Source of the DNA: Calditrichia bacterium
Lineage (GTDB): Bacteria > Calditrichota > Calditrichia > JAJRVZ01
DNA: 64,000 bases
Direction: 5' to 3'
NCBI GenBank assembly: GCA_963777955.1
Contig: CAVZSQ010000015.1
Span: forward strand, 256,001 to 320,000
Of this stretch, positions 1 to 64,000 are shown piece by piece. The translations under genes were made by a program, and so were the position numbers. Numbering within the stretch: the first letter of the stretch is position 1; each line of letters opens with the position of its first letter. The notes under the pieces were generated by a model. That model had not been told where the DNA came from. It did no database searches and saw only the letters and a list, made by a program, of their open reading frames with translations.

Positions 1-385
1 TTATTGAATTATTACCGATACTGCAGTCATGCGCGACATGCGAATAGGCCATTAATAGACAGTTACTGCCGATAACGGTTTTCCAGTGATCGGTGGTACC
101 GCGATTAAGGGTGGCATATTCTCTGACTGTGGTATTCTCGCCTATTTCCAGGATTGTTTTTTCACCTTTGAATTTCAGATCCTGAGGACGGGTGCCCAAC
201 ACCGCGCCATGATGAATTATACACCCTTTACCCAGACGGGTACCGGCTGCGAGCAGAACATGGGATCCAATTTTGCACCCGGATGCGATCCGGACATCAT
301 CTTCCACGACTGTAAAAGGCCCGATTTCTACCTGGTCGGCAATTTCTGCACCCGGATTTATGATTGCTGAAGTATGAATACTCAT
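1..385 (-). CDS. lpxA: Acyl-ACP--UDP-GlcNAc O-acyltransferase (runs off the window edge)
   Basis: Manual translation from ATG at 385: [24 protein letters not shown]...PQDLKFKGE...REYATLNRGT...LMAYSHVAHDC. Hexapeptide repeats; overlaps the lpxC-fabZ stop. Confidence 0.95.
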   Translation of the reverse strand, partial: MSIHTSAIINPGAEIADQVEIGPFTVVEDDVRIASGCKIGSHVLLAAGTRLGKGCIIHHGAVLGTRPQDLKFKGEKTILEIGENTTVREYATLNRGTTDHWKTVIGSNCLLMAYSHVAHDCSIGNNSI

Positions 386-1812
386 AGATTTACTCCTCCC
401 TGCCGGTCGATAATTGCGGCCATCATCTCGGCCTCACAGACCAATTCGCCTTTTACAAATGCCTTGCCGGCCATTTTGAAGGTAGCGCTGCGCGCTTTCA
501 GCATGGTCAGTTCCATTACCAACTGATCTCCTGGATACACCGCTTTGCGGAATCTTACCGCGTCCAGTCCCATGAACAGAACCAGTTTCGTTTCTATATC
601 TTCGCCGTCTTTAAGCAACAGGATGCCGCCGGTCTGGGCCATTGCTTCTACGATTAAAACTCCGGGCATTATAGGACGGCCCGGAAAATGGCCGGTAAAA
701 AATGGCTCGTTAAAACTGACATTTTTAATACCTACAATTCGTTTACCCGGTTCGAATTCAACCACGGTATCCACCAGTAAAAAAGGATAGCGATGGGGTA
801 AGATCTTTTGTACTGCCACGTTGTCGAAAATTATACCCTTTAGTGCTACGTCCCGGTATTTCTTGGTAAGTTTTTGTTTTTTATAAATTGCCCTGATCAT
901 CCGGGCAAATTCAATATTGCTCTGATGGCCCGGGCGGGCAGCCAGAATCTGGGCTTTAATGGGCGCACCGACCAGTGCCAGGTCGCCGATCAGGTCGAGT
1001 AGCTTATGACGGCATGGTTCATTTCTGAAGCGCAGGGGTTTATCGTTGAGAATACCCCCGCTGCTGCCGATTTGTACATCGGAAGTAATCGATAATTTAT
1101 TTTTCAGGTTTTTAACCTCAGCCTCACTCAATTCGCGGTCGACAATCACGATAGCGGTGTCCAGATCCCCGCCCTTGATCAAACCCTGGTTGATCAATCC
1201 TTCGACCTCATGCAGAAAGCAAAATGTACGCGAAGGAGCGAATTCGGTGATAAATTCCTTCTCCAGGGAAAACAGGCCGGTATGCTGACTGCCCAGGGCC
1301 GGATTTTTATAATCAATCATTACGGTAATCCGGTAGTCCTCCGTGGGCAAAGCGGCAAATTCAATTCCTCTTTTTTCATCACGGTAGGACAACGGTTCTT
1401 CTATCACCACAAAATTTCTGGTTTCATTCTGTTGTTCGATACCGGCTTCAATTAATTTATGCACGAAAGGCATGGAACTGCCGTCACCGATGGGCGGCTC
1501 ATTCGCGTTGATCTCAATGTGTATATTGTCTATCTGCAAACCGACAATGGCAGCCAGAACATGCTCGACGGTATGTACTTCCGCGCCGTTATTTGCAATT
1601 GTAGTTCCGCGTAAACTATCGACCGCGACGTTCTGCTTGACATTTTCGACCAGCGCCGGGATTTCCGGCTGATTGGGTAAGTCAACACGGAAAAAACGGA
1701 TGCCGTAATTTTCGGGGGCGGGCTTGAAGGTCAGGATCGTATCATTGCCGGTATGCAAACCGCGCCCGCGGTAAGAAATTGCTTTTTTTATTGTCTGTTG
1801 TTTTTCAATCAT
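382..1812 (-). CDS. lpxC-fabZ: Bifunctional LpxC deacetylase / FabZ dehydratase
   Basis: GLHTG, TVEH and HKLLDLIGD (LpxC), followed by [11 protein letters not shown] and [20 protein letters not shown] (FabZ). Confidence 0.97.
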
Positions 1813-2852
1813 CTTTTTGATTTAATTTTTTTATTTTTTCTTCCAGATCGAATATTACCTTTTCCAGGGCATGCATCCGTTTAACCATTTCCGGTAAATT
1901 ATGTATGCACGCTTCAATTTTTTTCTGTCTCATCAGCGGATGAGCAGGATAGCCAAACCATACTTCTTTTGCCGGCACATCTTTGGATACACCGCTTTTA
2001 GCTGCCAGGATAGCGCCATCCCCGATTTTAATGTGCCCTACTACTCCAACCTGACCGGCTATAGTTACATTTTTACCGACTTTAGTGCTGCCGGATATAC
2101 CGCTTTGGGCAGCAATGGCCGTATTTTCTTCAATTACAACATTGTGAGCGATCTGAACCAGGTTATCAATCTTGCAACCAGTTTTAATTACAGTGGCGCC
2201 CATAGTAGCCCGGTCAATGGTACAATTTGAGCCGATTTCCACATCATTGCCTATCTGGACGATACCCAGTTGCGGGATTTTGACATAAGTATCTCCGCTC
2301 GGAGCAAAGCCAAAACCGTCACTGCCAATGACAGTACCATTATGGATGATAACCCCATCACCGATTTCACACCCTTCCCGTACTGTGACGTTAGGATAGA
2401 GAATCGAATCGCTGCCGATCTTCACACCATGTAAAATCACACAACCGGGATAAAGAACGGTATTCCTGCCTGAGCTCAACGTTTTCACCGATATAAACCA
2501 GAGGTGCAATGGTTACATTTTCACCCAGCTTGATATTGGCTGAGAGAATGGCTGAGGAGTGGATCCCGTTGAATTTTGGTTTTTCCCGTGGATAAATTTT
2601 ATTCAGAATGTTCAAAAATCCAACATACGGATCAGCAAGTTTAATATGCGGAATGGCAACTGCTGGCAGATTAAGCCCGATCAGGATCGCTGAAGCCTTG
2701 GTTGTTTCCAGATATTTCAAATATTTAGGATTAGAAAGAAAAGTAAGATCACCGGCCCTGGCTTCTTCGATCTTGGCCACTCCCTTGATAATCACATCAG
2801 GATCGCCGATCAATTCTCCGTTTAAGAATTGAGCAATCTCCTTTAAACGCAT
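1805..2852 (-). CDS. lpxD: UDP-3-O-acylglucosamine N-acyltransferase (apparent frameshift near 2472)
   Basis: ORF 2391..2852 gives the LpxD N-terminus ([11 protein letters not shown]). ORF 1805..2509 gives [10 protein letters not shown] and [12 protein letters not shown]. One indel joins them. Confidence 0.93.
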
Positions 2853-2858
2853 GTCGAA

Positions 2859-3404
2859 TTAGTTCTTTGGGGGTTTGGTTACTAAACCCTTGTTCAGTTC
2901 TTCCAGTACCTGGGTAGTCAGGTCATGTTTGGGTGCAGCATGCAATAGTGCACCAGAGGAAGCGTCGATAATAAAGTCGTATTCTTCCACCGAGCCGATT
3001 TTTTTGATTACGGCATTGATCTTATCGATAACCGGTTTGAAGAGTTCCTGGTTGCGTTTATAGAATTCACCCCCTTCAGGATTGAGTTTCTCGTATTTAT
3101 ATCTGTCGATTTCAGCCGCTTTTTCCTGCAATTGACGCATTTTTTCCTGCTTTTTTTCTTCACTCAACAGTAAACTCTGCGATTCGATTTCCTGGGCCAG
3201 GGCCTGGTACTCTTTTACCTTATTATCATACTCCGCCTGGTATTGATTACGTATCTCTTCCAGTTTATTCTGCGCATCAACGGCTTCCTGGTATTCCTGC
3301 AAGATCCTTTGCGAATCGACATATCCGAATTTGAGTTGGGCATTGCCGTTGGTTATCAGCAGACCGATAAAAATCATCATAAGTACAATAGTAAATTTCT
3401 TCAA
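2859..3404 (-). CDS. skp: OmpH/Skp periplasmic chaperone
   Basis: Signal peptide, KFGYVDSQRIL, coiled coil and DLTTQVL end; lies between bamA and lpxD. Confidence 0.92.
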   Translation of the reverse strand: MKKFTIVLMMIFIGLLITNGNAQLKFGYVDSQRILQEYQEAVDAQNKLEEIRNQYQAEYDNKVKEYQALAQEIESQSLLLSEEKKQEKMRQLQEKAAEIDRYKYEKLNPEGGEFYKRNQELFKPVIDKINAVIKKIGSVEEYDFIIDASSGALLHAAPKHDLTTQVLEELNKGLVTKPPKN

Positions 3405-3464
3405 GATTTCCTCCTCAGTTTCTAACCATTATTGTTAAGAGATAAGTTTAATCTAATAATATGT

Positions 3465-5792
3465 CTAAAATTTTCCAAATTGAAAATGAACCTTCCACTT
3501 GCCCTGGCGTGATCCGTCGGAATTGATGTAATCAAAACCATAACCAAAATCAATGCCGATAATACCGACCATGGGCATGAATAATCTGACACCGACACCG
3601 GCAGAACGCCGCAGTTTAAAGGGATCCGTTTCCCAGACATGTTCCCAGGCATTACCTGCTTCTGCAAAAAACAAACCGAATATAGTCGGGTTGGGCGCAA
3701 TCGGAAAACGCAGTTCCAGCGTATTTTTAACCAGTGCCCGGCCGCCGATCGGACTGCTGCTTGACGTCACGGGCCCGACCTGTCCATCATCATAGCCCCG
3801 TAAACTTTCGGCGTAACTGAGACCGCTGCCACCGAGGTAAAAGTACTCGCCGTACAATACCGCTGTATTGCGGCGAATTTTTTCCAGTACACCATACATG
3901 TTTTCCGAATACAACACAAAGCCCAGCGGCATGGGTACAAACCATTCCATGGAAAAGATGCTTTTCAGATAATCAGAATCTCCGCCCAGCGGTCCGCCGG
4001 AGAGTTGCATTGAGAGCGAGTGAACCGATCCCCGGGTTGGAAATTCAGCCTGGTCACGGCTGTCACGGGAGATAATCTGGGTAATACTCAACTGGCGTAC
4101 ATTGTTAAAACCAGACCCACCCATATATAGCGTTAACTCGGCATCGCTGATATTGCTGATCGTACTTTTTGAATAGCGCACGATCCAATCCCCGCGGAAA
4201 TAGTTGTCAGGCCAGTAAAAGCGGCGGCCAATGTGCACCGAACCGCCGATATCCCGGCGATCCCAGGGCCAGTACCCTCCACCGGTGCGGGTATTATAAA
4301 TCGAAAAACCTGCCAGAGTAGGGGTATTAAATAACCAGGGTTCGGTAAAACTGATTGAGACCGATCGATAAATAAGACCGAATTGCCAATCCAAAGCCAG
4401 GCGTTGCCCATCCCCGCTGGTAAATGGATGGGCGATTGAAAAATTGTTAAAAGAAAGACCTAAACTGCCGATGAAGCCATCGCGCTGACTGTACCCTGCC
4501 GACATATTGGCCATATCGGTGGATTTTTCTTCAACTTTGACTTCCAGGTTAACTTTCTTATTGTCATTTTCAATCAACAGCACATTCGGTATGGCATTCG
4601 AAAAATAGTTCAGTATCGTGATATCCCGGATAGAACGTTCCAGCCGTCCGCTGTTGAAGATATCTCCCGGCTGCAATTTAAACTCACGGCGGATAACCTT
4701 TTCATTGGTTTTAGTATTACCGATGATATTAATTTCATTCACGGTAACGACATTCCCTTCGGTAATATTAAAATTAACGTCCAGGGTATCTTTGCCGACG
4801 GGGGTTTCCATCGGCTGAATTTGAGCAAAAAGATATCCCTGATCGTAATACATTTTCTGCAACCGCTCGGTTATACCTTTATTATATTTTTTCTGATCGT
4901 AACTTTCCCCTTTTTTAATATCCAGGCTGAAGGCTAATTCTTCCTTGGTAAAAATCGTGCTGCCCGTGAAATTGATTGTACCGAAATAATATTTCTCACC
5001 TTCATAGATCCAGATATCGATGAACATATCCTGCTTATCAGCGCTGTAAGAAATCGAATCACGCAATATCTCGGCATCGCGATAACCGTTTTCACGACAG
5101 AATTCCAGTATCTTTTCCAAATCAGCGCTGTATTTTTTTTCATCAAAATCAGCCGAACGCCACCAGCGGTCTTCCTTGGTCTCTTCCATGGCTCCGCGCA
5201 GATCGTCTTCCTCCAGAGCGGTATTGCCGTGAAAACTGATCTTTTCGATCTGGACCTCTTTGCCCTCATTAATCTGTATACGCAGGTCTACGAAACCCGG
5301 ATCGGCACTGACGGTATCCACACTCACCGTGGCCAGCAAATATCCTTCCTTGCTGTACATTTTTTCCACGGCCTGGCGAACCTTGTATATTCTGTAATCA
5401 GATATTTTCATCCCCTTATACACGGCAATCTCTTTTTCGATATCGTCCTTATCAAGTTCGTCATTGCCTTTTATTTCGACCTTGCGCAGGCGGGGATATT
5501 CGGCAACCCGGATAATCAGGTCAAGACCGGCTGAAGTCTGATTGGATACCAGGATTTGAATATCGGAAAAAATACCGAGCGCCCATAAATTTTTAACGGC
5601 GCCCTGAATATCTTCGCCGCCGATTTCCTGCCCGGTCGTCAATCCGGAGTTCAGACGGACGGAACTTGCATCTGCGGTTTTATTTCCTTCCACCGCGATC
5701 GATGAAATTCTGATCTTATTCACCTGGGCCTGAGTCGAGCTCAGCAGTACAAGCGCGAGAATAATAATTTGCAGCCACTTAAACACTAGCAT
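3465..5792 (-). CDS. bamA: Outer membrane protein assembly factor BamA
   Basis: Five POTRA-like repeats (e.g. IIGNTKTNEKVIRREF), LRGY loop-6 motif, C-terminal Phe. Confidence 0.95.
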   Translation of the reverse strand: MLVFKWLQIIILALVLLSSTQAQVNKIRISSIAVEGNKTADASSVRLNSGLTTGQEIGGEDIQGAVKNLWALGIFSDIQILVSNQTSAGLDLIIRVAEYPRLRKVEIKGNDELDKDDIEKEIAVYKGMKISDYRIYKVRQAVEKMYSKEGYLLATVSVDTVSADPGFVDLRIQINEGKEVQIEKISFHGNTALEEDDLRGAMEETKEDRWWRSADFDEKKYSADLEKILEFCRENGYRDAEILRDSISYSADKQDMFIDIWIYEGEKYYFGTINFTGSTIFTKEELAFSLDIKKGESYDQKKYNKGITERLQKMYYDQGYLFAQIQPMETPVGKDTLDVNFNITEGNVVTVNEINIIGNTKTNEKVIRREFKLQPGDIFNSGRLERSIRDITILNYFSNAIPNVLLIENDNKKVNLEVKVEEKSTDMANMSAGYSQRDGFIGSLGLSFNNFSIAHPFTSGDGQRLALDWQFGLIYRSVSISFTEPWLFNTPTLAGFSIYNTRTGGGYWPWDRRDIGGSVHIGRRFYWPDNYFRGDWIVRYSKSTISNISDAELTLYMGGSGFNNVRQLSITQIISRDSRDQAEFPTRGSVHSLSMQLSGGPLGGDSDYLKSIFSMEWFVPMPLGFVLYSENMYGVLEKIRRNTAVLYGEYFYLGGSGLSYAESLRGYDDGQVGPVTSSSSPIGGRALVKNTLELRFPIAPNPTIFGLFFAEAGNAWEHVWETDPFKLRRSAGVGVRLFMPMVGIIGIDFGYGFDYINSDGSRQGKWKVHFQFGKF

Positions 5793-5800
5793 CTCCTGAA

Positions 5801-8800
5801 TTAAAATGAAAAAGAATGACGCAGCCTGACTTTAAAGTCTTCCAGATACGGTTTCTCCATATACAACGGAGTATAGAATAAAGTTTCCCGATCATATTCA
5901 AATTCCAGTAGCAGGTTATTAAAAAAACGGTACTCGACTCCGAATGAATGATTGAAACTGAAATCATTTTGATTGGGATTAGCATTGGCAATTATCTGCC
6001 CGGTATATGTTACATAAATATTTTTGGCTAAATATTTTCCCAGGGTCAATTCCGAACTTTCCAATAAAATCATATAGGGAGAAAAAGTATCCTGGTAACG
6101 GAAATTGTTACTCAGCATGGTTGGTCCATACCACTGGCTCAAACCGACCTGGAAAATATTTTTGGCGATTCTGGAATTAAAACGTACAAAATCAAATCCA
6201 AGGTAATTTTCCAACCTCCTCTCCAGGGGACGAAGCAATGGCCGGATCACATAATTTTCCGTAACCGCGCCACCGACGGTGGTCGCTTTTTCTTTTATTT
6301 TATCTACTGAATAACCCAGATAGGACAGAACCTGCTCCTGTGTTTCTCCTATGGTCGGATCTGTGCTGATCAGCCGGAAGCGGAAATCTTCCCAACGCGA
6401 CCGGTAATTAGATTGACCGGTTTCCTTATCCACGGCATACAATTCCAGGTAGATCGTTTTCGGTATGGCTTCCACTGAATCGCGGATGCTGGTCCAGGCC
6501 CGGCCATAAACTTCCGGTAACCCGTCCGTACGGTCAAATGAGACGCCGTAACTTTCTACCCTGAAGTTCAGATCCAGATACTCCAGAGTGCCCCGTGAAG
6601 AAAATGCCTTGCCGGAGGGTGAAAAAGTATTATCTGCAATTATTCCCGTAAAAGAAATACCATCACTGGCAGGATCAACAACGATTTCGGCCTTGACATC
6701 GCCGATGAAGGCAGGAATGGTCCGGACATATACCAGATCCACACCCGGATTGACTTTTACATCCCAGTTAATATTTTTTAAAAACTGTACAACCACATCC
6801 GGTTCAGTCGAATTGCTGCTCGGAAAAGGAAAACTGAAACGGGAATTGGCAAATATTACTTTTCCCCGGGCAAAGGGGTGACGGACCGGTCCGGCAAAAT
6901 AGAATGTTTCATGCTCAGTTTTCCCGGATAATTCCAGGTCGCCCTGCTCCCCTTCCACCATCAAGCCGGGAATTTGCAGGCGCACGCCGCCCGCAGAAGT
7001 TGCCAGAGCTAAAATACCAAAATCAAGATCAAGGTCTTTGAAATACCAGGATTCCAGTTTTTTCCCGTCGCTGCTAACGATATTCTCTACAGTATTGATC
7101 TCCAGCGCTCTATTGTTTACCTCGGCATGTAAATTTTTAAAAATAACTTTATTGGTCCCGGCGGGTTTTTCTATAATTCCTTTGATATTCTGTACATGAC
7201 CGGCTACCGCAGCTAACCATAATTCACCGCGATCCAGTTCAATCTTGCCCTGTTCAATTTTTGGATTAGCCGGAGTGCCGCCGATCAGCAAGTTCATATT
7301 GCAAAAAGAAGCACCCTCGACAAAAAACCGGTCGAGTCTGGGCACGAAAGATAGAAGATCGCCGTTAAACTTGACATCCAGATTGAGCGGTCCATTTTCG
7401 GAAAATGGCAGAACGCCGCGGCTCTCGATATGATACAAGCCTCTTTTTATCGCTAAAAAATTTTCTAAAACCAGGGCATGATTTTTCAGGGTTGCATAAT
7501 CAAGAGCAACTATCATCGAATCATGGGCGTTAAGGGAAATCTGATCGAAGGGGATATCGTATACCTTGCCGTTACTGATGTTGATCTGCATTTGAGTCTC
7601 AGGCAGGTTTACCCGTCCATTCATACGAATATTATAATCAGTGCTCCCGCTAAAGACCCCGGAGCGATTGTACAGGGTCTGGGTAATATCCTCGAAATTT
7701 ACCTGCGCACCGGACATCTCCAGACGAATGCTGTCCTGACGCAGATCCAGAGCCAGATTTCCTTTCAGGGCTGGTACATTATTGAGATACACCTGGAGAG
7801 TATCTACCTGGACCAGGGCCGAATCTGCCGTCATGGCCAGATTAAAACTGTAATACCCGATATTATGTATCAAAAACCGGTCGCCGCTGACCAGAGCAGC
7901 AACCCTGGGATTGTCCGGGGTTCCGCTGATTCTTATTGATCCGGTAATTGTACCCAGCTCAGTTGTGCTGTCCTTTACAAAGAAATTATTCAAATTAAAT
8001 TGATTGAAATTGATCAGAGAATTCAGCGTTTGTCCGGCTGTAACATCAAGATTGACTTCTACCATTAAATCTGTGCTGGAATACAGCGAACCGCTGAGTC
8101 GATCCTCCTTGAGCGTCAGGGCATATTTACTGGAAAAATTATGCACCGAAATACTTCCGCTTAATCGTTTTTCAAACCTGAACAGATCACTTAACTGGCC
8201 GGCCAGAATGAATTGCTCATCAGGTTGGTCCTGATCCTGGATGGTCAATTGCATATTCATATTGTTCAGGGGGCCGTTGACCAGACCTTCTATCTGTCTG
8301 TTGTCGAAGACCCGTCTGATAAAGGCCGAAGTAGTTAATTGCTGCAGGGGTGGATTTTCAATTAATCCATAGTTAATTAACGGTTCATTAAAAATATCAA
8401 CTATATCGATCGAGAAAGAAAAATTTTCTGATGCTGATTTATTTTTAAGTAAATGGAAATGACCTTCCGCAAGTTTAATATCTCCCCAAAAATTGAATAG
8501 AGTATCCGCGGGAGAAAGAATTTCGTATTGCCAGGTACCGCTTAACTGTTTTTCTCTGAGTGCCCCCAGCAAATGGAGGTCAATCTGTTGAATTTTGTCG
8601 CTTAGCCGGTCGAATAATAAATGCTGGCCGAATTTTCTGGTGCCCCTCAGGGCAATATGATAGGTACTGGCAGGAAGGTCGATCTGGCCGGAAGCATTGA
8701 CCCGAAAATCAAGATAGCGGGCCGAAAACTTATCAATCAGAAGAGAATCCTGAAAAAGATGCAAATCAGCCTGCAGATCCTGTATTTTTTGTGAACAGAC

Positions 8801-9952
8801 TACAACATCGGCTGCCTGAATATTGATCGCACTTTCCAGTTTCCCGGCCTGCCATTGAAATCGGGAGGATAAGGCGAGTACCCCCTGGTTGTCTCCGGTA
8901 AATTGCATCCGGCTGCTGAGGGTTTTAACGTCTAATTGCTTGCTCCACAATTCACCCGATAAATCGTATTTAAAAATATCAGGCACCCGGATCTGAAATG
9001 ATACTTCATCATTTTCAATTTTAAAAGATCCTGCCGGTACCTGTATTTCGTTGTCGAGTAAGGAGGCCCGGGCGGTGATATTCTGGACATACCATCCTGC
9101 CAGTTCAATTTCACCATTATTAATTTCCAGGGGACCATTGCACAGCACATTCTCCAAATCTGGTGAAAAGAGGTGAATTTTGCCGTTAATCAGCCCCTGC
9201 CTGATATTAATTTTATTGGCTGCCAGCCAATTGGCTGCCAGCCAGGATAAGTTTTTAAAATCAAAATTATGAATCAGCAGGTCCGCGCTGATCTGTTGTT
9301 TGTACTTGTTAAAATGGGCCAGTATGGAAAAATTCTGCTGAGTGCCAGAGAGTAATCCGCCGGCGGCTTCGATATCGAAAGAATCAGCAGTGGCAGTACC
9401 CAACCAGCCGTCAAGATTCTGTCCCAGAATCAGATTTTCATTATTGAGATTCGCCAGAATAATTTTGCCATTATTCAGATTGATCCGGTCGACATTGTCA
9501 AAATGGTCTAAGAACTGTACCAGAGAAAAACCGGATGTGTCATTTGAGCTGACCGCTGCCGAATCGCCGCCGGCTGCGGATCTGATTGTCATTACAGGAT
9601 CAATTAATGAGATTTTGGTTATGGCCCGTTGCGGCTGATCTATATGCAGCAACAGACTAAAGATATCATAACTGAAACTCAGACCTTGTGCTGAAAACCG
9701 GATTTTCCCTGTCTGATTAGTCAGGGTCAAATCTCCCAACACCACGTCCCTGAGTCCGAAATGGACCTGATTCACGCTGATTTTTTGTTTACCATTCTCC
9801 TCCATTTTCGCCAGAACATATTTAATCAACGGTTTATCGATCCCCAAAAAACTGATAATACTCGGAGCAAAAAGTATGAAGAGTGCAATCAGTATAACTG
9901 GCAACAATATTGTAAATAGTATCTTACGCATACGTCCTGATTTAGATGTCAC
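5801..9952 (-). CDS. TamB/AsmA-like large beta-taco protein
   Basis: N-terminal TM anchor, long beta-rich body, GTPDNP-type repeats, C-terminal GKYLAKNIYVTY; adjacent to bamA. Confidence 0.7.
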   Translation of the reverse strand: MTSKSGRMRKILFTILLPVILIALFILFAPSIISFLGIDKPLIKYVLAKMEENGKQKISVNQVHFGLRDVVLGDLTLTNQTGKIRFSAQGLSFSYDIFSLLLHIDQPQRAITKISLIDPVMTIRSAAGGDSAAVSSNDTSGFSLVQFLDHFDNVDRINLNNGKIILANLNNENLILGQNLDGWLGTATADSFDIEAAGGLLSGTQQNFSILAHFNKYKQQISADLLIHNFDFKNLSWLAANWLAANKINIRQGLINGKIHLFSPDLENVLCNGPLEINNGEIELAGWYVQNITARASLLDNEIQVPAGSFKIENDEVSFQIRVPDIFKYDLSGELWSKQLDVKTLSSRMQFTGDNQGVLALSSRFQWQAGKLESAINIQAADVVVCSQKIQDLQADLHLFQDSLLIDKFSARYLDFRVNASGQIDLPASTYHIALRGTRKFGQHLLFDRLSDKIQQIDLHLLGALREKQLSGTWQYEILSPADTLFNFWGDIKLAEGHFHLLKNKSASENFSFSIDIVDIFNEPLINYGLIENPPLQQLTTSAFIRRVFDNRQIEGLVNGPLNNMNMQLTIQDQDQPDEQFILAGQLSDLFRFEKRLSGSISVHNFSSKYALTLKEDRLSGSLYSSTDLMVEVNLDVTAGQTLNSLINFNQFNLNNFFVKDSTTELGTITGSIRISGTPDNPRVAALVSGDRFLIHNIGYYSFNLAMTADSALVQVDTLQVYLNNVPALKGNLALDLRQDSIRLEMSGAQVNFEDITQTLYNRSGVFSGSTDYNIRMNGRVNLPETQMQINISNGKVYDIPFDQISLNAHDSMIVALDYATLKNHALVLENFLAIKRGLYHIESRGVLPFSENGPLNLDVKFNGDLLSFVPRLDRFFVEGASFCNMNLLIGGTPANPKIEQGKIELDRGELWLAAVAGHVQNIKGIIEKPAGTNKVIFKNLHAEVNNRALEINTVENIVSSDGKKLESWYFKDLDLDFGILALATSAGGVRLQIPGLMVEGEQGDLELSGKTEHETFYFAGPVRHPFARGKVIFANSRFSFPFPSSNSTEPDVVVQFLKNINWDVKVNPGVDLVYVRTIPAFIGDVKAEIVVDPASDGISFTGIIADNTFSPSGKAFSSRGTLEYLDLNFRVESYGVSFDRTDGLPEVYGRAWTSIRDSVEAIPKTIYLELYAVDKETGQSNYRSRWEDFRFRLISTDPTIGETQEQVLSYLGYSVDKIKEKATTVGGAVTENYVIRPLLRPLERRLENYLGFDFVRFNSRIAKNIFQVGLSQWYGPTMLSNNFRYQDTFSPYMILLESSELTLGKYLAKNIYVTYTGQIIANANPNQNDFSFNHSFGVEYRFFNNLLLEFEYDRETLFYTPLYMEKPYLEDFKVRLRHSFSF

Positions 9953-10054
9953 CTAAACAAACCCCTGAGCCGCAATATTGTTCCGCCAATTAGTTATAAA
10001 TAAGCACGTAAATTTAATAAAAATATATAGAAATGTCAATTATTGACAGGATAG

Positions 10055-11332
10055 TTAAAGCGGATTTGTAACACCTAAAAGTTGTGAGATTGTCAGAAAT
10101 TGATAATTTTTTCTTTGCAGCTGGTCAATAAATTTTACCAGGGCCGGATAGATAAAATCAGATTTACGCTCGGTGCCGAGATGTAATAAAATAATAGCGC
10201 CTCTTAATTTGCCGGCCTGCTCCAGACTCATCCAGTGCTGATATAGTTGTTCCGGTTTGAGATATAGTTCATCCTGCGGATCGGCGACCCAATCGCGGCT
10301 GTCACATTCGGCCGTCCAACCAATATGCCGGTAGCCGATTTCGGCAGCCCATTGCAATATCGCCGTATTAAATTCGCCATAGGGTGCCCGCCAGAATGGC
10401 TTCAGGTGCTGATTCAGCAGCAGATAAAAAAGACTGTCAGTCAGCTGTAATTGTTGCTGTACGAACGGACGATCGACATTTACGGCAGTGGTATGGCGGC
10501 GATCCTGTTCCCAGTTTGTCAGGTGCGGATGATTGTAAGTATGATTGGATAATTCGTGTCCCAGACCGGCCAGTTTTTTCACAATTTCCGGATAGGATTT
10601 GATGAAATCGCCGGTAAGGAAAAAGGTACTGCGCACCTTGCCGTTTTCCAGGACCCGCATAATACTGTCCGCACCGTTTGCCGTTGACCCGGCATCAAAA
10701 GTCAGCGCCAGGTAATTCTGCTCCGTGATAAATTTATCAACCGGCAGTGTCAGCAAGGCCAGGCGCGCAGAGAAATAGTTTATATAGATCGAGTCTACTT
10801 TATATACCCTGCCCTGATCTGAAAAAGCCCAGATCACAAATTCGTTCGAACCGGGATACAAATACTGTGTCTGAAAAATATAACGCCGGGTATAACTGAT
10901 TGTACTGCTGACGAACTGGCCGTTGTGCCAGAGACCGAGAATGGTGTTTGCCGGTGCACTGCCGCGTATTTGCAGCATATTGGGTTGGGGACTGAATGAC
11001 GTATCTACAGAGACAGCGCTGAATTGCCCGATATCGGCTGGCCGTACTTCCGTTCTGCCGGGATCCTGCCTGCTGAGCAGCTGTTTTAATGAAAAATACA
11101 GCACAACCTGCAGAGCCAGCACTATGACCAGCATATAAAGAAATTCGGGTCTGAGTACAATTTTCGCAAGATAGACGGATCCAATGTAACGGTAAACACA
11201 CCATCTGCTGCAGAATATATGATGCCAGGCTGCCTGTTGACACTCAGTGCAAATATAAGCGCGGCAATAATAACATTTACGCGGGGACAATTTCTGTGGA
11301 TGATTTTTACAGGGGGACCTGGGATTAGTCAT
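10055..11332 (-). CDS. Polysaccharide deacetylase (NodB/CE4) with N-terminal Cys/His zinc-finger-like segment and TM helix
   Basis: TFDAG, HTYNH, RAPYG, DSRDW and LLH motifs; N-terminal CKNH...CYYC...CTEC...CSRWC. Confidence 0.85.
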   Translation of the reverse strand: MTNPRSPCKNHPQKLSPRKCYYCRAYICTECQQAAWHHIFCSRWCVYRYIGSVYLAKIVLRPEFLYMLVIVLALQVVLYFSLKQLLSRQDPGRTEVRPADIGQFSAVSVDTSFSPQPNMLQIRGSAPANTILGLWHNGQFVSSTISYTRRYIFQTQYLYPGSNEFVIWAFSDQGRVYKVDSIYINYFSARLALLTLPVDKFITEQNYLALTFDAGSTANGADSIMRVLENGKVRSTFFLTGDFIKSYPEIVKKLAGLGHELSNHTYNHPHLTNWEQDRRHTTAVNVDRPFVQQQLQLTDSLFYLLLNQHLKPFWRAPYGEFNTAILQWAAEIGYRHIGWTAECDSRDWVADPQDELYLKPEQLYQHWMSLEQAGKLRGAIILLHLGTERKSDFIYPALVKFIDQLQRKNYQFLTISQLLGVTNPL

Positions 11333-11438
11333 TATTACTGATTATCTTGGAAAGCCGGGATAACTTTTCCGGATATTTTGCGTTACATTTATTATGATCT
11401 TTAATTATATTTTACTAATATATTCCTGATTCAAAAAT

Positions 11439-14289
11439 TTGAAAACTTTTCTTATGATAAAATCTGTAATACGATTTTACAGCATTCTATTGTTACTAAT
11501 CACAATCCCCGTGAATCTGGTCTTCGCTCAGGGTTATTACTTCGGCCGTAACAAGGTTCAATATACTAAATTCAACTGGCAAATTCTAAAAACCGAGCAT
11601 TTTGATATTTATTTTTATCCGGAGATGAAGGATATTGCCGAAAAAGGTGCCAAATTCGCTGAAGACAGTTATACGCTGCTGCAAACTAAATTCAATCACA
11701 CTATCACCCGCCGGGTACCCCTGATTTTCTACAGTTCGCACATGCACTTTCAGCAGACCAACATCACGCCGGGTTTTATTCCGGAAGGGGTCGGAGGATT
11801 TTTTGAATTCCTGAAAGGCCGGGTTGTCATTCCCAGTAACGGCAATCTTAACCAGTTCAAGAAAGTGATCACGCATGAACTGGTGCATGTTTTCATGCAT
11901 AGTAAAGTTGAGCGGGTATTAAAAAATAAAGGCCGGCTGAATACCGGGACTTATCCACCGCTCTGGTTCACCGAAGGTCTGGCTGAGTTCTGGTCATCGA
12001 CCTGGGATAGCCAGGCAGAGATGGTGATCAAAGATGCTGTGCTTTTTGATTATTTTGTGGGCCTGCAGAATATATGGAGCATCGAAGGTACCTTCATGAT
12101 GTATAAAGAAGGACAGCATATTCTCGGTTATATCGCTGCTCAATATGGCGAAGAAAAACTGCTATTATTATTGGAAAATCTCTGGAAGCACAAAACATTC
12201 CAGTCCTGTTTTCAGGAAACAATCGGTCTAAGTTATGCAGAGTTTGACGATCAATATCTCTATCAATTGAAGAAAAATTACTATCCGTTACTGCAGGATA
12301 ATGATCTCTCCAGTAAAATCTCTTCGACAATCGTCAGGGAGGGCTATAATTTTAAACCGGCTTTTTACGAACAGGATCATCAGCCCAGGGTAATTTTTAC
12401 AGCCAACCGTACGGGCTATTCCAGTATTTATAGTTGTGCACTGAAACCGCTGCGGATCAAAGAAAAAGAAAAAAGTAAAATACTGATCCGCGGGGAAAAA
12501 TCTTCTGATTTCGAAGCTTTCCATCTGTTCAGTTCAAAAATCGATGTTAATCGTAATGGCCTACTGGTTTTTGGTTCAAAAAGCGGTGAAAATGATGCGC
12601 TTTATTTATTCGATATCAAGACACAGAAAAATCAGTGCTAAATACCATTTTGAAAATCTGGTGGGAATCCTGTCCCCATCCTGGTCGGATGACGGGAAAA
12701 AAATTGTTTTTTCCGGATTGAATTTTTCCGGCAGAAACGACCTTTATGTTTTCGATACCGAAACCCGGGAGTTGCAGCAACTGACAGACGATTTTTATGA
12801 TGACATTGAACCGTCCTGGTCGCCTGACGGCCGCTTTATTGTATTCTCTTCCGATCGTACGGATATGGGCAAGCAATGGGCTTATAATATCTTTACGTTG
12901 AATATTTCTACCGGTGAACTCGCCTATGTGACATATGGCCGGCAAAAAGACCTTGCCCCGGTATTCTCGCCTGATGGCAAATACATCGCCTTCACTTCGG
13001 ATCGGGATTTAAGTATCAATATTTATCTGACGGAAGTCGATCAGCAATGTCGCCCCCGGGTCTACTATAAGATCACTCATTTTGCTAATGCTGCCTATGA
13101 TCCGGAATGGACTGCAGATGGCGGACTGTTATTTGGTGTATTTGAAGATCGTAAATTCCAGATCCGTTATCTGCCGGATGTTGTTCAGAAAAAAGATACG
13201 GTTGCCGCCTTGGCGGTAACCAATATAAATAAAAGCAGCCAGCCATGGTCTTTTGAGAACCTCTCGATTCATGAACAATTCGGTCAATTGAATTATAAAA
13301 AAGACTACGATCTGGACATTGTCCAGTCACAGGTATCGCAGGATCCCATATTCGGCACCAGCGGCGGAGCACAGATTGCTTTTACCGACCTGCTGGGAAA
13401 TGATCAATATCATATCCTGATTTACAATAACGCCCGCAGCAGTCAGGAATTTTTAAAAAGTTTTAATTTTGCCCTGACCAAAGTATCGATGGAAAGACGC
13501 ACCAATTATGCCCTGGGTATTTTCCGTTATGCCGGCCGGTATTTTAATTACGATGAGTCATTTTTTTATGAAGACCGCGTCGGTGCTTTTTTAGCCCTGA
13601 GTTACCCCTTGTCGCAATTTACGCGTTTCCAGTATTCGACCAGTTTTAGTTATCTGGATAAAGAACGTTACGGCGATACCCGGTTTTTTTCGTACCTGTT
13701 TTCCAATTTTTTCAGTTATGTCAAAGACAACTCCCTGTGGACTCATGTCGGACCCATCGATGGACAACGGTTTAATATCACCCTTGGCAATACATTCGAT
13801 ATGCGCTATTCCAATATCAGTTACTATACCATCATGGCTGATTATCGTCATTATTTCCGCCTCACTTTGCGCAGCGCTTATGCGGTTCGCCTCTTATATT
13901 TACGAAATGAAGGACGTGAAGCCCGCCGGTTCTATTTCGGCGGCAGCTGGGATATGCGCGGTTATCCCAATTGGTCCATACGCAGCGACCAGATCCTTTT
14001 CATGAGTCACGAACTGCGTTTCCCTTTTATTGACCGCCTGGGCATAGGTTTACCTTTTGGCACTCTTGGTTTCAATTCCATCCGCAGTACCCTGTTTTTT
14101 GATGCCTGTTCGCTGGGCCCGCTCGATGTCGATAACCTCGATCGAACAGCCCTGGGCAGTTTCGGCATCGGTTTCCGGATTACCCCCTTTCCCTATTTTG
14201 TACTGCGTCTGGATGTCGGTAAAACAACTGATTTCTCGCGGGTAAGTAACGGCATTTTCACTCAATTCTTTTTCGGCTGGGATTTTTAG
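11439..14289 (+). CDS. Omp85-family protein with gluzincin (HExxH) domain, PD40 propeller and BamA-like barrel (frameshift at A-run 12627-12631)
   Basis: HELVH...WFTEGLAE; PSWSPDG/PVFSPDG repeats; GGSWDMRGY and C-terminal GWDF. One extra A joins the two ORFs. Confidence 0.8.
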
Positions 14290-14290
14290 C

Positions 14291-15456
14291 ATGCGATCAA
14301 GATCTGTTCTGTTTATTTCAGCACTTATGCTGATTACCATTGGCTGTAACCGGTTGAGAATTGCCGGCTATCCTCAGGAGCCTGAACCGGTTAATCAAAG
14401 TTTTCTGACCGCCCAGGTCAATTATCAGCGTAATGCAATTACCGACCGGGAATTAGCACCGCCTCTGGCCCAATCCTGGGAGCAAGAGTACCTGTTCTTC
14501 CCCGAAAACGGATTGACCACTGCTGAAAAAACATTTTTTTTCGGGACCGGTAATGGATTCCTGGTTGCTGCCAACGTCGAGAATGGAAAACTGTTGGGGA
14601 AAAAACACCTGGGTAAAGCCTGTATGTCACCCCCTACTGTATATGCCGGGATATTATACCAAACCTTTGTAGAAGGAAAAGCAGGATTGGTGGCTTATGA
14701 TCTGCACAAAGGGATACATTCTATGGAGGATTCCTAAAAATTCTTCAAAATCTTCCGTGGTGGCCAGGGATAGAAAAGTATTCTTTCTGAATACGGCCGG
14801 TCAGCTGCAATGCCGCAATTTTCTGACCGGGGATTTAATCTGGTTTAAGCAAATTGATACTCAGGCTGTAAATTCACCGGCGCTTCATGAAAATATGCTG
14901 ATTACAGCCGGTTTGAACGGGAAAATCAGTGCTCTGGAATACACCTCGGGTGTGGTGATCTGGGAAACAAATATCAGCTGACGCAATCCTGGCCGATCCG
15001 CTGATCCATGACGGCCGTATTTATCTGGTGACCTACCGGGGCGACTTACATATTCTGGATCAGAAGAATGGGGCTACTCTCCATTCTATGTCTTTTTCTA
15101 CCCCTTTCTATTGTACAGCGGTGGTCGATCAAACCACAATTTTTTTACCGCTAAGTAATGGAAAATTACTGGCGGTCGACAACCAGTCTCTGGCTGTTAA
15201 TTGGGAATTCCAGGCTGATGGTCCCTGGGCGGCTGCTCCGCTGGTCACGCTGAATTATATATATGCTGCCAATCTCGATGAAAAATTGTACATTCTGGAC
15301 AAAAGATCAGGCAGTCTGTTACAGGAGATACAATTAAGCGGCCGGGCCCGCTCTACTCCGGTTATAGTTGACAATAAACTAATTCTTACCTGTGAAAACA
15401 CAAAGGTGGTTGCGTATGCTCAGGAGCATTATGGTCAGGAGCATAAAGATAATTAA
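14291..15456 (+). CDS. BamB-like PQQ beta-propeller lipoprotein (frameshifts near 14710 and 14979)
   Basis: Lipobox ITIGC; repeated propeller motifs (G.L.A.D...G...W) across three consecutive ORFs. Confidence 0.75.
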
Positions 15457-16205
15457 AGGACTGCTGCTTGTTTTTTTTATGCTGCAGCCTGTATACTCCC
15501 CTGCTGCTGTCGGCTATCTGACGGTGCGGATTGAACCGGGCACCCTGACCGTGCTGGATTCACAATTGGTCGCCAAGCAATCCTTCGAAAACCTGGCACT
15601 AGGCGCTGGTACTTACCTGCTTCATGTCTATGATCCGTGCGACTATAATTGGCAGGATCGGGGCTTCAGCGAGCAGATTACTGTCCAGGAAGCAGAAACA
15701 TTGTATTTCGATCTGCGCCTGACGAATAAACTCAGGGTGATCAGTAACCCGGCAAATGGACTGGTTTATATCGATAGTTTGTTTATAGGAAAAACACCGC
15801 TGATTCTTTTAAATTCTGATCTGGATGGTAAACAAATTACGGTCAGTAAAGCAGGATATCAGAACTTCTCATTCATCAAGACGGCAGCTGAAAATAATTA
15901 TTCTCTCCTGCTGAAGCCGGTCAGGACCATCCCCGGCTCCGCTGGTCGTGCAAAACCAGAATACTAATAAACTGAACTGGCTGGATGAAGGTCTGATTAT
16001 CACCTCACTGGCCGGCAGCTGGCTGTCATTCCTGTTTAAAAGGACAGCCGATACTTCTTATGATAAATATTTACATTCCGCCAGGCCCGCTGATATTAAG
16101 AAATACTATGATCGTTCCGTTCGATATGATCGTTATGCTGAAATTTCATTCACCGTGTCTGTACTGTCCCTGGGCAGTTATTTCTATCTGCTGCTTAGTA
16201 AGTAG
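15392..16205 (+). CDS. PEGA-domain membrane protein (frameshift near 15933)
   Basis: ISNPANGLVYIDSLFIGKTPL and SKAGYQ PEGA motifs; C-terminal hydrophobic helices in the next frame. Confidence 0.7.
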
Positions 16206-17172
16206 CGAGCTCATCAACGATTTGTTGTATATCGTCAGGTAAACTGCTTTCAAAGCTGATCCGTTCCTGCAGTCTTGGATGTATAAATGACAGCTGGCGT
16301 GCGTGCAGGGCCTGTCGATTTATTTTTTTCAGCAGCCGGGCCGCGAGGTCCCTGGCCGGAGCCGGCAAGCGGGATAACTGTCCCAGGCGCCCGTTGTATT
16401 CGGGATCGCCGAATACGGGATGGTGAATATGATCCAGATGAACACGTATTTGATGGGTGCGGCCGGTCTTTAGGGTCAATTCCACGAACGAAAAATAGGT
16501 GAATGATTTTAACACCCGGTACAGGGTTAGCGCCCAGCGGCCACGATTTTTTACAACAGTCATTTTCTGACGGTTCTTTTTGCTGCGATCAATGAATGAT
16601 TCGATTTTACCTTCTGCTGCTGAAAAATCTCCCCAGACCACAGCCTGATAGGTCCGGACGATATCGCGCGACTCGAATTGCCGGCTTAAACTCAAATGAG
16701 CCTGGTCTGTTTTTGCCACCACCAGTAAACCCGAAGTATTTTTATCCAGACGATGGACAATGCCGGGTCGCAATGCACCATTCACTGTGGATAAGGTCTG
16801 GCAGTGGTACAATAATCCGTTTACCAGTGTGCCGTTGCGGTTGCCGGCTCCGGGATGAACTACTAATCCGGCGGGTTTATTCAAAACCAGCAGGTCACCA
16901 TCTTCATATACAATATCCAGGGGCATTTTTTCGGCCACTACCGTGTCGGACATAGCGGGCAGATTAAACCGGATCAGGATCTGATCGCCGCTTTTCAACA
17001 TGTAACCGGTTTTGACACTTTTATTATTGACCAGAATCAGTTGGTTTGTAATGAGATTTTGGAAATGTGAACGGGTAATATCAGGATAGGTCAGGTGTAG
17101 AAATTTATCCAGTCTCTCCCCAATTGCCGGATGACCGGATGTAACGAGTATATTTTCCTGTTCAGTGTTCAG
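16195..17172 (-). CDS. rluD: RluA/RluD-family pseudouridine synthase
   Basis: VHRLDKNTSG and TGRTHQIRVH. The frame extends upstream of the ORF call through an S4 domain (ERLDKFL..TRSHFQNLI) to a CTG at 17172 with AGGAG 8 nt upstream. Confidence 0.9.
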   Translation of the reverse strand: MNTEQENILVTSGHPAIGERLDKFLHLTYPDITRSHFQNLITNQLILVNNKSVKTGYMLKSGDQILIRFNLPAMSDTVVAEKMPLDIVYEDGDLLVLNKPAGLVVHPGAGNRNGTLVNGLLYHCQTLSTVNGALRPGIVHRLDKNTSGLLVVAKTDQAHLSLSRQFESRDIVRTYQAVVWGDFSAAEGKIESFIDRSKKNRQKMTVVKNRGRWALTLYRVLKSFTYFSFVELTLKTGRTHQIRVHLDHIHHPVFGDPEYNGRLGQLSRLPAPARDLAARLLKKINRQALHARQLSFIHPRLQERISFESSLPDDIQQIVDELATY

Positions 17173-17736
17173 GTGGTCAACTCCTGGCCGACCGGATCTT
17201 TTTGAAAAATTAATAACAGTGTCAGCAGGATTAATCCACAGGTAACAGCCGAATCGGCCACATTAAAAATCGGCCAGCGGGTAAGTGCATATCCCGGAAA
17301 GTGCAGAAACCATATATTAAATTGCGGTACAGTTATATCAAAGAATTCGACATCGATGAAATCCACTACCCTGCCGTAGATCAAACGATCGATCAAATTT
17401 CCCACGGCGCCTCCCAGAATCAAAGCCAGTGACAACCGGAAAAAAAAACGACCATGAGTAAGCCTGATGAGATAAACGGATACAATCAGGGTGGCCAGTA
17501 CCGACAGTAATGTGAATATCAATCTGTTTTGTATCTGGATGCCGAAGGCCATGCCGGCATTTTCGATAAAAGTCAAACGTAAAAAATTTCCTATAACCGG
17601 TATGGAATCATAAAGGGTCATAGAGTTCTTAACGATCAGCTTGGTGACCTGATCCAATAAAACAATTAAACCGGCCAGACTGTATATGAGTATTGATTTC
17701 TTATCAAAATAATTTGTTTTGAAGGGAAAAATGCAT
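17169..17736 (-). CDS. lspA: Signal peptidase II (probable homopolymer frameshift near 17727)
   Basis: DQVTK, NAGMAFG, GAVGNLIDR, VVDFI and FNVADS motifs. The 5' end is inferred. Confidence 0.92.
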
Positions 17737-17740
17737 ACGG

Positions 17741-18111
17741 TTATTTGGCTTCCTTTGATTTGCAGTCAAAGCAGATGGTAGTGGTCGGTACCGCTTCCAG
17801 TCTTTCTTTACTTATTTCTTTCTGACAGGAACGGCAGACACCAAAACTCCCGCCTCGGAAATTCGTTGATAAGCGGCTTCAATCTGTTTCAGGTATTTTT
17901 CATCCCGGGAGGCGAATAAAAAAGCTTTTTCCCGTTCCATGGCATCGGTGCCCTGATCGGCCATGTGAAATGAATATGCCGAGTGATCTCCGGAAGCCTC
18001 CTGGGTCGTAGAATTCATCACTACATCCTTGAGATACTGGATATTCTTCAGCAGTTCCTGCTCTTTCTTCTGCAGAAGATCCTTAAAATACTGGAGATCC
18101 TGTTCCGTCAT
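17741..18111 (-). CDS. TraR/DksA C4 zinc-finger protein (frameshift near 17852)
   Basis: HMADQGTDAMERE; the shifted frame reads FGVCRSCQKEISKERLEAVPTTTICFDC*. Confidence 0.88.
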
Positions 18112-18141
18112 CTATATTCCTCCTGGCTATTTGCCGGCAGC

Positions 18142-21100
18142 CTATTTGCCGGCGGCCTTTCTTATACCGAGAGTAAACGTTTCAGTACCAATTGATATTT
18201 CCTTAGCTATCAGTCCGTCCACTCTTTTCTTTAAAACAGTGCGGGTCAAAGTTTCACTTTTAATATAATCAGTTTTAGAATTTACCGCACGCAGAACGGA
18301 TTCTGCTGTGGTATCAATGAGAATATCAATCCGGTCGGTTACGGCCAATCCTGATTCTTTGCGCAGATTCTGGATGCGATTGATCAACTCGCGGGCGATT
18401 CCTTCATTGATCAGTTCCGCGGTCAATTCCAGGTCGATGGCTACCGTAATTTCGCCATCCGTATATGCTGCCAGTCCCGGCTGAGGTTGTGTATGGATTT
18501 CGACATCGCTCAACTGGATTTTCATTTCCTGTCCTTCGATCACCACGCGTTCATGTCCGTTTATTTCAAAATTTTTTATCTGATCTGCCGTCAAAGCCTG
18601 CAATACCGGTGCCACCTTGCCGATCATTTTTCCCAGTTTGGGACCTAATAATTTAAAATTGGGTTTGACGCTTTTCAAAACCAGTGCTTCGGCTGAATTG
18701 AACAATTCCATGCCCTTTACGTTCAGTTCGTCACATATGATATTTTGCATTTTTTCCAGGGCGGCGCGTTCAGTCTGATTTTTTGTATAGATCAGAACGC
18801 GTTTTAAAGGTTGACGTACGCGGATATTTTTGTCATTGCGCAAAGCCAGGGCGAATGACACTATCTTCTGTGCCGAGGCCATTCTTCCTTCGAGTTCCGG
18901 ATTACAATGTTTCTGCTGATCCGCGGAGAGTGCAGGATAATCACATAAATGTACACTTTCCCGGTCCGCTTTCCTTTTCAGATTGGTAAAAATATCATCG
19001 GCCAGAAAGGGTATGTAGGGTGCGACTAATTGAGCAGTGGTCAGTAAAATTTCATGCAAGGTCTGGTAGGCTGCTATTTTATCTTTTGAATCACCGCTTT
19101 TCCAGTAACGGCGGCGGTTCCTGCGGATATACCAGTTTGATACGTCGTCGATTATGTAATCGCTGATCAATCTGGCTGCCCGGGTCAGATCATACTCGGC
19201 CATTAACTGATTGCACTGGTTAACCACGGTATAAAGCCGGGAAAGTATCCACTGATCTATTTCCGGTCTCTGCTCGAGGGGTAGATTCGGTTCTTCACCC
19301 TGGTAGCCATCGATATTGGCATAAAGTACAAAGAAGGAGTAGGTATTGATCAGGGTGTTGACAAATTTGCGCAGGACTTCCTTAATACCCTCTTCATCAA
19401 ATCTTTTCGGGGTCCAGGGCGGACTGACGGTCATCAGGTACCAGCGCAGCGTATCGGCACCGTATTTGGATATAATGTCTTCGGGAACAACCACGTTACC
19501 TTTGGACTTGGACATTTTTTGTCCTTCTTTGTCCAGAATCAATTCATTCACCACGATATTCTTAAAGGCCGGTTCATCGAAAAGCAGGGTTGAGATGGCC
19601 AGCAACGAATAGAACCAACCGCGGGTCTGATCGATGCCCTCGCAGATGAAATCGGCCGGAAAATTCTTTTTAAACTTTTCTTCGTTCTCAAAGGGATAAT
19701 GAAACTGCGCATACGGCATACTGCCGGAATCAAACCAGCAATCGATTACCTCAGGCACCCGCTGCATGGTGTGACCACATTTTTCACAGATCAGGGTGAT
19801 GGCATCAACCGCCGGTTTATGCAAATCCAGCGGCTGCGGAATATGACTGCCCCTTTTCTTTAATTCAGCGATACTGCCGATAGCATGCGTAGCAGCACAA
19901 TTTTCACAAACCCATATATTCAGCGGGGTGCCCCAGTACCGGTCACGCGACAGCGACCAATCGATATTATTTTTTAACCATTCCCCAAAGCGGCCGCTGC
20001 CGACTTCGGGCGGATACCATTTGATTTTATCGTTATTTTTGATCAAATCGTCTTTATGCCGGGAAGTGCGGATGAACCAGCATTCCCGGGCATAGTACAG
20101 CAGCGGAGTCTGACAGCGCCAGCAATGCGGATAACTGTGCTCAATTTTTACCTTCTTGATCAATTTGCCCTGCTGCTTTAAGTCAGCGATGATCTGTTCA
20201 TCGGCATCTTTAACGAACTGGCCACGGTACGGTGTTACCGATTCTTCAAACCTGCCGCTGGCATTGACCGGACGCAGCAGCGGCAGATCGTATTTCTGGC
20301 CGGCCTGGTAATCATCTTCACCGAACGCCGGGGCAATATGGACAATGCCGGTGCCATCGGCCGTGGTGACGAAATCACCGCTGATGACATAAAATGCTTT
20401 TTTATCAACAGGTACAAAATCGAATAAACGCTCGTATTCTGAATTTTCCAGGTCAGATCCAGGTATACTGCGTTTAATTTTATAAGTACCTTCCTGGAAC
20501 AGATCTCCGACCCGCTCCCGGGCCATAATATAGGTGGCATCCTCATTTTCTATTTCGACGTATTCCACCTTTGGATTTACAGCCAGGGCTACATTGGAGA
20601 TCAGGGTCCAGGGCGTGGTGGTCCAGACCAGGAAGTAGGTATTATCCGAGTTTTTCCTTTTCAGGCGCACATAGATCGACGGATCCCTGACATCTTTATA
20701 ACCCTGTGATACTTCATGGCTGGAGATGGGTGTTTCGCAGCGCGGACAGTAAGGCAGTATTTTGAAACCCTGGTACAACAGGTCCTTTTTCCAGATTTCC
20801 TTTAAGCTCCACCAGACACTTTCGATATATTCATTGGTGAAGGTGATGTACGGATTTTCCAGGTCCAGCCAGTAACCGATCCGTTCAGTCAGACAATCCC
20901 ATTCTTTTTTATAATGGAACACACTTTCTTTGCACTTGGCATTAAAGGCAGCCACGCCCAGTTTTTCAATACCGTCTTTGCCTTTGATCTTTAATTCTTT
21001 TTCAACTTCGATCTCGACGGGTAATCCATGGGTATCCCAGCCGGCTTTTCGTTCGACCAGAAATCCTTTCATGGTCTTATAACGGCAGACCACATCTTTT

Positions 21101-21291
21101 ACTGTTCTGGACATGACATGATGAATTCCCGGCCGGCCATTTGCGGTAGGCGGACCTTCGTAAAATACGTAGGCCGGCGCTGCAGATCTGGCCGTCAAAC
21201 TCTGCTGAAAAACCTTCCGCTCCTGCCAGAATTTGAGGATTTTTTCCTCACGATCAGCGATATTTAACTCAGTCGACACTTCTCGGAACAT
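18142..21291 (-). CDS. ileS: Isoleucyl-tRNA synthetase (long IleRS2 type)
   Basis: EGPPTANGRPGIHH, WTTTPWTL, EGIDQTRGWF and KMSKS motifs. Confidence 0.97.
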   Translation of the reverse strand: MFREVSTELNIADREEKILKFWQERKVFQQSLTARSAAPAYVFYEGPPTANGRPGIHHVMSRTVKDVVCRYKTMKGFLVERKAGWDTHGLPVEIEVEKELKIKGKDGIEKLGVAAFNAKCKESVFHYKKEWDCLTERIGYWLDLENPYITFTNEYIESVWWSLKEIWKKDLLYQGFKILPYCPRCETPISSHEVSQGYKDVRDPSIYVRLKRKNSDNTYFLVWTTTPWTLISNVALAVNPKVEYVEIENEDATYIMARERVGDLFQEGTYKIKRSIPGSDLENSEYERLFDFVPVDKKAFYVISGDFVTTADGTGIVHIAPAFGEDDYQAGQKYDLPLLRPVNASGRFEESVTPYRGQFVKDADEQIIADLKQQGKLIKKVKIEHSYPHCWRCQTPLLYYARECWFIRTSRHKDDLIKNNDKIKWYPPEVGSGRFGEWLKNNIDWSLSRDRYWGTPLNIWVCENCAATHAIGSIAELKKRGSHIPQPLDLHKPAVDAITLICEKCGHTMQRVPEVIDCWFDSGSMPYAQFHYPFENEEKFKKNFPADFICEGIDQTRGWFYSLLAISTLLFDEPAFKNIVVNELILDKEGQKMSKSKGNVVVPEDIISKYGADTLRWYLMTVSPPWTPKRFDEEGIKEVLRKFVNTLINTYSFFVLYANIDGYQGEEPNLPLEQRPEIDQWILSRLYTVVNQCNQLMAEYDLTRAARLISDYIIDDVSNWYIRRNRRRYWKSGDSKDKIAAYQTLHEILLTTAQLVAPYIPFLADDIFTNLKRKADRESVHLCDYPALSADQQKHCNPELEGRMASAQKIVSFALALRNDKNIRVRQPLKRVLIYTKNQTERAALEKMQNIICDELNVKGMELFNSAEALVLKSVKPNFKLLGPKLGKMIGKVAPVLQALTADQIKNFEINGHERVVIEGQEMKIQLSDVEIHTQPQPGLAAYTDGEITVAIDLELTAELINEGIARELINRIQNLRKESGLAVTDRIDILIDTTAESVLRAVNSKTDYIKSETLTRTVLKKRVDGLIAKEISIGTETFTLGIRKAAGK

Positions 21292-21319
21292 TCAGTACTC
21301 CGGCATTCCTTCTTTTGAT

Positions 21320-22144
21320 TTATAATGATTCAACCACTTGCCGCATCAACAGGGTCAATTTTGGTTCGGCCTGACTGGCGGTTTCAATGATTTCGGCAAG
21401 CGTAACCGGTTTCAGAGTCTCGATGAAACATTCATCGGTAATAACTGAAATACCCATAACCTGCAGTCCTGAATGCACGGCGGCAATGGTTTCAGGCACG
21501 GTAGACATTCCCACGGCATCGGCACCGATTATGCGCAGATAACGGTACTCGGCACGGGTTTCCAGATTAGGGCCGCTGACGGCGACAAATACACCCCGGT
21601 GAATCTTTATTTTATTTTTTCGTGCAATTTTTTCTACCAACCCGATCAATTTGCCGGAATATGGTTCAGACATATCCGGAAAGCGCGGGCCGAATTCATC
21701 GAGATTGGGACCAATCAGAGGATTAGTGCCCAGCAAATTAATATGATCCTCGATTACCATCAGATCACCGCGCCGGAACTTTGGATTCATGCCACCGCTG
21801 GCATTGGAAATAAGCAGCGTATGAATACCGAGTTGTTTCATTACCCGCACCGGAAAAGTAATTTGCTGCATGGAATAGCCTTCATAGTAATGAAATCTTC
21901 CCTGCATCGCTATGACAGGCCTGCGTCCCAAAAAACCAGAAATCAATTTACCGGCATGGGCTTCCACAGTGGAAACCGGGAAATCAGGTATATCCTGATA
22001 GGAAAGGGTGCTTTTTACATCAATTTCCTTTACCAGACCTCCGAGTCCGGTGCCCAGAATAATCCCGATTTCGGGTTGCACTCCGATTTTATCTTTAAGA
22101 AATCCGGTCGTTTCATTAATCTGTTTCAAATATCCCGTTATCAT
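21320..22144 (-). CDS. punA: Purine-nucleoside phosphorylase (trimeric type)
   Basis: [25 protein letters not shown] and VGMSTVPE motifs. Confidence 0.93.
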
Positions 22145-22160
22145 CTGATTTGCTAATTGC

Positions 22161-22797
22161 TTAATTCTTTTTCTGATCCAGTTCTTTCATCATTTGTTCT
22201 TTGCGTTTTTTCTCCTCGTCCAGCAGTTTTTGTTCTTTTAATAACTGCTCACGCAATTCTTCATGAGCGGTAGCCAACCTGTCCTGGCGGATCTTTTCGA
22301 TAGCATCATCCCGGTCATTGCGGCTGCCGATAAGTCCCAGGGTAATGCCGCCCGCTGCACCCAGAGCCGCCATCGAATAACCAATCGGCACATCACTCTG
22401 TGAGGCGATGATTACGCCCACTCCGAAGCCTACAGCAGCACCCAGAGCCACCCCGGCAAAACTGTAACCGACTGTCTTCCCGGCCCCTTTAGCTTGTTTA
22501 ATCTGCTGTTCGGTAATGACATTTCCTTCCAAATCATATTCCCGGGCAGAATACTGCAAGGAGCTCGATTTTTCTAACCAGTACAGATTCCAGAGAATGT
22601 GTGGTTGCATCAACGTATTTTAAAAGCGAGTCCTCCTTCGCGATGAGAACTCCTTCAAGTTCTTTTCCATCCTTTAACTTTATCTGTACGGACTCACCTA
22701 ACTCCGGTTTTTCCAGATTGATCGACCGGCTTCCGCTGCAATAAATCTGTAAGGTGGCAAAAAAGAACAGGAAAACACATATGCTTGTTCTGGTCAT
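22161..22797 (-). CDS. Hypothetical lipoprotein with Sm-like N-terminus and glycine-zipper segment (frameshift near 22563)
   Basis: GAGGAG RBS, signal peptide with Cys, [13 protein letters not shown]; second frame has Gly/Ala-rich helices. Confidence 0.5.
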
Positions 22798-22807
22798 ATT
22801 GTACTCC

Positions 22808-23500
22808 TCAAGATTTTTCATCGCTGGCATTTAGATCTTCACCTAAAAGGTCCTTTAATAAATCCGATTGTCTTTTGGCTGATGGACTGCTTATACTCTC
22901 TTCCGGGCCGGCCGCCGCAGGTCTGCTCTGTTCCACTTTCACTGTTACTTTTCCGCTTTCGGGACCTGCTTCAACCGGTTTAACGGAGCTCTGATCTTTC
23001 TGCGGGTTAAATACTTTTTTACTGCGGTCCCGCAATTTGCTCATATCCAGATCATCTACCTCTAAAACGTCCATCAACTCCAACTGGGAATTCAGTACAT
23101 GCCGTAAACGGGCAATCAGGGATTGTTTCTGCGTCCGCAAGGTGCTGATCTCCTCCTGCAGTGATTGCTTCTCCCGTTTGGCGCTTTCCAGCAGCTTGGC
23201 TGCGTTTAATTCAGATTCGCGCAGGATCAGCTCTGCTTCTTTTTTGGAATTTTCCCTGGATTTGGAGGAGGTTTCCTGAACATTCATTAATGTCTGTTTT
23301 AAGGTCTTTTCAACCTCTTTGTAATTTTTTAATTCTGTTGCCAGTTCAATTAATTTCCGATCCTGTTCCTTATTCGTACTTAGTATTTTTTCCAGTTCAC
23401 TCCCGATCATTTCCAGATACGATTGCACCTCAACCGGATCATAACCCCGCATCGATTTTTTAAATTCTTGCTTGCTGATATCTAAAGGGGTCAGTTTCAC
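22808..23500 (-). CDS. DivIVA-domain protein
   Basis: KLTPLDISKQEFKKSMRGYDPVEV followed by a coiled coil; GTG start after GGAGGA. Confidence 0.9.
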   Translation of the reverse strand: MKLTPLDISKQEFKKSMRGYDPVEVQSYLEMIGSELEKILSTNKEQDRKLIELATELKNYKEVEKTLKQTLMNVQETSSKSRENSKKEAELILRESELNAAKLLESAKREKQSLQEEISTLRTQKQSLIARLRHVLNSQLELMDVLEVDDLDMSKLRDRSKKVFNPQKDQSSVKPVEAGPESGKVTVKVEQSRPAAAGPEESISSPSAKRQSDLLKDLLGEDLNASDEKS

Positions 23501-23682
23501 AATTCCTCCGCTTAAAAGGCAGGACTTGGTCAATCCTGCTGCCGTTATTTGGGGAAATCAACTAAATTGCTTAAATAAAAATTGCACTTTTTAGTGCATT
23601 TCTAATTGCATTACAGATACTTAATTTACTATATAATCCCTATAAAAGCAATAAAGCCGGACGCCGCTATTCGGTCAATACA

Positions 23683-23717
23683 ACCACCTCCGAGGTTGTC
23701 CGAACCTCGGAGGTGGT
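23683..23717. repeat. Perfect 15-bp inverted repeat (REP-like hairpin or terminator)
   Basis: ACCACCTCCGAGGTT-GTCCG-AACCTCGGAGGTGGT, 10 bp past the DUF3467 stop. Confidence 0.8.
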
Positions 23718-23727
23718 CAACAAACCA

Positions 23728-24060
23728 TTATACTTTTTCCGGTTCACGGGAGGGTTGTTGAAAGCCGATATTTTTCTGTTTTTCTTCCAATCCCTGTAAT
23801 TTTATTTCACCGAACTGTTCTTCATACTTTCGGATATTTTCCTGCAAAGCTAATAAAAAAGATTTGGCATGCTGGGGCGCTTTGATGATCCGGCTGTATA
23901 CCTTTGCTTTCGCTTTTCCTGGCAGTACCCTGGCGAAATCAAAAATGAATTCTGCGGGGGAATGGGTAATCAAAACCAGGTTGGAATATATGCCTTCCGC
24001 TTCGGATTCACCTAATTCAATATTGATTTGCTGAGCAGGACCCTGGGCTAACTTATTCAT
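23728..24060 (-). CDS. DUF3467-family protein
   Basis: AEGIYSNLVLITHSPAEFIFDF...SRII..PQHAK...YEEQFGEI signature. Confidence 0.85.
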   Translation of the reverse strand: MNKLAQGPAQQINIELGESEAEGIYSNLVLITHSPAEFIFDFARVLPGKAKAKVYSRIIKAPQHAKSFLLALQENIRKYEEQFGEIKLQGLEEKQKNIGFQQPSREPEKV

Positions 24061-24175
24061 ACTTAAATCTCCGCCTTTATTGTTTAACATTTCTAAATTT
24101 AATAAATTGAAAACTAATTACTATAGATGAAATTAATAATCGTCATTTTGCAGATCAAATGCATATTGATCCGTT

Positions 24176-25994
24176 ATGATGAAGATACCTCAAGCCAAAA
24201 TCGATGAAATTCAGAGTTCGGCCAACCTGGTCAGTTATATTTCACGCTATGTTAACCTTAAACTATCCGGAAAAAACTTTAAAGGATTATGCCCTTTTCA
24301 CAAGGAGAAAACTCCTTCTTTTATCGTGAGTCCGGAAAAACAGATATACCATTGTTTCGGCTGCGGTAAGGGGGGTAATGTAATCGGATTTCTGATGGAG
24401 ATAGAAAAGATTTCCTATATTGAAGTCTATCAGGCGGGTAGCCGCAGATGCAGGAATTAAACTGGCTTATGATCAAAGCGATAAACAGCAGGACGCCGAA
24501 TCGGAATTTGAACCCTTATACTTTGCCAACCGCCTGGCCAAAGATTTCTTTATCCAGGGTCTGCAGCAAAAAAACAGCAAGCCGGCCAGAGACTACCTGC
24601 AGAAACGTAAATTAACTGATCAAACGATTAAAAAATATGAAATCGGTTATGCCTGTAATAAATGGGATGGTTTGGTTCTGGCTCCGGAAATGAAAGATGT
24701 AGCCAGGGAAATTCTGGATGAATTGGGCCTGATTCAGAACAAAGAGAATAACAGCGGCTATTTCGATAAATTCAGAAACCGCATAATGTTTCCTTTCCAT
24801 AACCTCTCCGGGCGCATCGTAGGATTTGGCGGACGCCGCCTGCTGGAAGCGGATCAGCCGAAATATCTCAATTCACCGGACTCCCGCATCTACAAAAAAG
24901 GCCAGATTCTGTACGGTCTGCAGCAAGCACTTACGGCCATCCGCGAAAATAAATTTGCCATCCTGGTTGAAGGATATTTCGACTTGCTGCGACTGGTCGA
25001 TTCCGGGATTTTAAATGTGGTGGCTTCCAGCGGAACCGCCTTGACTGAAAATCAGGGGCGTCTGCTCCGGCGCTATACCAACTCGGTAATTATTTCCTAC
25101 GACAGCGATGAAGCAGGTATAACAGCGGCCTTGCGTAATAGTCAAATCCTGGAGGCTTTTGATTTCAATACCTCAATTATTCAGATCCCGGCACCCTATG
25201 ATCCGGACACTTTTATCCTGGACAAAGGCAAGGCGGCCTATGTCGATTTATTGCGCAAGCGTGTTTCACCACTGGAATTGCAGTTACAGCGTTTTTACCA
25301 GCAATTACCCCGCCCGACCATGGATGAAAAAACTCAATTTATAAATACAGTTCTGGATAGTATCAGGAATATACGCGATGAAATCAAGATCGGCATGTAC
25401 CTGCATCAACTTGCCCAGAGTCTGGAGATTGCCGAGTCTTTCCTGATTTCCCGCTTTAGTCGTTTGCATCAGCATGGAACAACCACTGAACCTGCCGCCG
25501 GTAAGCCCGCAGCTGCCAGGCCGGCAGAACCAGCGTTGCGCGGCAGATGGCGTGCTGAAGAGGGTATTTTGTCGGTCCTGCTGTTGAACGACGCCCAGCA
25601 AACCCGGCAGATCTTCGATCAATTAAGTGTGACTGACTTTGAAAATGAATCGTTGCGCCGCTTATTCGAATTATTCTCTGAAAACTGGGATGAACTGGGA
25701 CGAATTTCCATTCATGATCTGACTGCTAAAATGAATGACCGGGAAAATAATCTGGTCACAGAACTGCTGCTGCATGAAACCAGCGATTTACCAAAATTTA
25801 CCGCCGATTGTATTTACCAGATCAAAAAATGGACCCTGGATCAGCGCTACAATGAACTCAAACGGTTGATGCACAGCGAAACGAGCGGAAGCCAGGATCC
25901 GGCCTTGCACTATATTAAAGAATTAAATGCCATTCGAAAAAAATTATCCGAAATAAACGAGGAACATAATAAGTACCTTAAAATTGATTTATAA
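24176..25994 (+). CDS. dnaG: DNA primase (frameshift near 24423)
   Basis: CPFHKEKTPSF...CFGC zinc domain; FRNRIMFP, PKYLNSPD, LVEGYFD and YDSDEAG TOPRIM motifs. Confidence 0.95.
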
Positions 25995-26071
25995 CCGCTG
26001 CGGCTGTGGCGGAAATAGAATGTATGCATAAAGGGTTTAAAAAAATATAGTATTGATATGGATGGACTGCT

Positions 26072-27004
26072 ATGCGCATAAGCGGTTTTTCATTTGTCAG
26101 GAATGGTATTAAGCTGGGTTATCCGGTTAAGGAATCCATTTTATCCATCCTGCCGGTTTGTGATGAATTTATTATTTCTGTGGGCAAAAGCGAAGATGAC
26201 ACTGCCGCACAGATTGCTGCGATTGGCGATCCGAAGATAAAAATAGTCGAAACGGTCTGGGATCCGGCCATGTTTGTGCATGGCGCCATTAATGCCTACC
26301 AGACTAACATTGCTTTAAAGCAATGCAGCGGCGACTGGTGTTTTTATGTCCAGGCTGATGAAGTTGTCCATGAAAAATACCTGCCCAACATTAAGGCCAA
26401 ATGCCTGGAATATCTGCCCCTGACGGCAGTGGAGGGTTTGCTATTTGATTATATTCATTTCTGGGGTAGTTTTAATACATATCACCGGGCCCGCAACTGG
26501 TACCGGGCCGAGGTGAGGATTATCCGTAATCACCTGGGGATCGAATCTTTTCAATCAGCCCAGGGATTCCGCCGGCAGGGCCAGAAGATACATGTCGCCA
26601 GGGCCGAGGCCGCGATTTATCATTACGGCTGGGTTCGTCCTGCCGAAACAATGCGCAAGAAAAAAATTGCCCTTGATTCCCTGCATCATGATCCTGAATG
26701 GGTCAGAAAATATAATCCGCAGCCCGAACAACCATTCGATTACGGTACGTTGAAGCATCTGGCCAGATTTAAAGGCACGCATCCGGCTGTTATGGCAGAT
26801 TTTATTGCACGTACGGCGGCACTGGTCAAAATCAATCCCGGCAGTAAGGTCCGGCATGAACATGATAAACTAAGTGTGCGCCTGCTTTCCTGGATTGAAC
26901 GCAATCTGCTGCATCATCGGCTCGGCGAGTGGAAAAACTACATTTTGCTTGATGCGGCTGCTGCAAGACTGCGTCCTACAAAAGCAAAGGAGATTTTTAA
27001 GTGA
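26072..27004 (+). CDS. Glycosyltransferase family 2-like protein
   Basis: ISGFSFVRNG, SEDDT, DWCFYVQADE and IYHYGWVR motifs. Confidence 0.8.
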   Translation: MRISGFSFVRNGIKLGYPVKESILSILPVCDEFIISVGKSEDDTAAQIAAIGDPKIKIVETVWDPAMFVHGAINAYQTNIALKQCSGDWCFYVQADEVVHEKYLPNIKAKCLEYLPLTAVEGLLFDYIHFWGSFNTYHRARNWYRAEVRIIRNHLGIESFQSAQGFRRQGQKIHVARAEAAIYHYGWVRPAETMRKKKIALDSLHHDPEWVRKYNPQPEQPFDYGTLKHLARFKGTHPAVMADFIARTAALVKINPGSKVRHEHDKLSVRLLSWIERNLLHHRLGEWKNYILLDAAAARLRPTKAKEIFK

Positions 27005-27369
27005 ATCCATCCGTAGATATCCTGGTAATCGATGACAACGAATTACAACTCAATTATATGGCTGAGTTGCTGCGCAGCCACGGTTACAAAACAGATACTC
27101 TGCAGCAGGGTGCCCGGGCGCTCGAGGTGATCGGTCAGCTTCGGCCCAAACTGATTATCCTGGATATCATGATGCCAGGGGTCGACGGATTTACTGTTTT
27201 AAAGCAAATACGGGATGAGCAGAATATTAAATCAATTCCGGTGATTATCTATACCGGTAAAGCTTACCAGGTCGATATGAAGAAAGCCCTGGCGCTAGGC
27301 GCTAATTCCTTTCTGGCCAAACCGGTTAAAGGTGCAGTAATAATTGAAGAAGTGAAAAAATATCTCTGA
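27001..27369 (+). CDS. Single-domain response regulator
   Basis: VIDD, ILDIMMPGVDG, YTG and KP motifs. Confidence 0.92.
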   Translation: MNPSVDILVIDDNELQLNYMAELLRSHGYKTDTLQQGARALEVIGQLRPKLIILDIMMPGVDGFTVLKQIRDEQNIKSIPVIIYTGKAYQVDMKKALALGANSFLAKPVKGAVIIEEVKKYL

Positions 27370-27376
27370 GGTACCA

Positions 27377-28267
27377 ATGGCTTATTTAAAATTTTGGGGA
27401 GTGCGCGGTTCTATCCCTACTCCCGGACCTTCCACACTTCGCTATGGCGGTAATACGCCCTGCCTCGAACTTGCTTATGCTCAGGATAAATTCTTCATTC
27501 TGGATGCCGGCTCGGGTATCCGTGCATTTGGACAACACCTGCTGCAGTTAAAAAAACCTATTCATGCGCATATCTTTATCAGCCACATGCACTGGGACCA
27601 TATTCAGGGTTTCCCCTTTTTTGTACCGGCGTTCATTCCCGGCAATAGTTTTGTTTTTCATGGTGCAGCGGAAGCCGATGTGAAGCTGGAAAAAATTCTG
27701 GCTGAGCAGATGAATCCCATCAATTTTCCCGTGCAGTTCAATGAATTGCGCTCCCGGTTTGAGTACCAGGAATTGTATGAAGGTTCATATGAGTTCGACG
27801 GTGTCAAGGTCGATACCATTTATCTGAACCATCCCGGTTATGCCCTTGGTTATAAATTTCAGGTCCAGCATAAGTCAGTAGTGTATGTAAGCGATAATGA
27901 GCCCTATCCTTTCTATCCGGCCAGCGCTGCTGCCAGTGATAGTCCCAGCGAAGTTCAGTTTATTGAAGACGGGAACCAGCGGATCATAAATTTCTGTAAA
28001 CAGGCGGATATACTGATTCACGATGCCCAGTATACCCCCGAAGAATATAAATCCAAGTATCAATGGGGTCATTCCCCGTACGATTACACGGTGCGGATTG
28101 CTTTGCAGGCGGGGGTCAAGATCCTGGTCTTATTTCATCACGATCCGACGCACAATGATGAATTCATTGATGGTCTGGTAGAGGCGGCAAAAAAGATTTC
28201 CTGGCAGGCCGGCAGTACAATGAAAATAATAGGTGCGGTGGAGGGCATGTCCCTGGCCCTGGATTAA
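27377..28267 (+). CDS. MBL-fold metallohydrolase (RNase Z/phosphodiesterase-like)
   Basis: WGVRGSIPTPG, YGGNTPC, SHMHWDH, WGHS and FHHDP motifs. Confidence 0.85.
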   Translation: MAYLKFWGVRGSIPTPGPSTLRYGGNTPCLELAYAQDKFFILDAGSGIRAFGQHLLQLKKPIHAHIFISHMHWDHIQGFPFFVPAFIPGNSFVFHGAAEADVKLEKILAEQMNPINFPVQFNELRSRFEYQELYEGSYEFDGVKVDTIYLNHPGYALGYKFQVQHKSVVYVSDNEPYPFYPASAAASDSPSEVQFIEDGNQRIINFCKQADILIHDAQYTPEEYKSKYQWGHSPYDYTVRIALQAGVKILVLFHHDPTHNDEFIDGLVEAAKKISWQAGSTMKIIGAVEGMSLALD

Positions 28268-31005
28268 TGCGCTTCCAGCCAATTAGCACCAAACCCTGCA
28301 TCCGCCTTTAAAGGTACATCCAGTTTAAAGGCATGTTCCATTTTATCTTTAACCATGATCTTCATTGTATCGATCTCTGCCTGTGGCACTTCAAAAACCA
28401 ATTCGTCATGTACCTGTAAGATCATCCGGCTCGCTAAATTCCGGGCGATCAGCGCGGCCCGGATATCGATCATCGCTTTTTTAATCAGGTCGGCGGCGCT
28501 GCCCTGAATCGGAGTATTGATTGATGTTCTTTCGGCGAATTCGCGTAACTGCCTGTTGCTGCTCCTGATTTGCGGCATATAACGGATGCGTCCCAAAATG
28601 GTCGTGACATACCCCCGCTCGCTGGCCATGGCGATGGTGTGCTGCATGAATTCCTGAATACTGGGATAGGTGGCGAAATAGTTAATTATAAATTTTTCGG
28701 CTTCATCGATCGGGATATCGAGACGGTTGGCCAGTCCATATTTACTCATACCATAAATGATACCAAAATTAATTTCCTTGGCTTTACGGCGATGGTCGGC
28801 ATTGACTTCAGTGATCGGAATATCGAAGATCTGAGATGCGGTAGCGGCATGAATATCCAGGTCGGCCAGGAAACTTTTTTTCATATTTTTATCCCCGGAC
28901 AGATGGGCAACAATGCGCAATTCGATCTGGGAATAATCGGCACTCATGATTACAGCACCGGCAGTCGATGGTACAAAGGCTTTGCGTATCTCGCGTCCGA
29001 TTTCGGTCCGTATCGGAATATTCTGCAAATTGGGATTTACACTGGACAGGCGTCCGGTTGAAGCCACCGCCTGATTGTAGGAAGTATGAACCCGTCCTGT
29101 TTTCTGGTGTACCAGGTCGGGCAAGGCATCCACATAAGTTGTTTTTAATTTATATAACTTGCGGTATTCCAGGATAGTTTTAGGTAAGGCGTGTTTCTGA
29201 TAGCGTTCCAATACCTGTTCGGATGTGGCATATTGCCCTGTTTTAGTGCGTTGCGGCCGCCGCATTCCTAATAATTTGTGAATTTCCAGTTTGTCAAAAA
29301 GCAGGATCCCCAGTTGCTGCGGGGAATTGATATTAAATTCTCCCCCGGCCTGCTGGTAGATCGACTTTTGCAAATCGGTCAATTCCTGCTCTAATTTTTT
29401 AGAGATCTTCGACAGCAAGGTAAGCTCTAATTTTACTCCCTGCTCTTCCATGTCGATTAAAACCGGCACCAGTGGCATTTCAACCGTATAAAATAATTTT
29501 TCCAGTTCCAGTTCTTTTAATTTGGGTACAAATATATTTTTCAATTTCAAAGTGATGTCGGCATCCTCGCAGGAGTATTCAAAAACCGAATCGGAAGACA
29601 ACTCGGTCATTTTTTTCTGGTTTTTGCCCGAGCCGATTAGTTCTTCAATACTTATCATCTTATAATCCAGATACTCGCGGGCCAGGTTATCCAGGCTATG
29701 CTGGCTGCTGGCGGAATTGATCAAAAAGGAGGCCAGCATCGTATCGAAATACAGGTTCGAAATCATAATACCGTGCTGATGCAAAACCATGGTATCAAAT
29801 TTGATATTCTGTCCGATTTTTCTGATTTTGGGATTGGTGAAGAAGGGGCGTATTTTGTCCAAGACCTCTTTTTCGTTCAGGCGGCCGTCCGGGTGATTCA
29901 ATACAATATAGAACGCTTCGTCTTCTTTGAAACTGACGGCAATGCCGGCCAGACTGGCGACAAAGGTATCCAGCGAATCGGTTTCGACATCGAAAACAAA
30001 CTCATCTGCTTTTTTCCAGCGGGCGATCAGTTTTTCCAGGTCCTGTTCATTATTGATTTTCTGGTAGTCTACTTTAGCGCTGCTTTTTGCCAGGACCGGT
30101 CGGATATCGTCGCCGGCAAGTAACTGATGGGCCTGGGCCGCCCGGGTCAGCAGCCGGGTGAATTCCATATCTTTCAGCAGGATCTCAACCTGATGCTGAT
30201 CCCATTTCTTTAAAGTAAGATTTTCCAAATTAATATCGAGGTCAACTTTATCGTCCAGGGTGACCAGCTGCCGGGAAAGAAAGGCTATTTCCTTATTTGT
30301 TTCAATTTTATCCTGTAAAGACTTTTTTTCGATAGTTGCGCTCTGCCGGTAGATATTTTCCAGGGATTGAAATTTTTCAATCAGCATCCCGGCAGTTTTT
30401 TCGCCGATACCGGGTATGCCCGGAACATTGTCTGATTTATCCCCCATTAAAGCCAACCAGTCGCGAATTTGTTCAGGCAATACGCCATATTTCTCTTTGA
30501 CACCTCTGTCGTCCAGGATCTGTAACGGTTCCTGCGTTGATTTGGCCGGTACGTAAATATTGACGTCGGCTGTAACGAGTTGAGCCAGATCCTTATCGCC
30601 TGATACGATCAATACCTGGATTTCTTTCGACCCGAAACGTCTGGCCAGGGTGGCAATCAGATCATCGGCTTCGAAACCGGATTTTTCCAGAACTGGCAGT
30701 TGTAAAGTTTGCAGCGCGGAAATCAGCCGCGGGAATGAATTTATCATTTCTTCCGGCATGCGTTCGCGGGTCGCTTTGTAATCCGGATAGACCTTGTGGC
30801 GGAAAGTCGGCTCCGGAGTATCAAATATGATCGCCATATAGCGGGGGACTTCGTCTTCGATTATTTTAAAAATTGTGTTGAGGAATCCGTACGTGGCGCT
30901 GGTGTTTTCCCCCTTGGAATTGATCAGGGGATTACGGATAAAAGCAAAATAACTGCGATAGAAAATTGCCGAACCGTCGATTAAAAATAATTTTTCTCTG
31001 GACAT
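28264..31005 (-). CDS. polA: DNA polymerase I
   Basis: LIDGS/EADD 5' nuclease, DVET 3'-5' exonuclease, ADYSQIELR, KEINFGIIYG and QVHDE. Confidence 0.98.
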   Translation of the reverse strand: MSREKLFLIDGSAIFYRSYFAFIRNPLINSKGENTSATYGFLNTIFKIIEDEVPRYMAIIFDTPEPTFRHKVYPDYKATRERMPEEMINSFPRLISALQTLQLPVLEKSGFEADDLIATLARRFGSKEIQVLIVSGDKDLAQLVTADVNIYVPAKSTQEPLQILDDRGVKEKYGVLPEQIRDWLALMGDKSDNVPGIPGIGEKTAGMLIEKFQSLENIYRQSATIEKKSLQDKIETNKEIAFLSRQLVTLDDKVDLDINLENLTLKKWDQHQVEILLKDMEFTRLLTRAAQAHQLLAGDDIRPVLAKSSAKVDYQKINNEQDLEKLIARWKKADEFVFDVETDSLDTFVASLAGIAVSFKEDEAFYIVLNHPDGRLNEKEVLDKIRPFFTNPKIRKIGQNIKFDTMVLHQHGIMISNLYFDTMLASFLINSASSQHSLDNLAREYLDYKMISIEELIGSGKNQKKMTELSSDSVFEYSCEDADITLKLKNIFVPKLKELELEKLFYTVEMPLVPVLIDMEEQGVKLELTLLSKISKKLEQELTDLQKSIYQQAGGEFNINSPQQLGILLFDKLEIHKLLGMRRPQRTKTGQYATSEQVLERYQKHALPKTILEYRKLYKLKTTYVDALPDLVHQKTGRVHTSYNQAVASTGRLSSVNPNLQNIPIRTEIGREIRKAFVPSTAGAVIMSADYSQIELRIVAHLSGDKNMKKSFLADLDIHAATASQIFDIPITEVNADHRRKAKEINFGIIYGMSKYGLANRLDIPIDEAEKFIINYFATYPSIQEFMQHTIAMASERGYVTTILGRIRYMPQIRSSNRQLREFAERTSINTPIQGSAADLIKKAMIDIRAALIARNLASRMILQVHDELVFEVPQAEIDTMKIMVKDKMEHAFKLDVPLKADAGFGANWLEAH

Positions 31006-31021
31006 ATCAGTTTATGTTAGA

Positions 31022-33367
31022 TCAGGGCAGGTCAATAACGGTCACTCCGCTATCCCCTTCCCCGTATTTGCCTAAATGAAAAGATCTGATTCTGGAATTT
31101 TTTTTCAGATAAGCGTGTATGGTCTGTCGTAACACACCGCTGCCTTTGCCATGAATGATGCGCAGTACCTTCCAGTCTGAGTGCAGGGCCTGGTCAAGAT
31201 ATTTTTGCAGTTCGCTCAAGGCCTCAGCGGCATTCAAACCGCGTAAATCGATCTCGTTCATTACCGTTACCGCTACAGTTGTTTGCTGCCCCGTATTGCT
31301 TTGATTCATTTCAGCAGAATTTTCCGGCTCCAGATCGTTCAGCGGGACGACAATTTTAATTCCCTTCGATTCCAGTTCCACCTCTTCCCGCTCAGCAGAA
31401 ATTTTTTGTATCTGCCCGGTAAAAGAAAAGCGTTTGCTGCGCACGGTCTGGCCGGAAACCAGATCGGAAATTTTTATTTCATGGGACGACGGGGCAACTG
31501 CCTTCTGTTCCAGCTCATCCTTTAATACTTTAATTGTCTTTTTACCTTTTTTAATAATTTCCGGAGCACCGTGGGATTCTCGTATCTCACGGATAACGGC
31601 TTCAACCGTTTTATTGACATTTTCAATAATTTCCTGCGCCGCTTGCACTGCTTCATGCTCATAAGTCTTGCGTTTTGTTTTCAACTCCTCAGCCCGGCTG
31701 CGATACAGAGACTGCAGACCTTCCAGTTCAGATTCACGAATGGACAGCTGGATTAATTTTTTGTCGTACATTTGTTTGCGATCGGCCAGATCGGCCAGCA
31801 TTTCTTCCAGGTCATGATGCGAACTGCCCAAAATCTGACGGGCGCGGTCCAGTACCTGGTCATCCAGGCCCAGCCGCTTGGAAATATCGAAAGCATAACT
31901 GCTGCCCGGAATACCCACTTCCAGCATAAACATTGGTTTTAAACTCTGCCGGTCAAATTGCATGGCGGCATTAACCACCTGCTCTGTATCATGTGCAAAT
32001 GCTTTCAACCGCTCCTGATGAGAGGTGACGATAGTCAGGAAACCGGGCCGGTTAAGTTTCTCCAGTATGGCGATGGCCAGGGCTGCTCCTTCCGCCGGAT
32101 CGGTGCCTGTGCCGATCTCATCGATCAGTACCAGCGAACGGTAATCGGCGGCTTTCAGAATTTCATTTACTTTAGTTACATGAGAAGAAAAAGTGCTCAA
32201 ATCATTTTCAATCGATTGTTCATCGCCGATCACCGCAAACAGTTGGCGGCAAATGGGGAAACGGGATCCTTCTTTAACCGGTATATGAAAACCGCTTTGA
32301 AAAAGTAATTGCAGCAATCCTACAGTTTTTAAGGCAACGGTTTTACCGCCGGCATTTGGTCCGGTGATGACCATGATCCGGTAGTTCTCCCCTATCTTCA
32401 TTGACAGGGGGATAGCCTGTTTGCCGATTTTTTTCAGCAACAGCGGGTGATGTCCCTCGTTGATTTCCCAGAGAAAATCCTCACTGATCAGCGGTGCCGT
32501 CGCTTCCGCTGTTTTTGAATAACGGGCTTTGGCCTGAACGACATCGAGCCGGATCAGGCATTCTAAATCGGCGAGAATTGGTGCACTTTCCTGGCGAAAA
32601 TGGTCTGCCAATCGTTTCAGGATCCGGATGATTTCCTTTTTTTCCTGAATATATAATTCCTGCATCTCGTTATTCAGGGCTACGATGGACAAGGGTTCGA
32701 CATAATGAGTTAGTCCGGTGGCGGATTGACCATGCACGATTCCGGGAATTTTATTGACGGAGTATTCCCTTACCGGTAAAACTAATCTGCCTTCCCGCAG
32801 GGTTACAAAATCTTCCTGCAGGTGCTGGACTTGTTTTTTGATAATACGGTCCAGACGGATATGAATCTGTGTACTGATTACCGAGATCTGTTCGCGGATC
32901 CTCTTAAGTTCCGGACTGGCGTTATCGTAAATGGATCCGGATGGATCGATGGTGCTCTGGATCAAGCGTGACAGGTTAAGCAAGGGATCCAGGCTGGAGG
33001 CTAACAAAAAAATTAAGGGATATTTTTCTTTTTTCGTTTTAAAGAACTTCTGTACAGCAGTACTGATATCCAGAATACTTTGTATGCACTGGCAGTCTTT
33101 AATTTCCAGATAACTTTCTAACGGTTCAATTTTATGCAGCAAAGGCCTTACGTCGTCAAAATACCACAGGGGTATTCCCCCTTCCCCCGTATAGATTTCC
33201 TTCATCTCGGTTACTTCGGCCAGGGTATTTTTTAACAGCAGAGTATCGCTGAGCGGCAAACTGTTAGACAGACGAATTTTGCCCAGATCGCTGGTACAAT
33301 ATGAGGCGATGTACTCTAACACCTTCTCAAATTCAAGATTGGTCAATGTATCGCTACCTGAATGCAT
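31022..33367 (-). CDS. mutS2: Endonuclease MutS2
   Basis: TGPNAGGKT, LSTFSSH, DEIGTGTDP and C-terminal Smr domain (IIHGKGSG). Confidence 0.95.
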   Translation of the reverse strand: MHSGSDTLTNLEFEKVLEYIASYCTSDLGKIRLSNSLPLSDTLLLKNTLAEVTEMKEIYTGEGGIPLWYFDDVRPLLHKIEPLESYLEIKDCQCIQSILDISTAVQKFFKTKKEKYPLIFLLASSLDPLLNLSRLIQSTIDPSGSIYDNASPELKRIREQISVISTQIHIRLDRIIKKQVQHLQEDFVTLREGRLVLPVREYSVNKIPGIVHGQSATGLTHYVEPLSIVALNNEMQELYIQEKKEIIRILKRLADHFRQESAPILADLECLIRLDVVQAKARYSKTAEATAPLISEDFLWEINEGHHPLLLKKIGKQAIPLSMKIGENYRIMVITGPNAGGKTVALKTVGLLQLLFQSGFHIPVKEGSRFPICRQLFAVIGDEQSIENDLSTFSSHVTKVNEILKAADYRSLVLIDEIGTGTDPAEGAALAIAILEKLNRPGFLTIVTSHQERLKAFAHDTEQVVNAAMQFDRQSLKPMFMLEVGIPGSSYAFDISKRLGLDDQVLDRARQILGSSHHDLEEMLADLADRKQMYDKKLIQLSIRESELEGLQSLYRSRAEELKTKRKTYEHEAVQAAQEIIENVNKTVEAVIREIRESHGAPEIIKKGKKTIKVLKDELEQKAVAPSSHEIKISDLVSGQTVRSKRFSFTGQIQKISAEREEVELESKGIKIVVPLNDLEPENSAEMNQSNTGQQTTVAVTVMNEIDLRGLNAAEALSELQKYLDQALHSDWKVLRIIHGKGSGVLRQTIHAYLKKNSRIRSFHLGKYGEGDSGVTVIDLP

Positions 33368-33382
33368 GGCTTGGCACTGAAT

Positions 33383-33880
33383 TTATAAAAGTGAAATCAA
33401 TTTCGAGAGATATTGATATAATTTGGGCCCGAGCATATCCAGTACAGGATAGAGGATACTGTCTTCAATATCTGCTTTTCCCAACAGGAGTTTGAAGAAC
33501 GGGATAAAGGAAAAAAGAAAAACGGCCATACTCATCAGAATTACACTTTTGGCCAGACCGGCCAGGCCGCCCAGTAACCGGTTTAGCCAGCCCAGCAGGG
33601 CCAATTTAAGTGTTTTAGTGAGCAGCTGCGCCAGCAGTTTAAGCAGCAGGTTGCTGCCAATGAACAGGATCAAAAAGGACACGATCTGCATTACAGCTCG
33701 GGGTAAAGAGGGAAAAAGAGCCAGAAACAGATTGGTGACCTGATCCAGGAAGAGCATCGCCACCAGATACCCCACAATCAATCCGACCAGACTGGTTATT
33801 TCCAGAACGAATCCACGCATCAGGCCGCGTATAGAAAACAGGATAATAACAATAAGGATTGTAAGATCAATGAAATTCAT
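33383..33880 (-). CDS. CvpA-family membrane protein
   Basis: MNFID...GLMRGFV...NRLLGG with four TM helices. Confidence 0.85.
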   Translation of the reverse strand: MNFIDLTILIVIILFSIRGLMRGFVLEITSLVGLIVGYLVAMLFLDQVTNLFLALFPSLPRAVMQIVSFLILFIGSNLLLKLLAQLLTKTLKLALLGWLNRLLGGLAGLAKSVILMSMAVFLFSFIPFFKLLLGKADIEDSILYPVLDMLGPKLYQYLSKLISLL

Positions 33881-34332
33881 TGCGAAAGATTGGCGAGTGC
33901 ACTCTTGGCCAACTGCTGAACTAATTTCCCGTCTGCTTTACCCAGCACCTGCGGCATGATTGTGCCCATCAATCGCCCCAAATCCTTTTCCGAAGACAGA
34001 TTTAATGATGAGATGGTCTCGGCAATCAGTTTATTCAAATCATCCGCTGATAATTGTTGCGGCATATAGCGCTGGATAATCCCTAATTCAGTGCTTTCCT
34101 TATCAACCAGATCCTGACGGTTACCCTGCCGGTACATTTCAATGGCTTCTTTACGGATTTTAACTGCCTTTTGCAGCACCTGGTTTATATCCGTTTCATC
34201 GAGATCGCTGCCCTTGGCAATTCGGGCATCTTTTAACTGGGCACGAACCATACGGATGGTGGCAACATCTTCTTTTTTCCCGGCCTTTAAGGCCGCATTC
34301 ATATCAGTAAGGAGTTGCTGCTCGATAGACAT
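33877..34332 (-). CDS. GatB/YqeY-domain protein
   Basis: DMNAALKAG, RQDLVDKE, MPQQLS and GKADGK motifs; follows rpsU. Confidence 0.9.
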   Translation of the reverse strand: MSIEQQLLTDMNAALKAGKKEDVATIRMVRAQLKDARIAKGSDLDETDINQVLQKAVKIRKEAIEMYRQGNRQDLVDKESTELGIIQRYMPQQLSADDLNKLIAETISSLNLSSEKDLGRLMGTIMPQVLGKADGKLVQQLAKSALANLSQ

Positions 34333-34344
34333 GGTTTGAGATAC

Positions 34345-34548
34345 TTATCTGTTTTCTGCCATCAATTTACGCATCTTGCGCTTGGCAGCGTTTACCCGGC
34401 GTTTTTTCTGCTCGCTTGGCTTTTCAAAATGCTGATGTTTTTTAATTTCAGACATTAAACCGGATTTCTCACATGCCTTGGTAAATCTTCGAAATGCTTT
34501 TTCGAAAGCTTCGTTATCACGCACTTTTACTGTAATCATTCCCTGCAC
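34345..34548 (-). CDS. rpsU: 30S ribosomal protein bS21
   Basis: VRDNEAFEKAFRRF...HFEKPS. Confidence 0.95.
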   Translation of the reverse strand: MQGMITVKVRDNEAFEKAFRRFTKACEKSGLMSEIKKHQHFEKPSEQKKRRVNAAKRKMRKLMAENR

Positions 34549-34707
34549 TACCCTCCTTTATTAAAATTTTATTTATAATAGCCTGACTATCGGTGTAATT
34601 CAGATAGGTTATTGATTTTAAAAACTTTAAAGTTATGTATAATTTTCCCTTAGTTCAATATATTTATTGGTTTTCTTTCAGTAATTCGACTCTCAACAAT
34701 GATCTTT

Positions 34708-35271
34708 TTATTTTGCCCGTTCCAGGTAAGTTCCTGCAGCGGTATCGATGCGGATGACATCCCCTTCGGAAATAAAGGGGGGGACCTGTACTTTCAGACC
34801 GGTTTCCAGAACCGCCGGTTTGTAGGAAGATGTTACTGTAGCAGTTTTCATGGCTGGTTCAGTTTCAACAACTTTGAGTTCCACTGATCCCGGCAACTCG
34901 ATACTCAGCGGTTTACCCTGGTAAAAGTCAACCAGCACTTTGGTATTGGGCAGGATGTACAGTGCCACATCACCGACCAGACCGATATGCAATGAAACCT
35001 GGTCGAAGGTCTGGATATCCATAAAAGTATACATTTCCCCGTCTTGAAAGAGATATTCCATCTCTTTTGTTTCCAGATCAGCCTTAACGATTATATCGTC
35101 GCTGCGGAAGCGTTTTTCCGCATTGGTGCCTGTACGGATACTTTTCATCTTCGTTTGAATCATCGCCCGCCAGTTACCGGGAGTAATATGTAATACTTCG
35201 CTCAGTTGATAGAGATCATTATTATATTCGATGATCATTCCTTTGCGTAATTGCGTCGCTTTAATCCTCAT
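34708..35271 (-). CDS. efp: Elongation factor P (loop tip TPGNWRA)
   Basis: LRKGMII, YLFQDG, FMD..TFDQ, KPAVLETG, VPPFI and YLERA motifs. Confidence 0.95.
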   Translation of the reverse strand: MRIKATQLRKGMIIEYNNDLYQLSEVLHITPGNWRAMIQTKMKSIRTGTNAEKRFRSDDIIVKADLETKEMEYLFQDGEMYTFMDIQTFDQVSLHIGLVGDVALYILPNTKVLVDFYQGKPLSIELPGSVELKVVETEPAMKTATVTSSYKPAVLETGLKVQVPPFISEGDVIRIDTAAGTYLERAK

Positions 35272-36179
35272 CTTCTTCCCTCGGAAATTTTAATCCAGTT
35301 TTTATTTTTTAATTCTTCATATTTACTTTCGTCTAAAACAAATCGAAATGATTCCGCCTGGGTCTTGACAAAATCCCGGTACTCTTTTGATTTATACATC
35401 TGCTTTAAATCTTTTTCCAGCGGAACGATCTGTTGTTTGACAAACCAGGTGAATGGTTGCTGGTCACCGAGTTCCGTCACACAGCCCCAATCGATGGCCC
35501 AGGATATTTTATCCAGCGGGTATTTTCCCAGAGAGCGGTTCAGCGCCAGGTATTTGGCCTGATCCAGCGGATCCAGGTAATAAAAGATCTTGGAATAAAA
35601 GACCGCATTATGATAAAATTCCGGAATGTTTATCAGTCCGGCCAGATTCAAACGCCAGCAGATGATCATCAGTAATTCCACTACCACCGCAGAAAAACCC
35701 AGACCGGGATATTTTTGGCCGGGCAGTTGAGGCCGATTCTCATCGAAAGAACCGAGCAGGTTCTGTATACATAACCAGTCAATGGTCAGGCCGAGATATG
35801 TTTTGCCATTGAAAGGACAGGGATACGGCATTCTGATGGTGAAAAAATCTTTGCGCAGGACAAGTTCAATGATGATATTATCCTGGTGCTGCTGATTGTG
35901 ATAAATAGTGACCTTATGACGGTAGGGATCACTGGTGTCTATGATAGTCACAACATTTTGAAATCCATGTTGCTGCAGTTTTTTATAAACACCGTATTTG
36001 TGCAGCGCCAGTCTAATCCCTTCCTCGGAGTAATATCCCAGGAAAAAAGTACTGCCCCGCCGGCCCAGGTCCAGATTGAACATGCTTTTTTCGAAAAAAT
36101 CCAATTCGGACAGATTGAGTCGCTGTAGTTGCTCAGTCTGTAACCGCTTGGCGATCAGCCAGTACTTATTGAATTTCAT
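35268..36179 (-). CDS. Conserved hypothetical protein, possibly GNAT-like acyltransferase
   Basis: LPGQKYPGLG..VVELL...NLAGL...HNAVFYSK resembles GNAT motifs A/B; translationally coupled to efp. Confidence 0.5.
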   Translation of the reverse strand: MKFNKYWLIAKRLQTEQLQRLNLSELDFFEKSMFNLDLGRRGSTFFLGYYSEEGIRLALHKYGVYKKLQQHGFQNVVTIIDTSDPYRHKVTIYHNQQHQDNIIIELVLRKDFFTIRMPYPCPFNGKTYLGLTIDWLCIQNLLGSFDENRPQLPGQKYPGLGFSAVVVELLMIICWRLNLAGLINIPEFYHNAVFYSKIFYYLDPLDQAKYLALNRSLGKYPLDKISWAIDWGCVTELGDQQPFTWFVKQQIVPLEKDLKQMYKSKEYRDFVKTQAESFRFVLDESKYEELKNKNWIKISEGRR

Positions 36180-36181
36180 GC

Positions 36182-37111
36182 TTATCTCAGAAATATTTCC
36201 CTGATAAAATCATAATAGATATTCCAACTCTGCGGACCGTACCCGCCGCCGGCCAGTATGACCATAGGTACCTTTTTGGCCTGCACCAGATTAAAGACGA
36301 ACAGGTTGCGAACCAGCATTTGCTCGCGGGTTAACTTCATATCGCCTATCGTATCGGCCTCGTACGGATCGGATCCGGCGATATAGAAAACCAGATCAGG
36401 ATTAAAATTATTAAAAGCGGGCGGCAAAGTTGACTGCAAAATTTCCAGATAGTGTTGTCCGTCGCTTTTTTCCGGTACGATAATATCAATATTGTTTTCT
36501 TTGCTGACAGTCAGCCAGGGATTGGCATGCATCGAATAAGTCATCACCGCCGGGTCATCTTTGAAGATCAGTAAATTGCCGTCGCCCTGATGATAATCCA
36601 GATCTATGATCATCGGTTTATGAATTAATTTCTTTTTGCGGTATTTGCTTATAGCAATGGCCACGTCATTGATCAGACAAAATCCGGCGGCCTGATCGGG
36701 CCGGGCATGATGAAAACCACCCCCCAGATTGAATACCACACCCTGGTTCTTGATGGCATGTTCTGTGGCCAACAGGGTGCCACCGGTAACAATGCGGAAA
36801 AATTCCAGAATGGACGAATCCCAGGGTGTATCCATGTAGATATGAAAAAGCTGGCTGACATGAGCAGGGTCCTGAATATTCTTTAAATAGGGTTGCGTAT
36901 GGACCAGGCCCATATCGTGATAATTCACCATCCCGGGTATCAGAATTTTTTTCCGGTTAATAATTTTTTTTTCGACCAGGGTATCGCGGATGCGCTTGAA
37001 TTTCATGGCATCGATCGTGTCAATCTGGTTCACGCCGCTTAAACCGTGATAATAGTCATGGGAGAATACCACCCATGTATTTTTTTTCCTGAGCAATGAG
37101 CGCAGTCTCAT
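36182..37111 (-). CDS. Zn-dependent histone-deacetylase-family protein (class IV-like)
   Basis: GGGFHHA, GFC, DLDYHQGDG, AGSDPYEAD and GGGY motifs. Confidence 0.92.
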   Translation of the reverse strand: MRLRSLLRKKNTWVVFSHDYYHGLSGVNQIDTIDAMKFKRIRDTLVEKKIINRKKILIPGMVNYHDMGLVHTQPYLKNIQDPAHVSQLFHIYMDTPWDSSILEFFRIVTGGTLLATEHAIKNQGVVFNLGGGFHHARPDQAAGFCLINDVAIAISKYRKKKLIHKPMIIDLDYHQGDGNLLIFKDDPAVMTYSMHANPWLTVSKENNIDIIVPEKSDGQHYLEILQSTLPPAFNNFNPDLVFYIAGSDPYEADTIGDMKLTREQMLVRNLFVFNLVQAKKVPMVILAGGGYGPQSWNIYYDFIREIFLR

Positions 37112-37114
37112 TTT

Positions 37115-38113
37115 TTATTCTTCCCCCAGCTCACCTGCCAGCGCCAGGCTGAAATATTTCTTAATCAAATGCGGATCATTAAAATTTCCCAGCAGCAACA
37201 TGAGTTTTACCAGGGCAGCTTCGGTAGTCATATCCTGCAGCGAAATACACCCTAATTTTTCAGCCTGTTTGCCAAATTCGTAGAGATGCATATCAACCTG
37301 ACCGTGTACCGACTGGCTGCCTATAAAAACTAGTTTTCCGGCAGCCAGCAGAGCGGTGATGAATTTTAACCAGTTCGGTCGCGGATTGGGCAGATTACCT
37401 ACTCCATAACCCAGCAGCAGGATGGCCCGCACCGCAGTTTTAAAAACAAATCCGTACAGCTCCGGTTCGAGTCCGGGATAAATCTGGATGACCATTAATC
37501 CGGAATCGAATACCGGTTTTAATAATGATCGCTGCTTTGAATTCAGAAAATTATGCGGATGCAGTTGAATATTTAAACCGATGGAAGCCAGTTCCGGATA
37601 GTTGGGTGATTCGAAGCCGGCATAACTTTCCATGCTTAATTTTTTGGTCCGGTTACCCCGCAGCAATTTATTTCCGAAACAGATGGCTACTTCCGGAATG
37701 GGGTGTGTGGCTAATTCCACGGCGTTAATCAGGTTTCCACGGGCATCGGAGCGAATAGCGGATAAGGGACGTTGAGCACCGGTCAGAATTATGGGTTTGC
37801 GCAAACCGATCAACAGATATGATAAGGCTGCTGCCGTATAGACCAGAGTATCGGTGCCATGGATTATGACGAAACCATCATAATGATCCTGCTCAATTTT
37901 AATAATTGAAAAAATCTTCAACCATTCGTCAGGACTGATATTGGAACTATCAAGATTGAACGGGATTTTAAAATGAATATGGGCAATATCCTTTAACAGT
38001 GGCAGATATTTTTCTATATCGGCTTTGATGTTGCCTGGTTTCAGGGTCATCGACGGCAGAACCGGAGTCATGCCGAAGGTTCCACCGGTATGGATGATTA
38101 GAATGTTTTTCAT
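37115..38113 (-). CDS. ansA: L-asparaginase, type I
   Basis: HTGGTFGM, LDSS, HGTDT, LTGAQ, RGNRTKK and F.SPNYP motifs. Confidence 0.9.
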   Translation of the reverse strand: MKNILIIHTGGTFGMTPVLPSMTLKPGNIKADIEKYLPLLKDIAHIHFKIPFNLDSSNISPDEWLKIFSIIKIEQDHYDGFVIIHGTDTLVYTAAALSYLLIGLRKPIILTGAQRPLSAIRSDARGNLINAVELATHPIPEVAICFGNKLLRGNRTKKLSMESYAGFESPNYPELASIGLNIQLHPHNFLNSKQRSLLKPVFDSGLMVIQIYPGLEPELYGFVFKTAVRAILLLGYGVGNLPNPRPNWLKFITALLAAGKLVFIGSQSVHGQVDMHLYEFGKQAEKLGCISLQDMTTEAALVKLMLLLGNFNDPHLIKKYFSLALAGELGEE

Positions 38114-38142
38114 TTTCCTGACTGATTATACTTAATATAATT

Positions 38143-38168
38143 AAAAAGCCGGGATAAATCCCGGCTTT
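38143..38168 (-). terminator. Rho-independent terminator of ppdK
   Basis: AAAGCCGGGAT-AA-ATCCCGGCTTT hairpin with a U-tract on the minus strand. Confidence 0.85.
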
Positions 38169-38203
38169 ATTCTTACTCAATCATCTAATTGTGCTTTTCC
38201 ATT

Positions 38204-40886
38204 CTATTTTGCGGTACGGATTGCTTCCTGCGCGGCCGCTAAACGGGCAATCGGTACGCGGTAAGGAGAGCAACTTACATAATTCATACCCACGCGGTGA
38301 CAAAAACCAACTGAGCGGGGTTCACCGCCATGCTCGCCGCAGATACCGATCTTCAGCCCGGGCTTGGTCTCCCGCCCTTTCTTGACAGCCATTTCCACCA
38401 GCTGCCCGACACCGGTCTGATCGAGTGTCTGGAAAGGATCATCCGGCAGAACCTGCTTCTGTTCATATTCAGCCAGAAATTTACCCGCATCATCACGGGA
38501 GAAACCAAAAGTCATCTGGGTCAGATCGTTGGTACCAAAAGAAAAGAATTCAGCCTCCTCGGCTATCTCATTGGCAGTTAAAGCCGCCCGGGGTACTTCG
38601 ATCATGGTTCCAATCATGTAGTCAACCTTGACTTTAAACTCTTTCTGTACCTGTTCGGCAGTGTTCTTGACCAATGTTTTTTGATTGGTTAATTCTGCTT
38701 TGGTCCCCACCAGCGGAATCATGATTTCCGGATATACTTTGACTCCCTCCTTGGTCAACTGACAGGCTGCTTCCATGATTGCCCTGGCCTGCATCTCGGT
38801 AATTTCGGGATAGGTAATACCGAGGCGGCAGCCGCGGTGTCCCAGCATCGGATTGATCTCGTGCAAAGAAGCTACCTTCGCTTTCACTTCATCCACGGAT
38901 GTACCCAGTTCGTCAGCCATCTCTTTTTGGCTCTTGTCATCCTGCGGTAAAAATTCATGCAGAGGCGGATCCAGGGTACGGACGGTTACCGGCAGATCGT
39001 GCATCGCTTTGAAGATCCCGTAGAAATCCTCTCTTTGATAGGGCAATAATTTTGCCAGTGCTTTACGGCGGCCGGCTTCATCATTAGCCAGGATCATTTC
39101 ACGTACTGCTTTAATGCGGTCGCCTTCAAAGAACATATGCTCGGTACGGCAGAGTCCGATACCTTCGGCGCCGAATTTCCTGGCTACTTCTGCATCATGA
39201 GGCGTGTCGGCATTGGTGCGCACCTTCAGTTTACGGTATTGGTCCGCCCAGGACATCAATATACCAAATTTACCGGATAGTTCGGGTGTAACAGTTGGCA
39301 CTTTTCCTTCGATCACTTCACCGGTTGAACCATCCAGCGAGATCCAGTCCCCTTCTTTTAAGGTCAGTTTACCGACTTTTAAATGTTTCTTTTTATAATC
39401 AATGTTTAAAACTGAACAACCGGCCACGCAACAGGTTCCCATCCCGCGCGCCACAACTGCTGCATGGGAGGTCATCCCGCCGCGGGAAGTCAATATGCCT
39501 TCGGCTACGTTCATACCACCGATATCTTCCGGTGATGTTTCAATTCGCACCAGCAATACCTGCTCCCCTTTGGCTGCCCAGGCTTCCGCATCATCAGCGT
39601 GAAAAACAATGCGTCCGGTGGCAGCACCGGGTGAAGCCGGTAAACCTTTGGCAATAACATTCTTTTTCAGCTTTCGGATCGAAAGTGGGATGCAATAACT
39701 GGTCAATCTGGTTAGGATCGAGCCGCATTATCGCTGTCTTGGTATCGATTAATTTTTCATCGGCCATTTCGACGGCTATGCGCACTGCAGCAGCCGCAGT
39801 ACGCTTTCCGTTGCGGGTCTGCAACATCCACAGTTTGCCTTTTTGAATGGTAAACTCAATATCCTGCATGTCCCGGTAATGCTTTTCCAGCAGATTGTAG
39901 ATTCGATCCAGGTCCTTGTAGGCGGCCGGCATGATCGATTGCAATGTCTGTTGCTCTTTACTGGTTTTAGTAGATTCATTCACCGGCTGTGGATTACGGA
40001 TACCTGCTACCACATCTTCACCCTGAGCGTTTACCAGGTATTCACCGTAGAATTTTCTTTCACCGGTGGCCGGATCGCGCGTAAAGGCCACACCGGTAGC
40101 GCAATCTTCGCCCATATTGCCGTATACCATGGCCTGCACGTTAACAGCGGTACCCCAGTTAGCCGGGATATTATGTAATTTACGGTAGGTTAAAGCGCGT
40201 TGATTGTTCCAGGACTGAAACACGGCGCTGATGGCCCCCCACAATTGTTCCCAGGGATCAGTGGGGAAATCCCTGCCGGTATTTTTCTTGATGGCGGTTT
40301 TAAATAGTTGAACCAATTCTTTCAAATCAGCCGCAGAAAGTTCCGTGTCCAGTTTCACACCGCGTTTCTGTTTTAACTCATGGATGATAACCTCGAAAGG
40401 ATCCTCCTCTTCCTTTGACTGCGGTTTCATTCCCAGCACCACGTCTCCGTACATCTGAGCGAAGCGCCGGTAGGAGTCCCAGCCAAAACGTTCATTTTTT
40501 GAATTGGTTATCAGGCCCTGCACCGTTTTATCATTCAAACCAAGATTCAGCACGGTATCCATCATACCCGGCATGGAAGCCGGTGCTCCGGAACGCACCG
40601 AAACCAACAGCGGATTTTTAGGATCGCCGAATGTCGCACCCATGATCTTTTCAATATAGACCACGCCGGCCTTAACCTGATTTATAACCTCCTGGGCATA
40701 TTTGCCCTTGCTCTTGTAGAATTCATTGCAGATTTCAGTCGAAATGGTGAAGCCAGCCGGTACCGGGATGCCCAGATTAGCCATCTCAGCCAGATTCGCA
40801 CCTTTGCCGCCCAGCAAAAGTTTCATATCGGCTTTTCCTTCAGCTTTTCCATCTCCAAACTTGTAAACAGACTTAGCAGCGGACAT
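38204..40886 (-). CDS. ppdK: Pyruvate, phosphate dikinase (frameshift at A-run near 39665)
   Basis: [38 protein letters not shown] and GICGEHGG motifs. ATG at 40886 follows GGAGGA. Confidence 0.96.
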
Positions 40887-41150
40887 ATTTCCTCCAAACA
40901 GTTGTAATATTATCATCAGATAAATTTCATAAATAAACAACGAATTTATGACACCCTTCCAACATTATCAATATAATTTCGGCTATTTTTCCGGAACTTT
41001 TGAGTAAATTCAGGTTAATTTTTAAAATTTATTTAATTACGACGAATCTTATTCACGCCGAATGTCGTTAGTATAAAATATTATGGCATCTGTCTGAACT
41101 TATTACACAGGCGACCAGGTTATCAGTTATTATAAAGGAATAAAATTAAA

Positions 41151-43553
41151 ATGAAACAGAGATGTTCTTTGCGGTTTCGACTCATACTTATAATGTACTT
41201 TGCTTTAATACTACTTGCTGCTGCCGGCCAGGCCTGGTCACAAACGACCATCTATGGTTTTATACGCGACCAGCAGACCAGAGAGGCATTGCTAGCGGCA
41301 AACATACAGATTGCCGGCAGTTATCGTGGTACAATTTCTAACGCTGACGGCAAATTCCTGATTGAACTGCAGCAAATACCGGATACTTTAATCGTCAGTT
41401 ATATCGGCTATGAAACTCAAAAAATCATTATCGCTGCCAGGCCTGACCAGGAACTGCAAATATTCCTGAAACGGATACTTCTGGAAATGCCGCCGGTAGT
41501 GGTGATCGCCGAAGATCCGGCTATTGAGATTATGCGTAAAGTTATTAATCGCAAAAAAATATGGCGGGATGCGCTAAAAACCTATCAGGCCAGGGCATAC
41601 AGCCGGTTGGTACTGGAGAATGACTCGGGTATAGTCTCTATTGCCGAAAGCATTTCCGAAACATACTGGGATCGTGAAAAAGGCCTGCGCGAACTCATCA
41701 AATCCAAGAAACAGACCAGTAATTTAAGCGAACAGGAGAATCTGGCCATTGCCAGTTACATTCCGAACTTTTATGATGATGATATCGATGAACAGGGATA
41801 CAAGGTGATCGGACCTACCCACCCCGCTGCACTGGATTATTATGATTTTAAACTGGAAAAGGTCCGTTTCCTGGGCGAGCAGGATGTCTTCACTATCCGG
41901 GTTATACCGGCCAGCAAATTACAGCCTACCTTTGAAGGGACGCTCGAGGTGCAGGATAGTACCTTTGCCCTGCTGGCAGTAAATTTGAAACCTGGTTCTG
42001 CTATACTTTATCCCTGGCCGATCCAGGAATGGAATCTGCAGTACCGGCAACAATTCAGTAATTTCGGTAAAATTTACTGGTTCCCGGTGGATTACCGTGT
42101 TGAAGGAACCATCAGAATCGGTCTGACCGGTTTGCAATTCCCCAGAATCCATTATAAGCGTATTACCGGATTGACCGATTACCAGATTAACATCCTTTTA
42201 CCCGATTCGCTATATCAGAAAAAAGATTTTCTCTCCGTGGATTCGCTGGCCCTGAAGGATCCGGGTCTTTTTACTGAACGTCAGGCAATAATTCCGCTGA
42301 CCCGACTTGAAGAAGTTGCCTATCAAACTCTGGATAGTACTATGACCCTGAGCAAGGCTTTTAAACCAAGCGGATTTCTGGCCAGGTTGGTTGAGGTACG
42401 GGTTGAGGGCGACCGCGAGGATAAAGGGAAAAAATCCAGTAACTTCTTTACTTATCTGGACCCGCAGGTCTGGTTTAACCGTGTGGATGGATTACATGCC
42501 GGACTAAAGTACACTCCCCGCTTAGCGGAACGGCTGCATTTAAGTCTGCTGGCTGCCTATAAAACCGGTATGAAGCGCGGAGCGTATGCAGCCGGACTGG
42601 AATACCGTTTCAGCACTAAAAATCCTGCACGCTTAAAACTCGCTTACAGCAGTAACACGGATATACGCGGCGGGGATTCTGAAAACTATTCCCGTACCCT
42701 GGCCAGTGTGGCTCCTCTGCTGGCGGCTGCAGACTATTTTGATTATTACTGGAACAAATCATTTCAGGTTGAAACTGCCCTGCCGGTCGGTTTTTTAAAA
42801 TCGCTGGTTACAGTGCAGTTTAACAGCGAGATCCATAGTTCGGCCAGTAAACATACTGATTTCAACCTGCTTGCTGCGGATTATAGGCAACGATTCAATC
42901 CGGGGATAGAATCGGGTAATTTGCGGGCACTTGAATTACAGATCCGTTTTGGAGATACTTATATTCCGTTTGGTATGGTTGGGCAAAAGCGATTGGAGTT
43001 CAAAATTGAAATCAGTTCACCGGGGCTATTCCGCAGTGATTATAACTATAGCAGATATAATGTCGGTGCCGATTATAGTTTGAATACCTGGTTAAAGCGA
43101 CGTTTATTACCAATGTCCCTGGATTTACATCTTGCCGGAGGTTTTGCTCAGGGTAAATTGCCCGTGCAGAAATTATATAAAATTGACGGCAGTTTGTCAG
43201 GTTTCAGTCCTTTTGGTACCTTGCGCACCCTGGCTTCCCGGCCCTATGAAGGAGAAAAATATGCAGTTATTTTTCTGGAGCACAATTTCAGGACCATCCT
43301 GTTCGAATTAATGGGTTTGGATTTTCTGACCCGCAATGGAATCGGCATCATCATTCATGGTGCTGCCGGCCGGACCTGGATTTCAGCAGAAAGATTGGAA
43401 ACGACAAAATTTAAGATCCGCACTACAGACCGCCTGCATCAGGAGATTGGCCTTTCTCTCAACGGATTGTTTAATATGTTCCGTCTTGATGTAACCCGGC
43501 GCCTGGATAGAAATAATACCTTTATCGGTTTTGGATTATCGAGATTTTTTTAA
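41151..43553 (+). CDS. CarboxypepD_reg-like domain plus DUF5686-like outer membrane protein
   Basis: Signal peptide, GTISNADGKF and VSYIGY N-terminal domain; FNRVDG; C-terminal beta-barrel ending in F. Confidence 0.75.
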   Translation: MKQRCSLRFRLILIMYFALILLAAAGQAWSQTTIYGFIRDQQTREALLAANIQIAGSYRGTISNADGKFLIELQQIPDTLIVSYIGYETQKIIIAARPDQELQIFLKRILLEMPPVVVIAEDPAIEIMRKVINRKKIWRDALKTYQARAYSRLVLENDSGIVSIAESISETYWDREKGLRELIKSKKQTSNLSEQENLAIASYIPNFYDDDIDEQGYKVIGPTHPAALDYYDFKLEKVRFLGEQDVFTIRVIPASKLQPTFEGTLEVQDSTFALLAVNLKPGSAILYPWPIQEWNLQYRQQFSNFGKIYWFPVDYRVEGTIRIGLTGLQFPRIHYKRITGLTDYQINILLPDSLYQKKDFLSVDSLALKDPGLFTERQAIIPLTRLEEVAYQTLDSTMTLSKAFKPSGFLARLVEVRVEGDREDKGKKSSNFFTYLDPQVWFNRVDGLHAGLKYTPRLAERLHLSLLAAYKTGMKRGAYAAGLEYRFSTKNPARLKLAYSSNTDIRGGDSENYSRTLASVAPLLAAADYFDYYWNKSFQVETALPVGFLKSLVTVQFNSEIHSSASKHTDFNLLAADYRQRFNPGIESGNLRALELQIRFGDTYIPFGMVGQKRLEFKIEISSPGLFRSDYNYSRYNVGADYSLNTWLKRRLLPMSLDLHLAGGFAQGKLPVQKLYKIDGSLSGFSPFGTLRTLASRPYEGEKYAVIFLEHNFRTILFELMGLDFLTRNGIGIIIHGAAGRTWISAERLETTKFKIRTTDRLHQEIGLSLNGLFNMFRLDVTRRLDRNNTFIGFGLSRFF

Positions 43554-43591
43554 TTCGGATAACTGTTCTTATCCTGTCATGAGCAGCCGTT

Positions 43592-44458
43592 TTATTTCTT
43601 TAAACTGGTTTCCCCGCTCTGGTCAAAAGAAAAAGTCGATTGGGGGATGCCCAGGTTCGGAACAGAAAGATTTAGATCACCGTTCAATTTAAAGGAAAGC
43701 GGTTTATTGCTGCTGAGTAACTGGTAGACCGATGAGCCAATCTGTATAAAATTAAGGGAAAGCGGCAGAGTTAAAGTCTGATTCTTCTTTTCATTCAGCG
43801 AAAAACCCTTGACGGCCGCGGCCTGCACCCAATTAACACCATTTACAGCCAGTCCGTAGTTTAAGTTATTGAATAAGACTGCAAAAGCATTAGCATTCTT
43901 GACATTTAACTTCAATTCGAGATTAGCCCCGGCCAGATTCAGGCTGTTCAGTTTAATTCCTTCCAGGCTGACATTCGGGATTTTGGGCAACGGTACCGAG
44001 CCTTTTTTCGATATTGGAATACGGGTGGCGCCCAGCACAGGCAGATCGAAGGTCAGGCCGCAATCCAGTTGATAAGCAGAAGTGTCCTGATTGATCAGGC
44101 TGGTGACCGTCTGATACATATCGACCAGTTTCAGAGTCAGCGGCAAACTCACTATATTGTCGGCATAGGCGGCAATTTCGATCCCCTGATTCTGATTGCC
44201 GCTGAGAAAAGAGTTGTCATTTATCAGCAACTGGTAATCGAGTCCCTGCAGTTTTATGGCCAGGTTATTCGTATTCTTGATGTTCAGATCAAACAGCAGC
44301 GTTAACTCTGTAAAAGACAGACCGGTGATTGAAGTATTTGCCACCGAAACTTCCGGCGGCTTGATCTGGGATTGCTGTAAAAGATTCAGCACATTCTGGC
44401 ATGAAAATAATAGAAAAGGTATGATCATAATGATGAACAGGCTACGATAGGATTTCAT
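43592..44458 (-). CDS. LEA type-2/WHy tandem-domain lipoprotein
   Basis: Lipobox LFSC; two repeats of P.V......L.......L...L.(I/V).N.N...I....L.Y.L.IN. Confidence 0.8.
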   Translation of the reverse strand: MKSYRSLFIIMIIPFLLFSCQNVLNLLQQSQIKPPEVSVANTSITGLSFTELTLLFDLNIKNTNNLAIKLQGLDYQLLINDNSFLSGNQNQGIEIAAYADNIVSLPLTLKLVDMYQTVTSLINQDTSAYQLDCGLTFDLPVLGATRIPISKKGSVPLPKIPNVSLEGIKLNSLNLAGANLELKLNVKNANAFAVLFNNLNYGLAVNGVNWVQAAAVKGFSLNEKKNQTLTLPLSLNFIQIGSSVYQLLSSNKPLSFKLNGDLNLSVPNLGIPQSTFSFDQSGETSLKK

Positions 44459-44531
44459 AGTTATTGCTCCTCTGCTCTATTGTATAAATATTTATGTTGC
44501 TAATCTAATGAAAAATAGAAATAAAAGTAGC

Positions 44532-45962
44532 CTAATTTTTAGGCAGGGAGATCGTATATTCGCAAAAATTTTCGCTGGTAAAAGTGATTTTTATTTTCCC
44601 GCCGTGCATTTTCAGTTTTTTCTTGACCAGATCCATGTCGCTGAATATTTCTTTACTGTATTCGGCCTCGGTTAAATTTGAGGAAGCCAGACTGGGCATA
44701 AACAGCAAGCGGATGACCTCGGAGCCAAGGTGATCACCGGGTAAGGCGTTGCCGATGGCTGAAATTTCAGTTTCACTCGAATCGATGGTCTTCTGTAATA
44801 AGCGCTCAATACGGATCAGCCGGCCGTCATGCCGTAATTTAAATCCGAAAATACGCCGGTCGGCATAAGTCTCGATTTCAATTATACCAGTCGGATTTTT
44901 ATTGGCCGACTTCCTCTCTTCGGGTTTTTCGATGCAATAAAAAACGGAAAAACGGATCAGCAGGATCAGGAATTCACGGACAATTTGCTGATGTGAATAC
45001 GGGATGATTGAATTATCAAAATTTTTATAATTGAACTGAATTTTCCTGCCCAGTTCTTTGGCCAGATTTTCCACCAGATTTTGCAGGGAGCGGATCATCA
45101 GACCGCCTTCGTATCTGCGGGTGGGACGCAACGAATTATTGAAATGTTTGAAGCGTTGCATCAATAATTTAACATCTTCCAGCATATGCCGGATCTCGCC
45201 CAGTTGAATAACTGCCGGCACAAAATCACTGCCCACAATTTCCGCACGGTCTTTAATTTTGCCTATTTCCACTTCAAAGTTTATCAACTTATCTTTGAAA
45301 AACTTAAGATTAAGCAGGGAAGCATTGCTTTTCAGGTGGTGGACAGTGCGTAAAATTTTATGCAGGATTATTTTGCAGTCCTCGGTCCCATGGGCATTTT
45401 TAAGTTCCGTGTCGATGTTATTCATCTCAATTTCGGTGACTTCAATGAATTCTTTGAGCAGGGGCGGTGCAATGCCCAGAATACAGACCAGCCATTCCAT
45501 TTGCTTCTCGGTCGTTTTTTCGATCTCTTCCAGTTTTTTGGTCAGGGAGATCTGCTTGGTCAGATCTTCAACCGTACAAATGAGTTTGGCAATAGCGCCC
45601 TCGGCCCGGATTCGTTTAAACTTGAAGGACAGGAATTTTGAAGAGGTCCATAAACCCCAGCGATTTTCAAATTGAAATTCGCTGAGATGCAGGGGATTTA
45701 ACTCATTGATTGTTTCTTCATCAAGATCGTCACGAAACATCAGATTAAGAAATTCCAGGGTATTGCTGATAATATTTTCAGGCACACGGTGTTCAAGCAG
45801 GGATATAAAATTCTGGCCGGCCGTGACTTTTTGATCGATAATAGATTCCAGGGAAGAAGAGAAATTTTCTTCGATTTCAAATTGCGGATTTAGAAAAAAA
45901 AGACCCTCATCGATCGCGAAGAGGATCAAATTTTTCTCACTGTCAAGTGGTATTGTGTGCAT
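44532..45962 (-). CDS. CheA-like PAS-like/Hpt protein with degenerate HATPase (pseudokinase)
   Basis: Hpt ILRTVHHLKSNASLL keeps the His. N-box reads LIRFSVFYCIE, G1 reads HDGRL and the G2 box is absent. Confidence 0.75.
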   Translation of the reverse strand: MHTIPLDSEKNLILFAIDEGLFFLNPQFEIEENFSSSLESIIDQKVTAGQNFISLLEHRVPENIISNTLEFLNLMFRDDLDEETINELNPLHLSEFQFENRWGLWTSSKFLSFKFKRIRAEGAIAKLICTVEDLTKQISLTKKLEEIEKTTEKQMEWLVCILGIAPPLLKEFIEVTEIEMNNIDTELKNAHGTEDCKIILHKILRTVHHLKSNASLLNLKFFKDKLINFEVEIGKIKDRAEIVGSDFVPAVIQLGEIRHMLEDVKLLMQRFKHFNNSLRPTRRYEGGLMIRSLQNLVENLAKELGRKIQFNYKNFDNSIIPYSHQQIVREFLILLIRFSVFYCIEKPEERKSANKNPTGIIEIETYADRRIFGFKLRHDGRLIRIERLLQKTIDSSETEISAIGNALPGDHLGSEVIRLLFMPSLASSNLTEAEYSKEIFSDMDLVKKKLKMHGGKIKITFTSENFCEYTISLPKN

Positions 45963-46120
45963 CCCTAAGTTCTCTTACGACAAAGCGCATCATCAATTAT
46001 TGGGATCAAAAAAATCGAGCTTATAATCCGCACCGGCACATGGATATAAACTCCCCCTGGCGATACCGTCGACCGGTCATTTATCAGCCGGCTGGTTTTC
46101 AGCCCCGGCTAAGACCCTTG

Positions 46121-46567
46121 CTATTCCAGGCACACCACCAGGAAAGATTTATGCTCATTCCAGTTAATTGGAATAACGAAAGACTGGATGTTGTCAGGCA
46201 GTTTGATGTCTTTGGCTTTCCCTTCCACAACTACAGGTACGGAAATCATAAAATCACTGCCGTAGGCCTGCCGGACGTTTCCGGAAATAGTATTGGCAAT
46301 CTCGCCAACCAGATCTTTAATGTCTTCCCTTTTCACCTCTTTGGCGCCCAGAATGATATGGGCAACTGATTTAAGCATTTCTTCGGTTGTCGTAATATAC
46401 ACGCTTCCTTTACGTTTCCCCGATATACCGATAATACCGGTATATTCAAGTACTACGGGAGATTCATCTTTAATGTAAGGAATACCCGTACTGGCTTTGC
46501 TGTTAGTCACCTCATCAAAATAATTCAAAGTACTATCGATAAAAAAATGAAGATCGGTCTCGTTCAT
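46121..46567 (-). CDS. cheX: CheX-family CheY-P phosphatase
   Basis: YTGIIGISG..KG and DLVGEIANTISGN (E-x2-N) and ISVPVVV motifs. Confidence 0.9.
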   Translation of the reverse strand: MNETDLHFFIDSTLNYFDEVTNSKASTGIPYIKDESPVVLEYTGIIGISGKRKGSVYITTTEEMLKSVAHIILGAKEVKREDIKDLVGEIANTISGNVRQAYGSDFMISVPVVVEGKAKDIKLPDNIQSFVIPINWNEHKSFLVVCLE

Positions 46568-46584
46568 TTCCAGTTCTCCTTGTT

Positions 46585-46959
46585 TTAATTTTGGGCAATA
46601 AGCCGTTCAAACGAGCTTCGCAGTTTCTCGGGTGTGAATGGTTTCGGCAAGAAACTTTTAGCACCTAGTTTAATCGCTTTAAGGCCGGTGGCCTTGTCGG
46701 ACAATGCAGTAATCACCATCACTTTGACGTCTTTCTTGATCTTCAGCATTTCTTCCAGTACGGTTAAGCCGTCTAATTCCGGCATGGTGATATCGAGGGT
46801 CACCACGTCAGGATCGGTTTGCCTGAAAATATCCAGTGCCACCTTCCCATCTTCGGCTTGGCCGACAACCTCGATATTAAAGTTCTTCAGATGTTTGTGG
46901 ATTGCTTCTCTGATGATTAGAGAATCATCTACAATCATCACTTTAACCTTGTCTTTCAT
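46585..46959 (-). CDS. CheY-like single-domain response regulator
   Basis: IVDDS, VVGQAEDG, TLDITMPELDG, ITAL and KPF motifs. Confidence 0.9.
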   Translation of the reverse strand: MKDKVKVMIVDDSLIIREAIHKHLKNFNIEVVGQAEDGKVALDIFRQTDPDVVTLDITMPELDGLTVLEEMLKIKKDVKVMVITALSDKATGLKAIKLGAKSFLPKPFTPEKLRSSFERLIAQN

Positions 46960-46981
46960 ACAACCTCCAGTTTTTATATCA

Positions 46982-47009
46982 TTATCGGATTATATCGAAT
47001 TTATCTTGA
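46982..47009 (-). promoter_or_regulatory. Possible sigma28 promoter for cheY-cheX
   Basis: TCAA-N16-TCCGATAA on the minus strand, 22 bp before the ATG. Confidence 0.45.
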
Positions 47010-47028
47010 ATAATTATGACATAAATTA

Positions 47029-49905
47029 CTATTGATTTCGGTATAAGGGTAAATTTATTTTAAATTCAAAATTCTTTCCCGGGATATTAGTAATTCTGAT
47101 CTGGCCATCGAATTTCTTTATCTTTTCCTTAATTGTATTCATACCGATTCCCTTCTTGGTAACCGGATCAAATTGTTCCGAAGAATAGATTCCCGGTTCA
47201 AAGATCAATTCGCCCAGTTGTGATTCGGTCCAGGAATCGATGGTGGCAGGCTCCCATTTGCCGAGTATTTTTGCCCGCTGAATCAATTTATCGAATTGCA
47301 GACCACAGCCGTCGTCCCGGTAAGAAAATTCGAAGGTATGCTCATTCAGCCGGGACTGAATTTCAATGATTCCACGCTCTGATTTTTTCCGGTTGCGCCG
47401 TTCCTCAGCCGTCTCAATACCATAGCGAATGGAATTGCGGGCCAGTTGCAGCGTAATATCTTTGACCAGGTTCTTATATAGATGGGGAATGGTTGTGCCA
47501 TCGAAATGATCATGGAGCAGGATCACCTGTTTATTCATGGCCGTGCTCATATTCTGAATGAAATTCTTAATGGAATTGAGCATTTTTTCACTCTCATAAC
47601 TGCGTTTGGGCCGGAAGTAACTTTGAATAGTACTCATTTTTTCAATCAGGGAACTGACCTCGCGCAGTGAATATTGAATTTCATTGAGGTGCAGGTTAAT
47701 GCCGATAAAGTCTTTACCCTGGATTTCTTTTTTATCCCGGACCTTGAGAATCAGGTCCTCGGTTTCATCGGCCATATTGGAAAAAAAGGCCAGATCAAGC
47801 AACCCGGAATTCTCTTTAATCGAGCGAACCGACTCGTGTATATTTTCTAAAACCTGGCGGTACACACTTTCATGACCACCCTTGCGCATAACATCGATTA
47901 TGGAGGCCATTTCCATTTGCGCACTGTCGATAAATTCCCGTAACAATTTTGGTTCGACATGCAAAATGCCGATCAACCATTCCAGTCGTTTTTTAGAATG
48001 AGATTCGACTTCGTTTAAACGTTTCTCCAGGCGTACCTGTTCGGTGATATCATCCACCGCTACAAGCACTTCATTAAACTGGCCGCCATCGATAATTCGT
48101 TTAAACTTAAACGACAGGCATTTCATTTCCGCCAATAATTGATTCTGATGGTTAAAATTCATCTCGATGTTGGTCAGCGGATTAAGTTCATTGATACTGA
48201 TCTCATCGACGCCAGGATCAAATATCAATTCTAAAAAACGGGTAACATCATCCAGTCGCTCATCCGAAATTTTATTGCGAAAGAGTTCCAGCAGGTTCTG
48301 CTGGGCTAAATCCCTTCTCTGAAAAATACCTTCCAGGGCCAGTGAGTATTGCGAACTTAATTCGTATTTTGAATTCAACAGAAACAATCCCTCTGCGGCA
48401 TTAGCCAGAATATCGTCGGTTTCGCTTTTCGCTCTCTGCAAACTATTGCGCGATTTGCGCAACTCGGTCTCTATTTCACGCCGTTCCGAAATTTCCTGCT
48501 GGGCTTGCTGGTATAATTTGGCATTTTCAATGGCCGTGGCTATCTGTGTACTCAGCAGGCAGGCATTATCGATATCGCTTTCTTTGAAAGCGTTTACCTG
48601 ATCACTCTGCATGTCCAGCACGCCGATAAGTTTTTTCCCGACGGTGATCGGTACGGCCAGTTCCGAACGGGTACATTCGCTTGCTTTTTTGATAAAATTT
48701 GGATTTTTCAGGACATTGTTGCTCACCTGGACTTTGAAGGATTGTGCGGCGGTCCCGACCATGCCCTCGCCTACCTGCAGGGTCAGATCTTTGGAAAAAT
48801 AGGTACTGTATCCACCGGCCAGCGCTTTTAAGCGCAAGGTCTTCTCATCGTTATCAAGCAGCAGTAACATAACCCCGTAAAAACTAAAAGCGTCACAAAC
48901 CGAGGTGACAATGTCCTTCAACAGGGTATCCAGATCCAGGGATCGGTTTATTTTCTGGCCGATTTCATTAAGCAACGTTGCCTGGCGCGCCCGATGAAGG
49001 GCATCTTCTTCTGCTTTCTTCCGTTTATGCTCCAATTCTTCAATTTTTCTGCTCTCCAGTGCATCAAAATAAAGCGCGGCTGCTCCAAGCAGAGCCATAT
49101 TCTCACGGTCCGATACTTTTATCTCCAGGTTCTGAACCGAACGCTGGAAGACAAAGGAGCGCAGACCCTGATTCAAACTGGTTTTGATCAATTGATAGGC
49201 CCTGGCCAGAGGACCGCCTAAAATAATGATCTCGGGATCAAGGGCACATATAATTGATTTTATAACATCACTGAGATTTAAGCCGAACTGTTTAAAATGT
49301 TCCCGGGCTTTTTTATCCCCTTTTACTGCCAGTTCATAAACCGTTTCGAAAGGTTCCTGCGCTATGTTTTTAAAATATTGATTGCTGCAGTAATATTCAA
49401 AATCATGATCACGATAAGGTATTTTCCCGAATTCACCCACCCCGCAATTGATCCCTGAATATAGTTTATTCTCGATGATGATTCCTGCACCCATCCCCTC
49501 ACCCAGGATCAAGCCTACTACATTTGAATATTTTTTGCCACTGCCAAAATGTTTTTCTCCGGCCGCAAAACAATTGGCATCATTATTTACGTACACCGGT
49601 ACTTTAAAATGTTTATGCAATTTGTCTTTCAGGTGCACTTCTTTCCAGGATGGAATACGGGTCACTTCGTAAACGATCCCTTTTTCCACATCAACAATAC
49701 TCGGTACGCCAATGCCGATACCGGCAACCTGCGCTCCGAAGATTGCCTCGATATGCATGATTAACTCATTGATAATCATGTCCTGGCTGGCTGCTGAAGA
49801 AATTTTATACTGATGAAAAGAATTCAATTCCTGGCCGCTGACCTTCCCCAGGCGCGCATAAATACCGTCTATATCGATGCCAATAATCTGTTTGTCTGTA
49901 TTCAT
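47029..49905 (-). CDS. ROK-GAF-PAS-like-Hpt(His-less)-HATPase CheA-like kinase
   Basis: GIGIGVPS, NNDANC and GEFG (ROK); GEGMVG and RSELAVPI (GAF); IHESVRSIKENSGLL (Hpt-like); RNSIRYGIE, DDGCG and GIGM. No CheW domain. Confidence 0.8.
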   Translation of the reverse strand: MNTDKQIIGIDIDGIYARLGKVSGQELNSFHQYKISSAASQDMIINELIMHIEAIFGAQVAGIGIGVPSIVDVEKGIVYEVTRIPSWKEVHLKDKLHKHFKVPVYVNNDANCFAAGEKHFGSGKKYSNVVGLILGEGMGAGIIIENKLYSGINCGVGEFGKIPYRDHDFEYYCSNQYFKNIAQEPFETVYELAVKGDKKAREHFKQFGLNLSDVIKSIICALDPEIIILGGPLARAYQLIKTSLNQGLRSFVFQRSVQNLEIKVSDRENMALLGAAALYFDALESRKIEELEHKRKKAEEDALHRARQATLLNEIGQKINRSLDLDTLLKDIVTSVCDAFSFYGVMLLLLDNDEKTLRLKALAGGYSTYFSKDLTLQVGEGMVGTAAQSFKVQVSNNVLKNPNFIKKASECTRSELAVPITVGKKLIGVLDMQSDQVNAFKESDIDNACLLSTQIATAIENAKLYQQAQQEISERREIETELRKSRNSLQRAKSETDDILANAAEGLFLLNSKYELSSQYSLALEGIFQRRDLAQQNLLELFRNKISDERLDDVTRFLELIFDPGVDEISINELNPLTNIEMNFNHQNQLLAEMKCLSFKFKRIIDGGQFNEVLVAVDDITEQVRLEKRLNEVESHSKKRLEWLIGILHVEPKLLREFIDSAQMEMASIIDVMRKGGHESVYRQVLENIHESVRSIKENSGLLDLAFFSNMADETEDLILKVRDKKEIQGKDFIGINLHLNEIQYSLREVSSLIEKMSTIQSYFRPKRSYESEKMLNSIKNFIQNMSTAMNKQVILLHDHFDGTTIPHLYKNLVKDITLQLARNSIRYGIETAEERRNRKKSERGIIEIQSRLNEHTFEFSYRDDGCGLQFDKLIQRAKILGKWEPATIDSWTESQLGELIFEPGIYSSEQFDPVTKKGIGMNTIKEKIKKFDGQIRITNIPGKNFEFKINLPLYRNQ

Positions 49906-49941
49906 CCTGACTCCATTACAAAATCTGTCAAATTTGAGTAT

Positions 49942-52900
49942 TTAAGATTCTGCTGCGGCAAACGTTTTTTCTTTCAAAGCTGCTTCTTTGGTCTTTTTGG
50001 TTAACGGAATTTTAATCGAAAATTCACAAAATTTTCCGGTTTTTGTATTTATCTTAATGCTTCCGCCCAGGCGATCAATTTTGTCTTTGACCAGATCCAT
50101 GCCTACGCCCCGCCCTGCGATCAGACCCGCTTTCTCCGAAGTCGATATTCCGGATTTATATATAATTTCAGCAACCTGCTGATTAGTCCAGCCATCAATT
50201 TCTTCGGCTGACCAGTGGCCGGAAGTCCTTGCTTTAGCGCGGAGTTTATCGAGTTGCAGACCGCGTCCATCGTCGCGGAAGGTGAAAGCGAAAGTCTTTT
50301 CATTTAAACTCATTTCGATCTCGATGCGGGCCTGCGGATCTTTTTTAAGTACAGACCGTTCCTCGGGATTTTCAATGCCGTGGTAAATGGCATTACGAAC
50401 CATCTGGATAATTATTTCACGCGTGGTCAGACGATAATGGTATGGTATATTCCCGGCATCAAATTTATCGTAAACCAGTTTTACCTTTTTACCCTGCTCC
50501 TGGGCCAGATTATTGATTAAATTCTCGATCGATTTGATAAATAACTCGCTTTCATAACTGCGTTTAGGCCGGAAATGAGAATGCACATTGCTTACGCGTT
50601 CGATCAGATTGTGCAATTCATCCAGGGTCCGCCGGATGTCCCCCAGACGCAACACCAGCGGCACAAAATCTGCGCCGCTTAATTTTGGTTTCTTTTTAAG
50701 ATCTTCGATGCGGTCTTCAAATTCATGCGCTTTTTCCACGAAAAATTTTAAATCCAGCAGAGAAGCATTGCCTTTGATGATGTGCATCGAACGATATACT
50801 TTTTCCAGGACCGGGATAAAATTGCTAACCTGTTCATCCTGCCGCAGGACTTTATCGATGTAGTCTAATTCCAGATAGGCACTTTCAGAGAATTCCTGCA
50901 AAAGTTTTGGCTCCACATGCAAAATGCTCAACAGCCAGTCCATTTGTTTTTTACTCATCGCCAGTGATTCTTCCAGTTTCCGGGCCAGCACAATCTGGTC
51001 GGAAAGATCGTTGACTGTAACGATCAGCTCGGAGACTTTATTTTCATCGTCGATTACCCGTTTGAATTTAAAGGCTAAATACTTTGATTTCAGCCAGACG
51101 TCTGTCTCATCCCTGAAATTAAATTCGATCTCACTCAGCGGATTGAGATCTTTCAGGGTATCTTCATCAACATCGGTCTTAAACATTAATTCCAGAAATT
51201 CCTGCAAATTGGTGAAGAGCTTTGTGGTCATTCTTTTTTCGACGATGTCCAGGAAATTTTTTCTGGCCGCACGTTTTTCTTCTAAAATTTTTTCAACTGC
51301 CAGCGAGTACTGCGAGCGTAATTTCAATTCAGGATCGATCAGGAAAATGCCCTCTTCCACATTACGCATAATATTATCGGTCTCTCGCTTCGAACGGCTC
51401 AGCAAACGATTTCTTTCTTTCAGTTCCTGGGTTCGCTCGGCAACCTGTGATTCCAGGAATATCCTTTGCCGGTCTACCCGTCTCATACTGAGCCGATAAA
51501 TACTATAGGCCAGGCCCAGGACAAAGAAGGCGGCCAATATTCTAAACCACCATCTTTGCCAGAATGGCGGGGCAATTATAATTTTAATGGACGTTCCGGC
51601 TCTGTTCCAGAGGCCATCACTATTCGTCCCGGCGACTTTAAAGACATATTCGCCGCCATCCAGGTTGGTATAGTTGGCATACCGGCGGTTACCACACTGG
51701 ATCCAATCGCGGTCAAATCCTTCCAGTTTATAGGCATAGATGTTTTTTTCGGGATTACTATAATCCAGGGCGGCAAATTCAAATGCGAAAAAATTCTTGC
51801 GGTAAGATAATTGTAATTCATGTATTTCTGAAATGGTAGAATCTAAACTTACTTCCTTATCAAAAATCTTAAACGAAGTAACGATCAGCGGAGGAACAAA
51901 CTGGTGTTCCTTTACCGCCTTCGGGTAGAAACGATTATAACCATTAATACCGCCAAAGAACAATTCACCTGACTTGCTTTTAAAGCAGGCCCCCGCGTTG
52001 AATTCATTACTCTGCAATCCGTCATTGGCATCAAAGTTCTTAAAAGTCAAAGAATCCGGAGCGAAGCGGGACAACCCGCGATTGGTACTGATCCATAAAT
52101 ACCCATCGTCATCCTCGGCCAATCCATAAATGGTACTGTGGGGTAATCCCTCACTTTCGGTAAAACGGGTAAAAATATTTTCGTCGGGATCAAACCGGTT
52201 TAAACCGCCGCCGAGCGTGCCGATCCACATTATTCCTTTACGATCCTGCAAGATTGCCGAAACACGTTCGTGGCTGAGTGAATTTTGATTATCCGGCTCG
52301 GTCATGTAACGATTAAAAGTTTTACTTACCGGATTGAATTTATTCAATCCTTTATAAGTTCCTATCCAGATAAATCCCTTTTTGTCTTCGTACAAGCATA
52401 AGATACGGTTATCGGTTAAACTGTTTTTATCGGCCGGATCATGGCGGTAATGACGAAAATTATTGCGGTCACTGATAAACTGATCCAATCCGGCCCAGGT
52501 GCCAACCCACATATTGCCCAGGTGATCCTGCAGCATGGCCCGGACACTATTGTCGCTGAGACCGGACAAGTCCTTGGGATTGTATTTGTAAACTTTCACT
52601 GAATTGCGGGCGGGATCATATTGACATAATCCGCCACCATTCGTACCGAACCAGATCATTCCGTATTGATCTTCATCGATCACCCTGATAAAATCATCAC
52701 TCAGTGCGTTCTTCTTGCGGGCCTCTGCGCTGAAGACAGTTAACTTATTGGTCCGTTTATCAAAACGGTTGACTCCCTTGCTGGTGCCCAGCCATAAATT
52801 TTCTCTGCGGTCAACCAGAATCGACCAGACCGTGTTATCGGTTAAACTGTTAGGATCTCCCGGTTCGTTTTTGTAGTGACCGAATCTTCTCTTCTTCCAG

Positions 52901-54015
52901 TCGAAATGATTTAATCCGGCGCCATAGGTGCCAAGCCAAATTGTACCTGATTTGTCGGCGTAGATACAACGCAGCAGGTCGCCGCTCAGGCTGTTATATT
53001 TGGCAGGATCGGAGAGCACCTGCCAGAATTTATTGCTGAGCGGATCCAGTATATTTAGTCCCAAATCAGTCGCCAGCCAGATCAATCCGGTTCGATCACA
53101 GAATATAGAATGGATCATGTTATTGTTCAGGCTGTTCTTGTCGTTTTTCCTGGCCAGGTAAGACTTAAATTTCTTGCGTTGTTTATCCAGTTTATTCAAG
53201 CCATGCTGTGTGCCAATCCACAGATTGTGCTGGGGATCTTCCAGAATGCTCAGAATATCATTGCTGCTCAGCGAATTGGCCTGGCGTGGATCGGCGATGT
53301 ATCGCCTGAACCGGAATTCTCCAGATTTAAGTTTCTGGGCAGAACACAAGCCACCCCCCTGCGTACCGATCCATATCACTCCAGATTTATCCTGATACAA
53401 TACAGTAATTTTCTCCGTGCCGAAACTGAAGGGATCCGATTCATCGTTCCAGAAATGGGTGATTTGCCTGGTTTGGATATTTAATAAATCTAATCCGCCG
53501 CCATCAGTACCGATCCACAGATAAATCGTACTGTCCACCAGCAGGGCTGAAACATAGTCGCTGCTGATCGTGTTTTCATTCTTTGGATCATAACGAAAAC
53601 ATTCAAATTTTTCGGTGAAGCGATTGAATCGATTAAGACCGCCGCCCAGCGTACCGATCCATAGATTTCCGGCAGAATCACCGGTCACTGCATTTATCCA
53701 GTTATCACTGAGCGAAAGACTATCCTGCTGCACATGTTTGAAAATCTTAAAATTGTAACCATCATAACGATTCAGGCCGTCCTGTGTTCCGAACCAAAGG
53801 AATCCCTGCTCGTCCTGATAAACATCTTCCACAGAACTTTGTGATAAACCCTGTTCGATAGAAATTCGTTTAAAATTCAGGTTATAATTTTGTGCAGCCA
53901 GTTCACCGAAAAATCCAGGACTGCTCAAAATTAAAAACAGACACAGATAATTGTGATACGATCTGACTTTAACAATCGCACAACGGATGGTTGATCCCCC
54001 GCTACTGCTAATCAT
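49942..54015 (-). CDS. Membrane sensor CheA-like (class III-type) histidine kinase: propeller/Y_Y_Y-TM-PAS-like-Hpt-HATPase
   Basis: Many WIGT..GL repeats, YTNLDGGEY, PPFWQRWWF TM, RSMHIIKGN Hpt, RNAIYHGIE, DDGRG and GRGVGMDLVK. Ends without a CheW domain. Confidence 0.88.
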   Translation of the reverse strand: MISSSGGSTIRCAIVKVRSYHNYLCLFLILSSPGFFGELAAQNYNLNFKRISIEQGLSQSSVEDVYQDEQGFLWFGTQDGLNRYDGYNFKIFKHVQQDSLSLSDNWINAVTGDSAGNLWIGTLGGGLNRFNRFTEKFECFRYDPKNENTISSDYVSALLVDSTIYLWIGTDGGGLDLLNIQTRQITHFWNDESDPFSFGTEKITVLYQDKSGVIWIGTQGGGLCSAQKLKSGEFRFRRYIADPRQANSLSSNDILSILEDPQHNLWIGTQHGLNKLDKQRKKFKSYLARKNDKNSLNNNMIHSIFCDRTGLIWLATDLGLNILDPLSNKFWQVLSDPAKYNSLSGDLLRCIYADKSGTIWLGTYGAGLNHFDWKKRRFGHYKNEPGDPNSLTDNTVWSILVDRRENLWLGTSKGVNRFDKRTNKLTVFSAEARKKNALSDDFIRVIDEDQYGMIWFGTNGGGLCQYDPARNSVKVYKYNPKDLSGLSDNSVRAMLQDHLGNMWVGTWAGLDQFISDRNNFRHYRHDPADKNSLTDNRILCLYEDKKGFIWIGTYKGLNKFNPVSKTFNRYMTEPDNQNSLSHERVSAILQDRKGIMWIGTLGGGLNRFDPDENIFTRFTESEGLPHSTIYGLAEDDDGYLWISTNRGLSRFAPDSLTFKNFDANDGLQSNEFNAGACFKSKSGELFFGGINGYNRFYPKAVKEHQFVPPLIVTSFKIFDKEVSLDSTISEIHELQLSYRKNFFAFEFAALDYSNPEKNIYAYKLEGFDRDWIQCGNRRYANYTNLDGGEYVFKVAGTNSDGLWNRAGTSIKIIIAPPFWQRWWFRILAAFFVLGLAYSIYRLSMRRVDRQRIFLESQVAERTQELKERNRLLSRSKRETDNIMRNVEEGIFLIDPELKLRSQYSLAVEKILEEKRAARKNFLDIVEKRMTTKLFTNLQEFLELMFKTDVDEDTLKDLNPLSEIEFNFRDETDVWLKSKYLAFKFKRVIDDENKVSELIVTVNDLSDQIVLARKLEESLAMSKKQMDWLLSILHVEPKLLQEFSESAYLELDYIDKVLRQDEQVSNFIPVLEKVYRSMHIIKGNASLLDLKFFVEKAHEFEDRIEDLKKKPKLSGADFVPLVLRLGDIRRTLDELHNLIERVSNVHSHFRPKRSYESELFIKSIENLINNLAQEQGKKVKLVYDKFDAGNIPYHYRLTTREIIIQMVRNAIYHGIENPEERSVLKKDPQARIEIEMSLNEKTFAFTFRDDGRGLQLDKLRAKARTSGHWSAEEIDGWTNQQVAEIIYKSGISTSEKAGLIAGRGVGMDLVKDKIDRLGGSIKINTKTGKFCEFSIKIPLTKKTKEAALKEKTFAAAES

Positions 54016-54130
54016 ATCCTCATCCTGTACTTTTCAGTTATAAACATTTTCATTGATAATTCGCAAAACTCACATTGCAGGACATATTTCTATCATAAAT
54101 ACTTACTTAAGTCCTAAATGTTTAAATTCA

Positions 54131-54157
54131 TTATCGTCAAAAAACAGAGTTACTTTA
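54131..54157 (-). promoter_or_regulatory. Sigma28 (FliA)-like promoter
   Basis: TAAA-N15-GACGATAA on the minus strand versus consensus TAAA-N15-GCCGATAA. Confidence 0.65.
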
Positions 54158-54228
54158 TTGAGTACGGTAAAGGAAGAGTAATAAGTATGAGCTGAGGTTA
54201 AAAACGGATTATATTTTACTTAGCACAC

Positions 54229-54246
54229 CCGGCAGACTATTGCCGG
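54229..54246 (-). terminator. Short GC hairpin just after the cheY stop
   Basis: CCGGCA-GACTAT-TGCCGG; no clear U-tract. Confidence 0.35.
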
Positions 54247-54247
54247 A

Positions 54248-54622
54248 TCATTTTGCAATAAGGCGTTCGAAGGCATCTTTTAATTTTTGCGGGCCAAATG
54301 GCTTGGTAATGTAACTTTTTGCGCCCAGACGGAGTGCTTTGAGACCGGTGGCTTTATCGGCTAAGGCAGTAATAACAACAACCTGTACATCCTTATCCAG
54401 CCGGATCATTTCATCCAGGACATCAAAGCCATCGAGTCCCGGCATGGTTATATCGAGAGTAACTATCTCCGGACTATGCTTTTTAAACATCTCCAGAGCC
54501 GAGTTACCATCGGTGGCGGTTCCGATGATCTTAACGTTATAATTCTCCAGGAATTTAGAGATCGCTTTGCGAACCACCAACGAATCGTCAACGATGAGTA
54601 ATTTTTTTTGATTTTTATCCAT
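54248..54622 (-). CDS. CheY-like single-domain response regulator (paralogue of 46585..46959)
   Basis: IVDDS, TLDITMPGLDG, ITALADKATGLKALRLGAKS and KPF motifs. Confidence 0.9.
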   Translation of the reverse strand: MDKNQKKLLIVDDSLVVRKAISKFLENYNVKIIGTATDGNSALEMFKKHSPEIVTLDITMPGLDGFDVLDEMIRLDKDVQVVVITALADKATGLKALRLGAKSYITKPFGPQKLKDAFERLIAK

Positions 54623-54712
54623 AAGGTTAATATATCACCATAAGTAGGTTTGTTTGCCAAATATATATTATATAAATGAAAGTTTCAAGCATCTACAGCG
54701 GTTATCAACTTT

Positions 54713-57700
54713 TTATTCAAAATTGAAATTTATCAGCCAGCGGAACTTTTGATGGTCCTTATTGACAGCCAGGTTGCCGATCCACAAAGGAAAATCCATC
54801 CCGATGCTCTTTAAATTGAATAAAAAATCGGCCCACTTCCCCATTGGCAGCTGTAAACCGAATCCGGCTGATTTTTGAAATTGGCCCAGGGCAGGCATGG
54901 ATCCGGACCAGACCGAACCGATATCGGCAAATACATAAGTCGTTAAATCCCGCAGCATGAACAGGCTGCTATAGCGTAATGGATTAGGAATCACGATATC
55001 CAGATTGCCGGCAATTATTTTATTGTCCAGGATTGGAGTCGGACTGCCGCTCAGCGAAGCACCGCGCACATTACCGCCACCTGCTTTAAATAAATGACCA
55101 TTCTTACGCCAGGGATAAGGCAGACTACCCTTGCTGCGGTAGAATGGTTCGTTGAATTCATCCCAGCCGTTTGCACCACTTAAGTTAAACTGGAATTGTG
55201 CCGGAACTCTTCCCTTGCCGTAGCCGGTATAGCAGCGCAGCACTGCTTGCCAGTCTGAACGTGCATTCGAGAAAATCCGGCTGGCCTCCAGATAAATCTG
55301 AGCAAAGCCGTAAGCGCTGCCTAAAAACGATGTATGGGTAAAAACCGTCACTTCGTATTTTTTCCTCCAACTGTGGCGGTAGTTGGCTGCGGTTTTAAAA
55401 TTGAGGAATAGAGTAGTAACATCATTTTCATCCCAGGCTGCCATTAAATAGGATGGATTAAAAACGTGATGGCCGGTTAATCCTAATCCATACTCGAGCG
55501 ACTTAAGATAATTCTGCGACAGTTGACCGGTCAATCCGCAACTGCCCCCCTCCCGGCCGTCCAGACGGTACAGGCTTAGATCAAACCGGACGTTATTTCC
55601 GATAGCATAAAATGGAGTACGGTAAGAAACTTCCGCGTCGACCGCCGGATGGGCCGTTTTATACCATACCCGGGCGTTCAGTTTATGATCGATGTTCAGG
55701 TAACTCCCATTTAATTTGATACCTGCCCTGGCCTGATCATAGTCATTGTAAAAAAATAACGGCCAGATTTCCCAGATATATTTATCTAAAGGCGGAGCAT
55801 AACTCTGGTAACGCATCCAGTGAAATTCCTGTTCGGGCAGGCAGGAGGAAGTATTATTCAAACTGTTTATATCCGTCAAACTCAGTGTTGAATCAAGTTT
55901 GACCATTCTGATTCCGTCCGACAGGGTCAAATTGGCCGTGTATTTTTTTTGACTGAAATGCCAGTAAGGTAAAGTGATCCGGTTGCCGGCCGGTTCGCTG
56001 CTGTTATCGACCGGTACATGAAAACGTTGTACGGTGCCATCTTTTAAATATACGCTGAAATCAACCGGCATGAAGATTTCGGCTTTTCTATCCAGATTAA
56101 CCTGGCATTTATAAAAGCGCCGGCCATCAATTTTTTCCCAATGCCCCCGGTAGCCCTGGACCGCATAATCCAAGTTTCCGGCTGGTGCTCAACCACTGTT
56201 CAAAAAACCAGTCCAGATCGCGGTTTGCCGTTTTTTCCATCACTGTAATGAAATCCCGGGTGTAAGGATGGTGAAAACACCATTGATTAAAATATTCCTG
56301 CAGGCCCAGGGAGAACAAACTATCACCCAGGGTATATTCCAGCATGAATAAAACCATGGCCATTTTAGAATATTGCAAAATGTAGATATCATCCCCCAGA
56401 TAATCAGAAGGCAAGGCGATAGGATCCCGGTCGAATCCGGATTTACTGTAACGCAGGTACTGCCAAGCCGTGCTCCTGCGGTCGTCATCGCGGTAGGCGG
56501 TTTTCTGTTCAAACCAGCCGGATCTGATCTTCGCTAAATTATCTTTCACTCCGAAGATTGCTTCCATCGCTTTAATTTCAGCAAAGGTGGCAAATCCTTC
56601 ATCCAGCCAGCCTTGCTCGGTCTGGTTATTAGCCAGCAGGCCGTAAAACCAGAAATGAGCCATTTCATGCAGCAGTAAGGCGCGGAACTCACCCGGTTCA
56701 TACTCCGGATTGATATAATCGTTAAGCAATACGATCTGCGGATATTCAATACCGCCGGCCCGGACATACGTATCAGCAATAGTTAATTGTTGATAAGGAT
56801 AATGCCCGAAAGTATCATTAAAATACTGCAGACCCCGCACCGCCCATTCGTTAACCTGTTTCCAGGATTCGCGGTTATAATCCAGTGCCAGGACATTGAT
56901 GGTGATCCCCTGCCATTCCGACTGCATCAATACATAGGCCGGATCGGCAGTCCAGGCAAAATCATGCACATTTTTTGCTTCATAGTACCATTGAACCGGC
57001 CCGGGCGTCTCATATTCTTCTGACTGTTGCCCTTGACTGCTGCTACTGTCCTTTGCGGAGTTCGCTGCGGAACTACTGAGCAAATTGCCGGTAGCACCTA
57101 CTGTAAATCCCGCCGGGACATTTATAGTGACCAGGAAATCCCCCCATTCCTGATAAAATTCGTTATCCAGATGCTGGTGCAGATGCCATCCGTCCCGATC
57201 ATATACCACCGGGGTGACATACCAATTGCCGATGTCGTAATGATTGCCGAGATAGCCATAACGATCACTGGCCGGTGGAATCATTACGGTAAATTTAAAG
57301 TGCCAGCGAACCGATTCACCCGGAGCAAGCGGATGGTGCAGTTGTGTTTTCAGCAGAGTCTGATCGATACTGAAATTTTTCTGCAATGAGTCATTTTCCT
57401 GTATGGTATGGATGGTAATTCCGCCCAGATCGGCTTTAAGGTCGGGCAGGAATAAAGAACCGGCACGGTATTTATTCATATATAAATGGAAGTACAGCAC
57501 CCGCAGGGTATCAGCCGAATGGTTGGTATAAAGTAATGTTTCGTCGATATTCAGATGGTTCAGATTGATATCGAGTTTAACATCCATGGTGTAGTGCACG
57601 TATTGCTGGAAATACTGTGTTTGATCCGGAGTGGACAGCAAATCCATCCGGGGATTGCAGCAGAACTGCAACTGTACTAAATAGAAGAATTAAATTATTC

Positions 57701-57714
57701 CCCGCCATGTTCAT
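54713..57714 (-). CDS. M1-family metallopeptidase with C-terminal Omp85-like barrel (frameshifts near 57635 and 56174)
   Basis: VHDFAW, GGIEYP and HEMAH...WLDEG motifs; C-terminal GGGNVRG, VFADIGSVW and KSAGFGL. A signal peptide lies in the upstream frame. Confidence 0.8.
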
Positions 57715-58900
57715 GCTTTTCGATATCATGTGTTAAACCCTCTGCCCGGCTGATGGATTTACGGCCGAATTTCTTTTTTACCAGGTCTTCTATAACATCC
57801 AGCCGGTCATTATCCTGCAGTCCGCATTCAAATATGTTCATTTGCCTGCCCAGGTCATCGCTGAATCCCGAGATGCCCACACCGATCAATCGCACTTTCC
57901 TGCCTTGCTGATAATTATCAATAAATAATTCTTTCACTACCGAAAAAATTTTTTCAGTATTGGCTGTGACACCCGGGATGGTCTGGACACGGGTAATAGT
58001 ATCAAAACTCTGATAACGTAATTTAAGCTGGATGGTCCTGCCGGTTAATCCTTTCTGACGCAAACGGTAGGCCACTTTTTCAGCCAGTTGAAACAGTGTA
58101 CGCTGCAGCATATCCAGATCGGTGATGTCCTCGCCAAAAGTGACTTCATTACTCACCGACTTCACTTCATGTCCGGAAATTACCGGGCGGTCGTCCTGAC
58201 CGTGTGCCAGGGCATAAAAATGCTCCCCCAGTTTACCGAAATATTGTTCGAGCAGATCGGCAGGAAATTGACGCAGGTCGCCGATGGTATAGATGCCCAG
58301 ATGATTAAGTTTGGCAATAGTTTTTTTACCGGCACCCCAGATGTAGACCACGGCCAGGGGATCCAGGAATTCCTGGATCCCTTGGCCGGCTTCGACGATC
58401 ACCAATCCATCAGGTTTCCTGAGATCCGAAGCAATCTTGGCAATGAATTTATTGGGTGCTATACCGACTGAAGCGGTCAGATCCTGGTTGCGCAAGATCC
58501 GTATTTTAAGTTCCCGGCCCAGGTTTTCCACGTCCCCGAAAAGATGGAAACTTCCGGTAATGTCCAGGAATGCTTCGTCGATCGACAACGGTTCAACCTG
58601 GTCGGTGAATTCATATAATAATTCGAAGATTTCAGCGCTGACCTGTGAATACAGGTGCCCGTTGGGTGGAACATAAATCCCCTGCGGACATAATTTGTAA
58701 GCCTGGGATATCGGCATGGCGGAATGAACACCGTACCGGCGTGCTTCATAGGAACAGGTGGAGACCACTCCCCGGCCTTTACCCTGTCTGGGATCAGCAC
58801 CGACAATCAGAGGTTTATTTTTGTACTGTGGATGTTCTCTTTGCTCGATGGCGGCAAAAAATGCATCCATATCGACATGCAGAATATACCGGACAGCCAC
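57695..58900 (-). CDS. dinB: DNA polymerase IV
   Basis: HVDMDAFFA, SYEARRYGV, SIDEAFLD and KIASDLRKPDG motifs. Confidence 0.95.
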   Translation of the reverse strand: MAVRYILHVDMDAFFAAIEQREHPQYKNKPLIVGADPRQGKGRGVVSTCSYEARRYGVHSAMPISQAYKLCPQGIYVPPNGHLYSQVSAEIFELLYEFTDQVEPLSIDEAFLDITGSFHLFGDVENLGRELKIRILRNQDLTASVGIAPNKFIAKIASDLRKPDGLVIVEAGQGIQEFLDPLAVVYIWGAGKKTIAKLNHLGIYTIGDLRQFPADLLEQYFGKLGEHFYALAHGQDDRPVISGHEVKSVSNEVTFGEDITDLDMLQRTLFQLAEKVAYRLRQKGLTGRTIQLKLRYQSFDTITRVQTIPGVTANTEKIFSVVKELFIDNYQQGRKVRLIGVGISGFSDDLGRQMNIFECGLQDNDRLDVIEDLVKKKFGRKSISRAEGLTHDIEKHEHGGE

Positions 58901-59710
58901 TTACTTTTTGTTTATCCCTGTTGATTTATAGATCATACAGCAGACAAAGACCACGGCCTGCAGCATAATGATCGTTGCTCCGCTCGGCAAATCGAGATAA
59001 TAAGAGAAAATCAAACCCAGCAATGCGCCGCCTGTACCAAAAATTATGGCCACAATAGTCATGGACCGGAAGGTATGGCTGATCAGACGGGCCGCAGCCG
59101 CGGGAATAACCAGAAAAGCGGCGATCAGCACAATCCCTACCAGTTTAATTGCCACTACCACCGTCACCGCGATCAGAATGGACAACAAATAATCGTCTCT
59201 CTTCACCGGGATTCGATCGGACTGGGCCAGGCCGCGATCGAAGGAGGTATAAGCCCAGCGTTTCCAGAGTGGACCGGTAAACAGCGTGATTAATACTACC
59301 AGCGAGGTGAGTAGAATATCGGTCCAGGAAATAACCAGGATCGAACCGAAAAGATAACTGAAGGCATCACTGGTATAAGTACGTTTAAGAAAAAGAAAAA
59401 TGATGCCCAGGGCCATGGAAACCGAGAAAAAAATACCGACGGCCGTATCGCCGCCCAGTTCTGTTTTTTCACTCACCCAGGCAATACCCGCGGCCACCAT
59501 AATTGTGAATGGTACCGCCACCCACAGAGGTTCGATAGACAGCAGAATACCCAGGGCAATACCACCGAAGGCGGCATGAGCCAGGCCGCTGCCCAGAAAA
59601 CTCAATTTACGCTGGATGACAAATACGCCGTAATAACTGGCCAGAAAACCGACCAGAAGTCCGCCCAGCAGGGCGCGTTGCATGTATGGTAAGGAAATAA
59701 ACTCAGGCAT
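58901..59710 (-). CDS. znuB: Zn/Mn ABC transporter permease
   Basis: GLAHAAFGG, YLFGSIL, LVIPAAAA and LPSGATI motifs. Confidence 0.88.
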   Translation of the reverse strand: MPEFISLPYMQRALLGGLLVGFLASYYGVFVIQRKLSFLGSGLAHAAFGGIALGILLSIEPLWVAVPFTIMVAAGIAWVSEKTELGGDTAVGIFFSVSMALGIIFLFLKRTYTSDAFSYLFGSILVISWTDILLTSLVVLITLFTGPLWKRWAYTSFDRGLAQSDRIPVKRDDYLLSILIAVTVVVAIKLVGIVLIAAFLVIPAAAARLISHTFRSMTIVAIIFGTGGALLGLIFSYYLDLPSGATIIMLQAVVFVCCMIYKSTGINKK

Positions 59711-60458
59711 CTTGATTCAGGGATAAAAGTCCGTGATGTTTATGGCCGATATGTCCAAAGGCCGTGCGCAAATTATCTTCAGACAAAACCTGTTTAGGAT
59801 TACCGAAAGCTATCTGACGCCGGTTCAGCAATAATACCAGATCAGCATGATGTGTGGTTGCATGCCAGTCGTGGGTGATCATCAGTATGGTGCAATGGCT
59901 TTCATTCTGATACTTCTCCAGCAGTTTGTACATGTCGGCCTCACCCATGGTATCGATACCGGTGGCCGGTTCATCCAGCATGATCAGGCGCGGCTTGCGC
60001 ACCATACTGCGGGCCAGGAAAACACGCTGCAATTCACCGCCGGATAAGTTCGACAAGGGCTTGTTGGCCAGGTGCAGCGCCCCGACCTGTTCCAGTGCCT
60101 GCTGGCAGGTCGCGACCTCCTGTTTATTTCTATGCCAGCTCCACTTCATTTTCAATCCGGAAAGCACCAGCTCAATAGCCAGGGCCGGGAAGGTACGATC
60201 CAGGGTCTTAACCTGCGGAACGTAAGCCAGCCACTCCGGGGGAACATTTTTACTATTTTTACCAAAAAGCAGAAAAGTACCTGCAGCCGGCGCCACCATT
60301 CCTAAAAGCAGTTTAAAGAAAGTCGATTTTCCCGCACCGTTAGGACCAAAAATAGCTACAAAGGAATTGAGCGGAATTTCAAAATGCAATCCGTCCAGAG
60401 CCAGGAAATCACCATAGCGTACCGACAGACCTGAAATCGAAACGGCCGTATCGATCAT
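59703..60458 (-). CDS. znuC: Zn/Mn ABC transporter ATPase
   Basis: GPNGAGKST, YVPQ, LSGGE, LDEP and ITHD motifs. Confidence 0.88.
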   Translation of the reverse strand: MIDTAVSISGLSVRYGDFLALDGLHFEIPLNSFVAIFGPNGAGKSTFFKLLLGMVAPAAGTFLLFGKNSKNVPPEWLAYVPQVKTLDRTFPALAIELVLSGLKMKWSWHRNKQEVATCQQALEQVGALHLANKPLSNLSGGELQRVFLARSMVRKPRLIMLDEPATGIDTMGEADMYKLLEKYQNESHCTILMITHDWHATTHHADLVLLLNRRQIAFGNPKQVLSEDNLRTAFGHIGHKHHGLLSLNQDA

Positions 60459-61345
60459 TGCAATGCTCCGATCACGAGTTTTGTATTATAAAGTAAAATC
60501 TCTGCGTAAGTCCGGCGTTGTGGTTTACCGCCCAGTGGATCCAGTTCGACGATTGGAATACCGGTAATCTCGGCAATTAACCGGGCGGCCCGATCCGGCA
60601 GTTGCGGTTGAGTAAAAATAGCCACTATATTTTCACGCTTTATCTGATCAATCAATTTTTTTATCTGCCTGGCCGTGGGATCGACACCGGGATTGATTTC
60701 CACGACACCACCCGATTTTAATCCGTAACGGCGCAGATAATAATTAAAAAAAGGATGCGCCTGAACTACAGTTTTCCCTTGAAATGATTTCAGGCTTCCT
60801 CTTATTTTCGCATCCAGCTCAAGCAGTTGTGCAGAAAACCTGCGGTAATTTTCAGCAATAACCTGGCGCTGTGACGGAAACAATTTGGACAATGAATCGG
60901 CCAGATTAGCGGCCAGAACATTAACCAGCAGGGGATCGGTCCAGAAATGAGGATCAATTCCCCGGTGGTGTGCATGGGTCTGACCGGACTTGCCCGGCGG
61001 TGGATTTGCTGCCGGAAAATTTTCAAAAAAGATAAGGGAATCCAGGGGAATCAGATCAATGACTTCGATGGTGGAACGTGCCGGGAATTTCTTTACCCAG
61101 TCATCCAGATTGGGCCCGACTAAGAATAAGAGCGATGCAGATTCGATATGGTTGATGTCGCCGGGCGTTGGTTCGTACGTATGCGGTGAAGCACCCGCCG
61201 GCAACAAATCAAGAACCACTGTATGCTGACCGAGCAATTCACTGGCAATCTGTTGCAGCGGATGGATGGTAGCAATATAAGTTGATTGTGCCGTGACGCC
61301 GTAACAAAAGATTAAGATGTAAAAGAATGAATACAGAACGTTCAT
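60455..61345 (-). CDS. znuA: Zn/Mn ABC transporter substrate-binding protein
   Basis: SPHTYEPTP, His-rich HAHH loop, DPHFW and LDPLG motifs. Confidence 0.88.
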   Translation of the reverse strand: MNVLYSFFYILIFCYGVTAQSTYIATIHPLQQIASELLGQHTVVLDLLPAGASPHTYEPTPGDINHIESASLLFLVGPNLDDWVKKFPARSTIEVIDLIPLDSLIFFENFPAANPPPGKSGQTHAHHRGIDPHFWTDPLLVNVLAANLADSLSKLFPSQRQVIAENYRRFSAQLLELDAKIRGSLKSFQGKTVVQAHPFFNYYLRRYGLKSGGVVEINPGVDPTARQIKKLIDQIKRENIVAIFTQPQLPDRAARLIAEITGIPIVELDPLGGKPQRRTYAEILLYNTKLVIGALQ

Positions 61346-61381
61346 TCCGGCACTTAACTATTTAGTTCAGAACAGAATAAT

Positions 61382-61543
61382 TTATTTTTCTTCTTTAAAC
61401 ATAACATGTTTGCGGACTACGGGATCATATTTTTTCATTTGCAACCGGCCGCTTTGATTGCGCTTATTCTTGGTAGTCGAATATGTATAGGGACTCTCGC
61501 TGCTGCGCAGTTTAATATTTTCCCGGGCACTTGCCTTGGCCAT
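61382..61543 (-). CDS. rpmG: 50S ribosomal protein bL33, Cys-free type (absent from the ORF track)
   Basis: Manual translation: MAKASARENIKLRSSESPYTYSTTKNKRNQSGRLQMKKYDPVVRKHVMFKEEK*. Confidence 0.95.
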   Translation of the reverse strand: MAKASARENIKLRSSESPYTYSTTKNKRNQSGRLQMKKYDPVVRKHVMFKEEK

Positions 61544-61602
61544 AATTTATACTCCTTATATTTATTTTTTACAATCGCTGATCACCCAGCCAGGAGAAAG
61601 AA

Positions 61603-61818
61603 TCAGCTCCTCTTTTTTTCGATATATTCCCGGCTTTTTTTAATTTCCTGTTCGAGGAAAGTTTGTTCATTACTGCCGGCAGGAATTTTAATAAACCTTT
61701 CCGAAAAATTATAGGCATTGCTTTTGGAAGATTTATAAGGAAAAACCACTTTGTATACTTTGACCTGGTCCCCTTTTTTCTTCATAGTTTTTTCAGCGAA
61801 TGACTGTGCTTTGGCCAT
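61603..61818 (-). CDS. DUF4295-like small basic protein (candidate ribosomal protein bL38)
   Basis: MAK start, K-rich, VYKVVFPYKSSKSNAYNFSERFI resembles the DUF4295 KS.KTGAY.F motif; adjacent to rpmG. Confidence 0.6.
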   Translation of the reverse strand: MAKAQSFAEKTMKKKGDQVKVYKVVFPYKSSKSNAYNFSERFIKIPAGSNEQTFLEQEIKKSREYIEKKRS

Positions 61819-61938
61819 CGTTTATTACCTCGTTATATTTGAATATTTCTCAGTATATTTTTAAAAGTCGTATAATTTACAAATTTAAAATGAATATTTT
61901 AACAATTTTTTTTTATTTCCTGACCCATCCCCCTGTAC

Positions 61939-61964
61939 CCCCTCCCTTATATATAAGGGAGGGG
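61939..61964. repeat. Perfect 26-bp palindrome with extended imperfect arms
   Basis: CCCCTCCCTTATATATAAGGGAGGGG, flanked by ACCCATC...GGTGGGT. Confidence 0.8.
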
Positions 61965-61996
61965 ATTAAGAGGTGGGTTATTTAACAAAATAATTA

Positions 61997-62026
61997 TTGA
62001 CAATAAGAGTACACACTACTTAAATT
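61997..62026 (+). promoter_or_regulatory. Sigma70-like promoter of lexA
   Basis: TTGACA-N18-TAAATT. Confidence 0.6.
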
Positions 62027-62027
62027 A

Positions 62028-62045
62028 AGTGTACATCAGTACACT
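62028..62045. promoter_or_regulatory. Candidate LexA operator
   Basis: AGTGTAC-ATCA-GTACACT palindrome directly after the -10 element of lexA. Confidence 0.75.
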
Positions 62046-62076
62046 ATCAAATAAAGTCTATTATGGTGAGGGATAA

Positions 62077-62694
62077 ATGAAAAAATTAACCAAACGTCAG
62101 GAGCAGATTCTGCAGATTATAGCGGATTCCGTGGAATTGAACGGTTATCCGCCCACTTATCAGCAATTATGCGATAAATTGGGTATTCATTCGAAAAATG
62201 GAGTTAAAAAACATGTTGATGCCCTGGTCCGCAAGGGTTATATCGAAAAGGATTCCTCTGCACGGGGGCTGCGTATCCTGGCTGCAGATTATAAACCTAA
62301 AGGAAAGAGCGATACCGACGTCCCGTTACTGGGCCGGGTGGCTGCAGGAACCCCTGTTTTTGCCGAAGAAAACGTCGAACGGTACATACCTGTTCCCCGC
62401 CACCTGATTAAAACCGAAGGACGCTATTATGCCTTGAAAGTCCGGGGGGACAGTATGATCAATGCCGGTATCTACGAAAATGACCTGGTACTGGTGCGGG
62501 CGATCAACATAGCCACCCATAATGATATTGTTGTTGCCCTGATCAATGGCGAGGTGACGGTCAAACGACTGGTCAGCGAAGGTGAACAGGTCTATTTGCG
62601 GGCAGAAAATCCGGCCTATTCTGACATTTATCCTCAGGAAAGCTGGTCCATTCAGGGCAAAGTAATCGGTCTGATCCGCGAGTATTTCAACTAA
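62077..62694 (+). CDS. lexA: SOS repressor LexA
   Basis: LTKRQ..IL and GYPPT wHTH; VAAG cleavage site; GDSM Ser and TVKR Lys. Confidence 0.96.
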   Translation: MKKLTKRQEQILQIIADSVELNGYPPTYQQLCDKLGIHSKNGVKKHVDALVRKGYIEKDSSARGLRILAADYKPKGKSDTDVPLLGRVAAGTPVFAEENVERYIPVPRHLIKTEGRYYALKVRGDSMINAGIYENDLVLVRAINIATHNDIVVALINGEVTVKRLVSEGEQVYLRAENPAYSDIYPQESWSIQGKVIGLIREYFN

Positions 62695-62697
62695 AAT

Positions 62698-63144
62698 ATG
62701 ACTAAATCCTCATCAAACCCCGGGAATCCATTCACGCGCACATTACCGTTGACCCGGGAATTTTCCAATATACCGTTAATCGGTATGCTCAATTTGACAG
62801 ACGCAGATGCCGATCCGGAATACCAGATCGGCGATTCGATCCGCAATTTTCAAACTGCCGGAAAAGAATTCGTCACCCTGGTCATCAACGATAATTCCAT
62901 GCGCCAGGCCGGGATCATCAAAGGTGATTATTTAACCGTAAATCTGAAATCGAACGTTCAGGACGGCGATCTGACTGTGGTCCGCCTGGGTGAACGACTG
63001 TACGTCCGCCAGTTTTTCCGTCAGAGTTCAACCCTTATCCGCCTGCAGACCTGCGACGAATTCCCCGCTGTCCTGGTCATCGAGACCAAGACACCGGATT
63101 TCGAGATAATTGGCAGGGTGTATTCGTTGTCGAGGCAGTTCTAA
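62698..63144 (+). CDS. S24 (LexA/UmuD-like) peptidase-domain protein without HTH, probably inactive
   Basis: IPLIG and DNSMRQAGIIKGDYL, VQDGDLTVV, IIGRV. No Ala-Gly site; the catalytic Lys position reads R. Confidence 0.7.
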   Translation: MTKSSSNPGNPFTRTLPLTREFSNIPLIGMLNLTDADADPEYQIGDSIRNFQTAGKEFVTLVINDNSMRQAGIIKGDYLTVNLKSNVQDGDLTVVRLGERLYVRQFFRQSSTLIRLQTCDEFPAVLVIETKTPDFEIIGRVYSLSRQF

Positions 63145-63145
63145 A

Positions 63146-63193
63146 GGCACTTAGCACTTAGTTCCTGAGTCCCTTAGTCTGAGAACCTGAGTC
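63146..63193. repeat. Degenerate 7-8-bp tandem repeat tract
   Basis: GGCACTTAGCACTTAGTTCCTGAGTCCCTTAGTCTGAGAACCTGAGTC. Confidence 0.7.
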
Positions 63194-63195
63194 AG

Positions 63196-63427
63196 TTAGT
63201 AGTTGAATTTGAGCCATTGATCTTCGTATTAGTGATCTTAATATATCTCGAGTTCACGGAGTTCATTATAGACAGATTCATAGTCTGATTTGGAAATAAA
63301 ATTCAATTTAAGCCTATTACAAGTTGGGTCTGAATTCATATATAGAACCCATTGCAATTTGAGAAATCGTACATAACTGAACGATCTCCGAGCGAATCCT
63401 TCGGCATATTACTCGGATCGAAATCGC
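63196..63427 (-). pseudogene. Decayed 3' half of a four-helix-bundle (23S rRNA IVP-like) gene
   Basis: Reading through indels: AISI.SN.AEGFARRS..YVRF..IAMGSIYE.QTQLVIGLKLNFISKSDYESVYNELRELE. Confidence 0.7.
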
Positions 63428-63660
63428 CGTCTCGAATTCCGAGCAATGCCGGAAAGTTCATTTACAGCGAAAAGCATTGGTCGATTTATTCAAATAGATG
63501 GGCTCAATTTTTGAATTACGCCAAATATTAATCTCTGTTAAACTGAATTTCATTTGCCAAGATAACATATAAAATCTATCCATTTCTGATACATCGTGAA
63601 CTCGACAATAATTCTTAAAACCTTGATCAATAAATTAAATATACAAATCAAAATTCATAC
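63426..63660 (+). pseudogene. Second decayed four-helix-bundle gene half, inverted orientation
   Basis: Reading through indels: AVS.IPSN...RFIQI.MGSIFEL..QILISVKLNFI...REL..ILKTLINKLN. Confidence 0.65.
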
Positions 63661-63666
63661 TGCAAA

Positions 63667-63714
63667 AAGTACCTAAGTGCCTAAGTGAACTCAGGTACTA
63701 AGGCACTAAGGCAC
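63667..63714. repeat. Degenerate 7-8-bp tandem repeat tract, inverted relative to 63146..63193
   Basis: AAGTACCTAAGTGCCTAAGTGAACTCAGGTACTAAGGCACTAAGGCAC. Confidence 0.7.
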
Positions 63715-63747
63715 TTTTTATACCACCATAAAAACTCTATATTTTGC

Positions 63748-63797
63748 TTGCCTTCCATCCATCCAGTCTTTATATTTTTGGTGTACATATGTACACT
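63748..63797 (+). promoter_or_regulatory. Sigma70-like promoter plus second candidate LexA operator
   Basis: TTGCCT-N17-TATATT followed by GTGTAC-ATAT-GTACAC at 63781..63796. Confidence 0.7.
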
Positions 63798-63843
63798 AAA
63801 TAAGGATTGGCACGATTATAGCATAAAACTTTTGCAGTTGTAT

Positions 63844-64000
63844 ATGATCTATCAGGATGTCTATGAGGCCATTGAGGTAATCTCCCTGTTTAAAGAGGGA
63901 AAAATTAAGCCGCTGCGCTTTAAATGGAACGGGCGGGTATACCGGATCAACAGATTAAACGGACACTGGGTAAACCCCAAAGGGTATGACAAGCAGTATC
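63844..64000 (+). CDS. DUF6504-like small protein (truncated by the window end)
   Basis: MIYQDVYEAIEVISLFKEGKIKPLRFKWNGRVYRINRLNGHW...; P..F.W.GR.Y pattern. Confidence 0.6.
   Translation, partial: MIYQDVYEAIEVISLFKEGKIKPLRFKWNGRVYRINRLNGHWVNPKGYDKQY

Follow-up and report, generated by a model that had tools for sequence, protein, structure and literature searches.

Can two damaged copies of a histidine kinase, encoded in one operon, be the two halves of a single split enzyme? This question is raised by a locus in the 64,000-nucleotide stretch of Calditrichia DNA analyzed here (the window), where one operon encodes three PAS-Hpt-ATPase paralogues of the CheA type together with a pair of CheY-like regulators and a CheX protein. 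One paralogue is intact, a second lacks the phosphoacceptor histidine of its Hpt domain, and the third retains this histidine and lacks ATP-binding residues. Based on these lesions, an initial annotation proposed that the second protein phosphorylates the third, or the intact kinase, in a heterodimer. Our analysis indicates that the damaged copies probably do not make up one split kinase between them, and that a role in tuning the signal as partners without catalysis is more likely. The operon includes the following genes, given by their positions in the window.

54248..54622, minus strand: CheY-like 1, a single-domain response regulator upstream of the kinases (Pfam Response_reg, E 2.9e-29)
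49942..54015, minus strand: intact sensor kinase, 1357 aa, with all catalytic motifs present (Pfam)
47029..49905, minus strand: ROK-GAF-PAS-Hpt-ATPase protein, 958 aa (Pfam, and alignment to paralogues and orthologues)
46585..46959, minus strand: CheY-like 2, a single-domain response regulator (Pfam Response_reg, E 8.4e-29)
46121..46567, minus strand: CheX phosphatase (Pfam CheX, E 3.1e-22), with GEIAN as its E-x-x-N motif
44532..45962, minus strand: sensor-less putative pseudokinase, 476 aa (motifs, predicted model, and match to the CheA P4 fold)

Judged from its translation, the propeller-sensor protein is the only one of the three paralogues that carries every catalytic residue. Its N-terminus comprises a beta-propeller (Reg_prop) and a Y_Y_Y sensor (Pfam), and downstream of these lie a membrane helix, a PAS-like domain, an Hpt domain, and a CheA-type ATPase, with the helix and PAS-like domain assigned from a reading of the sequence and from the predicted model of a paralogue. 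The Hpt motif is VYRSMHIIKGNAS, the phosphoacceptor is His1078 (codon 50782-50784), and the N-box (RNAIYHG), G1 box (DDGRG), and G2 box (GRGVG) are all present. Its best solved (PDB) relatives are CheA P4 domains, and Pfam detects no CheW or P3 domain in it. The translation of CheY-like 1 displays the acidic pocket, Asp, Thr, and Lys. We presume that GEIAN plays the role of the E-x-x-N motif in CheX, which is the sole CheX found in the genome by profile search.

We best understand this operon as a class III-like system of sensor kinase, CheY, and CheX, to which a conserved partner without catalysis and a recently decayed ROK paralogue have been added. Class III kinases (no HKIII model is among the NCBIfam hits to the operon proteins) carry their own N-terminal sensors, lack CheW and the CheA dimerization domain, and act with a single-domain response regulator and CheX. 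The operon likewise joins sensors (Reg_prop, Y_Y_Y, ROK, and GAF by Pfam) to an Hpt domain and a CheA-type ATPase, and includes single-domain regulators and CheX. The best PDB relatives are all CheA proteins, and the Hpt domain aligns to residues 39-99 of E. coli CheA. Pfam searches of the operon proteins for CheW and H-kinase_dim gave no hits at E values up to 0.1, and the two CheW matches of the genome sit on another contig. Class III kinases (HKIII; Adebali et al. 2017, J Bacteriol 199:e00218-17, and Wuichet and Zhulin 2010, as cited in PMC6501615 and PMC10542144) are reported to co-occur with pilT, according to PMC6501615, which cites Adebali 2017. In contrast, the present genome (G000, 91.8% complete) yields 0 matches to TIGR01420 and none over the cut-off to PF00437, and because no pilT was found we file the system as class III-like rather than class III. 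PF00437 at 1e-30 was likewise not found in six further genomes that carry the module, G001 (a genome of the same genus), G004, G006, G008, G051, and G053, with 20 candidates scored in each. The operon differs from HKIII systems also in its conserved sensor-less pseudokinase after cheX and in the use of a ROK sugar-kinase fold as an input domain. A class II assignment fits less well: CheA proteins combine the ATPase and a CheW domain in one protein (PMC10542144), whereas the operon proteins have no CheW domain and score 24-119 against NCBIfam CheA cut-offs of 793-950.

The output of class III-like kinases, which are little studied, has so far only been proposed, and this locus adds genomes without a detected pilus, the proposed output. 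A flagellar output was rejected, as flagellin and FliM/N were not found in the 91.8% complete genome, and a pilus output was rejected as well, as PilT and PilB-type ATPases were not found there. No conserved neighbor common to the families, as a candidate output, was seen among the 29 loci compared.

The lesion in the ROK protein is genuine. Its Hpt motif, IHESVRSIKENSG, carries Arg in place of His694 (codon CGC at 47824-47826) and Glu in place of Gly (47812-47814). The initial annotation had cautioned that the Arg codon is one base from His CAC in an error-prone assembly. Were the codon an error, the ROK protein would be an ordinary kinase, and the assembly does contain frameshifts, such as one near 39,665 in the gene for pyruvate phosphate dikinase. 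However, this concern was not borne out. The ROK protein of G001 (87% identical, dS 0.92) carries the same CGC codon, and Arg is present in 6 of 7 close orthologues. Moreover, bridging contigs from two of four independent runs span the codon unchanged, the contig of a third run shows no difference up to its end 6 bases beyond the codon, and the fourth run is ambiguous. We consider the chance of an assembly error to be negligible.

The other ROK motifs also read as first described, with an N-box of RNSIRYG, a G1 box of DDGCG, and GIG within KKGIG, and with Asn824 and Asp864 kept. The accompanying claim that this protein keeps only catalysis was not confirmed: GIG represents just the final pair of G2-box glycines, and the first (equivalent to Gly470) is Lys (47155-47157). 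In E. coli CheA numbering, the ATPase domain exhibits H384Y (the N-box His, at 47422-47424), T461S, G470K, and R471K, in addition to a Ser to Tyr change at 47185-47187. Columns 384, 461, 470, and 471, which played no part in defining intact kinases, are invariant in all 32 intact family members. In total, 7 of 32 conserved ATPase columns are changed, compared to a mean of 0.8 and a maximum of 5. We take G470K to be a change that kills CheA; a search of largely open-access literature returned nothing on this substitution, and nothing on the present system in Calditrichota.

Position 470 is changed in 7/7 ROK orthologues, including P0006, which retains the phosphoacceptor His and has a changed ATP lid all the same. 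G2 decay has gone further in P0004 and P0007, the latter having lost G472 too. In contrast, relatives of the same ROK architecture at 62-63% identity (P0009 and P0010) are fully intact. Loss of catalytic parts in sensor-bearing paralogues has occurred repeatedly (G006, G053, G023, G067, and G068), and this is one of the features that the locus adds to what is known of such systems. We read the ROK protein as a recently decayed, probably sugar-sensing paralogue whose kinase activity appears from its residues to have been lost. Two substitute phosphorylation sites were considered and rejected: a His four residues upstream is present in only 2 of 7 orthologues, and the linker His of W-L-x-x-x-L-H-V-E-P, present in 26 of 32 intact kinases, is absent from the 476-aa protein.

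One possibility is that the ROK protein retains some kinase activity and acts on the His of intact kinases, much as full-length CheA of E. coli can be phosphorylated by the short form of the protein, which has no His. The genes for the ROK protein and the intact kinase are adjacent (36 bases apart), the ROK protein is 42% identical to the intact kinase core, and Asn380, Asp420, Gly422, and Gly424 of the N-box and G1 box are kept in 7/7 orthologues (Gly472 in 6/7). However, the changes fall in the ATP lid and in the G2 box, for which a catalytic contact with the His domain has been proposed (PMC10410752, citing Bilwes et al.), and in P0004 and P0007 this very box has decayed further, so that we find such activity improbable.

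The 476-aa protein consists of a PAS-like domain, an Hpt domain, and a dead CheA-type ATPase, without a sensor. Its motifs are as originally reported: ILRTVHHLKSNAS in the Hpt domain, RFSVFYC, HDGRL, and no G2 box. The Hpt domain retains His208 (45339-45341) and Glu230 (45273-45275), the equivalent of CheA Glu70, and the ATPase domain carries Phe in place of Asn (44949-44951) and His in place of Asp (44829-44831). The predicted model (pLDDT 78, pTM 0.43) matches the CheA P4 fold with TM 0.69-0.74 over the target and E of about 1e-8. Of all segments measured in the G000-G001 comparison, the dead ATPase region shows the strongest constraint (dN/dS 0.010 vs 0.068 for the intact kinase), and residues 190-476 together give 0.020. 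By its sequence and predicted model, therefore, this protein qualifies as a pseudo-histidine kinase: the fold is kept, the ATP-binding residues are lost, and the gene is under selection.

Related proteins form one clade (29 rows, SH 100) spanning six families of the class, in a FastTree tree with a midpoint root from which fragments shorter than 270 profile columns were left out. The position of the adenine-binding Asp420 is His in 29/29 rows and in 94 of 95 database sequences that have a residue there, and Gly424 is lost in all 29. Residues specific to and conserved in the clade sit in the dead ATPase domain, in R-I-E-R and F-T-S-E stretches, and the gene directly follows cheX in 29 of 30 genomes. 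ESM Atlas returned only generic HATPase_c/Hpt clusters. As judged from these alignments, the 476-aa protein is a member of an old, strongly conserved pseudokinase clade of Calditrichota. A pseudokinase that occurs across the class and is tied to CheX is another feature contributed by this locus. In three genomes that are 85-95% complete (G044, G046, and G057), the pseudokinase and cheX persist where no full-length family kinase was found, and a distant family member, His-less in 3/3 sequences, is fused to CheX. The pseudokinase is missing beside cheX in 8 kinase-CheY-CheX loci, and searches of the whole genome in 5 of these cases did not find it elsewhere, and it is therefore accessory; we rejected the idea that it is an obligatory output.

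The Hpt His is kept in only 9 of 30 genomes and 52 of 97 proteins, and His, Lys, and Glu occur together in just 4 of the 97, indicating that the family-wide function is independent of this residue. These distributions bear on the proposed split kinase, in which the His-less ROK protein would bind ATP and phosphorylate His208 in a heterodimer. Both lesions are real and inherited, the residues of the ROK N-box and G1 box are retained as noted above, and purifying selection acts on the ATPase region of the ROK protein (dN/dS 0.064 vs 0.068 for the intact kinase, from the one genome pair G000-G001), although its Hpt domain is more relaxed in that same pair (0.124 vs 0.037). However, the ROK ATP lid is also changed, even in the His-bearing orthologue, and an acceptor His and a His-less partner co-occur only in G000 and G001. 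There is no His-less partner for the pseudokinase in 20 of 25 operons, and the 5 such partners that do exist all lack an intact G2 box and an intact ATPase domain, two of them adjoining pseudokinases that are themselves His-less. Furthermore, the pseudokinase is far older in the tree than the ROK lesion, the ROK and 476-aa proteins are the least similar pair among the three paralogues (29-42% by domain), and no P3 dimerization domain is present. We therefore regard the split arrangement as unlikely. The same can be said of its narrower version, in which, within one genus, a sugar-sensing ROK kinase lost its phosphoacceptor and has come to phosphorylate His208 of the much older pseudokinase. 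If this were true, a split CheA-type kinase would have arisen independently for a second time, by recruitment of a pre-existing pseudokinase, and the reshaped lid (Tyr, Tyr, Lys, Lys) would still work in trans.

The precedent invoked for a split kinase, CheA3/CheA4 of Rhodobacter (Cereibacter) sphaeroides, applies in part (PMC2817712, PMC6829392, and PMC10542144). There, too, an Hpt His is found beside a decayed ATPase, and CheA3 couples to CheY-P dephosphorylation, as cheX adjoins the pseudokinase gene here. However, CheA4 has no Hpt domain and is a proven kinase, whereas the His-less ROK protein has a changed ATP lid. CheA3 and CheA4 also possess CheW domains and operate in receptor arrays, whereas the present proteins have no CheW domain. 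Finally, unlike that system, this operon also encodes an intact kinase, and the acceptor His has been lost in most of the pseudokinase family.

Alternatively, the 476-aa protein might serve here mainly as a phosphoacceptor, with His208 phosphorylated in trans by the intact kinase or by one of six unlinked paralogues, so as to relay phosphate to a CheY or drain it, and with the ROK protein not the donor. Within the subclade of at least 57.5% identity to the 476-aa protein, 41 of 43 sequences retain His208, and this residue and Glu230 are both invariant in 17/17 representatives, a level of conservation matched by just 19% of Hpt columns and one that fits a phosphoacceptor. Four of the 9 His-bearing pseudokinases accompany only His-bearing kinases. 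The four sequences with at least 85% identity retain all of His, Lys, and Glu. However, the Lys three residues after the His is replaced in 40/40 sequences at 58-85% identity. Likewise, a second Hpt His, present in 32/32 intact kinases, is gone from nearly all pseudokinases, and the acceptor His itself is absent in 21 of 30 genomes. We thus deem a mainly phosphoaccepting role rather unlikely. From these sequence patterns, trans-phosphorylation of the 476-aa protein in the subclade is possible, more likely by the intact kinase.

Pair modeling, which had been suggested as a check, tentatively points to a complex between the intact kinase core and the pseudokinase. The co-fold scores 0.46 against 0.00 for the best control, on a tool whose mark is reached by 116 of 157 solved pairs and 2 of 215 mismatched pairs, where marks reached at 0.60 or below comprise just 18 solved pairs and both mismatches, and where near cousins of a true partner pass as well. 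At least 76% of contacts agree between runs, and the pLDDT of the partner is 70-71. This tentative signal would fit a phosphoacceptor role of the 476-aa protein as well as a non-catalytic one.

Building on the observed residues, inheritance, gene order, clade ages, and purifying selection, we somewhat favor a model in which the intact kinase signals to CheY, the old pseudokinase serves as a non-catalytic partner, and the decayed ROK protein passes its signal by binding. By analogy with CheA chemistry, the propeller-sensor kinase likely autophosphorylates and passes phosphate to CheY. The pseudokinase likely acts as a binding partner in the CheY/CheX branch, and it most likely keeps CheX and either CheY or CheY-P close to the kinases, which would set the lifetime of CheY phosphorylation. 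In the present lineage, His208 may take phosphate from intact kinases as a sink. The ROK protein likely relays a signal from a presumed sugar ligand by binding an intact kinase, not by catalysis. These six proteins offer a small set for studying the ways in which a CheY signal is fed or damped by dead kinases.

This system is a variation on known signaling logic. E. coli CheA-short is a non-autophosphorylating form of CheA tied to the CheY-P phosphatase CheZ; it differs in being translated from cheA itself, in having an intact ATPase, and in its phosphatase, which here is CheX. In PMC9491836 and PMC12189002, the pseudo-histidine kinase DivL, RetS-GacS heteromers, and a pseudokinase variant of ChrS are similarly described as dead or altered kinase paralogues that regulate by binding, acting on an active kinase or response regulator without needing His or ATPase, although these are class I (DHp) kinases whereas the present proteins are Hpt/CheA-type.

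The ROK sugar-kinase fold is another addition made by this locus, as a kinase input. One could imagine that the kinase half is a relic scaffold and that selection acts on the ability of the ROK domain to phosphorylate or bind sugars apart from any signaling, a domain that matches sugar-kinase families (all below family cut-offs) and is under purifying selection (dN/dS 0.075, G000-G001). However, constraint on the kinase half equals that on the ROK half in this genome pair, which makes the relic explanation very improbable. Compared to the canonical ROK motifs, the ATP motif at the N-terminus is DIDGI, and Lys takes the place of the His in G-E-x-G-H. The same state is found in ROK domains fused to intact kinases, and this fits a sensor role for the domain.

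Six genes constitute the operon, arranged on the minus strand as follows:

54248-54622, minus strand, CheY-like regulator 1 (first gene of the set)
49942-54015, minus strand, propeller/Y_Y_Y sensor kinase of 1357 aa ("intact kinase")
47029-49905, minus strand, ROK-GAF protein of 958 aa ("ROK protein")
46585-46959, minus strand, second CheY
46121-46567, minus strand, CheX
44532-45962, minus strand, 476-aa protein (last gene of the set)

In gene order, the intergenic gaps are 232, 36, 69, 17, and 158 bases. A core of ~470 residues recurs in the three large proteins, at 37-42% identity to the intact kinase's copy; the nearest solved structures to this core are CheA domains. In the model of the 476-aa protein (pLDDT 78, pTM 0.43), the ATPase fold matches CheA P4 and is accompanied by a PAS-like sheet, a long helix, and a four-helix bundle, with only ~10 residues between bundle and ATPase. 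Domain searches of the operon proteins found neither a CheW domain nor a dimerization domain. The architecture fits that of class III histidine kinases, a class discussed in PMC6501615. Our preferred reading of the operon is a class III-like system in which a conserved pseudokinase accompanies a ROK sensor paralogue in decay. All relatives with titles are from Calditrichota.

The source genome carries six further paralogues (five intact in a single frame, one split by a frameshift), one CheX, and, elsewhere, one classical CheA/CheW/receptor cluster. On contig C15 (11080-12931), unlinked to the operon and downstream of a CheR-like gene, a family kinase that starts with a receiver domain lies in two frames with a break near 12,467. 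Searches of this genome (91.8% complete) for flagellin, FliM/N, PilT, and PilB-type ATPases came up empty; PF00437 matches are present in 75 of the 86 genomes of the class.

The initial annotation proposed that the ROK protein, lacking the Hpt His, phosphorylates the 476-aa protein, or the intact kinase, in trans. Every motif it quoted for the three proteins is present in our alignment. It also warned that the Arg codon replacing His694 (CGC, 47824-47826) might be an assembly error, which was fair because the assembly has frameshifts, but does not apply here. The same-genus genome G001 carries the identical CGC at a synonymous divergence of 0.92 in the gene, and Arg rather than His occupies the site in six of seven close orthologues (those of the source genome, G001, and database relatives P0004-P0008). 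The codon is unchanged in bridging contigs from two of four metagenome runs (depth ~4), and a contig from a third run stops six bases beyond it with no difference. Thus, the Arg codon is real. Separately, the pyruvate phosphate dikinase gene (38204-40940) is split by a frameshift in a run of A around 39,663-39,667; its G001 counterpart is a single 901-aa frame, and an assembly indel is likely.

The notion that each paralogue keeps one half of a kinase is only partly supported: the 476-aa protein has the acceptor His, but the ROK protein is changed in Hpt and ATPase alike. Residues are given in E. coli CheA numbering, counted from an alignment to 6s1k and checked against the residue list in PMC10410752. 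The G2 box, Gly470-Arg-Gly472-Val-Gly474, reads Lys-Lys-Gly-Ile-Gly in the ROK protein. Among 32 reference family kinases picked for His48, Lys51, Asn380, Asp420, Gly472, and Gly474, four residues not used in picking (His384, Thr461, Gly470, and Arg471) are invariant; all four are changed in the ROK protein. It departs at seven of 32 conserved ATPase columns, whereas the reference kinases average 0.8 and reach 5 at most. His384Tyr, Ser460Tyr, and loss of Gly470 each occur in all seven orthologues, Arg471Lys in six, and Thr461Ser in five. P0006 has the lid changes and keeps the Hpt His, and P0007 has lost Gly472 as well. Since P0009 and P0010, which belong to this clade and are 62-63% identical, are fully intact, the decay is recent, and it struck both domains.

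G470K is probably a kinase-dead CheA allele, but literature searches found no record of it. However, Asn380, Asp420, Gly422, and Gly424 are kept in all seven orthologues, which counts against a dead enzyme. Selection points the same way: by simple counting on the G000 (source)-G001 pair only, dN/dS in the ATPase region is 0.064 for the ROK protein versus 0.068 for the intact kinase, and its Hpt is looser (0.124 versus 0.037). The ATPase constraint is no proof of catalysis, as the strongest constraint of all (0.010) falls on the ATPase region of the 476-aa protein, which is plainly dead.

Measured against the canonical ROK ATP motif, that of the ROK protein is altered and resembles ROK domains fused to intact kinases, so this protein likely senses a sugar. 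Four more loci (L024 in G006, L023 in G007, L062 in G071, and L078 in G002) join a ROK domain to a class III-like kinase that bears the His, and they fall in different parts of the tree, which suggests that the sugar-kinase fold is used repeatedly as a sensor. A stand-alone ROK is also encoded in the source genome (C19:382918).

The 476-aa protein is an old pseudokinase. Family matches at 1e-60 occur in 41 of 86 genomes of the class, and 30 have a sensor-less orthologue with a readable Hpt motif (one more, in G041, is cut off). In a FastTree phylogeny (midpoint root, no outgroup), the 29 that were long enough to include group together with SH 100, separate from 43 sensor kinases. In all 29, the adenine-binding Asp is His and Gly424 is lost; His occupies the former position in 94 of the 95 database sequences with a residue there (97 sequences, overlapping the same genomes). 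The dead ATPase domain also carries conserved residues specific to the clade. Nine of the 30 genomes, and 52 of the 97 database proteins, keep the acceptor His; His, Lys, and Glu occur together in four of 97. Scanning 185,579 species genomes with two patterns, an approach insensitive to distant relatives, gave 25 loci, 24 titled Calditrichota.

Within a subclade at ≥57.5% identity, 41 of 43 sequences retain His208. All 17 representatives (below 80% identity) have both His208 and Glu230, a level of conservation shared by 19% of Hpt columns. His208 may be phosphorylated in this subclade, which is what remains of the initial proposal. All 40 sequences at 58-85% identity have another residue in place of the neighboring Lys, and in most subclade genomes only intact kinases are likely donors.

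The two lesions do not travel together. A family sensor protein lies upstream of the pseudokinase in 25 of 30 genomes (adjacency in G001 and G008 being inferred across contig ends), and in 20 of these 25 operons a His-less partner is absent. The five His-less partners are two ROK proteins, one that has lost the G2 box (G006), and two that stop before the ATPase (G067 and G068) and adjoin His-less pseudokinases. Where the pseudokinase bears the His (nine cases), a His-less partner accompanies it three times, partners that all have the His four times, and no partner in view twice. Together with the changes in the Hpt and ATPase domains of the ROK protein, this makes a split kinase formed by the ROK and 476-aa proteins quite unlikely, and the features that suggested it are themselves real. 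The CheA3/CheA4 pair invoked as precedent differs in that neither protein autophosphorylates and CheA4 is a proven kinase (PMC2817712 and PMC10542144). Other sensor paralogues have decayed similarly and independently. Propeller-GAF proteins ending after a degenerate Hpt, without an ATPase, lie directly upstream of cheY-cheX-pseudokinase:

L066:4128-8123 (G067), ATPase-less propeller-GAF protein
L071:2720-6724 (G068), ATPase-less propeller-GAF protein
L031:2517-6518 (G023), ATPase-less propeller-GAF protein

Gene order, genomes in which no full-length family kinase was found, and a gene fusion link the dead kinase with CheX and CheY. The pseudokinase gene directly follows cheX in 29 of 30 genomes, the exception being G001, whose contig begins inside the gene. 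Three genomes (G044, G046, and G057; 90, 95, and 85% complete) have pseudokinase and cheX, and no full-length family kinase was found in them. A distant system in G028 has CheX fused to a sensor-less, His-less kinase, and two relatives at 43-44% identity also lack the His. The pseudokinase is accessory, since it is missing from eight kinase-CheY-CheX loci and was not found genome-wide in the five of these genomes that were searched (94-98% complete).

The G046 pseudokinase (L138:6037-8021) has a full H-x-x-K-G motif and cheX as sole companion, its contig showing neither cheY nor a kinase. At the G028 locus (contig C81; L137:4088-6118 and 1507-4074), the fusion is a CheX-PAS-Hpt-ATPase protein retaining N-box and G1; its neighbors are CheY and a class III-like kinase of CHASE8-HAMP type that is intact, and the next gene encodes a fusion of CheX with a class I hybrid kinase. 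This locus is a better place to seek a trans-acting kinase.

Modeling points weakly to a possible complex between the pseudokinase and the intact core. The prediction scored 0.46 versus 0.00 for the best of three controls, at a mark reached by 116 of 157 solved and two of 215 mismatched pairs; of these, however, just 18 solved pairs and both mismatches had scores of ≤0.60, and a paralogue may pass because it resembles a true partner. Runs agree in at least 76% of contacts, with a partner pLDDT of 70-71.

We propose that phosphate reaches CheY from the intact kinase, which would autophosphorylate as in CheA chemistry; the unlinked paralogues likely do the same. CheX would strip the phosphate from CheY, as is typical of CheX. 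The pseudokinase likely binds CheY/CheX, and perhaps kinases, and may set CheY-P lifetime. DivL-type pseudokinases, which work without His or ATPase (PMC9491836 and PMC12189002), offer a model for such action. The ROK protein would likely act as a sugar sensor on an intact kinase through binding. New here are the double decay of the ROK paralogue, the His/Glu subclade, and the CheX link.

At 54713-57671, same-strand ORFs of 486 (no Pfam match) and 514 aa overlap at 56127-56173 and are possibly one frameshifted gene. A two-domain LEA_2 protein, likely a lipoprotein (43592-44458), follows the pseudokinase in the source genome, G001, and G006 only.

Follow-up and report, generated by a model that had tools for sequence, protein, structure and literature searches.

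A predicted class III-type histidine kinase locus of Calditrichota with a conserved putative pseudokinase next to CheX

Class III histidine kinases (HKIII) carry their own N-terminal sensors, an Hpt domain with the acceptor histidine and a CheA-type HATPase domain, and they possess neither a CheW domain nor the CheA dimerization (P3) domain. In the published arrangement the kinase is accompanied by a single-domain receiver and CheX, without CheW, CheR or CheB, and a small soluble chemoreceptor is frequent, but not obligatory, in such loci. To our knowledge, all that is known of HKIII systems comes from genomics, and control of the type IV pilus has been proposed as their role from co-occurrence with pilT. 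These systems were reportedly described by Wuichet and Zhulin in 2010 and by Adebali et al. in 2017 (J Bacteriol 199:e00218-17). HKIII is reported as always accompanied by pilT, a type IV pilus marker (cited in PMC6501615).

We analyzed a window of 64,000 nucleotides from a Calditrichia bacterium, for which an earlier note had described six co-oriented genes. All six open reading frames were confirmed at the same coordinates on the minus strand (Table 1), with intergenic gaps, in the order from Y1 to K3, of 232, 36, 69, 17 and 158 bp. Scans for promoters (25 found, 23.4 expected) and terminators (11 found, 12.4 expected) stayed around chance level. The note had also described a motif module shared by the three large proteins, and these motifs were visible in an alignment of ~470 aa of the K1, K2 and K3 cores, which were 32-42% identical in pairs. 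Pfam scanning detected no CheW, H-kinase_dim or HisKA match in K1, K2 or K3 or in any of 45 related cores (45/45), and both CheW and H-kinase_dim were recovered in the true CheA of the genome, which served as the positive control. The sole CheW and MCP matches of the genome lie on a different contig, in a separate cluster with one MCP, and CheR and CheB are absent from the locus, in agreement with the earlier view that the large proteins have no CheW domain and that the cluster is free of MCP, CheW, CheR and CheB. The three large proteins terminate shortly past the HATPase domain, and the Hpt matches of K1 (E 0.0015) and K3 (E 0.001) were sub-threshold, both falling below the cut-off. The PAS-like region that had been proposed in all three drew zero Pfam matches; the call is based on the secondary structure of the model, on whole-length fold matches to LOV kinases and on weak PAS_9 matches in 2 of 45 relatives.

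Table 1. Genes of the locus, with coordinates in the window
Gene	Coordinates	Strand	Length (aa)	Description
Y1	54248..54622	-	124	Single-domain CheY-like receiver; Pfam Response_reg only
K1	49942..54015	-	1357	Complete sensor kinase; Pfam Reg_prop + Y_Y_Y + Hpt + HATPase_c
K2	47029..49905	-	958	Pfam ROK + GAF + HATPase_c; also PAS-like, Hpt fold
Y2	46585..46959	-	124	Single-domain CheY-like receiver; Pfam Response_reg only
CheX phosphatase	46121..46567	-	148	Pfam PF13690, E 3e-22
K3	44532..45962	-	476	Sensor-less predicted pseudokinase; Pfam Hpt only

K1 was collinear over 476 aa (24% identity, E 6e-32) with a kinase from Burkholderia that is encoded in a locus of the order kinase–small MCP–CheX-like–receiver. 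The matched Burkholderiaceae loci are taken here, from their architecture, to be published HKIII systems. In a quick tree, which held only two class I rows, the Calditrichota kinases (support 98) joined the betaproteobacterial ones (support 94) as sister clades inside CheA, apart from both class I rows. This collinearity and tree grouping indicate that the locus is, as judged from sequence, a class III-type histidine kinase system, as had been proposed earlier from the missing CheW domain. The HKIII traits found were an Hpt domain with its histidine and a CheA-type HATPase (K1), fused sensors (K1 and K2), and a receiver and CheX in the locus; K2 and K3, which keep the fold and each fall short of part of the catalytic set, were classed as degenerate members. 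Neither the P3 and P5/CheW domains and CheW and MCP genes of a class II CheA nor the HisKA/DHp and class I-type HATPase domains of a class I kinase were found at the locus, and HisKA was likewise missing from the 45 relatives. According to PMC10782961, the core domains of CheA are P1, P3, P4 and P5. The locus shares with CheA-centred systems the HATPase and Hpt folds, CheY-like receivers and CheX, but it lacks P3, P5/CheW, MCP, CheR and CheB, and its sensors are fused to the kinases. H-kinase_dim was matched in 0/45 cores, and the K3 model goes straight from Hpt, which ends near residue 269, to P4, which starts near 283, leaving ~14 residues between them.

The Calditrichota loci have the sensor–PAS-like–Hpt–CheA-type HATPase kinase, with receiver and CheX alongside and no CheW or dimerization domain, in common with the HKIII loci of Burkholderia, Ralstonia and Caballeronia, but they differ from them in several respects. 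The small soluble MCP is missing; none of 55 loci (L060-L114) matched MCP or CheW references, whereas it is present in L057-L059. A conserved, sensor-less predicted pseudokinase follows cheX. Calditrichota genomes contain up to 10 kinase paralogues, one input domain is derived from ROK, and the system also occurs in genomes without a pilT-family match. The betaproteobacterial CheX and CheY are divergent, whereas those of Calditrichota are a canonical CheX and a Thermotoga/archaeal-type CheY; the Burkholderia CheX-like protein gave no BLAST alignment to the locus CheX and a weak Pfam CheX match (E 0.009). The combination of kinase, receiver and CheX without CheW, CheR or CheB is already known as the HKIII arrangement and is not new. 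A limited literature search found no report of HKIII in Calditrichota, of an HKIII pseudokinase or of a ROK–kinase fusion, the passages covered of PMC9239204 and PMC8396549 do not mention HKIII, and Adebali 2017 or Wuichet 2010 may list pseudo-HKIII or pilT-less cases. The HKIII type itself is known but little studied; added to it here are a predicted dead kinase kept across the phylum and the occurrence in genomes without detected flagellar or type IV pilus motor genes.

The N-terminal part of K1 contains a hydrophobic segment, Reg_prop propellers, Y_Y_Y and a predicted membrane helix (~826-842), followed by the PAS-like region. Its Hpt histidine, His1078, lines up with CheA His48, and the N, G1 and G2 boxes of its CheA-type HATPase are intact, with DDGRG and GRGVG present. 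Except for one designed protein, all PDB matches of K1 were CheA. The earlier note had assigned an Hpt and a CheA-type HATPase to all three large proteins; the folds were indeed found in each, but the full catalytic residue set is retained by K1 alone. The two receivers and CheX, which the note had put forward as the components of signal and reset, have intact active sites: D12, D57, T85 and K107 are in place in Y1, D11, D56, T84 and K106 in Y2, and E89-x-x-N92 in CheX. Y1 and Y2 are 59% identical, and the best PDB matches of the receivers were CheY proteins of the Thermotoga/archaeal type. Y2 is a core gene of the conserved operon, Y1 is accessory (upstream in 5/20 related loci), and the CheX of the locus is the only one found in the genome.

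K3 comprises a PAS-like domain (residues 9-135), an Hpt fold (163-269) and a CheA P4 fold (283-476), and it has no sensor apart from the shared PAS-like domain. Its model resembled CheA P4 (Z 17.2, rmsd 3.8, 165 aligned) and CheA P1 (Z 13.9, rmsd 2.5, 104 aligned). In the ATP site, the N-box Asn is replaced by Phe338 and the G1 Asp by His378, and the G2 glycines are lost. Of 97 K3 homologues none had an intact ATP site, 93 had the Asp-to-His change, and G2 GxG was found in 0/93. These residues argue that K3 very likely binds no ATP and is a conserved, predicted dead kinase copy, not a working kinase. The earlier picture of three working kinases is not supported, as the ATP site of K3 has lost its N, G1 and G2 residues and K2 has an arginine at the Hpt histidine. 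His208 is present in K3; the Hpt histidine occurs in 51/97 homologues and is replaced in 46/97 (by Tyr in 20).

The K3 homologues formed one clade in the quick tree (19 rows, support 100) and occur in six families of Calditrichota. Among the best 150 representatives of 50% clusters, 126 of the 146 that could be scored had an intact site, and all nine rows with the Asp-to-His change were sensor-less proteins of 490-510 aa. The dead HATPase is the most conserved part of K3, with 37/176 columns at >=90% and a mean of 0.65, compared with 0.56 for Hpt, the lowest domain. Recent decay of K3 was ruled out by this conservation and the single origin. The operon order was also conserved when neighborhoods were compared: K3 directly followed cheX in 20/20 inspected loci, which were chosen as the best K3 matches, the order Y2–cheX–K3 was found in 19/20 and kinase–Y2–cheX–K3 in 18/20. 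Several genomes have kinase, receiver and CheX without detectable K3, suggesting that K3 is dispensable.

Two lines of evidence connect K3 with CheX. The first helix of CheX carries six markers (E3, D5, H7, F8, D11 and Y16), picked from K3-linked sequences, all of which are kept in 18/18 K3-linked CheX; three of these have no more than 48-60% identity in the rest of the protein. CheX from K3-less loci (44-63% identity elsewhere) had 0-2 of the six markers in 7/9 cases, against which stand L060 (5/6) and one L066 copy (4/6); six of the nine come from one family, giving about three independent contrasts. Folding K3 together with CheX gave a score of 0.56 (weak support), the best of three controls scoring 0.00, with at least 82% contact agreement between runs and a partner pLDDT of at least 80; no interface was given. 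In the benchmark, the mark was reached by 116/157 solved complexes and 2/215 mismatched pairs, and scores of 0.60 or less comprised 18/157 solved complexes and both mismatched pairs. By the rating of the tool, a score of this class is more often wrong than right unless the pairing was likely beforehand. The complex model and the helix pattern suggest that K3 likely binds CheX as a non-catalytic regulator.

Our preferred reading, at a probability of roughly 0.5, is that the locus is an HKIII hub in which K1 phosphorylates the receivers, CheX resets them and K3 is a non-catalytic, CheX-binding regulator. K1 and the dispersed intact paralogues would very probably autophosphorylate on the Hpt histidine upon their own sensor input and pass the phosphate to Y2 and Y1, and CheX, from its active-site residues, can with good confidence be expected to dephosphorylate both. 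K3 might then hold or gate CheX through CheX helix 1 and set the reset speed of a many-input signal in a pathway free of methylation enzymes, a step for which we see slightly less than even odds. If true, K3–CheX binding would be a way to regulate the CheX phosphatase and to tune a methylation-free pathway. The K1 core, Y1, Y2, CheX and K3 make a compact soluble set for a first HKIII biochemistry.

The foremost alternative, which we regard as unlikely, is that K3 is the pathway output, a dead kinase that reads a phosphorylated receiver through its Hpt face and signals by shape change, as has a precedent in DivL. DivL of Caulobacter is a DHp (class I) pseudo-histidine kinase with demonstrated binding of DivK~P (PMC4211667); like K3, it has a PAS-containing kinase fold without catalysis beside a single-domain receiver, and the His-to-Tyr change in part of the K3 family adds to the likeness. 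The K3 Hpt fold also resembles the CheA3 P1 of the CheY6 complex (Z 12.9, rmsd 2.5, 105 aligned), and such an output would fit the frequent replacement of the histidine, the strong conservation of the dead HATPase and the lack of any other output gene conserved in the loci. The conserved loss of catalytic residues, as read from the alignments, is a trait of a DivL-type pseudokinase, but the analogy with DivL is at most functional: K3 has an Hpt bundle in place of the DHp scaffold, it has lost its ATP-pocket residues, and its partner is predicted. That Hpt is the least conserved domain of K3 is odd for a receiver-docking face, and the K3-less systems would require a different output. A conserved Hpt/CheA-type pseudokinase, if true, would provide a second scaffold among the few bacterial pseudo-histidine kinases.

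Somewhat less probable again is that K3 serves all the active kinases as an inhibitor or tuner, pairing with them through the coiled-coil and PAS regions and setting their basal activity, without contact to CheX. K3 did arise inside the active-kinase clade and retains the PAS and signalling-helix residues of active kinases, and the large kinases, too, repeatedly include copies that are truncated or have no Hpt histidine (L040, L048 and L049), but K3 has no CheA dimerization domain, and such a subunit leaves unexplained the fixed place of K3 after cheX, the CheX helix-1 pattern and the K3-specific HDG and FTSE motifs.

In K2, the phospho-acceptor histidine of Hpt is replaced by Arg694, and the HATPase retains the N and G1 boxes, with G2 partly altered. 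The His-to-Arg change is common to two close relatives (L075 and L080) and is genus-specific; ROK-fused kinases beyond this genus have the Hpt histidine in 6/6 cases. An assembly error, considered because the genome has several split genes, was ruled out by the recurrence of the change in these two independent relatives. The DxGGT ATP-binding motif of ROK sugar kinases is missing from K2 ROK and was absent in 8/8 fused ROK domains, in which NNDAN was retained; two stand-alone ROKs of this genome carry DxGGT, and the one with 43% identity to K2 ROK has DLGGT. Mlc and NagC are ROK-family sugar sensors which, like K2 ROK, keep the sugar-site NDAN motif and have lost the DxGGT ATP motif, but K2 ROK is fused to a GAF–HKIII module instead of a DNA-binding domain, and it is closest to the stand-alone ROK kinase with 43% identity. 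Conceivably, with the balance tilted somewhat against it, K2 would sense a sugar through a ROK domain without phosphorylating ability and, its own histidine gone, act only via the Hpt of a partner. A ROK domain as kinase input, if true, would be a sensor type without a published example found in a limited literature search.

The complementary losses, of the acceptor histidine in K2 and of the ATP site in K3, are confined to this genus. They raise the improbable alternative that K2 and K3 here form one split kinase, K2 providing ATP binding and sugar input and K3 the histidine. A precedent is CheA3/CheA4 of Cereibacter (Rhodobacter) sphaeroides, where, according to PMC10782961, one protein combines an Hpt that carries the histidine with an inactive kinase domain, as K3 does, and the other has a kinase domain without acceptor histidine, as in K2; CheA3 and CheA4, unlike K2 and K3, come with CheW domains, receptor arrays and flagellum control. 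His208 together with a Lys at +3 is confined to the three closest K3 homologues and one other of the 97, which agrees with a split kinase, as do the retained N and G1 boxes of K2 and the shared His-to-Arg change. A single lineage, however, amounts to one event, the G2 box of K2 is altered, ROK-fused kinases outside the genus retain the histidine, and K3 is conserved at many loci where it has no histidine and K2 is absent, so that a split kinase cannot be its general role.

Beyond the locus, we found six further kinases of this kind in the genome, giving nine with K1-K3, and one CheX and two close receivers (Y1 and Y2). The paralogues carry GAF, PAS, receiver and propeller sensors. Since six dispersed paralogues have one CheX and two close receivers to share, the pathway is probably not self-contained, contrary to the earlier note. 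FliM/N, flagellin, pilT-family and pilin genes, among which the note had suggested looking for fliM and type IV pilus genes, had no match in this genome, which is 92% complete. The pilT model TIGR01420, absent here, was matched in 13/14 controls. Across genomes, the kinase was present in 38/38 CheX-positive ones, 31 of which had pilT-family matches and 15 FliM/N, and both motor markers were absent from 7/38, these absence calls coming from two families with assemblies 73-94% complete. Kinase copy number had a median of 5 in 11 genomes without either motor versus 0 in 51 with FliM/N. Motor control is compatible with the CheX-bearing genomes that have pilT-family or FliM/N matches. In the present genome, as no FliM/N, flagellin or pilT-family gene was found, the name "CheY" should not be taken to imply control of a motor, and the phosphorylated receivers probably act on something other than a flagellar switch or type IV pilus; the occurrence of the system in genomes without detected motor genes of either kind suggests that it likely controls something else. 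This lineage breaks the reported HKIII–pilT correlation. The literal earlier reading, three working sensor kinases feeding two CheY for the control of a flagellum or pilus motor, accords with the CheY matches of the receivers, the pilT-family matches in most CheX-bearing genomes and the pilT association cited in PMC6501615, but is very improbable, as it is already contradicted for K3 by sequence, K2 also misses catalytic residues, the motor genes are unmatched here and kinase copies are most numerous where both motors are missing.

A broader extension of the preferred hub reading is more doubtful: up to 10 sensor-fused CheA-like kinases might all feed a single CheY-like protein or a pair of them in a receptor- and methylation-free, chemotaxis-like network of many sensors and one hub, with a dead CheA-like protein binding CheX to gate reset or carry output in place of the soluble chemoreceptor of proteobacterial HKIII, and the network, largest where both flagella and type IV pili were lost, might drive an unrecognized behavior or machine. 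No conserved output gene flanked the operon in the inspected loci, and GldM had no match in this genome, but it had none in the controls either. A search for receiver fusions returned a single kind, a PyrF–receiver fusion, which was found in one genus.

The locus, which the earlier note described as six co-oriented genes, was found to lie entirely on the minus strand between 44532 and 54622, with short gaps between the genes. The cores of K1, K2 and K3, the three CheA-like proteins, showed 42, 37 and 32% identity across ~470 aligned residues, and their best NCBIfam matches were CheA models, every one below cut-off. A domain scan that detected both CheW and the CheA dimerisation domain in the real CheA of the host genome found neither in K1-K3 nor in 45/45 related cores, in agreement with the proposed absence of CheW.

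Genes of the locus and its surroundings in the window
Feature	Position	Strand	Length	Assignment or place
Y1		-		receiver (Pfam); first in reading order
K1		-	1357 aa	propeller + Y_Y_Y (Pfam); second
K2		-	958 aa	ROK + GAF (Pfam); third
Y2		-		receiver (Pfam); fourth
CheX		-		Pfam; fifth
K3		-	476 aa	sixth
Overlapping ORF pair	38204-40940	-	448 and 500 aa	presumably pyruvate phosphate dikinase, by eye
Overlapping ORF pair	54713-57671	-	514 and 486 aa	M1 peptidase; partner without Pfam match
DinB-like polymerase	57695-58900	-		by eye; upstream of operon
LexA	62077-62694	+		upstream of operon

The N, G1 and G2 boxes serve ATP binding. K1 retains the Hpt histidine, His1078, which aligns with CheA His48, and its N box, DDGRG and GRGVG motifs are intact. 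K2 has Arg694 at the Hpt histidine position and an altered G2 box. In K3, His208 is present, but the N-box Asn is Phe338, the G1 Asp is His378 and the G2 glycines are gone. Of the three CheA-like proteins, only K1 has the full catalytic set; K2 lacks the Hpt histidine, and K3 lacks the ATP-box residues. K1 is assigned to the class III histidine kinases (HKIII), with K2 and K3 as degenerate members. In the predicted model of K3 (pLDDT 77, pTM 0.43, lid region of low confidence), residues 163-269 adopt an Hpt fold (against CheA P1: Z 13.9, rmsd 2.5, 104 aligned) and residues 283-476 a CheA P4 fold (Z 17.2, rmsd 3.8, 165 aligned), with no space for P2/P3. At three other loci (L040, L049 and L073, in genomes G035, G017 and G018), the operon's propeller kinase stops short of the HATPase, and those genomes have 7-10 paralogues; the truncated kinases are putatively a further instance of sensor copies without catalysis.

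We investigated the conservation of K3 in 97 homologues, scored after one long intact kinase was removed from the 98 returned. The G1 Asp was replaced by His in 93/97, the G2 GxG was present in 0/93 scorable sequences, and the N-box Asn and the Hpt His were kept in 14 and 51 of the 97, respectively; none had an intact catalytic set. Searching 1.84 billion representatives with a profile yielded 1,106 matches at E 1e-30 or better; among the best 150 of these, 126 of the 146 scorable ones were intact, and Asp to His occurred in 9, every one 490-510 aa long and sensor-less. A quick tree built from 60 HATPase-region rows placed 19 K3 rows on a single branch (support 100) within the Calditrichota kinases (98), and K3-type genes were found in six of eight Calditrichota families. 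K3 is a conserved predicted pseudokinase. Published work offers precedents for a dead kinase (DivL; PMC4211667) and a split kinase (CheA3/CheA4; PMC10782961).

Among 20 loci chosen as the best K3 matches, cheX directly preceded K3 in all 20, the order Y2–cheX–K3 was found in 19 and kinase–Y2–cheX–K3 in 18; five of the loci also had Y1, and three had a second kinase. Other genomes contain kinase–receiver–cheX alone, without K3 (loci L060-L067), and L066 (G054:C9) has one kinase and receiver followed by two tandem cheX genes. CheX was the best-conserved operon member (79% mean column identity, 17 sequences), its conservation extending to helix 1, which is not part of the ExxN site. From the K3-linked rows, six residues of this helix were chosen as markers, and all of them were present in 18/18 K3-linked CheX; at K3-less loci, 7/9 CheX (six of the nine rows being from one family) kept 0-2 of them, the exceptions keeping 5 and 4. 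A tenth CheX, from a genome with K3 elsewhere, had all six. Because of this pattern, K3 and CheX were co-folded, which resulted in a score of 0.56 (best control 0.00), where the mark was reached by 116/157 solved and 2/215 mismatched pairs, but 18/157 solved pairs and both of those mismatches reached it with scores no higher than 0.60. Contact agreement between runs was at least 82% and partner pLDDT at least 80; the interface is not given. The co-fold weakly supports a pairing of K3 with CheX.

K2's ROK domain and a stand-alone ROK of the host share 43% identity. DxGGT was missing in 8/8 fused ROKs and NNDAN was retained, which, from the known roles of these motifs, suggests that the fused domains would bind sugar without catalysis. 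The His-to-Arg change of K2 also occurs in two close relatives (L075, L080); outside the genus, six ROK-fused kinases retain the Hpt histidine, and in the L048 genome the propeller kinase is the copy without it. Since K2 has Arg for this His, while K3 here has both its His and the +3 Lys, K2 might trans-phosphorylate K3 in the host's lineage; this possible route, however, is based on one lineage, and the His-Lys combination occurs only in the three closest K3 homologues and one other.

Among 86 Calditrichota genomes, 46 contained the kinase family; CheX and the receiver were each found in 38, and every genome with CheX also had the kinase family. The host has nine module copies, whose inputs are propeller, GAF, PAS or receiver domains. 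Of the six that are dispersed, five have an intact core, although the propeller part of one of these is split off, and in the sixth a split interrupts the HATPase. The host has one CheX, and its only close receivers are Y1 and Y2; we infer that the dispersed kinases converge on the six-gene locus. Elsewhere in the phylum dispersed kinases often have their own receiver copy, which supports kinase-receiver pairing. Three gene runs (L124, at G000:C15:7302-12931 in the host, L130 and L133) each place a receiver-fused HKIII beside a hybrid class I kinase and either a CheR-family gene or additional receivers; the host's HKIII copy is split inside the HATPase. These runs suggest a class I phosphorelay feeding an HKIII hub. 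One genus has, within a pyrimidine operon, an OMP decarboxylase domain with a Y2-type receiver (55-57% identical) fused to its C-terminus (L126:817-1968, L127:4365-5495).

The search for flagellar and pilus genes that the earlier note proposed gave no FliM/N, flagellin or pilT-family match in the host genome (92% complete), with positive controls, and a pattern scan of it found no secretion-ATPase or pilin motif. Both motor markers were missing in 7/38 CheX-bearing genomes (six of them at least 91% complete; two families), and pilT-family matches were found in 31/38. All 11 genomes without both markers, four of which are <80% complete, contained the kinase family (median 5 copies; three or more in 10), compared with 19/51 genomes with FliM/N, one of them with three or more copies; these counts include kin and are not independent. 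The host's only MCP sits in a separate ParA-linked CheA cluster (L125, G000:C13:178252-187817) that also contains a ParA-like ATPase, a receiver protein, CheW and, broken into two ORFs of 850 and 754 aa, a multi-Hpt CheA-receiver. At least one MCP was found in 84/86 genomes, and exactly one in most non-flagellated genomes of the phylum; such a cluster may be near-universal there, even without motors. A small GTPase, which we take to be MglA-like by eye, a Roadblock/MglB gene, another roadblock-like ORF and a receiver (G000:C13:122384-126191) form a candidate polarity module in this genome without pilus or flagellar markers.

In a tblastn search of plasmids and chromids, 8/568 records spanned 80% or more of the K1 core; every one came from Burkholderiaceae, with the layout kinase–small MCP–CheX-like–receiver; K1 was 24% identical to one of these kinases over 476 aa. 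In the quick tree these kinases formed the sister group of the Calditrichota clade (94), inside CheA and apart from class I, and gene layout and kinase placement both agree with the class III-type system proposed. The Burkholderiaceae-type layout and kinases fit the HKIII system reportedly described by Adebali et al. in 2017. Myxococcota, Spirochaetota and Bdellovibrionota are among the other groups with a similar architecture. The six-gene pathway is predicted to operate like an HKIII pathway. HKIII kinases are reported always to co-occur with a marker of type IV pili (PMC6501615). The receptor-less design is already known; three features appear to be new, namely a conserved pseudokinase that lacks a sensor and is linked to cheX, the family's expansion in genomes where no motor was detected, and an input derived from ROK. 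A literature search, with the main HKIII papers and supplements outside its reach, found nothing on this Calditrichota variant.

In a close relative (L099, L100), a single 891-aa ORF occupies the position of the dikinase pair; since other splits occur in the host genome, this split may be an assembly indel. The M1 peptidase ORF and its partner are probably one split gene, because relatives (L134) have one 996-aa ORF. The DinB-like polymerase also adjoins the operon in L035 and L039, which is probably plain synteny.

Follow-up and report, generated by a model that had tools for sequence, protein, structure and literature searches.

Class III histidine kinases (HKIII), reportedly set out by Wuichet and Zhulin in 2010 and by Adebali et al. 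in 2017, are said to join N-terminal inputs to an Hpt domain and a CheA-type ATPase and to have no CheW domain. To our knowledge, kinases of this type seem little studied by experiment. A citing passage in PMC6501615 bears on the features of the class. CheA has no sensor of its own and always contains P1, P3, P4 and P5, as laid out in part of PMC10782961. Passages of PMC3553997 describe two kinds of ROK domain, the sugar kinases and the effector domains of repressors, and in the repressors the DxGxT motif is altered and the sugar site is kept. From the window, which is the whole 64,000-nucleotide stretch of Calditrichia bacterium DNA that was analysed, and from related genomes, we find that a Calditrichota group carries a ROK domain fused to a chemotaxis-style signalling kinase. 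We found no relevant paper on a ROK domain on a histidine kinase, and the text or supplements of the HKIII surveys may already list the architecture. If our reading is right, ROK would have a third use here, feeding a phosphorelay as an intracellular receptor that binds the sugar directly. Class III-type kinases would also gain a defined small-molecule input, in genomes mostly without flagella and type IV pili.

Like HKIII, the ROK protein has N-terminal inputs, an Hpt domain, a CheA-type ATPase and no CheW domain, with single-domain receivers encoded nearby, but one of its inputs is a ROK pseudokinase and the window copy is predicted to be catalytically dead. It shares with CheA of E. coli and T. 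maritima a P1-like Hpt, a P4-like ATPase and CheY and CheX partners, whereas it has three input domains and no P5, and in the model the Hpt and the ATPase apparently lie too close together to accommodate a P3. The ROK repressors (NagC, Mlc, XylR, Thermotoga ChiR/ManR/GluR and Lmo0178) likewise use the ROK fold as a non-catalytic sugar sensor, the role we propose here. Unlike them, the window protein has no HTH and no Zn motif, its ROK domain derives from another, Zn-less subfamily, and its output would be a C-terminal phosphorelay core and not DNA binding. The fold and the sugar-contact residues are those of ROK kinases (P. shigelloides NagK, S. griseus glucokinase and F. nucleatum NanK), but the phosphate-binding Thr residues and conserved glycines are replaced and the domain is fused to a kinase core. 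The locus also recalls Cereibacter (Rhodobacter) sphaeroides CheA3/CheA4, which the section of PMC10782961 on these proteins describes as paralogous kinases from one operon with complementary dead domains. However, the R. sphaeroides pair bind chemoreceptor arrays through CheW domains, whereas none of the three cores at the window locus carries a CheW domain, and in the ROK protein both sites look dead.

Layout and recurrence of the fusion

The protein is encoded by a single unbroken frame of 958 codons (window 47029-49905, minus strand, as are all features given below). It is a soluble protein of 958 residues in the order ROK, GAF, PAS-like, Hpt and CheA-type ATPase, and its sole strong hydropathy peak falls within the GAF domain. 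The ROK domain, residues 1-282 (49060-49905), was identified by Pfam (residues 8-279, E 2.7e-38; PF00480, 132.6 bits against a cut-off of 22.9), by its AlphaFold model (pLDDT 94, pTM 0.91), by fold matches (TMq 0.91 to 2qm1 among solved ROK proteins, with 5f7r and 1z6r of the repressor group also matched) and by alignment. The GAF domain at residues 323-460 (48526-48939; Pfam GAF_2) is optional in the family, and the relatives P0026, P0028, P0030 and P0032 do without it. The PAS-like domain at residues about 495-620 (48046-48423) has no Pfam match; it was recognized from the strand and helix pattern of its model and from a match of model residues 1-132 to PAS domain 10jx (Z 11.4), and is common to all cores of the family. 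The Hpt (CheA P1-like) bundle at 47626-47961 has Z 13.9 to CheA P1 1tqg, with Arg694 (47824-47826) at the place of the acceptor His. The C-terminal CheA P4-type ATPase domain at 47038-47604 (Pfam HATPase_c, residues 816-954) has Z 20.8 to CheA 1b3q and E 2.4e-16 to CheA P4, and no CheW/P5 follows its last strand, where the chain terminates. No Pfam match to the P3 dimerisation domain was obtained, and in the model the ATPase follows the last Hpt helix after only about 6 residues.

The preliminary description called the protein a CheA-like kinase. Its Hpt and CheA-type P4 are indeed present, but the core is not CheA proper: input domains of its own precede it and CheW is missing, a layout that fits the definition of class III histidine kinases given above. 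Among the 150 related cores, 60 were scanned; none of the 60 has a CheW domain, and neither has the ROK protein. Their N-terminal slot holds a Y_Y_Y propeller, GAF, PAS, HAMP or PilJ, with further cases of MASE6, LacI-type sugar-binding and ammonium-transporter domains. The general order in the fused family is ROK-(PAS/GAF)n-PAS-like-Hpt-ATPase, without a CheW domain, and ROK is the only annotated input in P0030 and P0032. Since ROK occupies the N-terminal sensor slot of related kinases, it is likely an ATP-dead sugar sensor.

The single frame, the Pfam matches and the ROK model bear out the proposed in-frame fusion of a full ROK fold to GAF and a kinase core. An assembly artefact, raised in the preliminary description as a possible source of the fusion, is ruled out by recurrence: there are 12 long-frame matches spread over 11 of the 86 genomes of the class, and the kinase core lies behind ROK in all 11 loci taken from 10 other genomes. 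Among the 120 homologues listed, 24 have ROK in a long protein. Raw reads add little on this question, with a maximum of 0.17 of the words in any one run and with short read-derived contigs that showed no joints, none of them across the whole gene. A metagenome scan for operon contexts gave 25 loci with a kinase core in one only (L149), followed by a ROK start 93% identical.

Stand-alone relatives of the window ROK domain, from Bacteroidota and Ignavibacteria, are 45-54% identical to it. In a quick tree, built after removal of 11 rows that were duplicates or short, a branch with SH-aLRT 89 separates the fused rows from the rest; as the tree is unrooted, this does not establish a single origin of the fused domain. 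The window's genome has two intact stand-alone ROK kinases, one of them at C19:382933-383757, and an intact stand-alone ROK paralogue there sits behind an MFS gene.

ATP site, sugar pocket and probable ligand of the ROK domain

The ROK motifs of the window copy read GIDIDGIY, NDANC, GEG and GEFGK, as they had been spelled in the preliminary description; S. griseus glucokinase has GVDIGGTK, NDAN, GTG and AEFGH at the aligned places. At five ATP-site positions the window copy departs from the residue shared by all 54 intact stand-alone relatives, which were chosen by DxGGT alone (G13D, T15I, T136E, G175N and G186F), with D11 and G14 unchanged and the sugar residues N108, D109, E158 and E170 retained. 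Across 38 non-redundant fused ROK domains, DxGxT is intact in none (DIDGI in the window copy); 10 of them retain T136, 1 retains G175 and none G186, against 54/54 for each in the stand-alone relatives. All 38 keep N108, D109, E158 and E/D170, against a median column conservation of 0.58, and 30/38 keep D11, the metal ligand. The selective degradation of the ATP site and selective retention of the sugar pocket that had been proposed for the window copy extend across the fused family, and this pattern makes an intracellular sugar sensor likely.

The same description had also taken GEFGK in place of GExGH as a sign of a dead domain. We rejected the His-to-Lys change as a mark of inactivity because close stand-alone relatives with intact DxGGT lack that His as well (53/54, with the His in just 1). 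Sequence comparison finds no Zn motif (CxCGxxGCxE with the GExGH His) in the window ROK domain; the motif is also absent from the intact stand-alone relatives, which carry the same Zn-less GEFGx..EYYCS signature, and from the aligned F. nucleatum NanK segment, and its absence is a subfamily trait. There is no N-terminal HTH on the protein, where the ROK profile begins at residue 8, and the close relative L001 has just 14 codons of open frame upstream of its ROK match.

In NagK, the sugar is bound by N104, D105, E154 and D187, and kcat drops from 202 per s to 12.5 per s in T10V and to 18.4 per s in T132V (from parts of PMC10031466). Both Thr positions are substituted in the window ROK domain, with E136 at the T132 position. 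The single Thr mutants of NagK retain 6-9% of kcat (same parts of PMC10031466). Since the window domain keeps both its catalytic base (D109) and its metal ligand (D11), and such mutants retain this much, it may have residual kinase activity.

An unlikely reading is that the ROK domain is a protein-interaction module that reports the state of a partner, such as an active ROK kinase or a transporter. Mlc pairs with EIIB, and in a separate Bacteroidota clade, made up of stand-alone ROK pseudokinases, 22/25 loci have another ROK gene in the vicinity versus 0/51 other loci, with intact DxGGT wherever inspected; the window's genome, too, keeps its intact stand-alone paralogue. However, no stand-alone subfamily member was found at E<=1e-40 in 9/11 fusion genomes (several genomes being incomplete), and a partner-reporting role sits poorly with four sugar-contact residues that are invariant among columns of such middling conservation.

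For the sugar sensor that we prefer, the operons of the stand-alone relatives point to an amino sugar, e.g., glucosamine or GlcNAc, as the most likely ligand. Of 76 such relatives, 57 adjoin a GluP/NagP-like MFS gene, 34 an exo-beta-D-glucosaminidase homologue (E 7e-140 to 2vzs) and 10 NagB. In ROK proteins, loss of the 2-OH-binding His accompanies C2-modified ligands, according to a portion of PMC3553997. No close exo-beta-glucosaminidase homologue was found in the window's genome (best 23% identity), and a match at E<=1e-60 occurs in just 4/11 fusion genomes, one of them partial. R83 and K161 of the window domain lie on the predicted C1/C2 side of the pocket and may alter or close it, and the ligand may therefore differ from the parental substrate. 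Because the domain is soluble and has 282 residues, a ligand screen would be easy.

These two residues also underlie an improbable variant, in which the domain senses a phosphorylated or anionic sugar (a sugar-phosphate or uronate) and not a neutral or amino sugar. R83 and K/R161 are each present in 27/38 fused domains and in 0/54 intact relatives, the two positions map by motif offset to the 1-/2-OH side of the pocket (TM1224 196 and 280, in the relevant part of PMC3553997), and NagC, whose effector is GlcNAc-6-phosphate, is a precedent. A free sugar is nonetheless more likely than a 6-phosphate, which Glu136, at the position of the phosphate-binding Thr (T132 of NagK), would be expected to repel. 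R83 may also just pair with E136, as the two always occur together (27/27), although one clade counts as one event, and N83 is kept in 10/38 fused domains. As every row with the R83/E136 pair belongs to one clade of 28 rows, we did not take the covariation to prove a salt bridge.

Catalytic state of the core and its partners

In the window copy, the Hpt His is lost (His694Arg) and the ATPase carries N-box His828Tyr, Ser907Tyr and G2 Gly917Lys, with the N-box Asn and G1 kept. The Hpt His is kept in 31/36 ROK fusions, and in 140 other cores positions 828, 907 and 917 are H in 134, S/T in 132 and G in 133. The window copy's own kinase core is thus probably not active, judging from these residues. 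We found no literature match for CheA G470K. Compared with the same-genus orthologue, each domain has a dN/dS of 0.04-0.10, with the dead Hpt and ATPase no exception, and a core without its Hpt His and with an altered ATP lid that is still under purifying selection likely signals via the propeller kinase encoded upstream.

That kinase (49942-54015) is a predicted membrane protein with a Reg_prop propeller, Y_Y_Y and the same type of core, in which profiles and alignment find the His and ATP motifs intact, and it is the likely active partner of the ROK protein. The locus further encodes two single-domain CheY-like receivers (54248-54622, by profile, and 46585-46959, 59% identical to the first), a CheX phosphatase (46121-46567) that is the only close match in the genome, and a third core of 476 aa without an input domain (44532-45962) that keeps its His and has lost its ATPase motifs (N-box Asn to Phe, no G2). 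A scan for promoters and terminators was at chance (25 versus 24.2 expected, and 10 versus 11.0).

The pairing with a propeller kinase put forward in the preliminary description holds in 5/12 loci, namely the window and 4 of the 11 others, and is therefore not general; in the remaining 7 of those 11 (two contigs being short) no propeller kinase was seen adjoining the ROK kinase. Where the two adjoin, the ROK core is dead and the propeller core intact in the window and in G043, the reverse is seen in G041, and both cores are intact in G045 and G025. The reverse case is a single one, and part of the G041 locus is frameshifted. Reciprocal loss of catalytic residues among operon partners, if borne out, suggests how kinase heteromers could integrate signals, a model open to test. 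Complex prediction for the ROK-protein core with the propeller core gave a score of 0.39 against 0.00 for the best control, with contacts agreeing by at least 93% between runs and a partner pLDDT of at least 78. The mark used was reached by 116/157 solved pairs and 2/215 mismatches, but at scores <=0.60 by just 18/157 solved pairs and both mismatches, so support for a complex is weak. The score may reflect the homodimer likeness of paralogues that are 42% identical.

The ROK protein's ATPase might instead phosphorylate the His of the third protein, as a split kinase in the manner of R. sphaeroides CheA3/CheA4 (as given in part of PMC10782961), since the ROK protein has no His and keeps the N-box Asn and G1 and the third protein has the His without ATP motifs. 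We consider this quite improbable, because the ATP lid of the ROK protein is altered as well (Y828, Y907 and K917) and the ATPase-dead third protein is also present beside a fully intact ROK kinase in G045 and G041, which makes it independent of the defect in the window copy. Least probable of all is an active, perhaps slow, sugar kinase whose catalytic cycle the histidine kinase reads: D11, G14 and D109 are kept, JGI labels several homologues "glucokinase" by automatic naming and the fusion is the sole subfamily member found in 9/11 genomes, but the five changed ATP-site positions and the two intact ROK kinases elsewhere in the genome argue against it.

Proposed mechanism and output

On balance we favour a ROK domain that is a non-catalytic binder of free sugar on a class III-type core, with the window copy acting as an allosteric subunit of the propeller kinase. 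A free sugar would bind in the ROK cleft, and closure of the cleft would be relayed along a coiled coil to the class III-type histidine kinase core, by which the ROK domain would control autophosphorylation. In most family members the intact core would pass phosphate to the Hpt His of the same protein and on to a single-domain CheY, and CheX would reset the system. The window copy, predicted dead at its His and ATP lid, would serve the upstream propeller kinase as an allosteric subunit, and an intracellular sugar signal and an extracellular glycan signal would be joined on the same CheY pair. More tentatively, the locus may belong to a receptor-free, motility-independent Calditrichota pathway in which the ROK pseudokinase is a direct cytoplasmic amino-sugar receptor and the ROK, propeller and His-only-sink subunits share one active core as heteromers, so that either subunit can lose catalysis; if so, histidine kinases would have a novel type of input and a novel means to combine two signals.

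A flagellar output of the CheY pair was rejected, as FliG was found in 1/11 fusion genomes and not in the window's own. The reported link of HKIII to type IV pili is not mirrored either: the PilT family passes its cut-off in 1/11 fusion genomes, 5 of which fall under the 90%/5% quality bar, with none in the window's own genome, which is 91.8% complete. The CheY target is probably neither flagella nor type IV pili. The single match to PilM was weak and partial and lay in a frame of 411 aa. The window's genome has a single classical CheA/CheW/MCP cluster, which is sited away from the ROK locus.

Architecture and distribution of the fusion

The fused protein is encoded by a single, uninterrupted ORF of 958 codons (47029–49905, minus strand) with Pfam matches to ROK (aa 8–279, E 2.7e-38), GAF (aa 323–460), and HATPase_c (aa 816–954), which bears out the preliminary description of ROK, GAF, and a kinase core joined in frame; its readings of the ROK motifs were also correct. 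The ROK part is modeled at pLDDT 94 and resembles solved ROK kinases and repressors. In the model of aa 489–958 (pLDDT 82), a PAS-like domain matches 10jx at Z 11.4 and a CheA P1-like bundle matches 1tqg at Z 13.9; the C terminus of the protein is a CheA P4-type ATPase, which matches 1b3q at Z 20.8.

We conclude that the ROK-kinase fusion is real and lineage-bound. The possibility raised earlier, that it is an assembly artefact, is contradicted by the kinase core, which lies behind ROK at every one of the 11 loci retrieved from 10 further genomes. ROK lies in proteins of 758–1440 aa in 24 cases among the 120 homologues listed of 197. The ROK domain alone retrieves 26 long relatives, 24 of them annotated with Hpt and/or HATPase, one with the core by alignment, and one a truncated protein; in this limited search, no output domain other than the kinase core was found among the 26. 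Within the class, the ROK subfamily occurs in 20 of 86 genomes and long frames in 11 of 86, and among 80 loci the named records that carry the fusion (4) all belong to Calditrichota. The spacer between ROK and core is variable in the 12 fusions scanned (GAF, PAS, PAS-GAF-GAF, or nothing), and two of these proteins, P0030 and P0032, have no annotated input besides ROK.

ATP site, sugar site, and candidate ligand of the ROK domain

In P. shigelloides NagK, metal is bound by D6 and the phosphates by T10 and T132, the sugar ligands are N104, D105, E154, H157, and D187, and kcat falls from 202 per s to 12.5 in T10V and 18.4 in T132V (PMC10031466). Motif mapping onto the window's domain finds D11, N108, D109, E158, and E170 in place; the two phosphate-binding threonines are gone, replaced by I15 and E136. 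In a non-redundant set of 38 fused domains, which leaves out 2 near-duplicates from 40 rows, DxGxT is intact in none, T136 is present in 10, G175 in 1, and G186 in none, and N108, D109, E158, and E/D170 are present in all 38. As a control we used 54 stand-alone relatives, unfused proteins of the same Zn-less subfamily picked on DxGGT alone, and here T136, N83, G175, and G186 are each found in 54 of 54. G175 and G186 would line the nucleotide pocket. ROK repressors share the pattern of an altered DxGxT with a retained sugar site (PMC3553997). The substitution of GEFGK for GExGH stands as it was first quoted, but loss of the His is a trait of the subfamily because it is also absent from 53 of the 54 DxGGT-intact stand-alone relatives; only its replacement by Lys/Arg is fusion-specific (27/38 versus 0/54).

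Among 76 stand-alone loci, with one representative annotated per cluster, the 6-kb neighborhood includes a GluP/NagP-like MFS at 57, an exo-beta-D-glucosaminidase homologue at 34, and a glucosamine-6-phosphate deaminase at 10. Because of these neighbors, and because His loss is tied to ligands altered at C2 in PMC3553997, the parent of the fused domain was likely an amino-sugar kinase, which would put glucosamine or GlcNAc first in line as candidate ligands. Two points count against an amino-sugar ligand: R83 and K161, on the C1/C2 side of the pocket, may alter specificity, and no close glucosaminidase homologue was found in the window's genome.

Bacteroidota carry tandem ROK pairs (L027:9123-10876, L033:9087-10840, and loci L035, L040, L043, L055, L057, L062, and L073) in which an intact DxGGT kinase is followed by a stand-alone pseudokinase whose ATP motif is degraded and whose sugar residues are retained. 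These pairs sit in exo-beta-glucosaminidase/MFS/NagB operons. Of the 25 loci in the Bacteroidota pseudokinase clade, 22 have another ROK no more than 6 kb away, versus 0 of 51 others; the pair may form a kinase-pseudokinase heteromer or act as a sugar sensor that lacks an HTH.

Predicted state of the kinase cores and proposed signaling

The core of the window's ROK protein looks dead, with His694Arg, N-box His828Tyr, Ser907Tyr, and Lys917 in place of the first G2 glycine. By the offset of the structural alignment, Lys917 occupies the position of E. coli CheA Gly470, and we take CheA G470K to be a kinase-dead allele; a limited literature search found no record of it. The three lid changes are common to 5 of 36 ROK fusions, 4 of which also lack the His; overall, the G2 glycine is retained in 29 and the His in 31 of the 36. 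In one pairwise comparison dN/dS is 0.04–0.10 in every domain, and each domain, the dead-looking core included, is under purifying selection.

The core of the upstream propeller kinase (49942–54015, minus strand) is intact in the window and in G043, another genome of the class. In the class genome G041 it is the propeller core that lacks the His and G2, next to an intact ROK core, and in two further genomes, G045 and G025, both cores are intact. The third protein (44532–45962, minus strand), a core with no sensor, has the His without the ATP motifs in the window and G045. The G041 copy also has a dead ATPase, in a broken reading frame. By the simplest reading of these sequences, a single active core would be shared among the subunits. 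A predicted two-core complex of the ROK and propeller kinases scored 0.39 versus 0.00 for the best control, with contacts agreeing to at least 93% and pLDDT of at least 78. Among passing scores of 0.60 or under are just 18 from the 157 solved pairs, along with the two false passes from 215 mismatches; the model hints at such a complex.

Both halves of the fusion have precedents, in the non-catalytic ROK sensors of repressors and in sensor-bearing CheA-like kinases. Their combination was not found in a literature search whose coverage stops short of key papers on class III histidine kinases and their supplements. To these precedents our analysis brings a residue test across the whole family, an amino-sugar context, the predicted dead core in the subclade of this copy, and the reciprocal pattern.

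We regard the sugar-sensor reading as a whole as moderately probable. Beyond the observed architecture, residue patterns, conservation, and gene order, we infer that free sugar would close the ROK cleft and that this motion would be transmitted via the coiled coil and the GAF and PAS-like domains, setting autophosphorylation in intact family members and tuning the partner kinase in the window's copy; this last effect we hold with less confidence than the sensor reading. Phosphate would then pass to single-domain CheY, from which CheX would remove it, and the third protein may serve as a relay or a sink.

Core family, output, and interrupted genes

The core profile search recovered a large family, with ROK on 10 of the best 150 representatives. 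The N-terminal parts of the 60 of these that were scanned include propeller/Y_Y_Y, GAF, PAS, receiver, HAMP, PilJ, and MASE6, as well as LacI-type sugar-binding and ammonium-transporter domains, and a CheW domain was found in none of the 60. This design fits class III histidine kinases. It differs from CheA, which by the definition in PMC10782961 lacks a sensor and has a CheW domain. Among related proteins, P0183 joins a core to a full ammonium transporter, P0180 joins one to a LacI-type sugar-binding domain, and P0152 (4858 aa) has 32 stretches matching the core profile.

Motility is probably not the output, because FliG and PilT each exceed the cut-off in just one of the 11 fusion genomes; a CheX orthologue is present in 8 of the 11. 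The window's genome has nine such cores and one close CheX match, which the nine, with their differing inputs, seem to share. One of the nine, a paralogous core (G000:C3:184146-186296, locus L120) with Hpt motif HCVKGN, sits behind a short membrane-anchored N terminus. Separate from these cores is the genome's single classical chemosensory cluster (G000:C13:178252-186427), composed of a CheA with a CheW domain, one MCP, and CheW; FliG and PilT were not found in this genome.

Several genes appear interrupted. At 38204–40940 in the window, one gene, presumably pyruvate phosphate dikinase-like, is split into overlapping ORFs (39594–40940 and 38204–39706), apparently by a frameshift near 39600–39700; its G045 homologue reads continuously for at least 677 aa. 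At 54713–57671, an M1 peptidase ORF overlaps a downstream outer-membrane-like ORF, which suggests a frameshift in the window's assembly because the G041 counterpart is a single 1028-aa protein. Two paralogous kinase genes elsewhere in the genome, a receiver-core (G000:C15:11080-12931) and a propeller-core (G000:C3:36143-40176), are apparently frameshifted into two or three ORFs; the breaks may be genuine or may stem from long-read errors.
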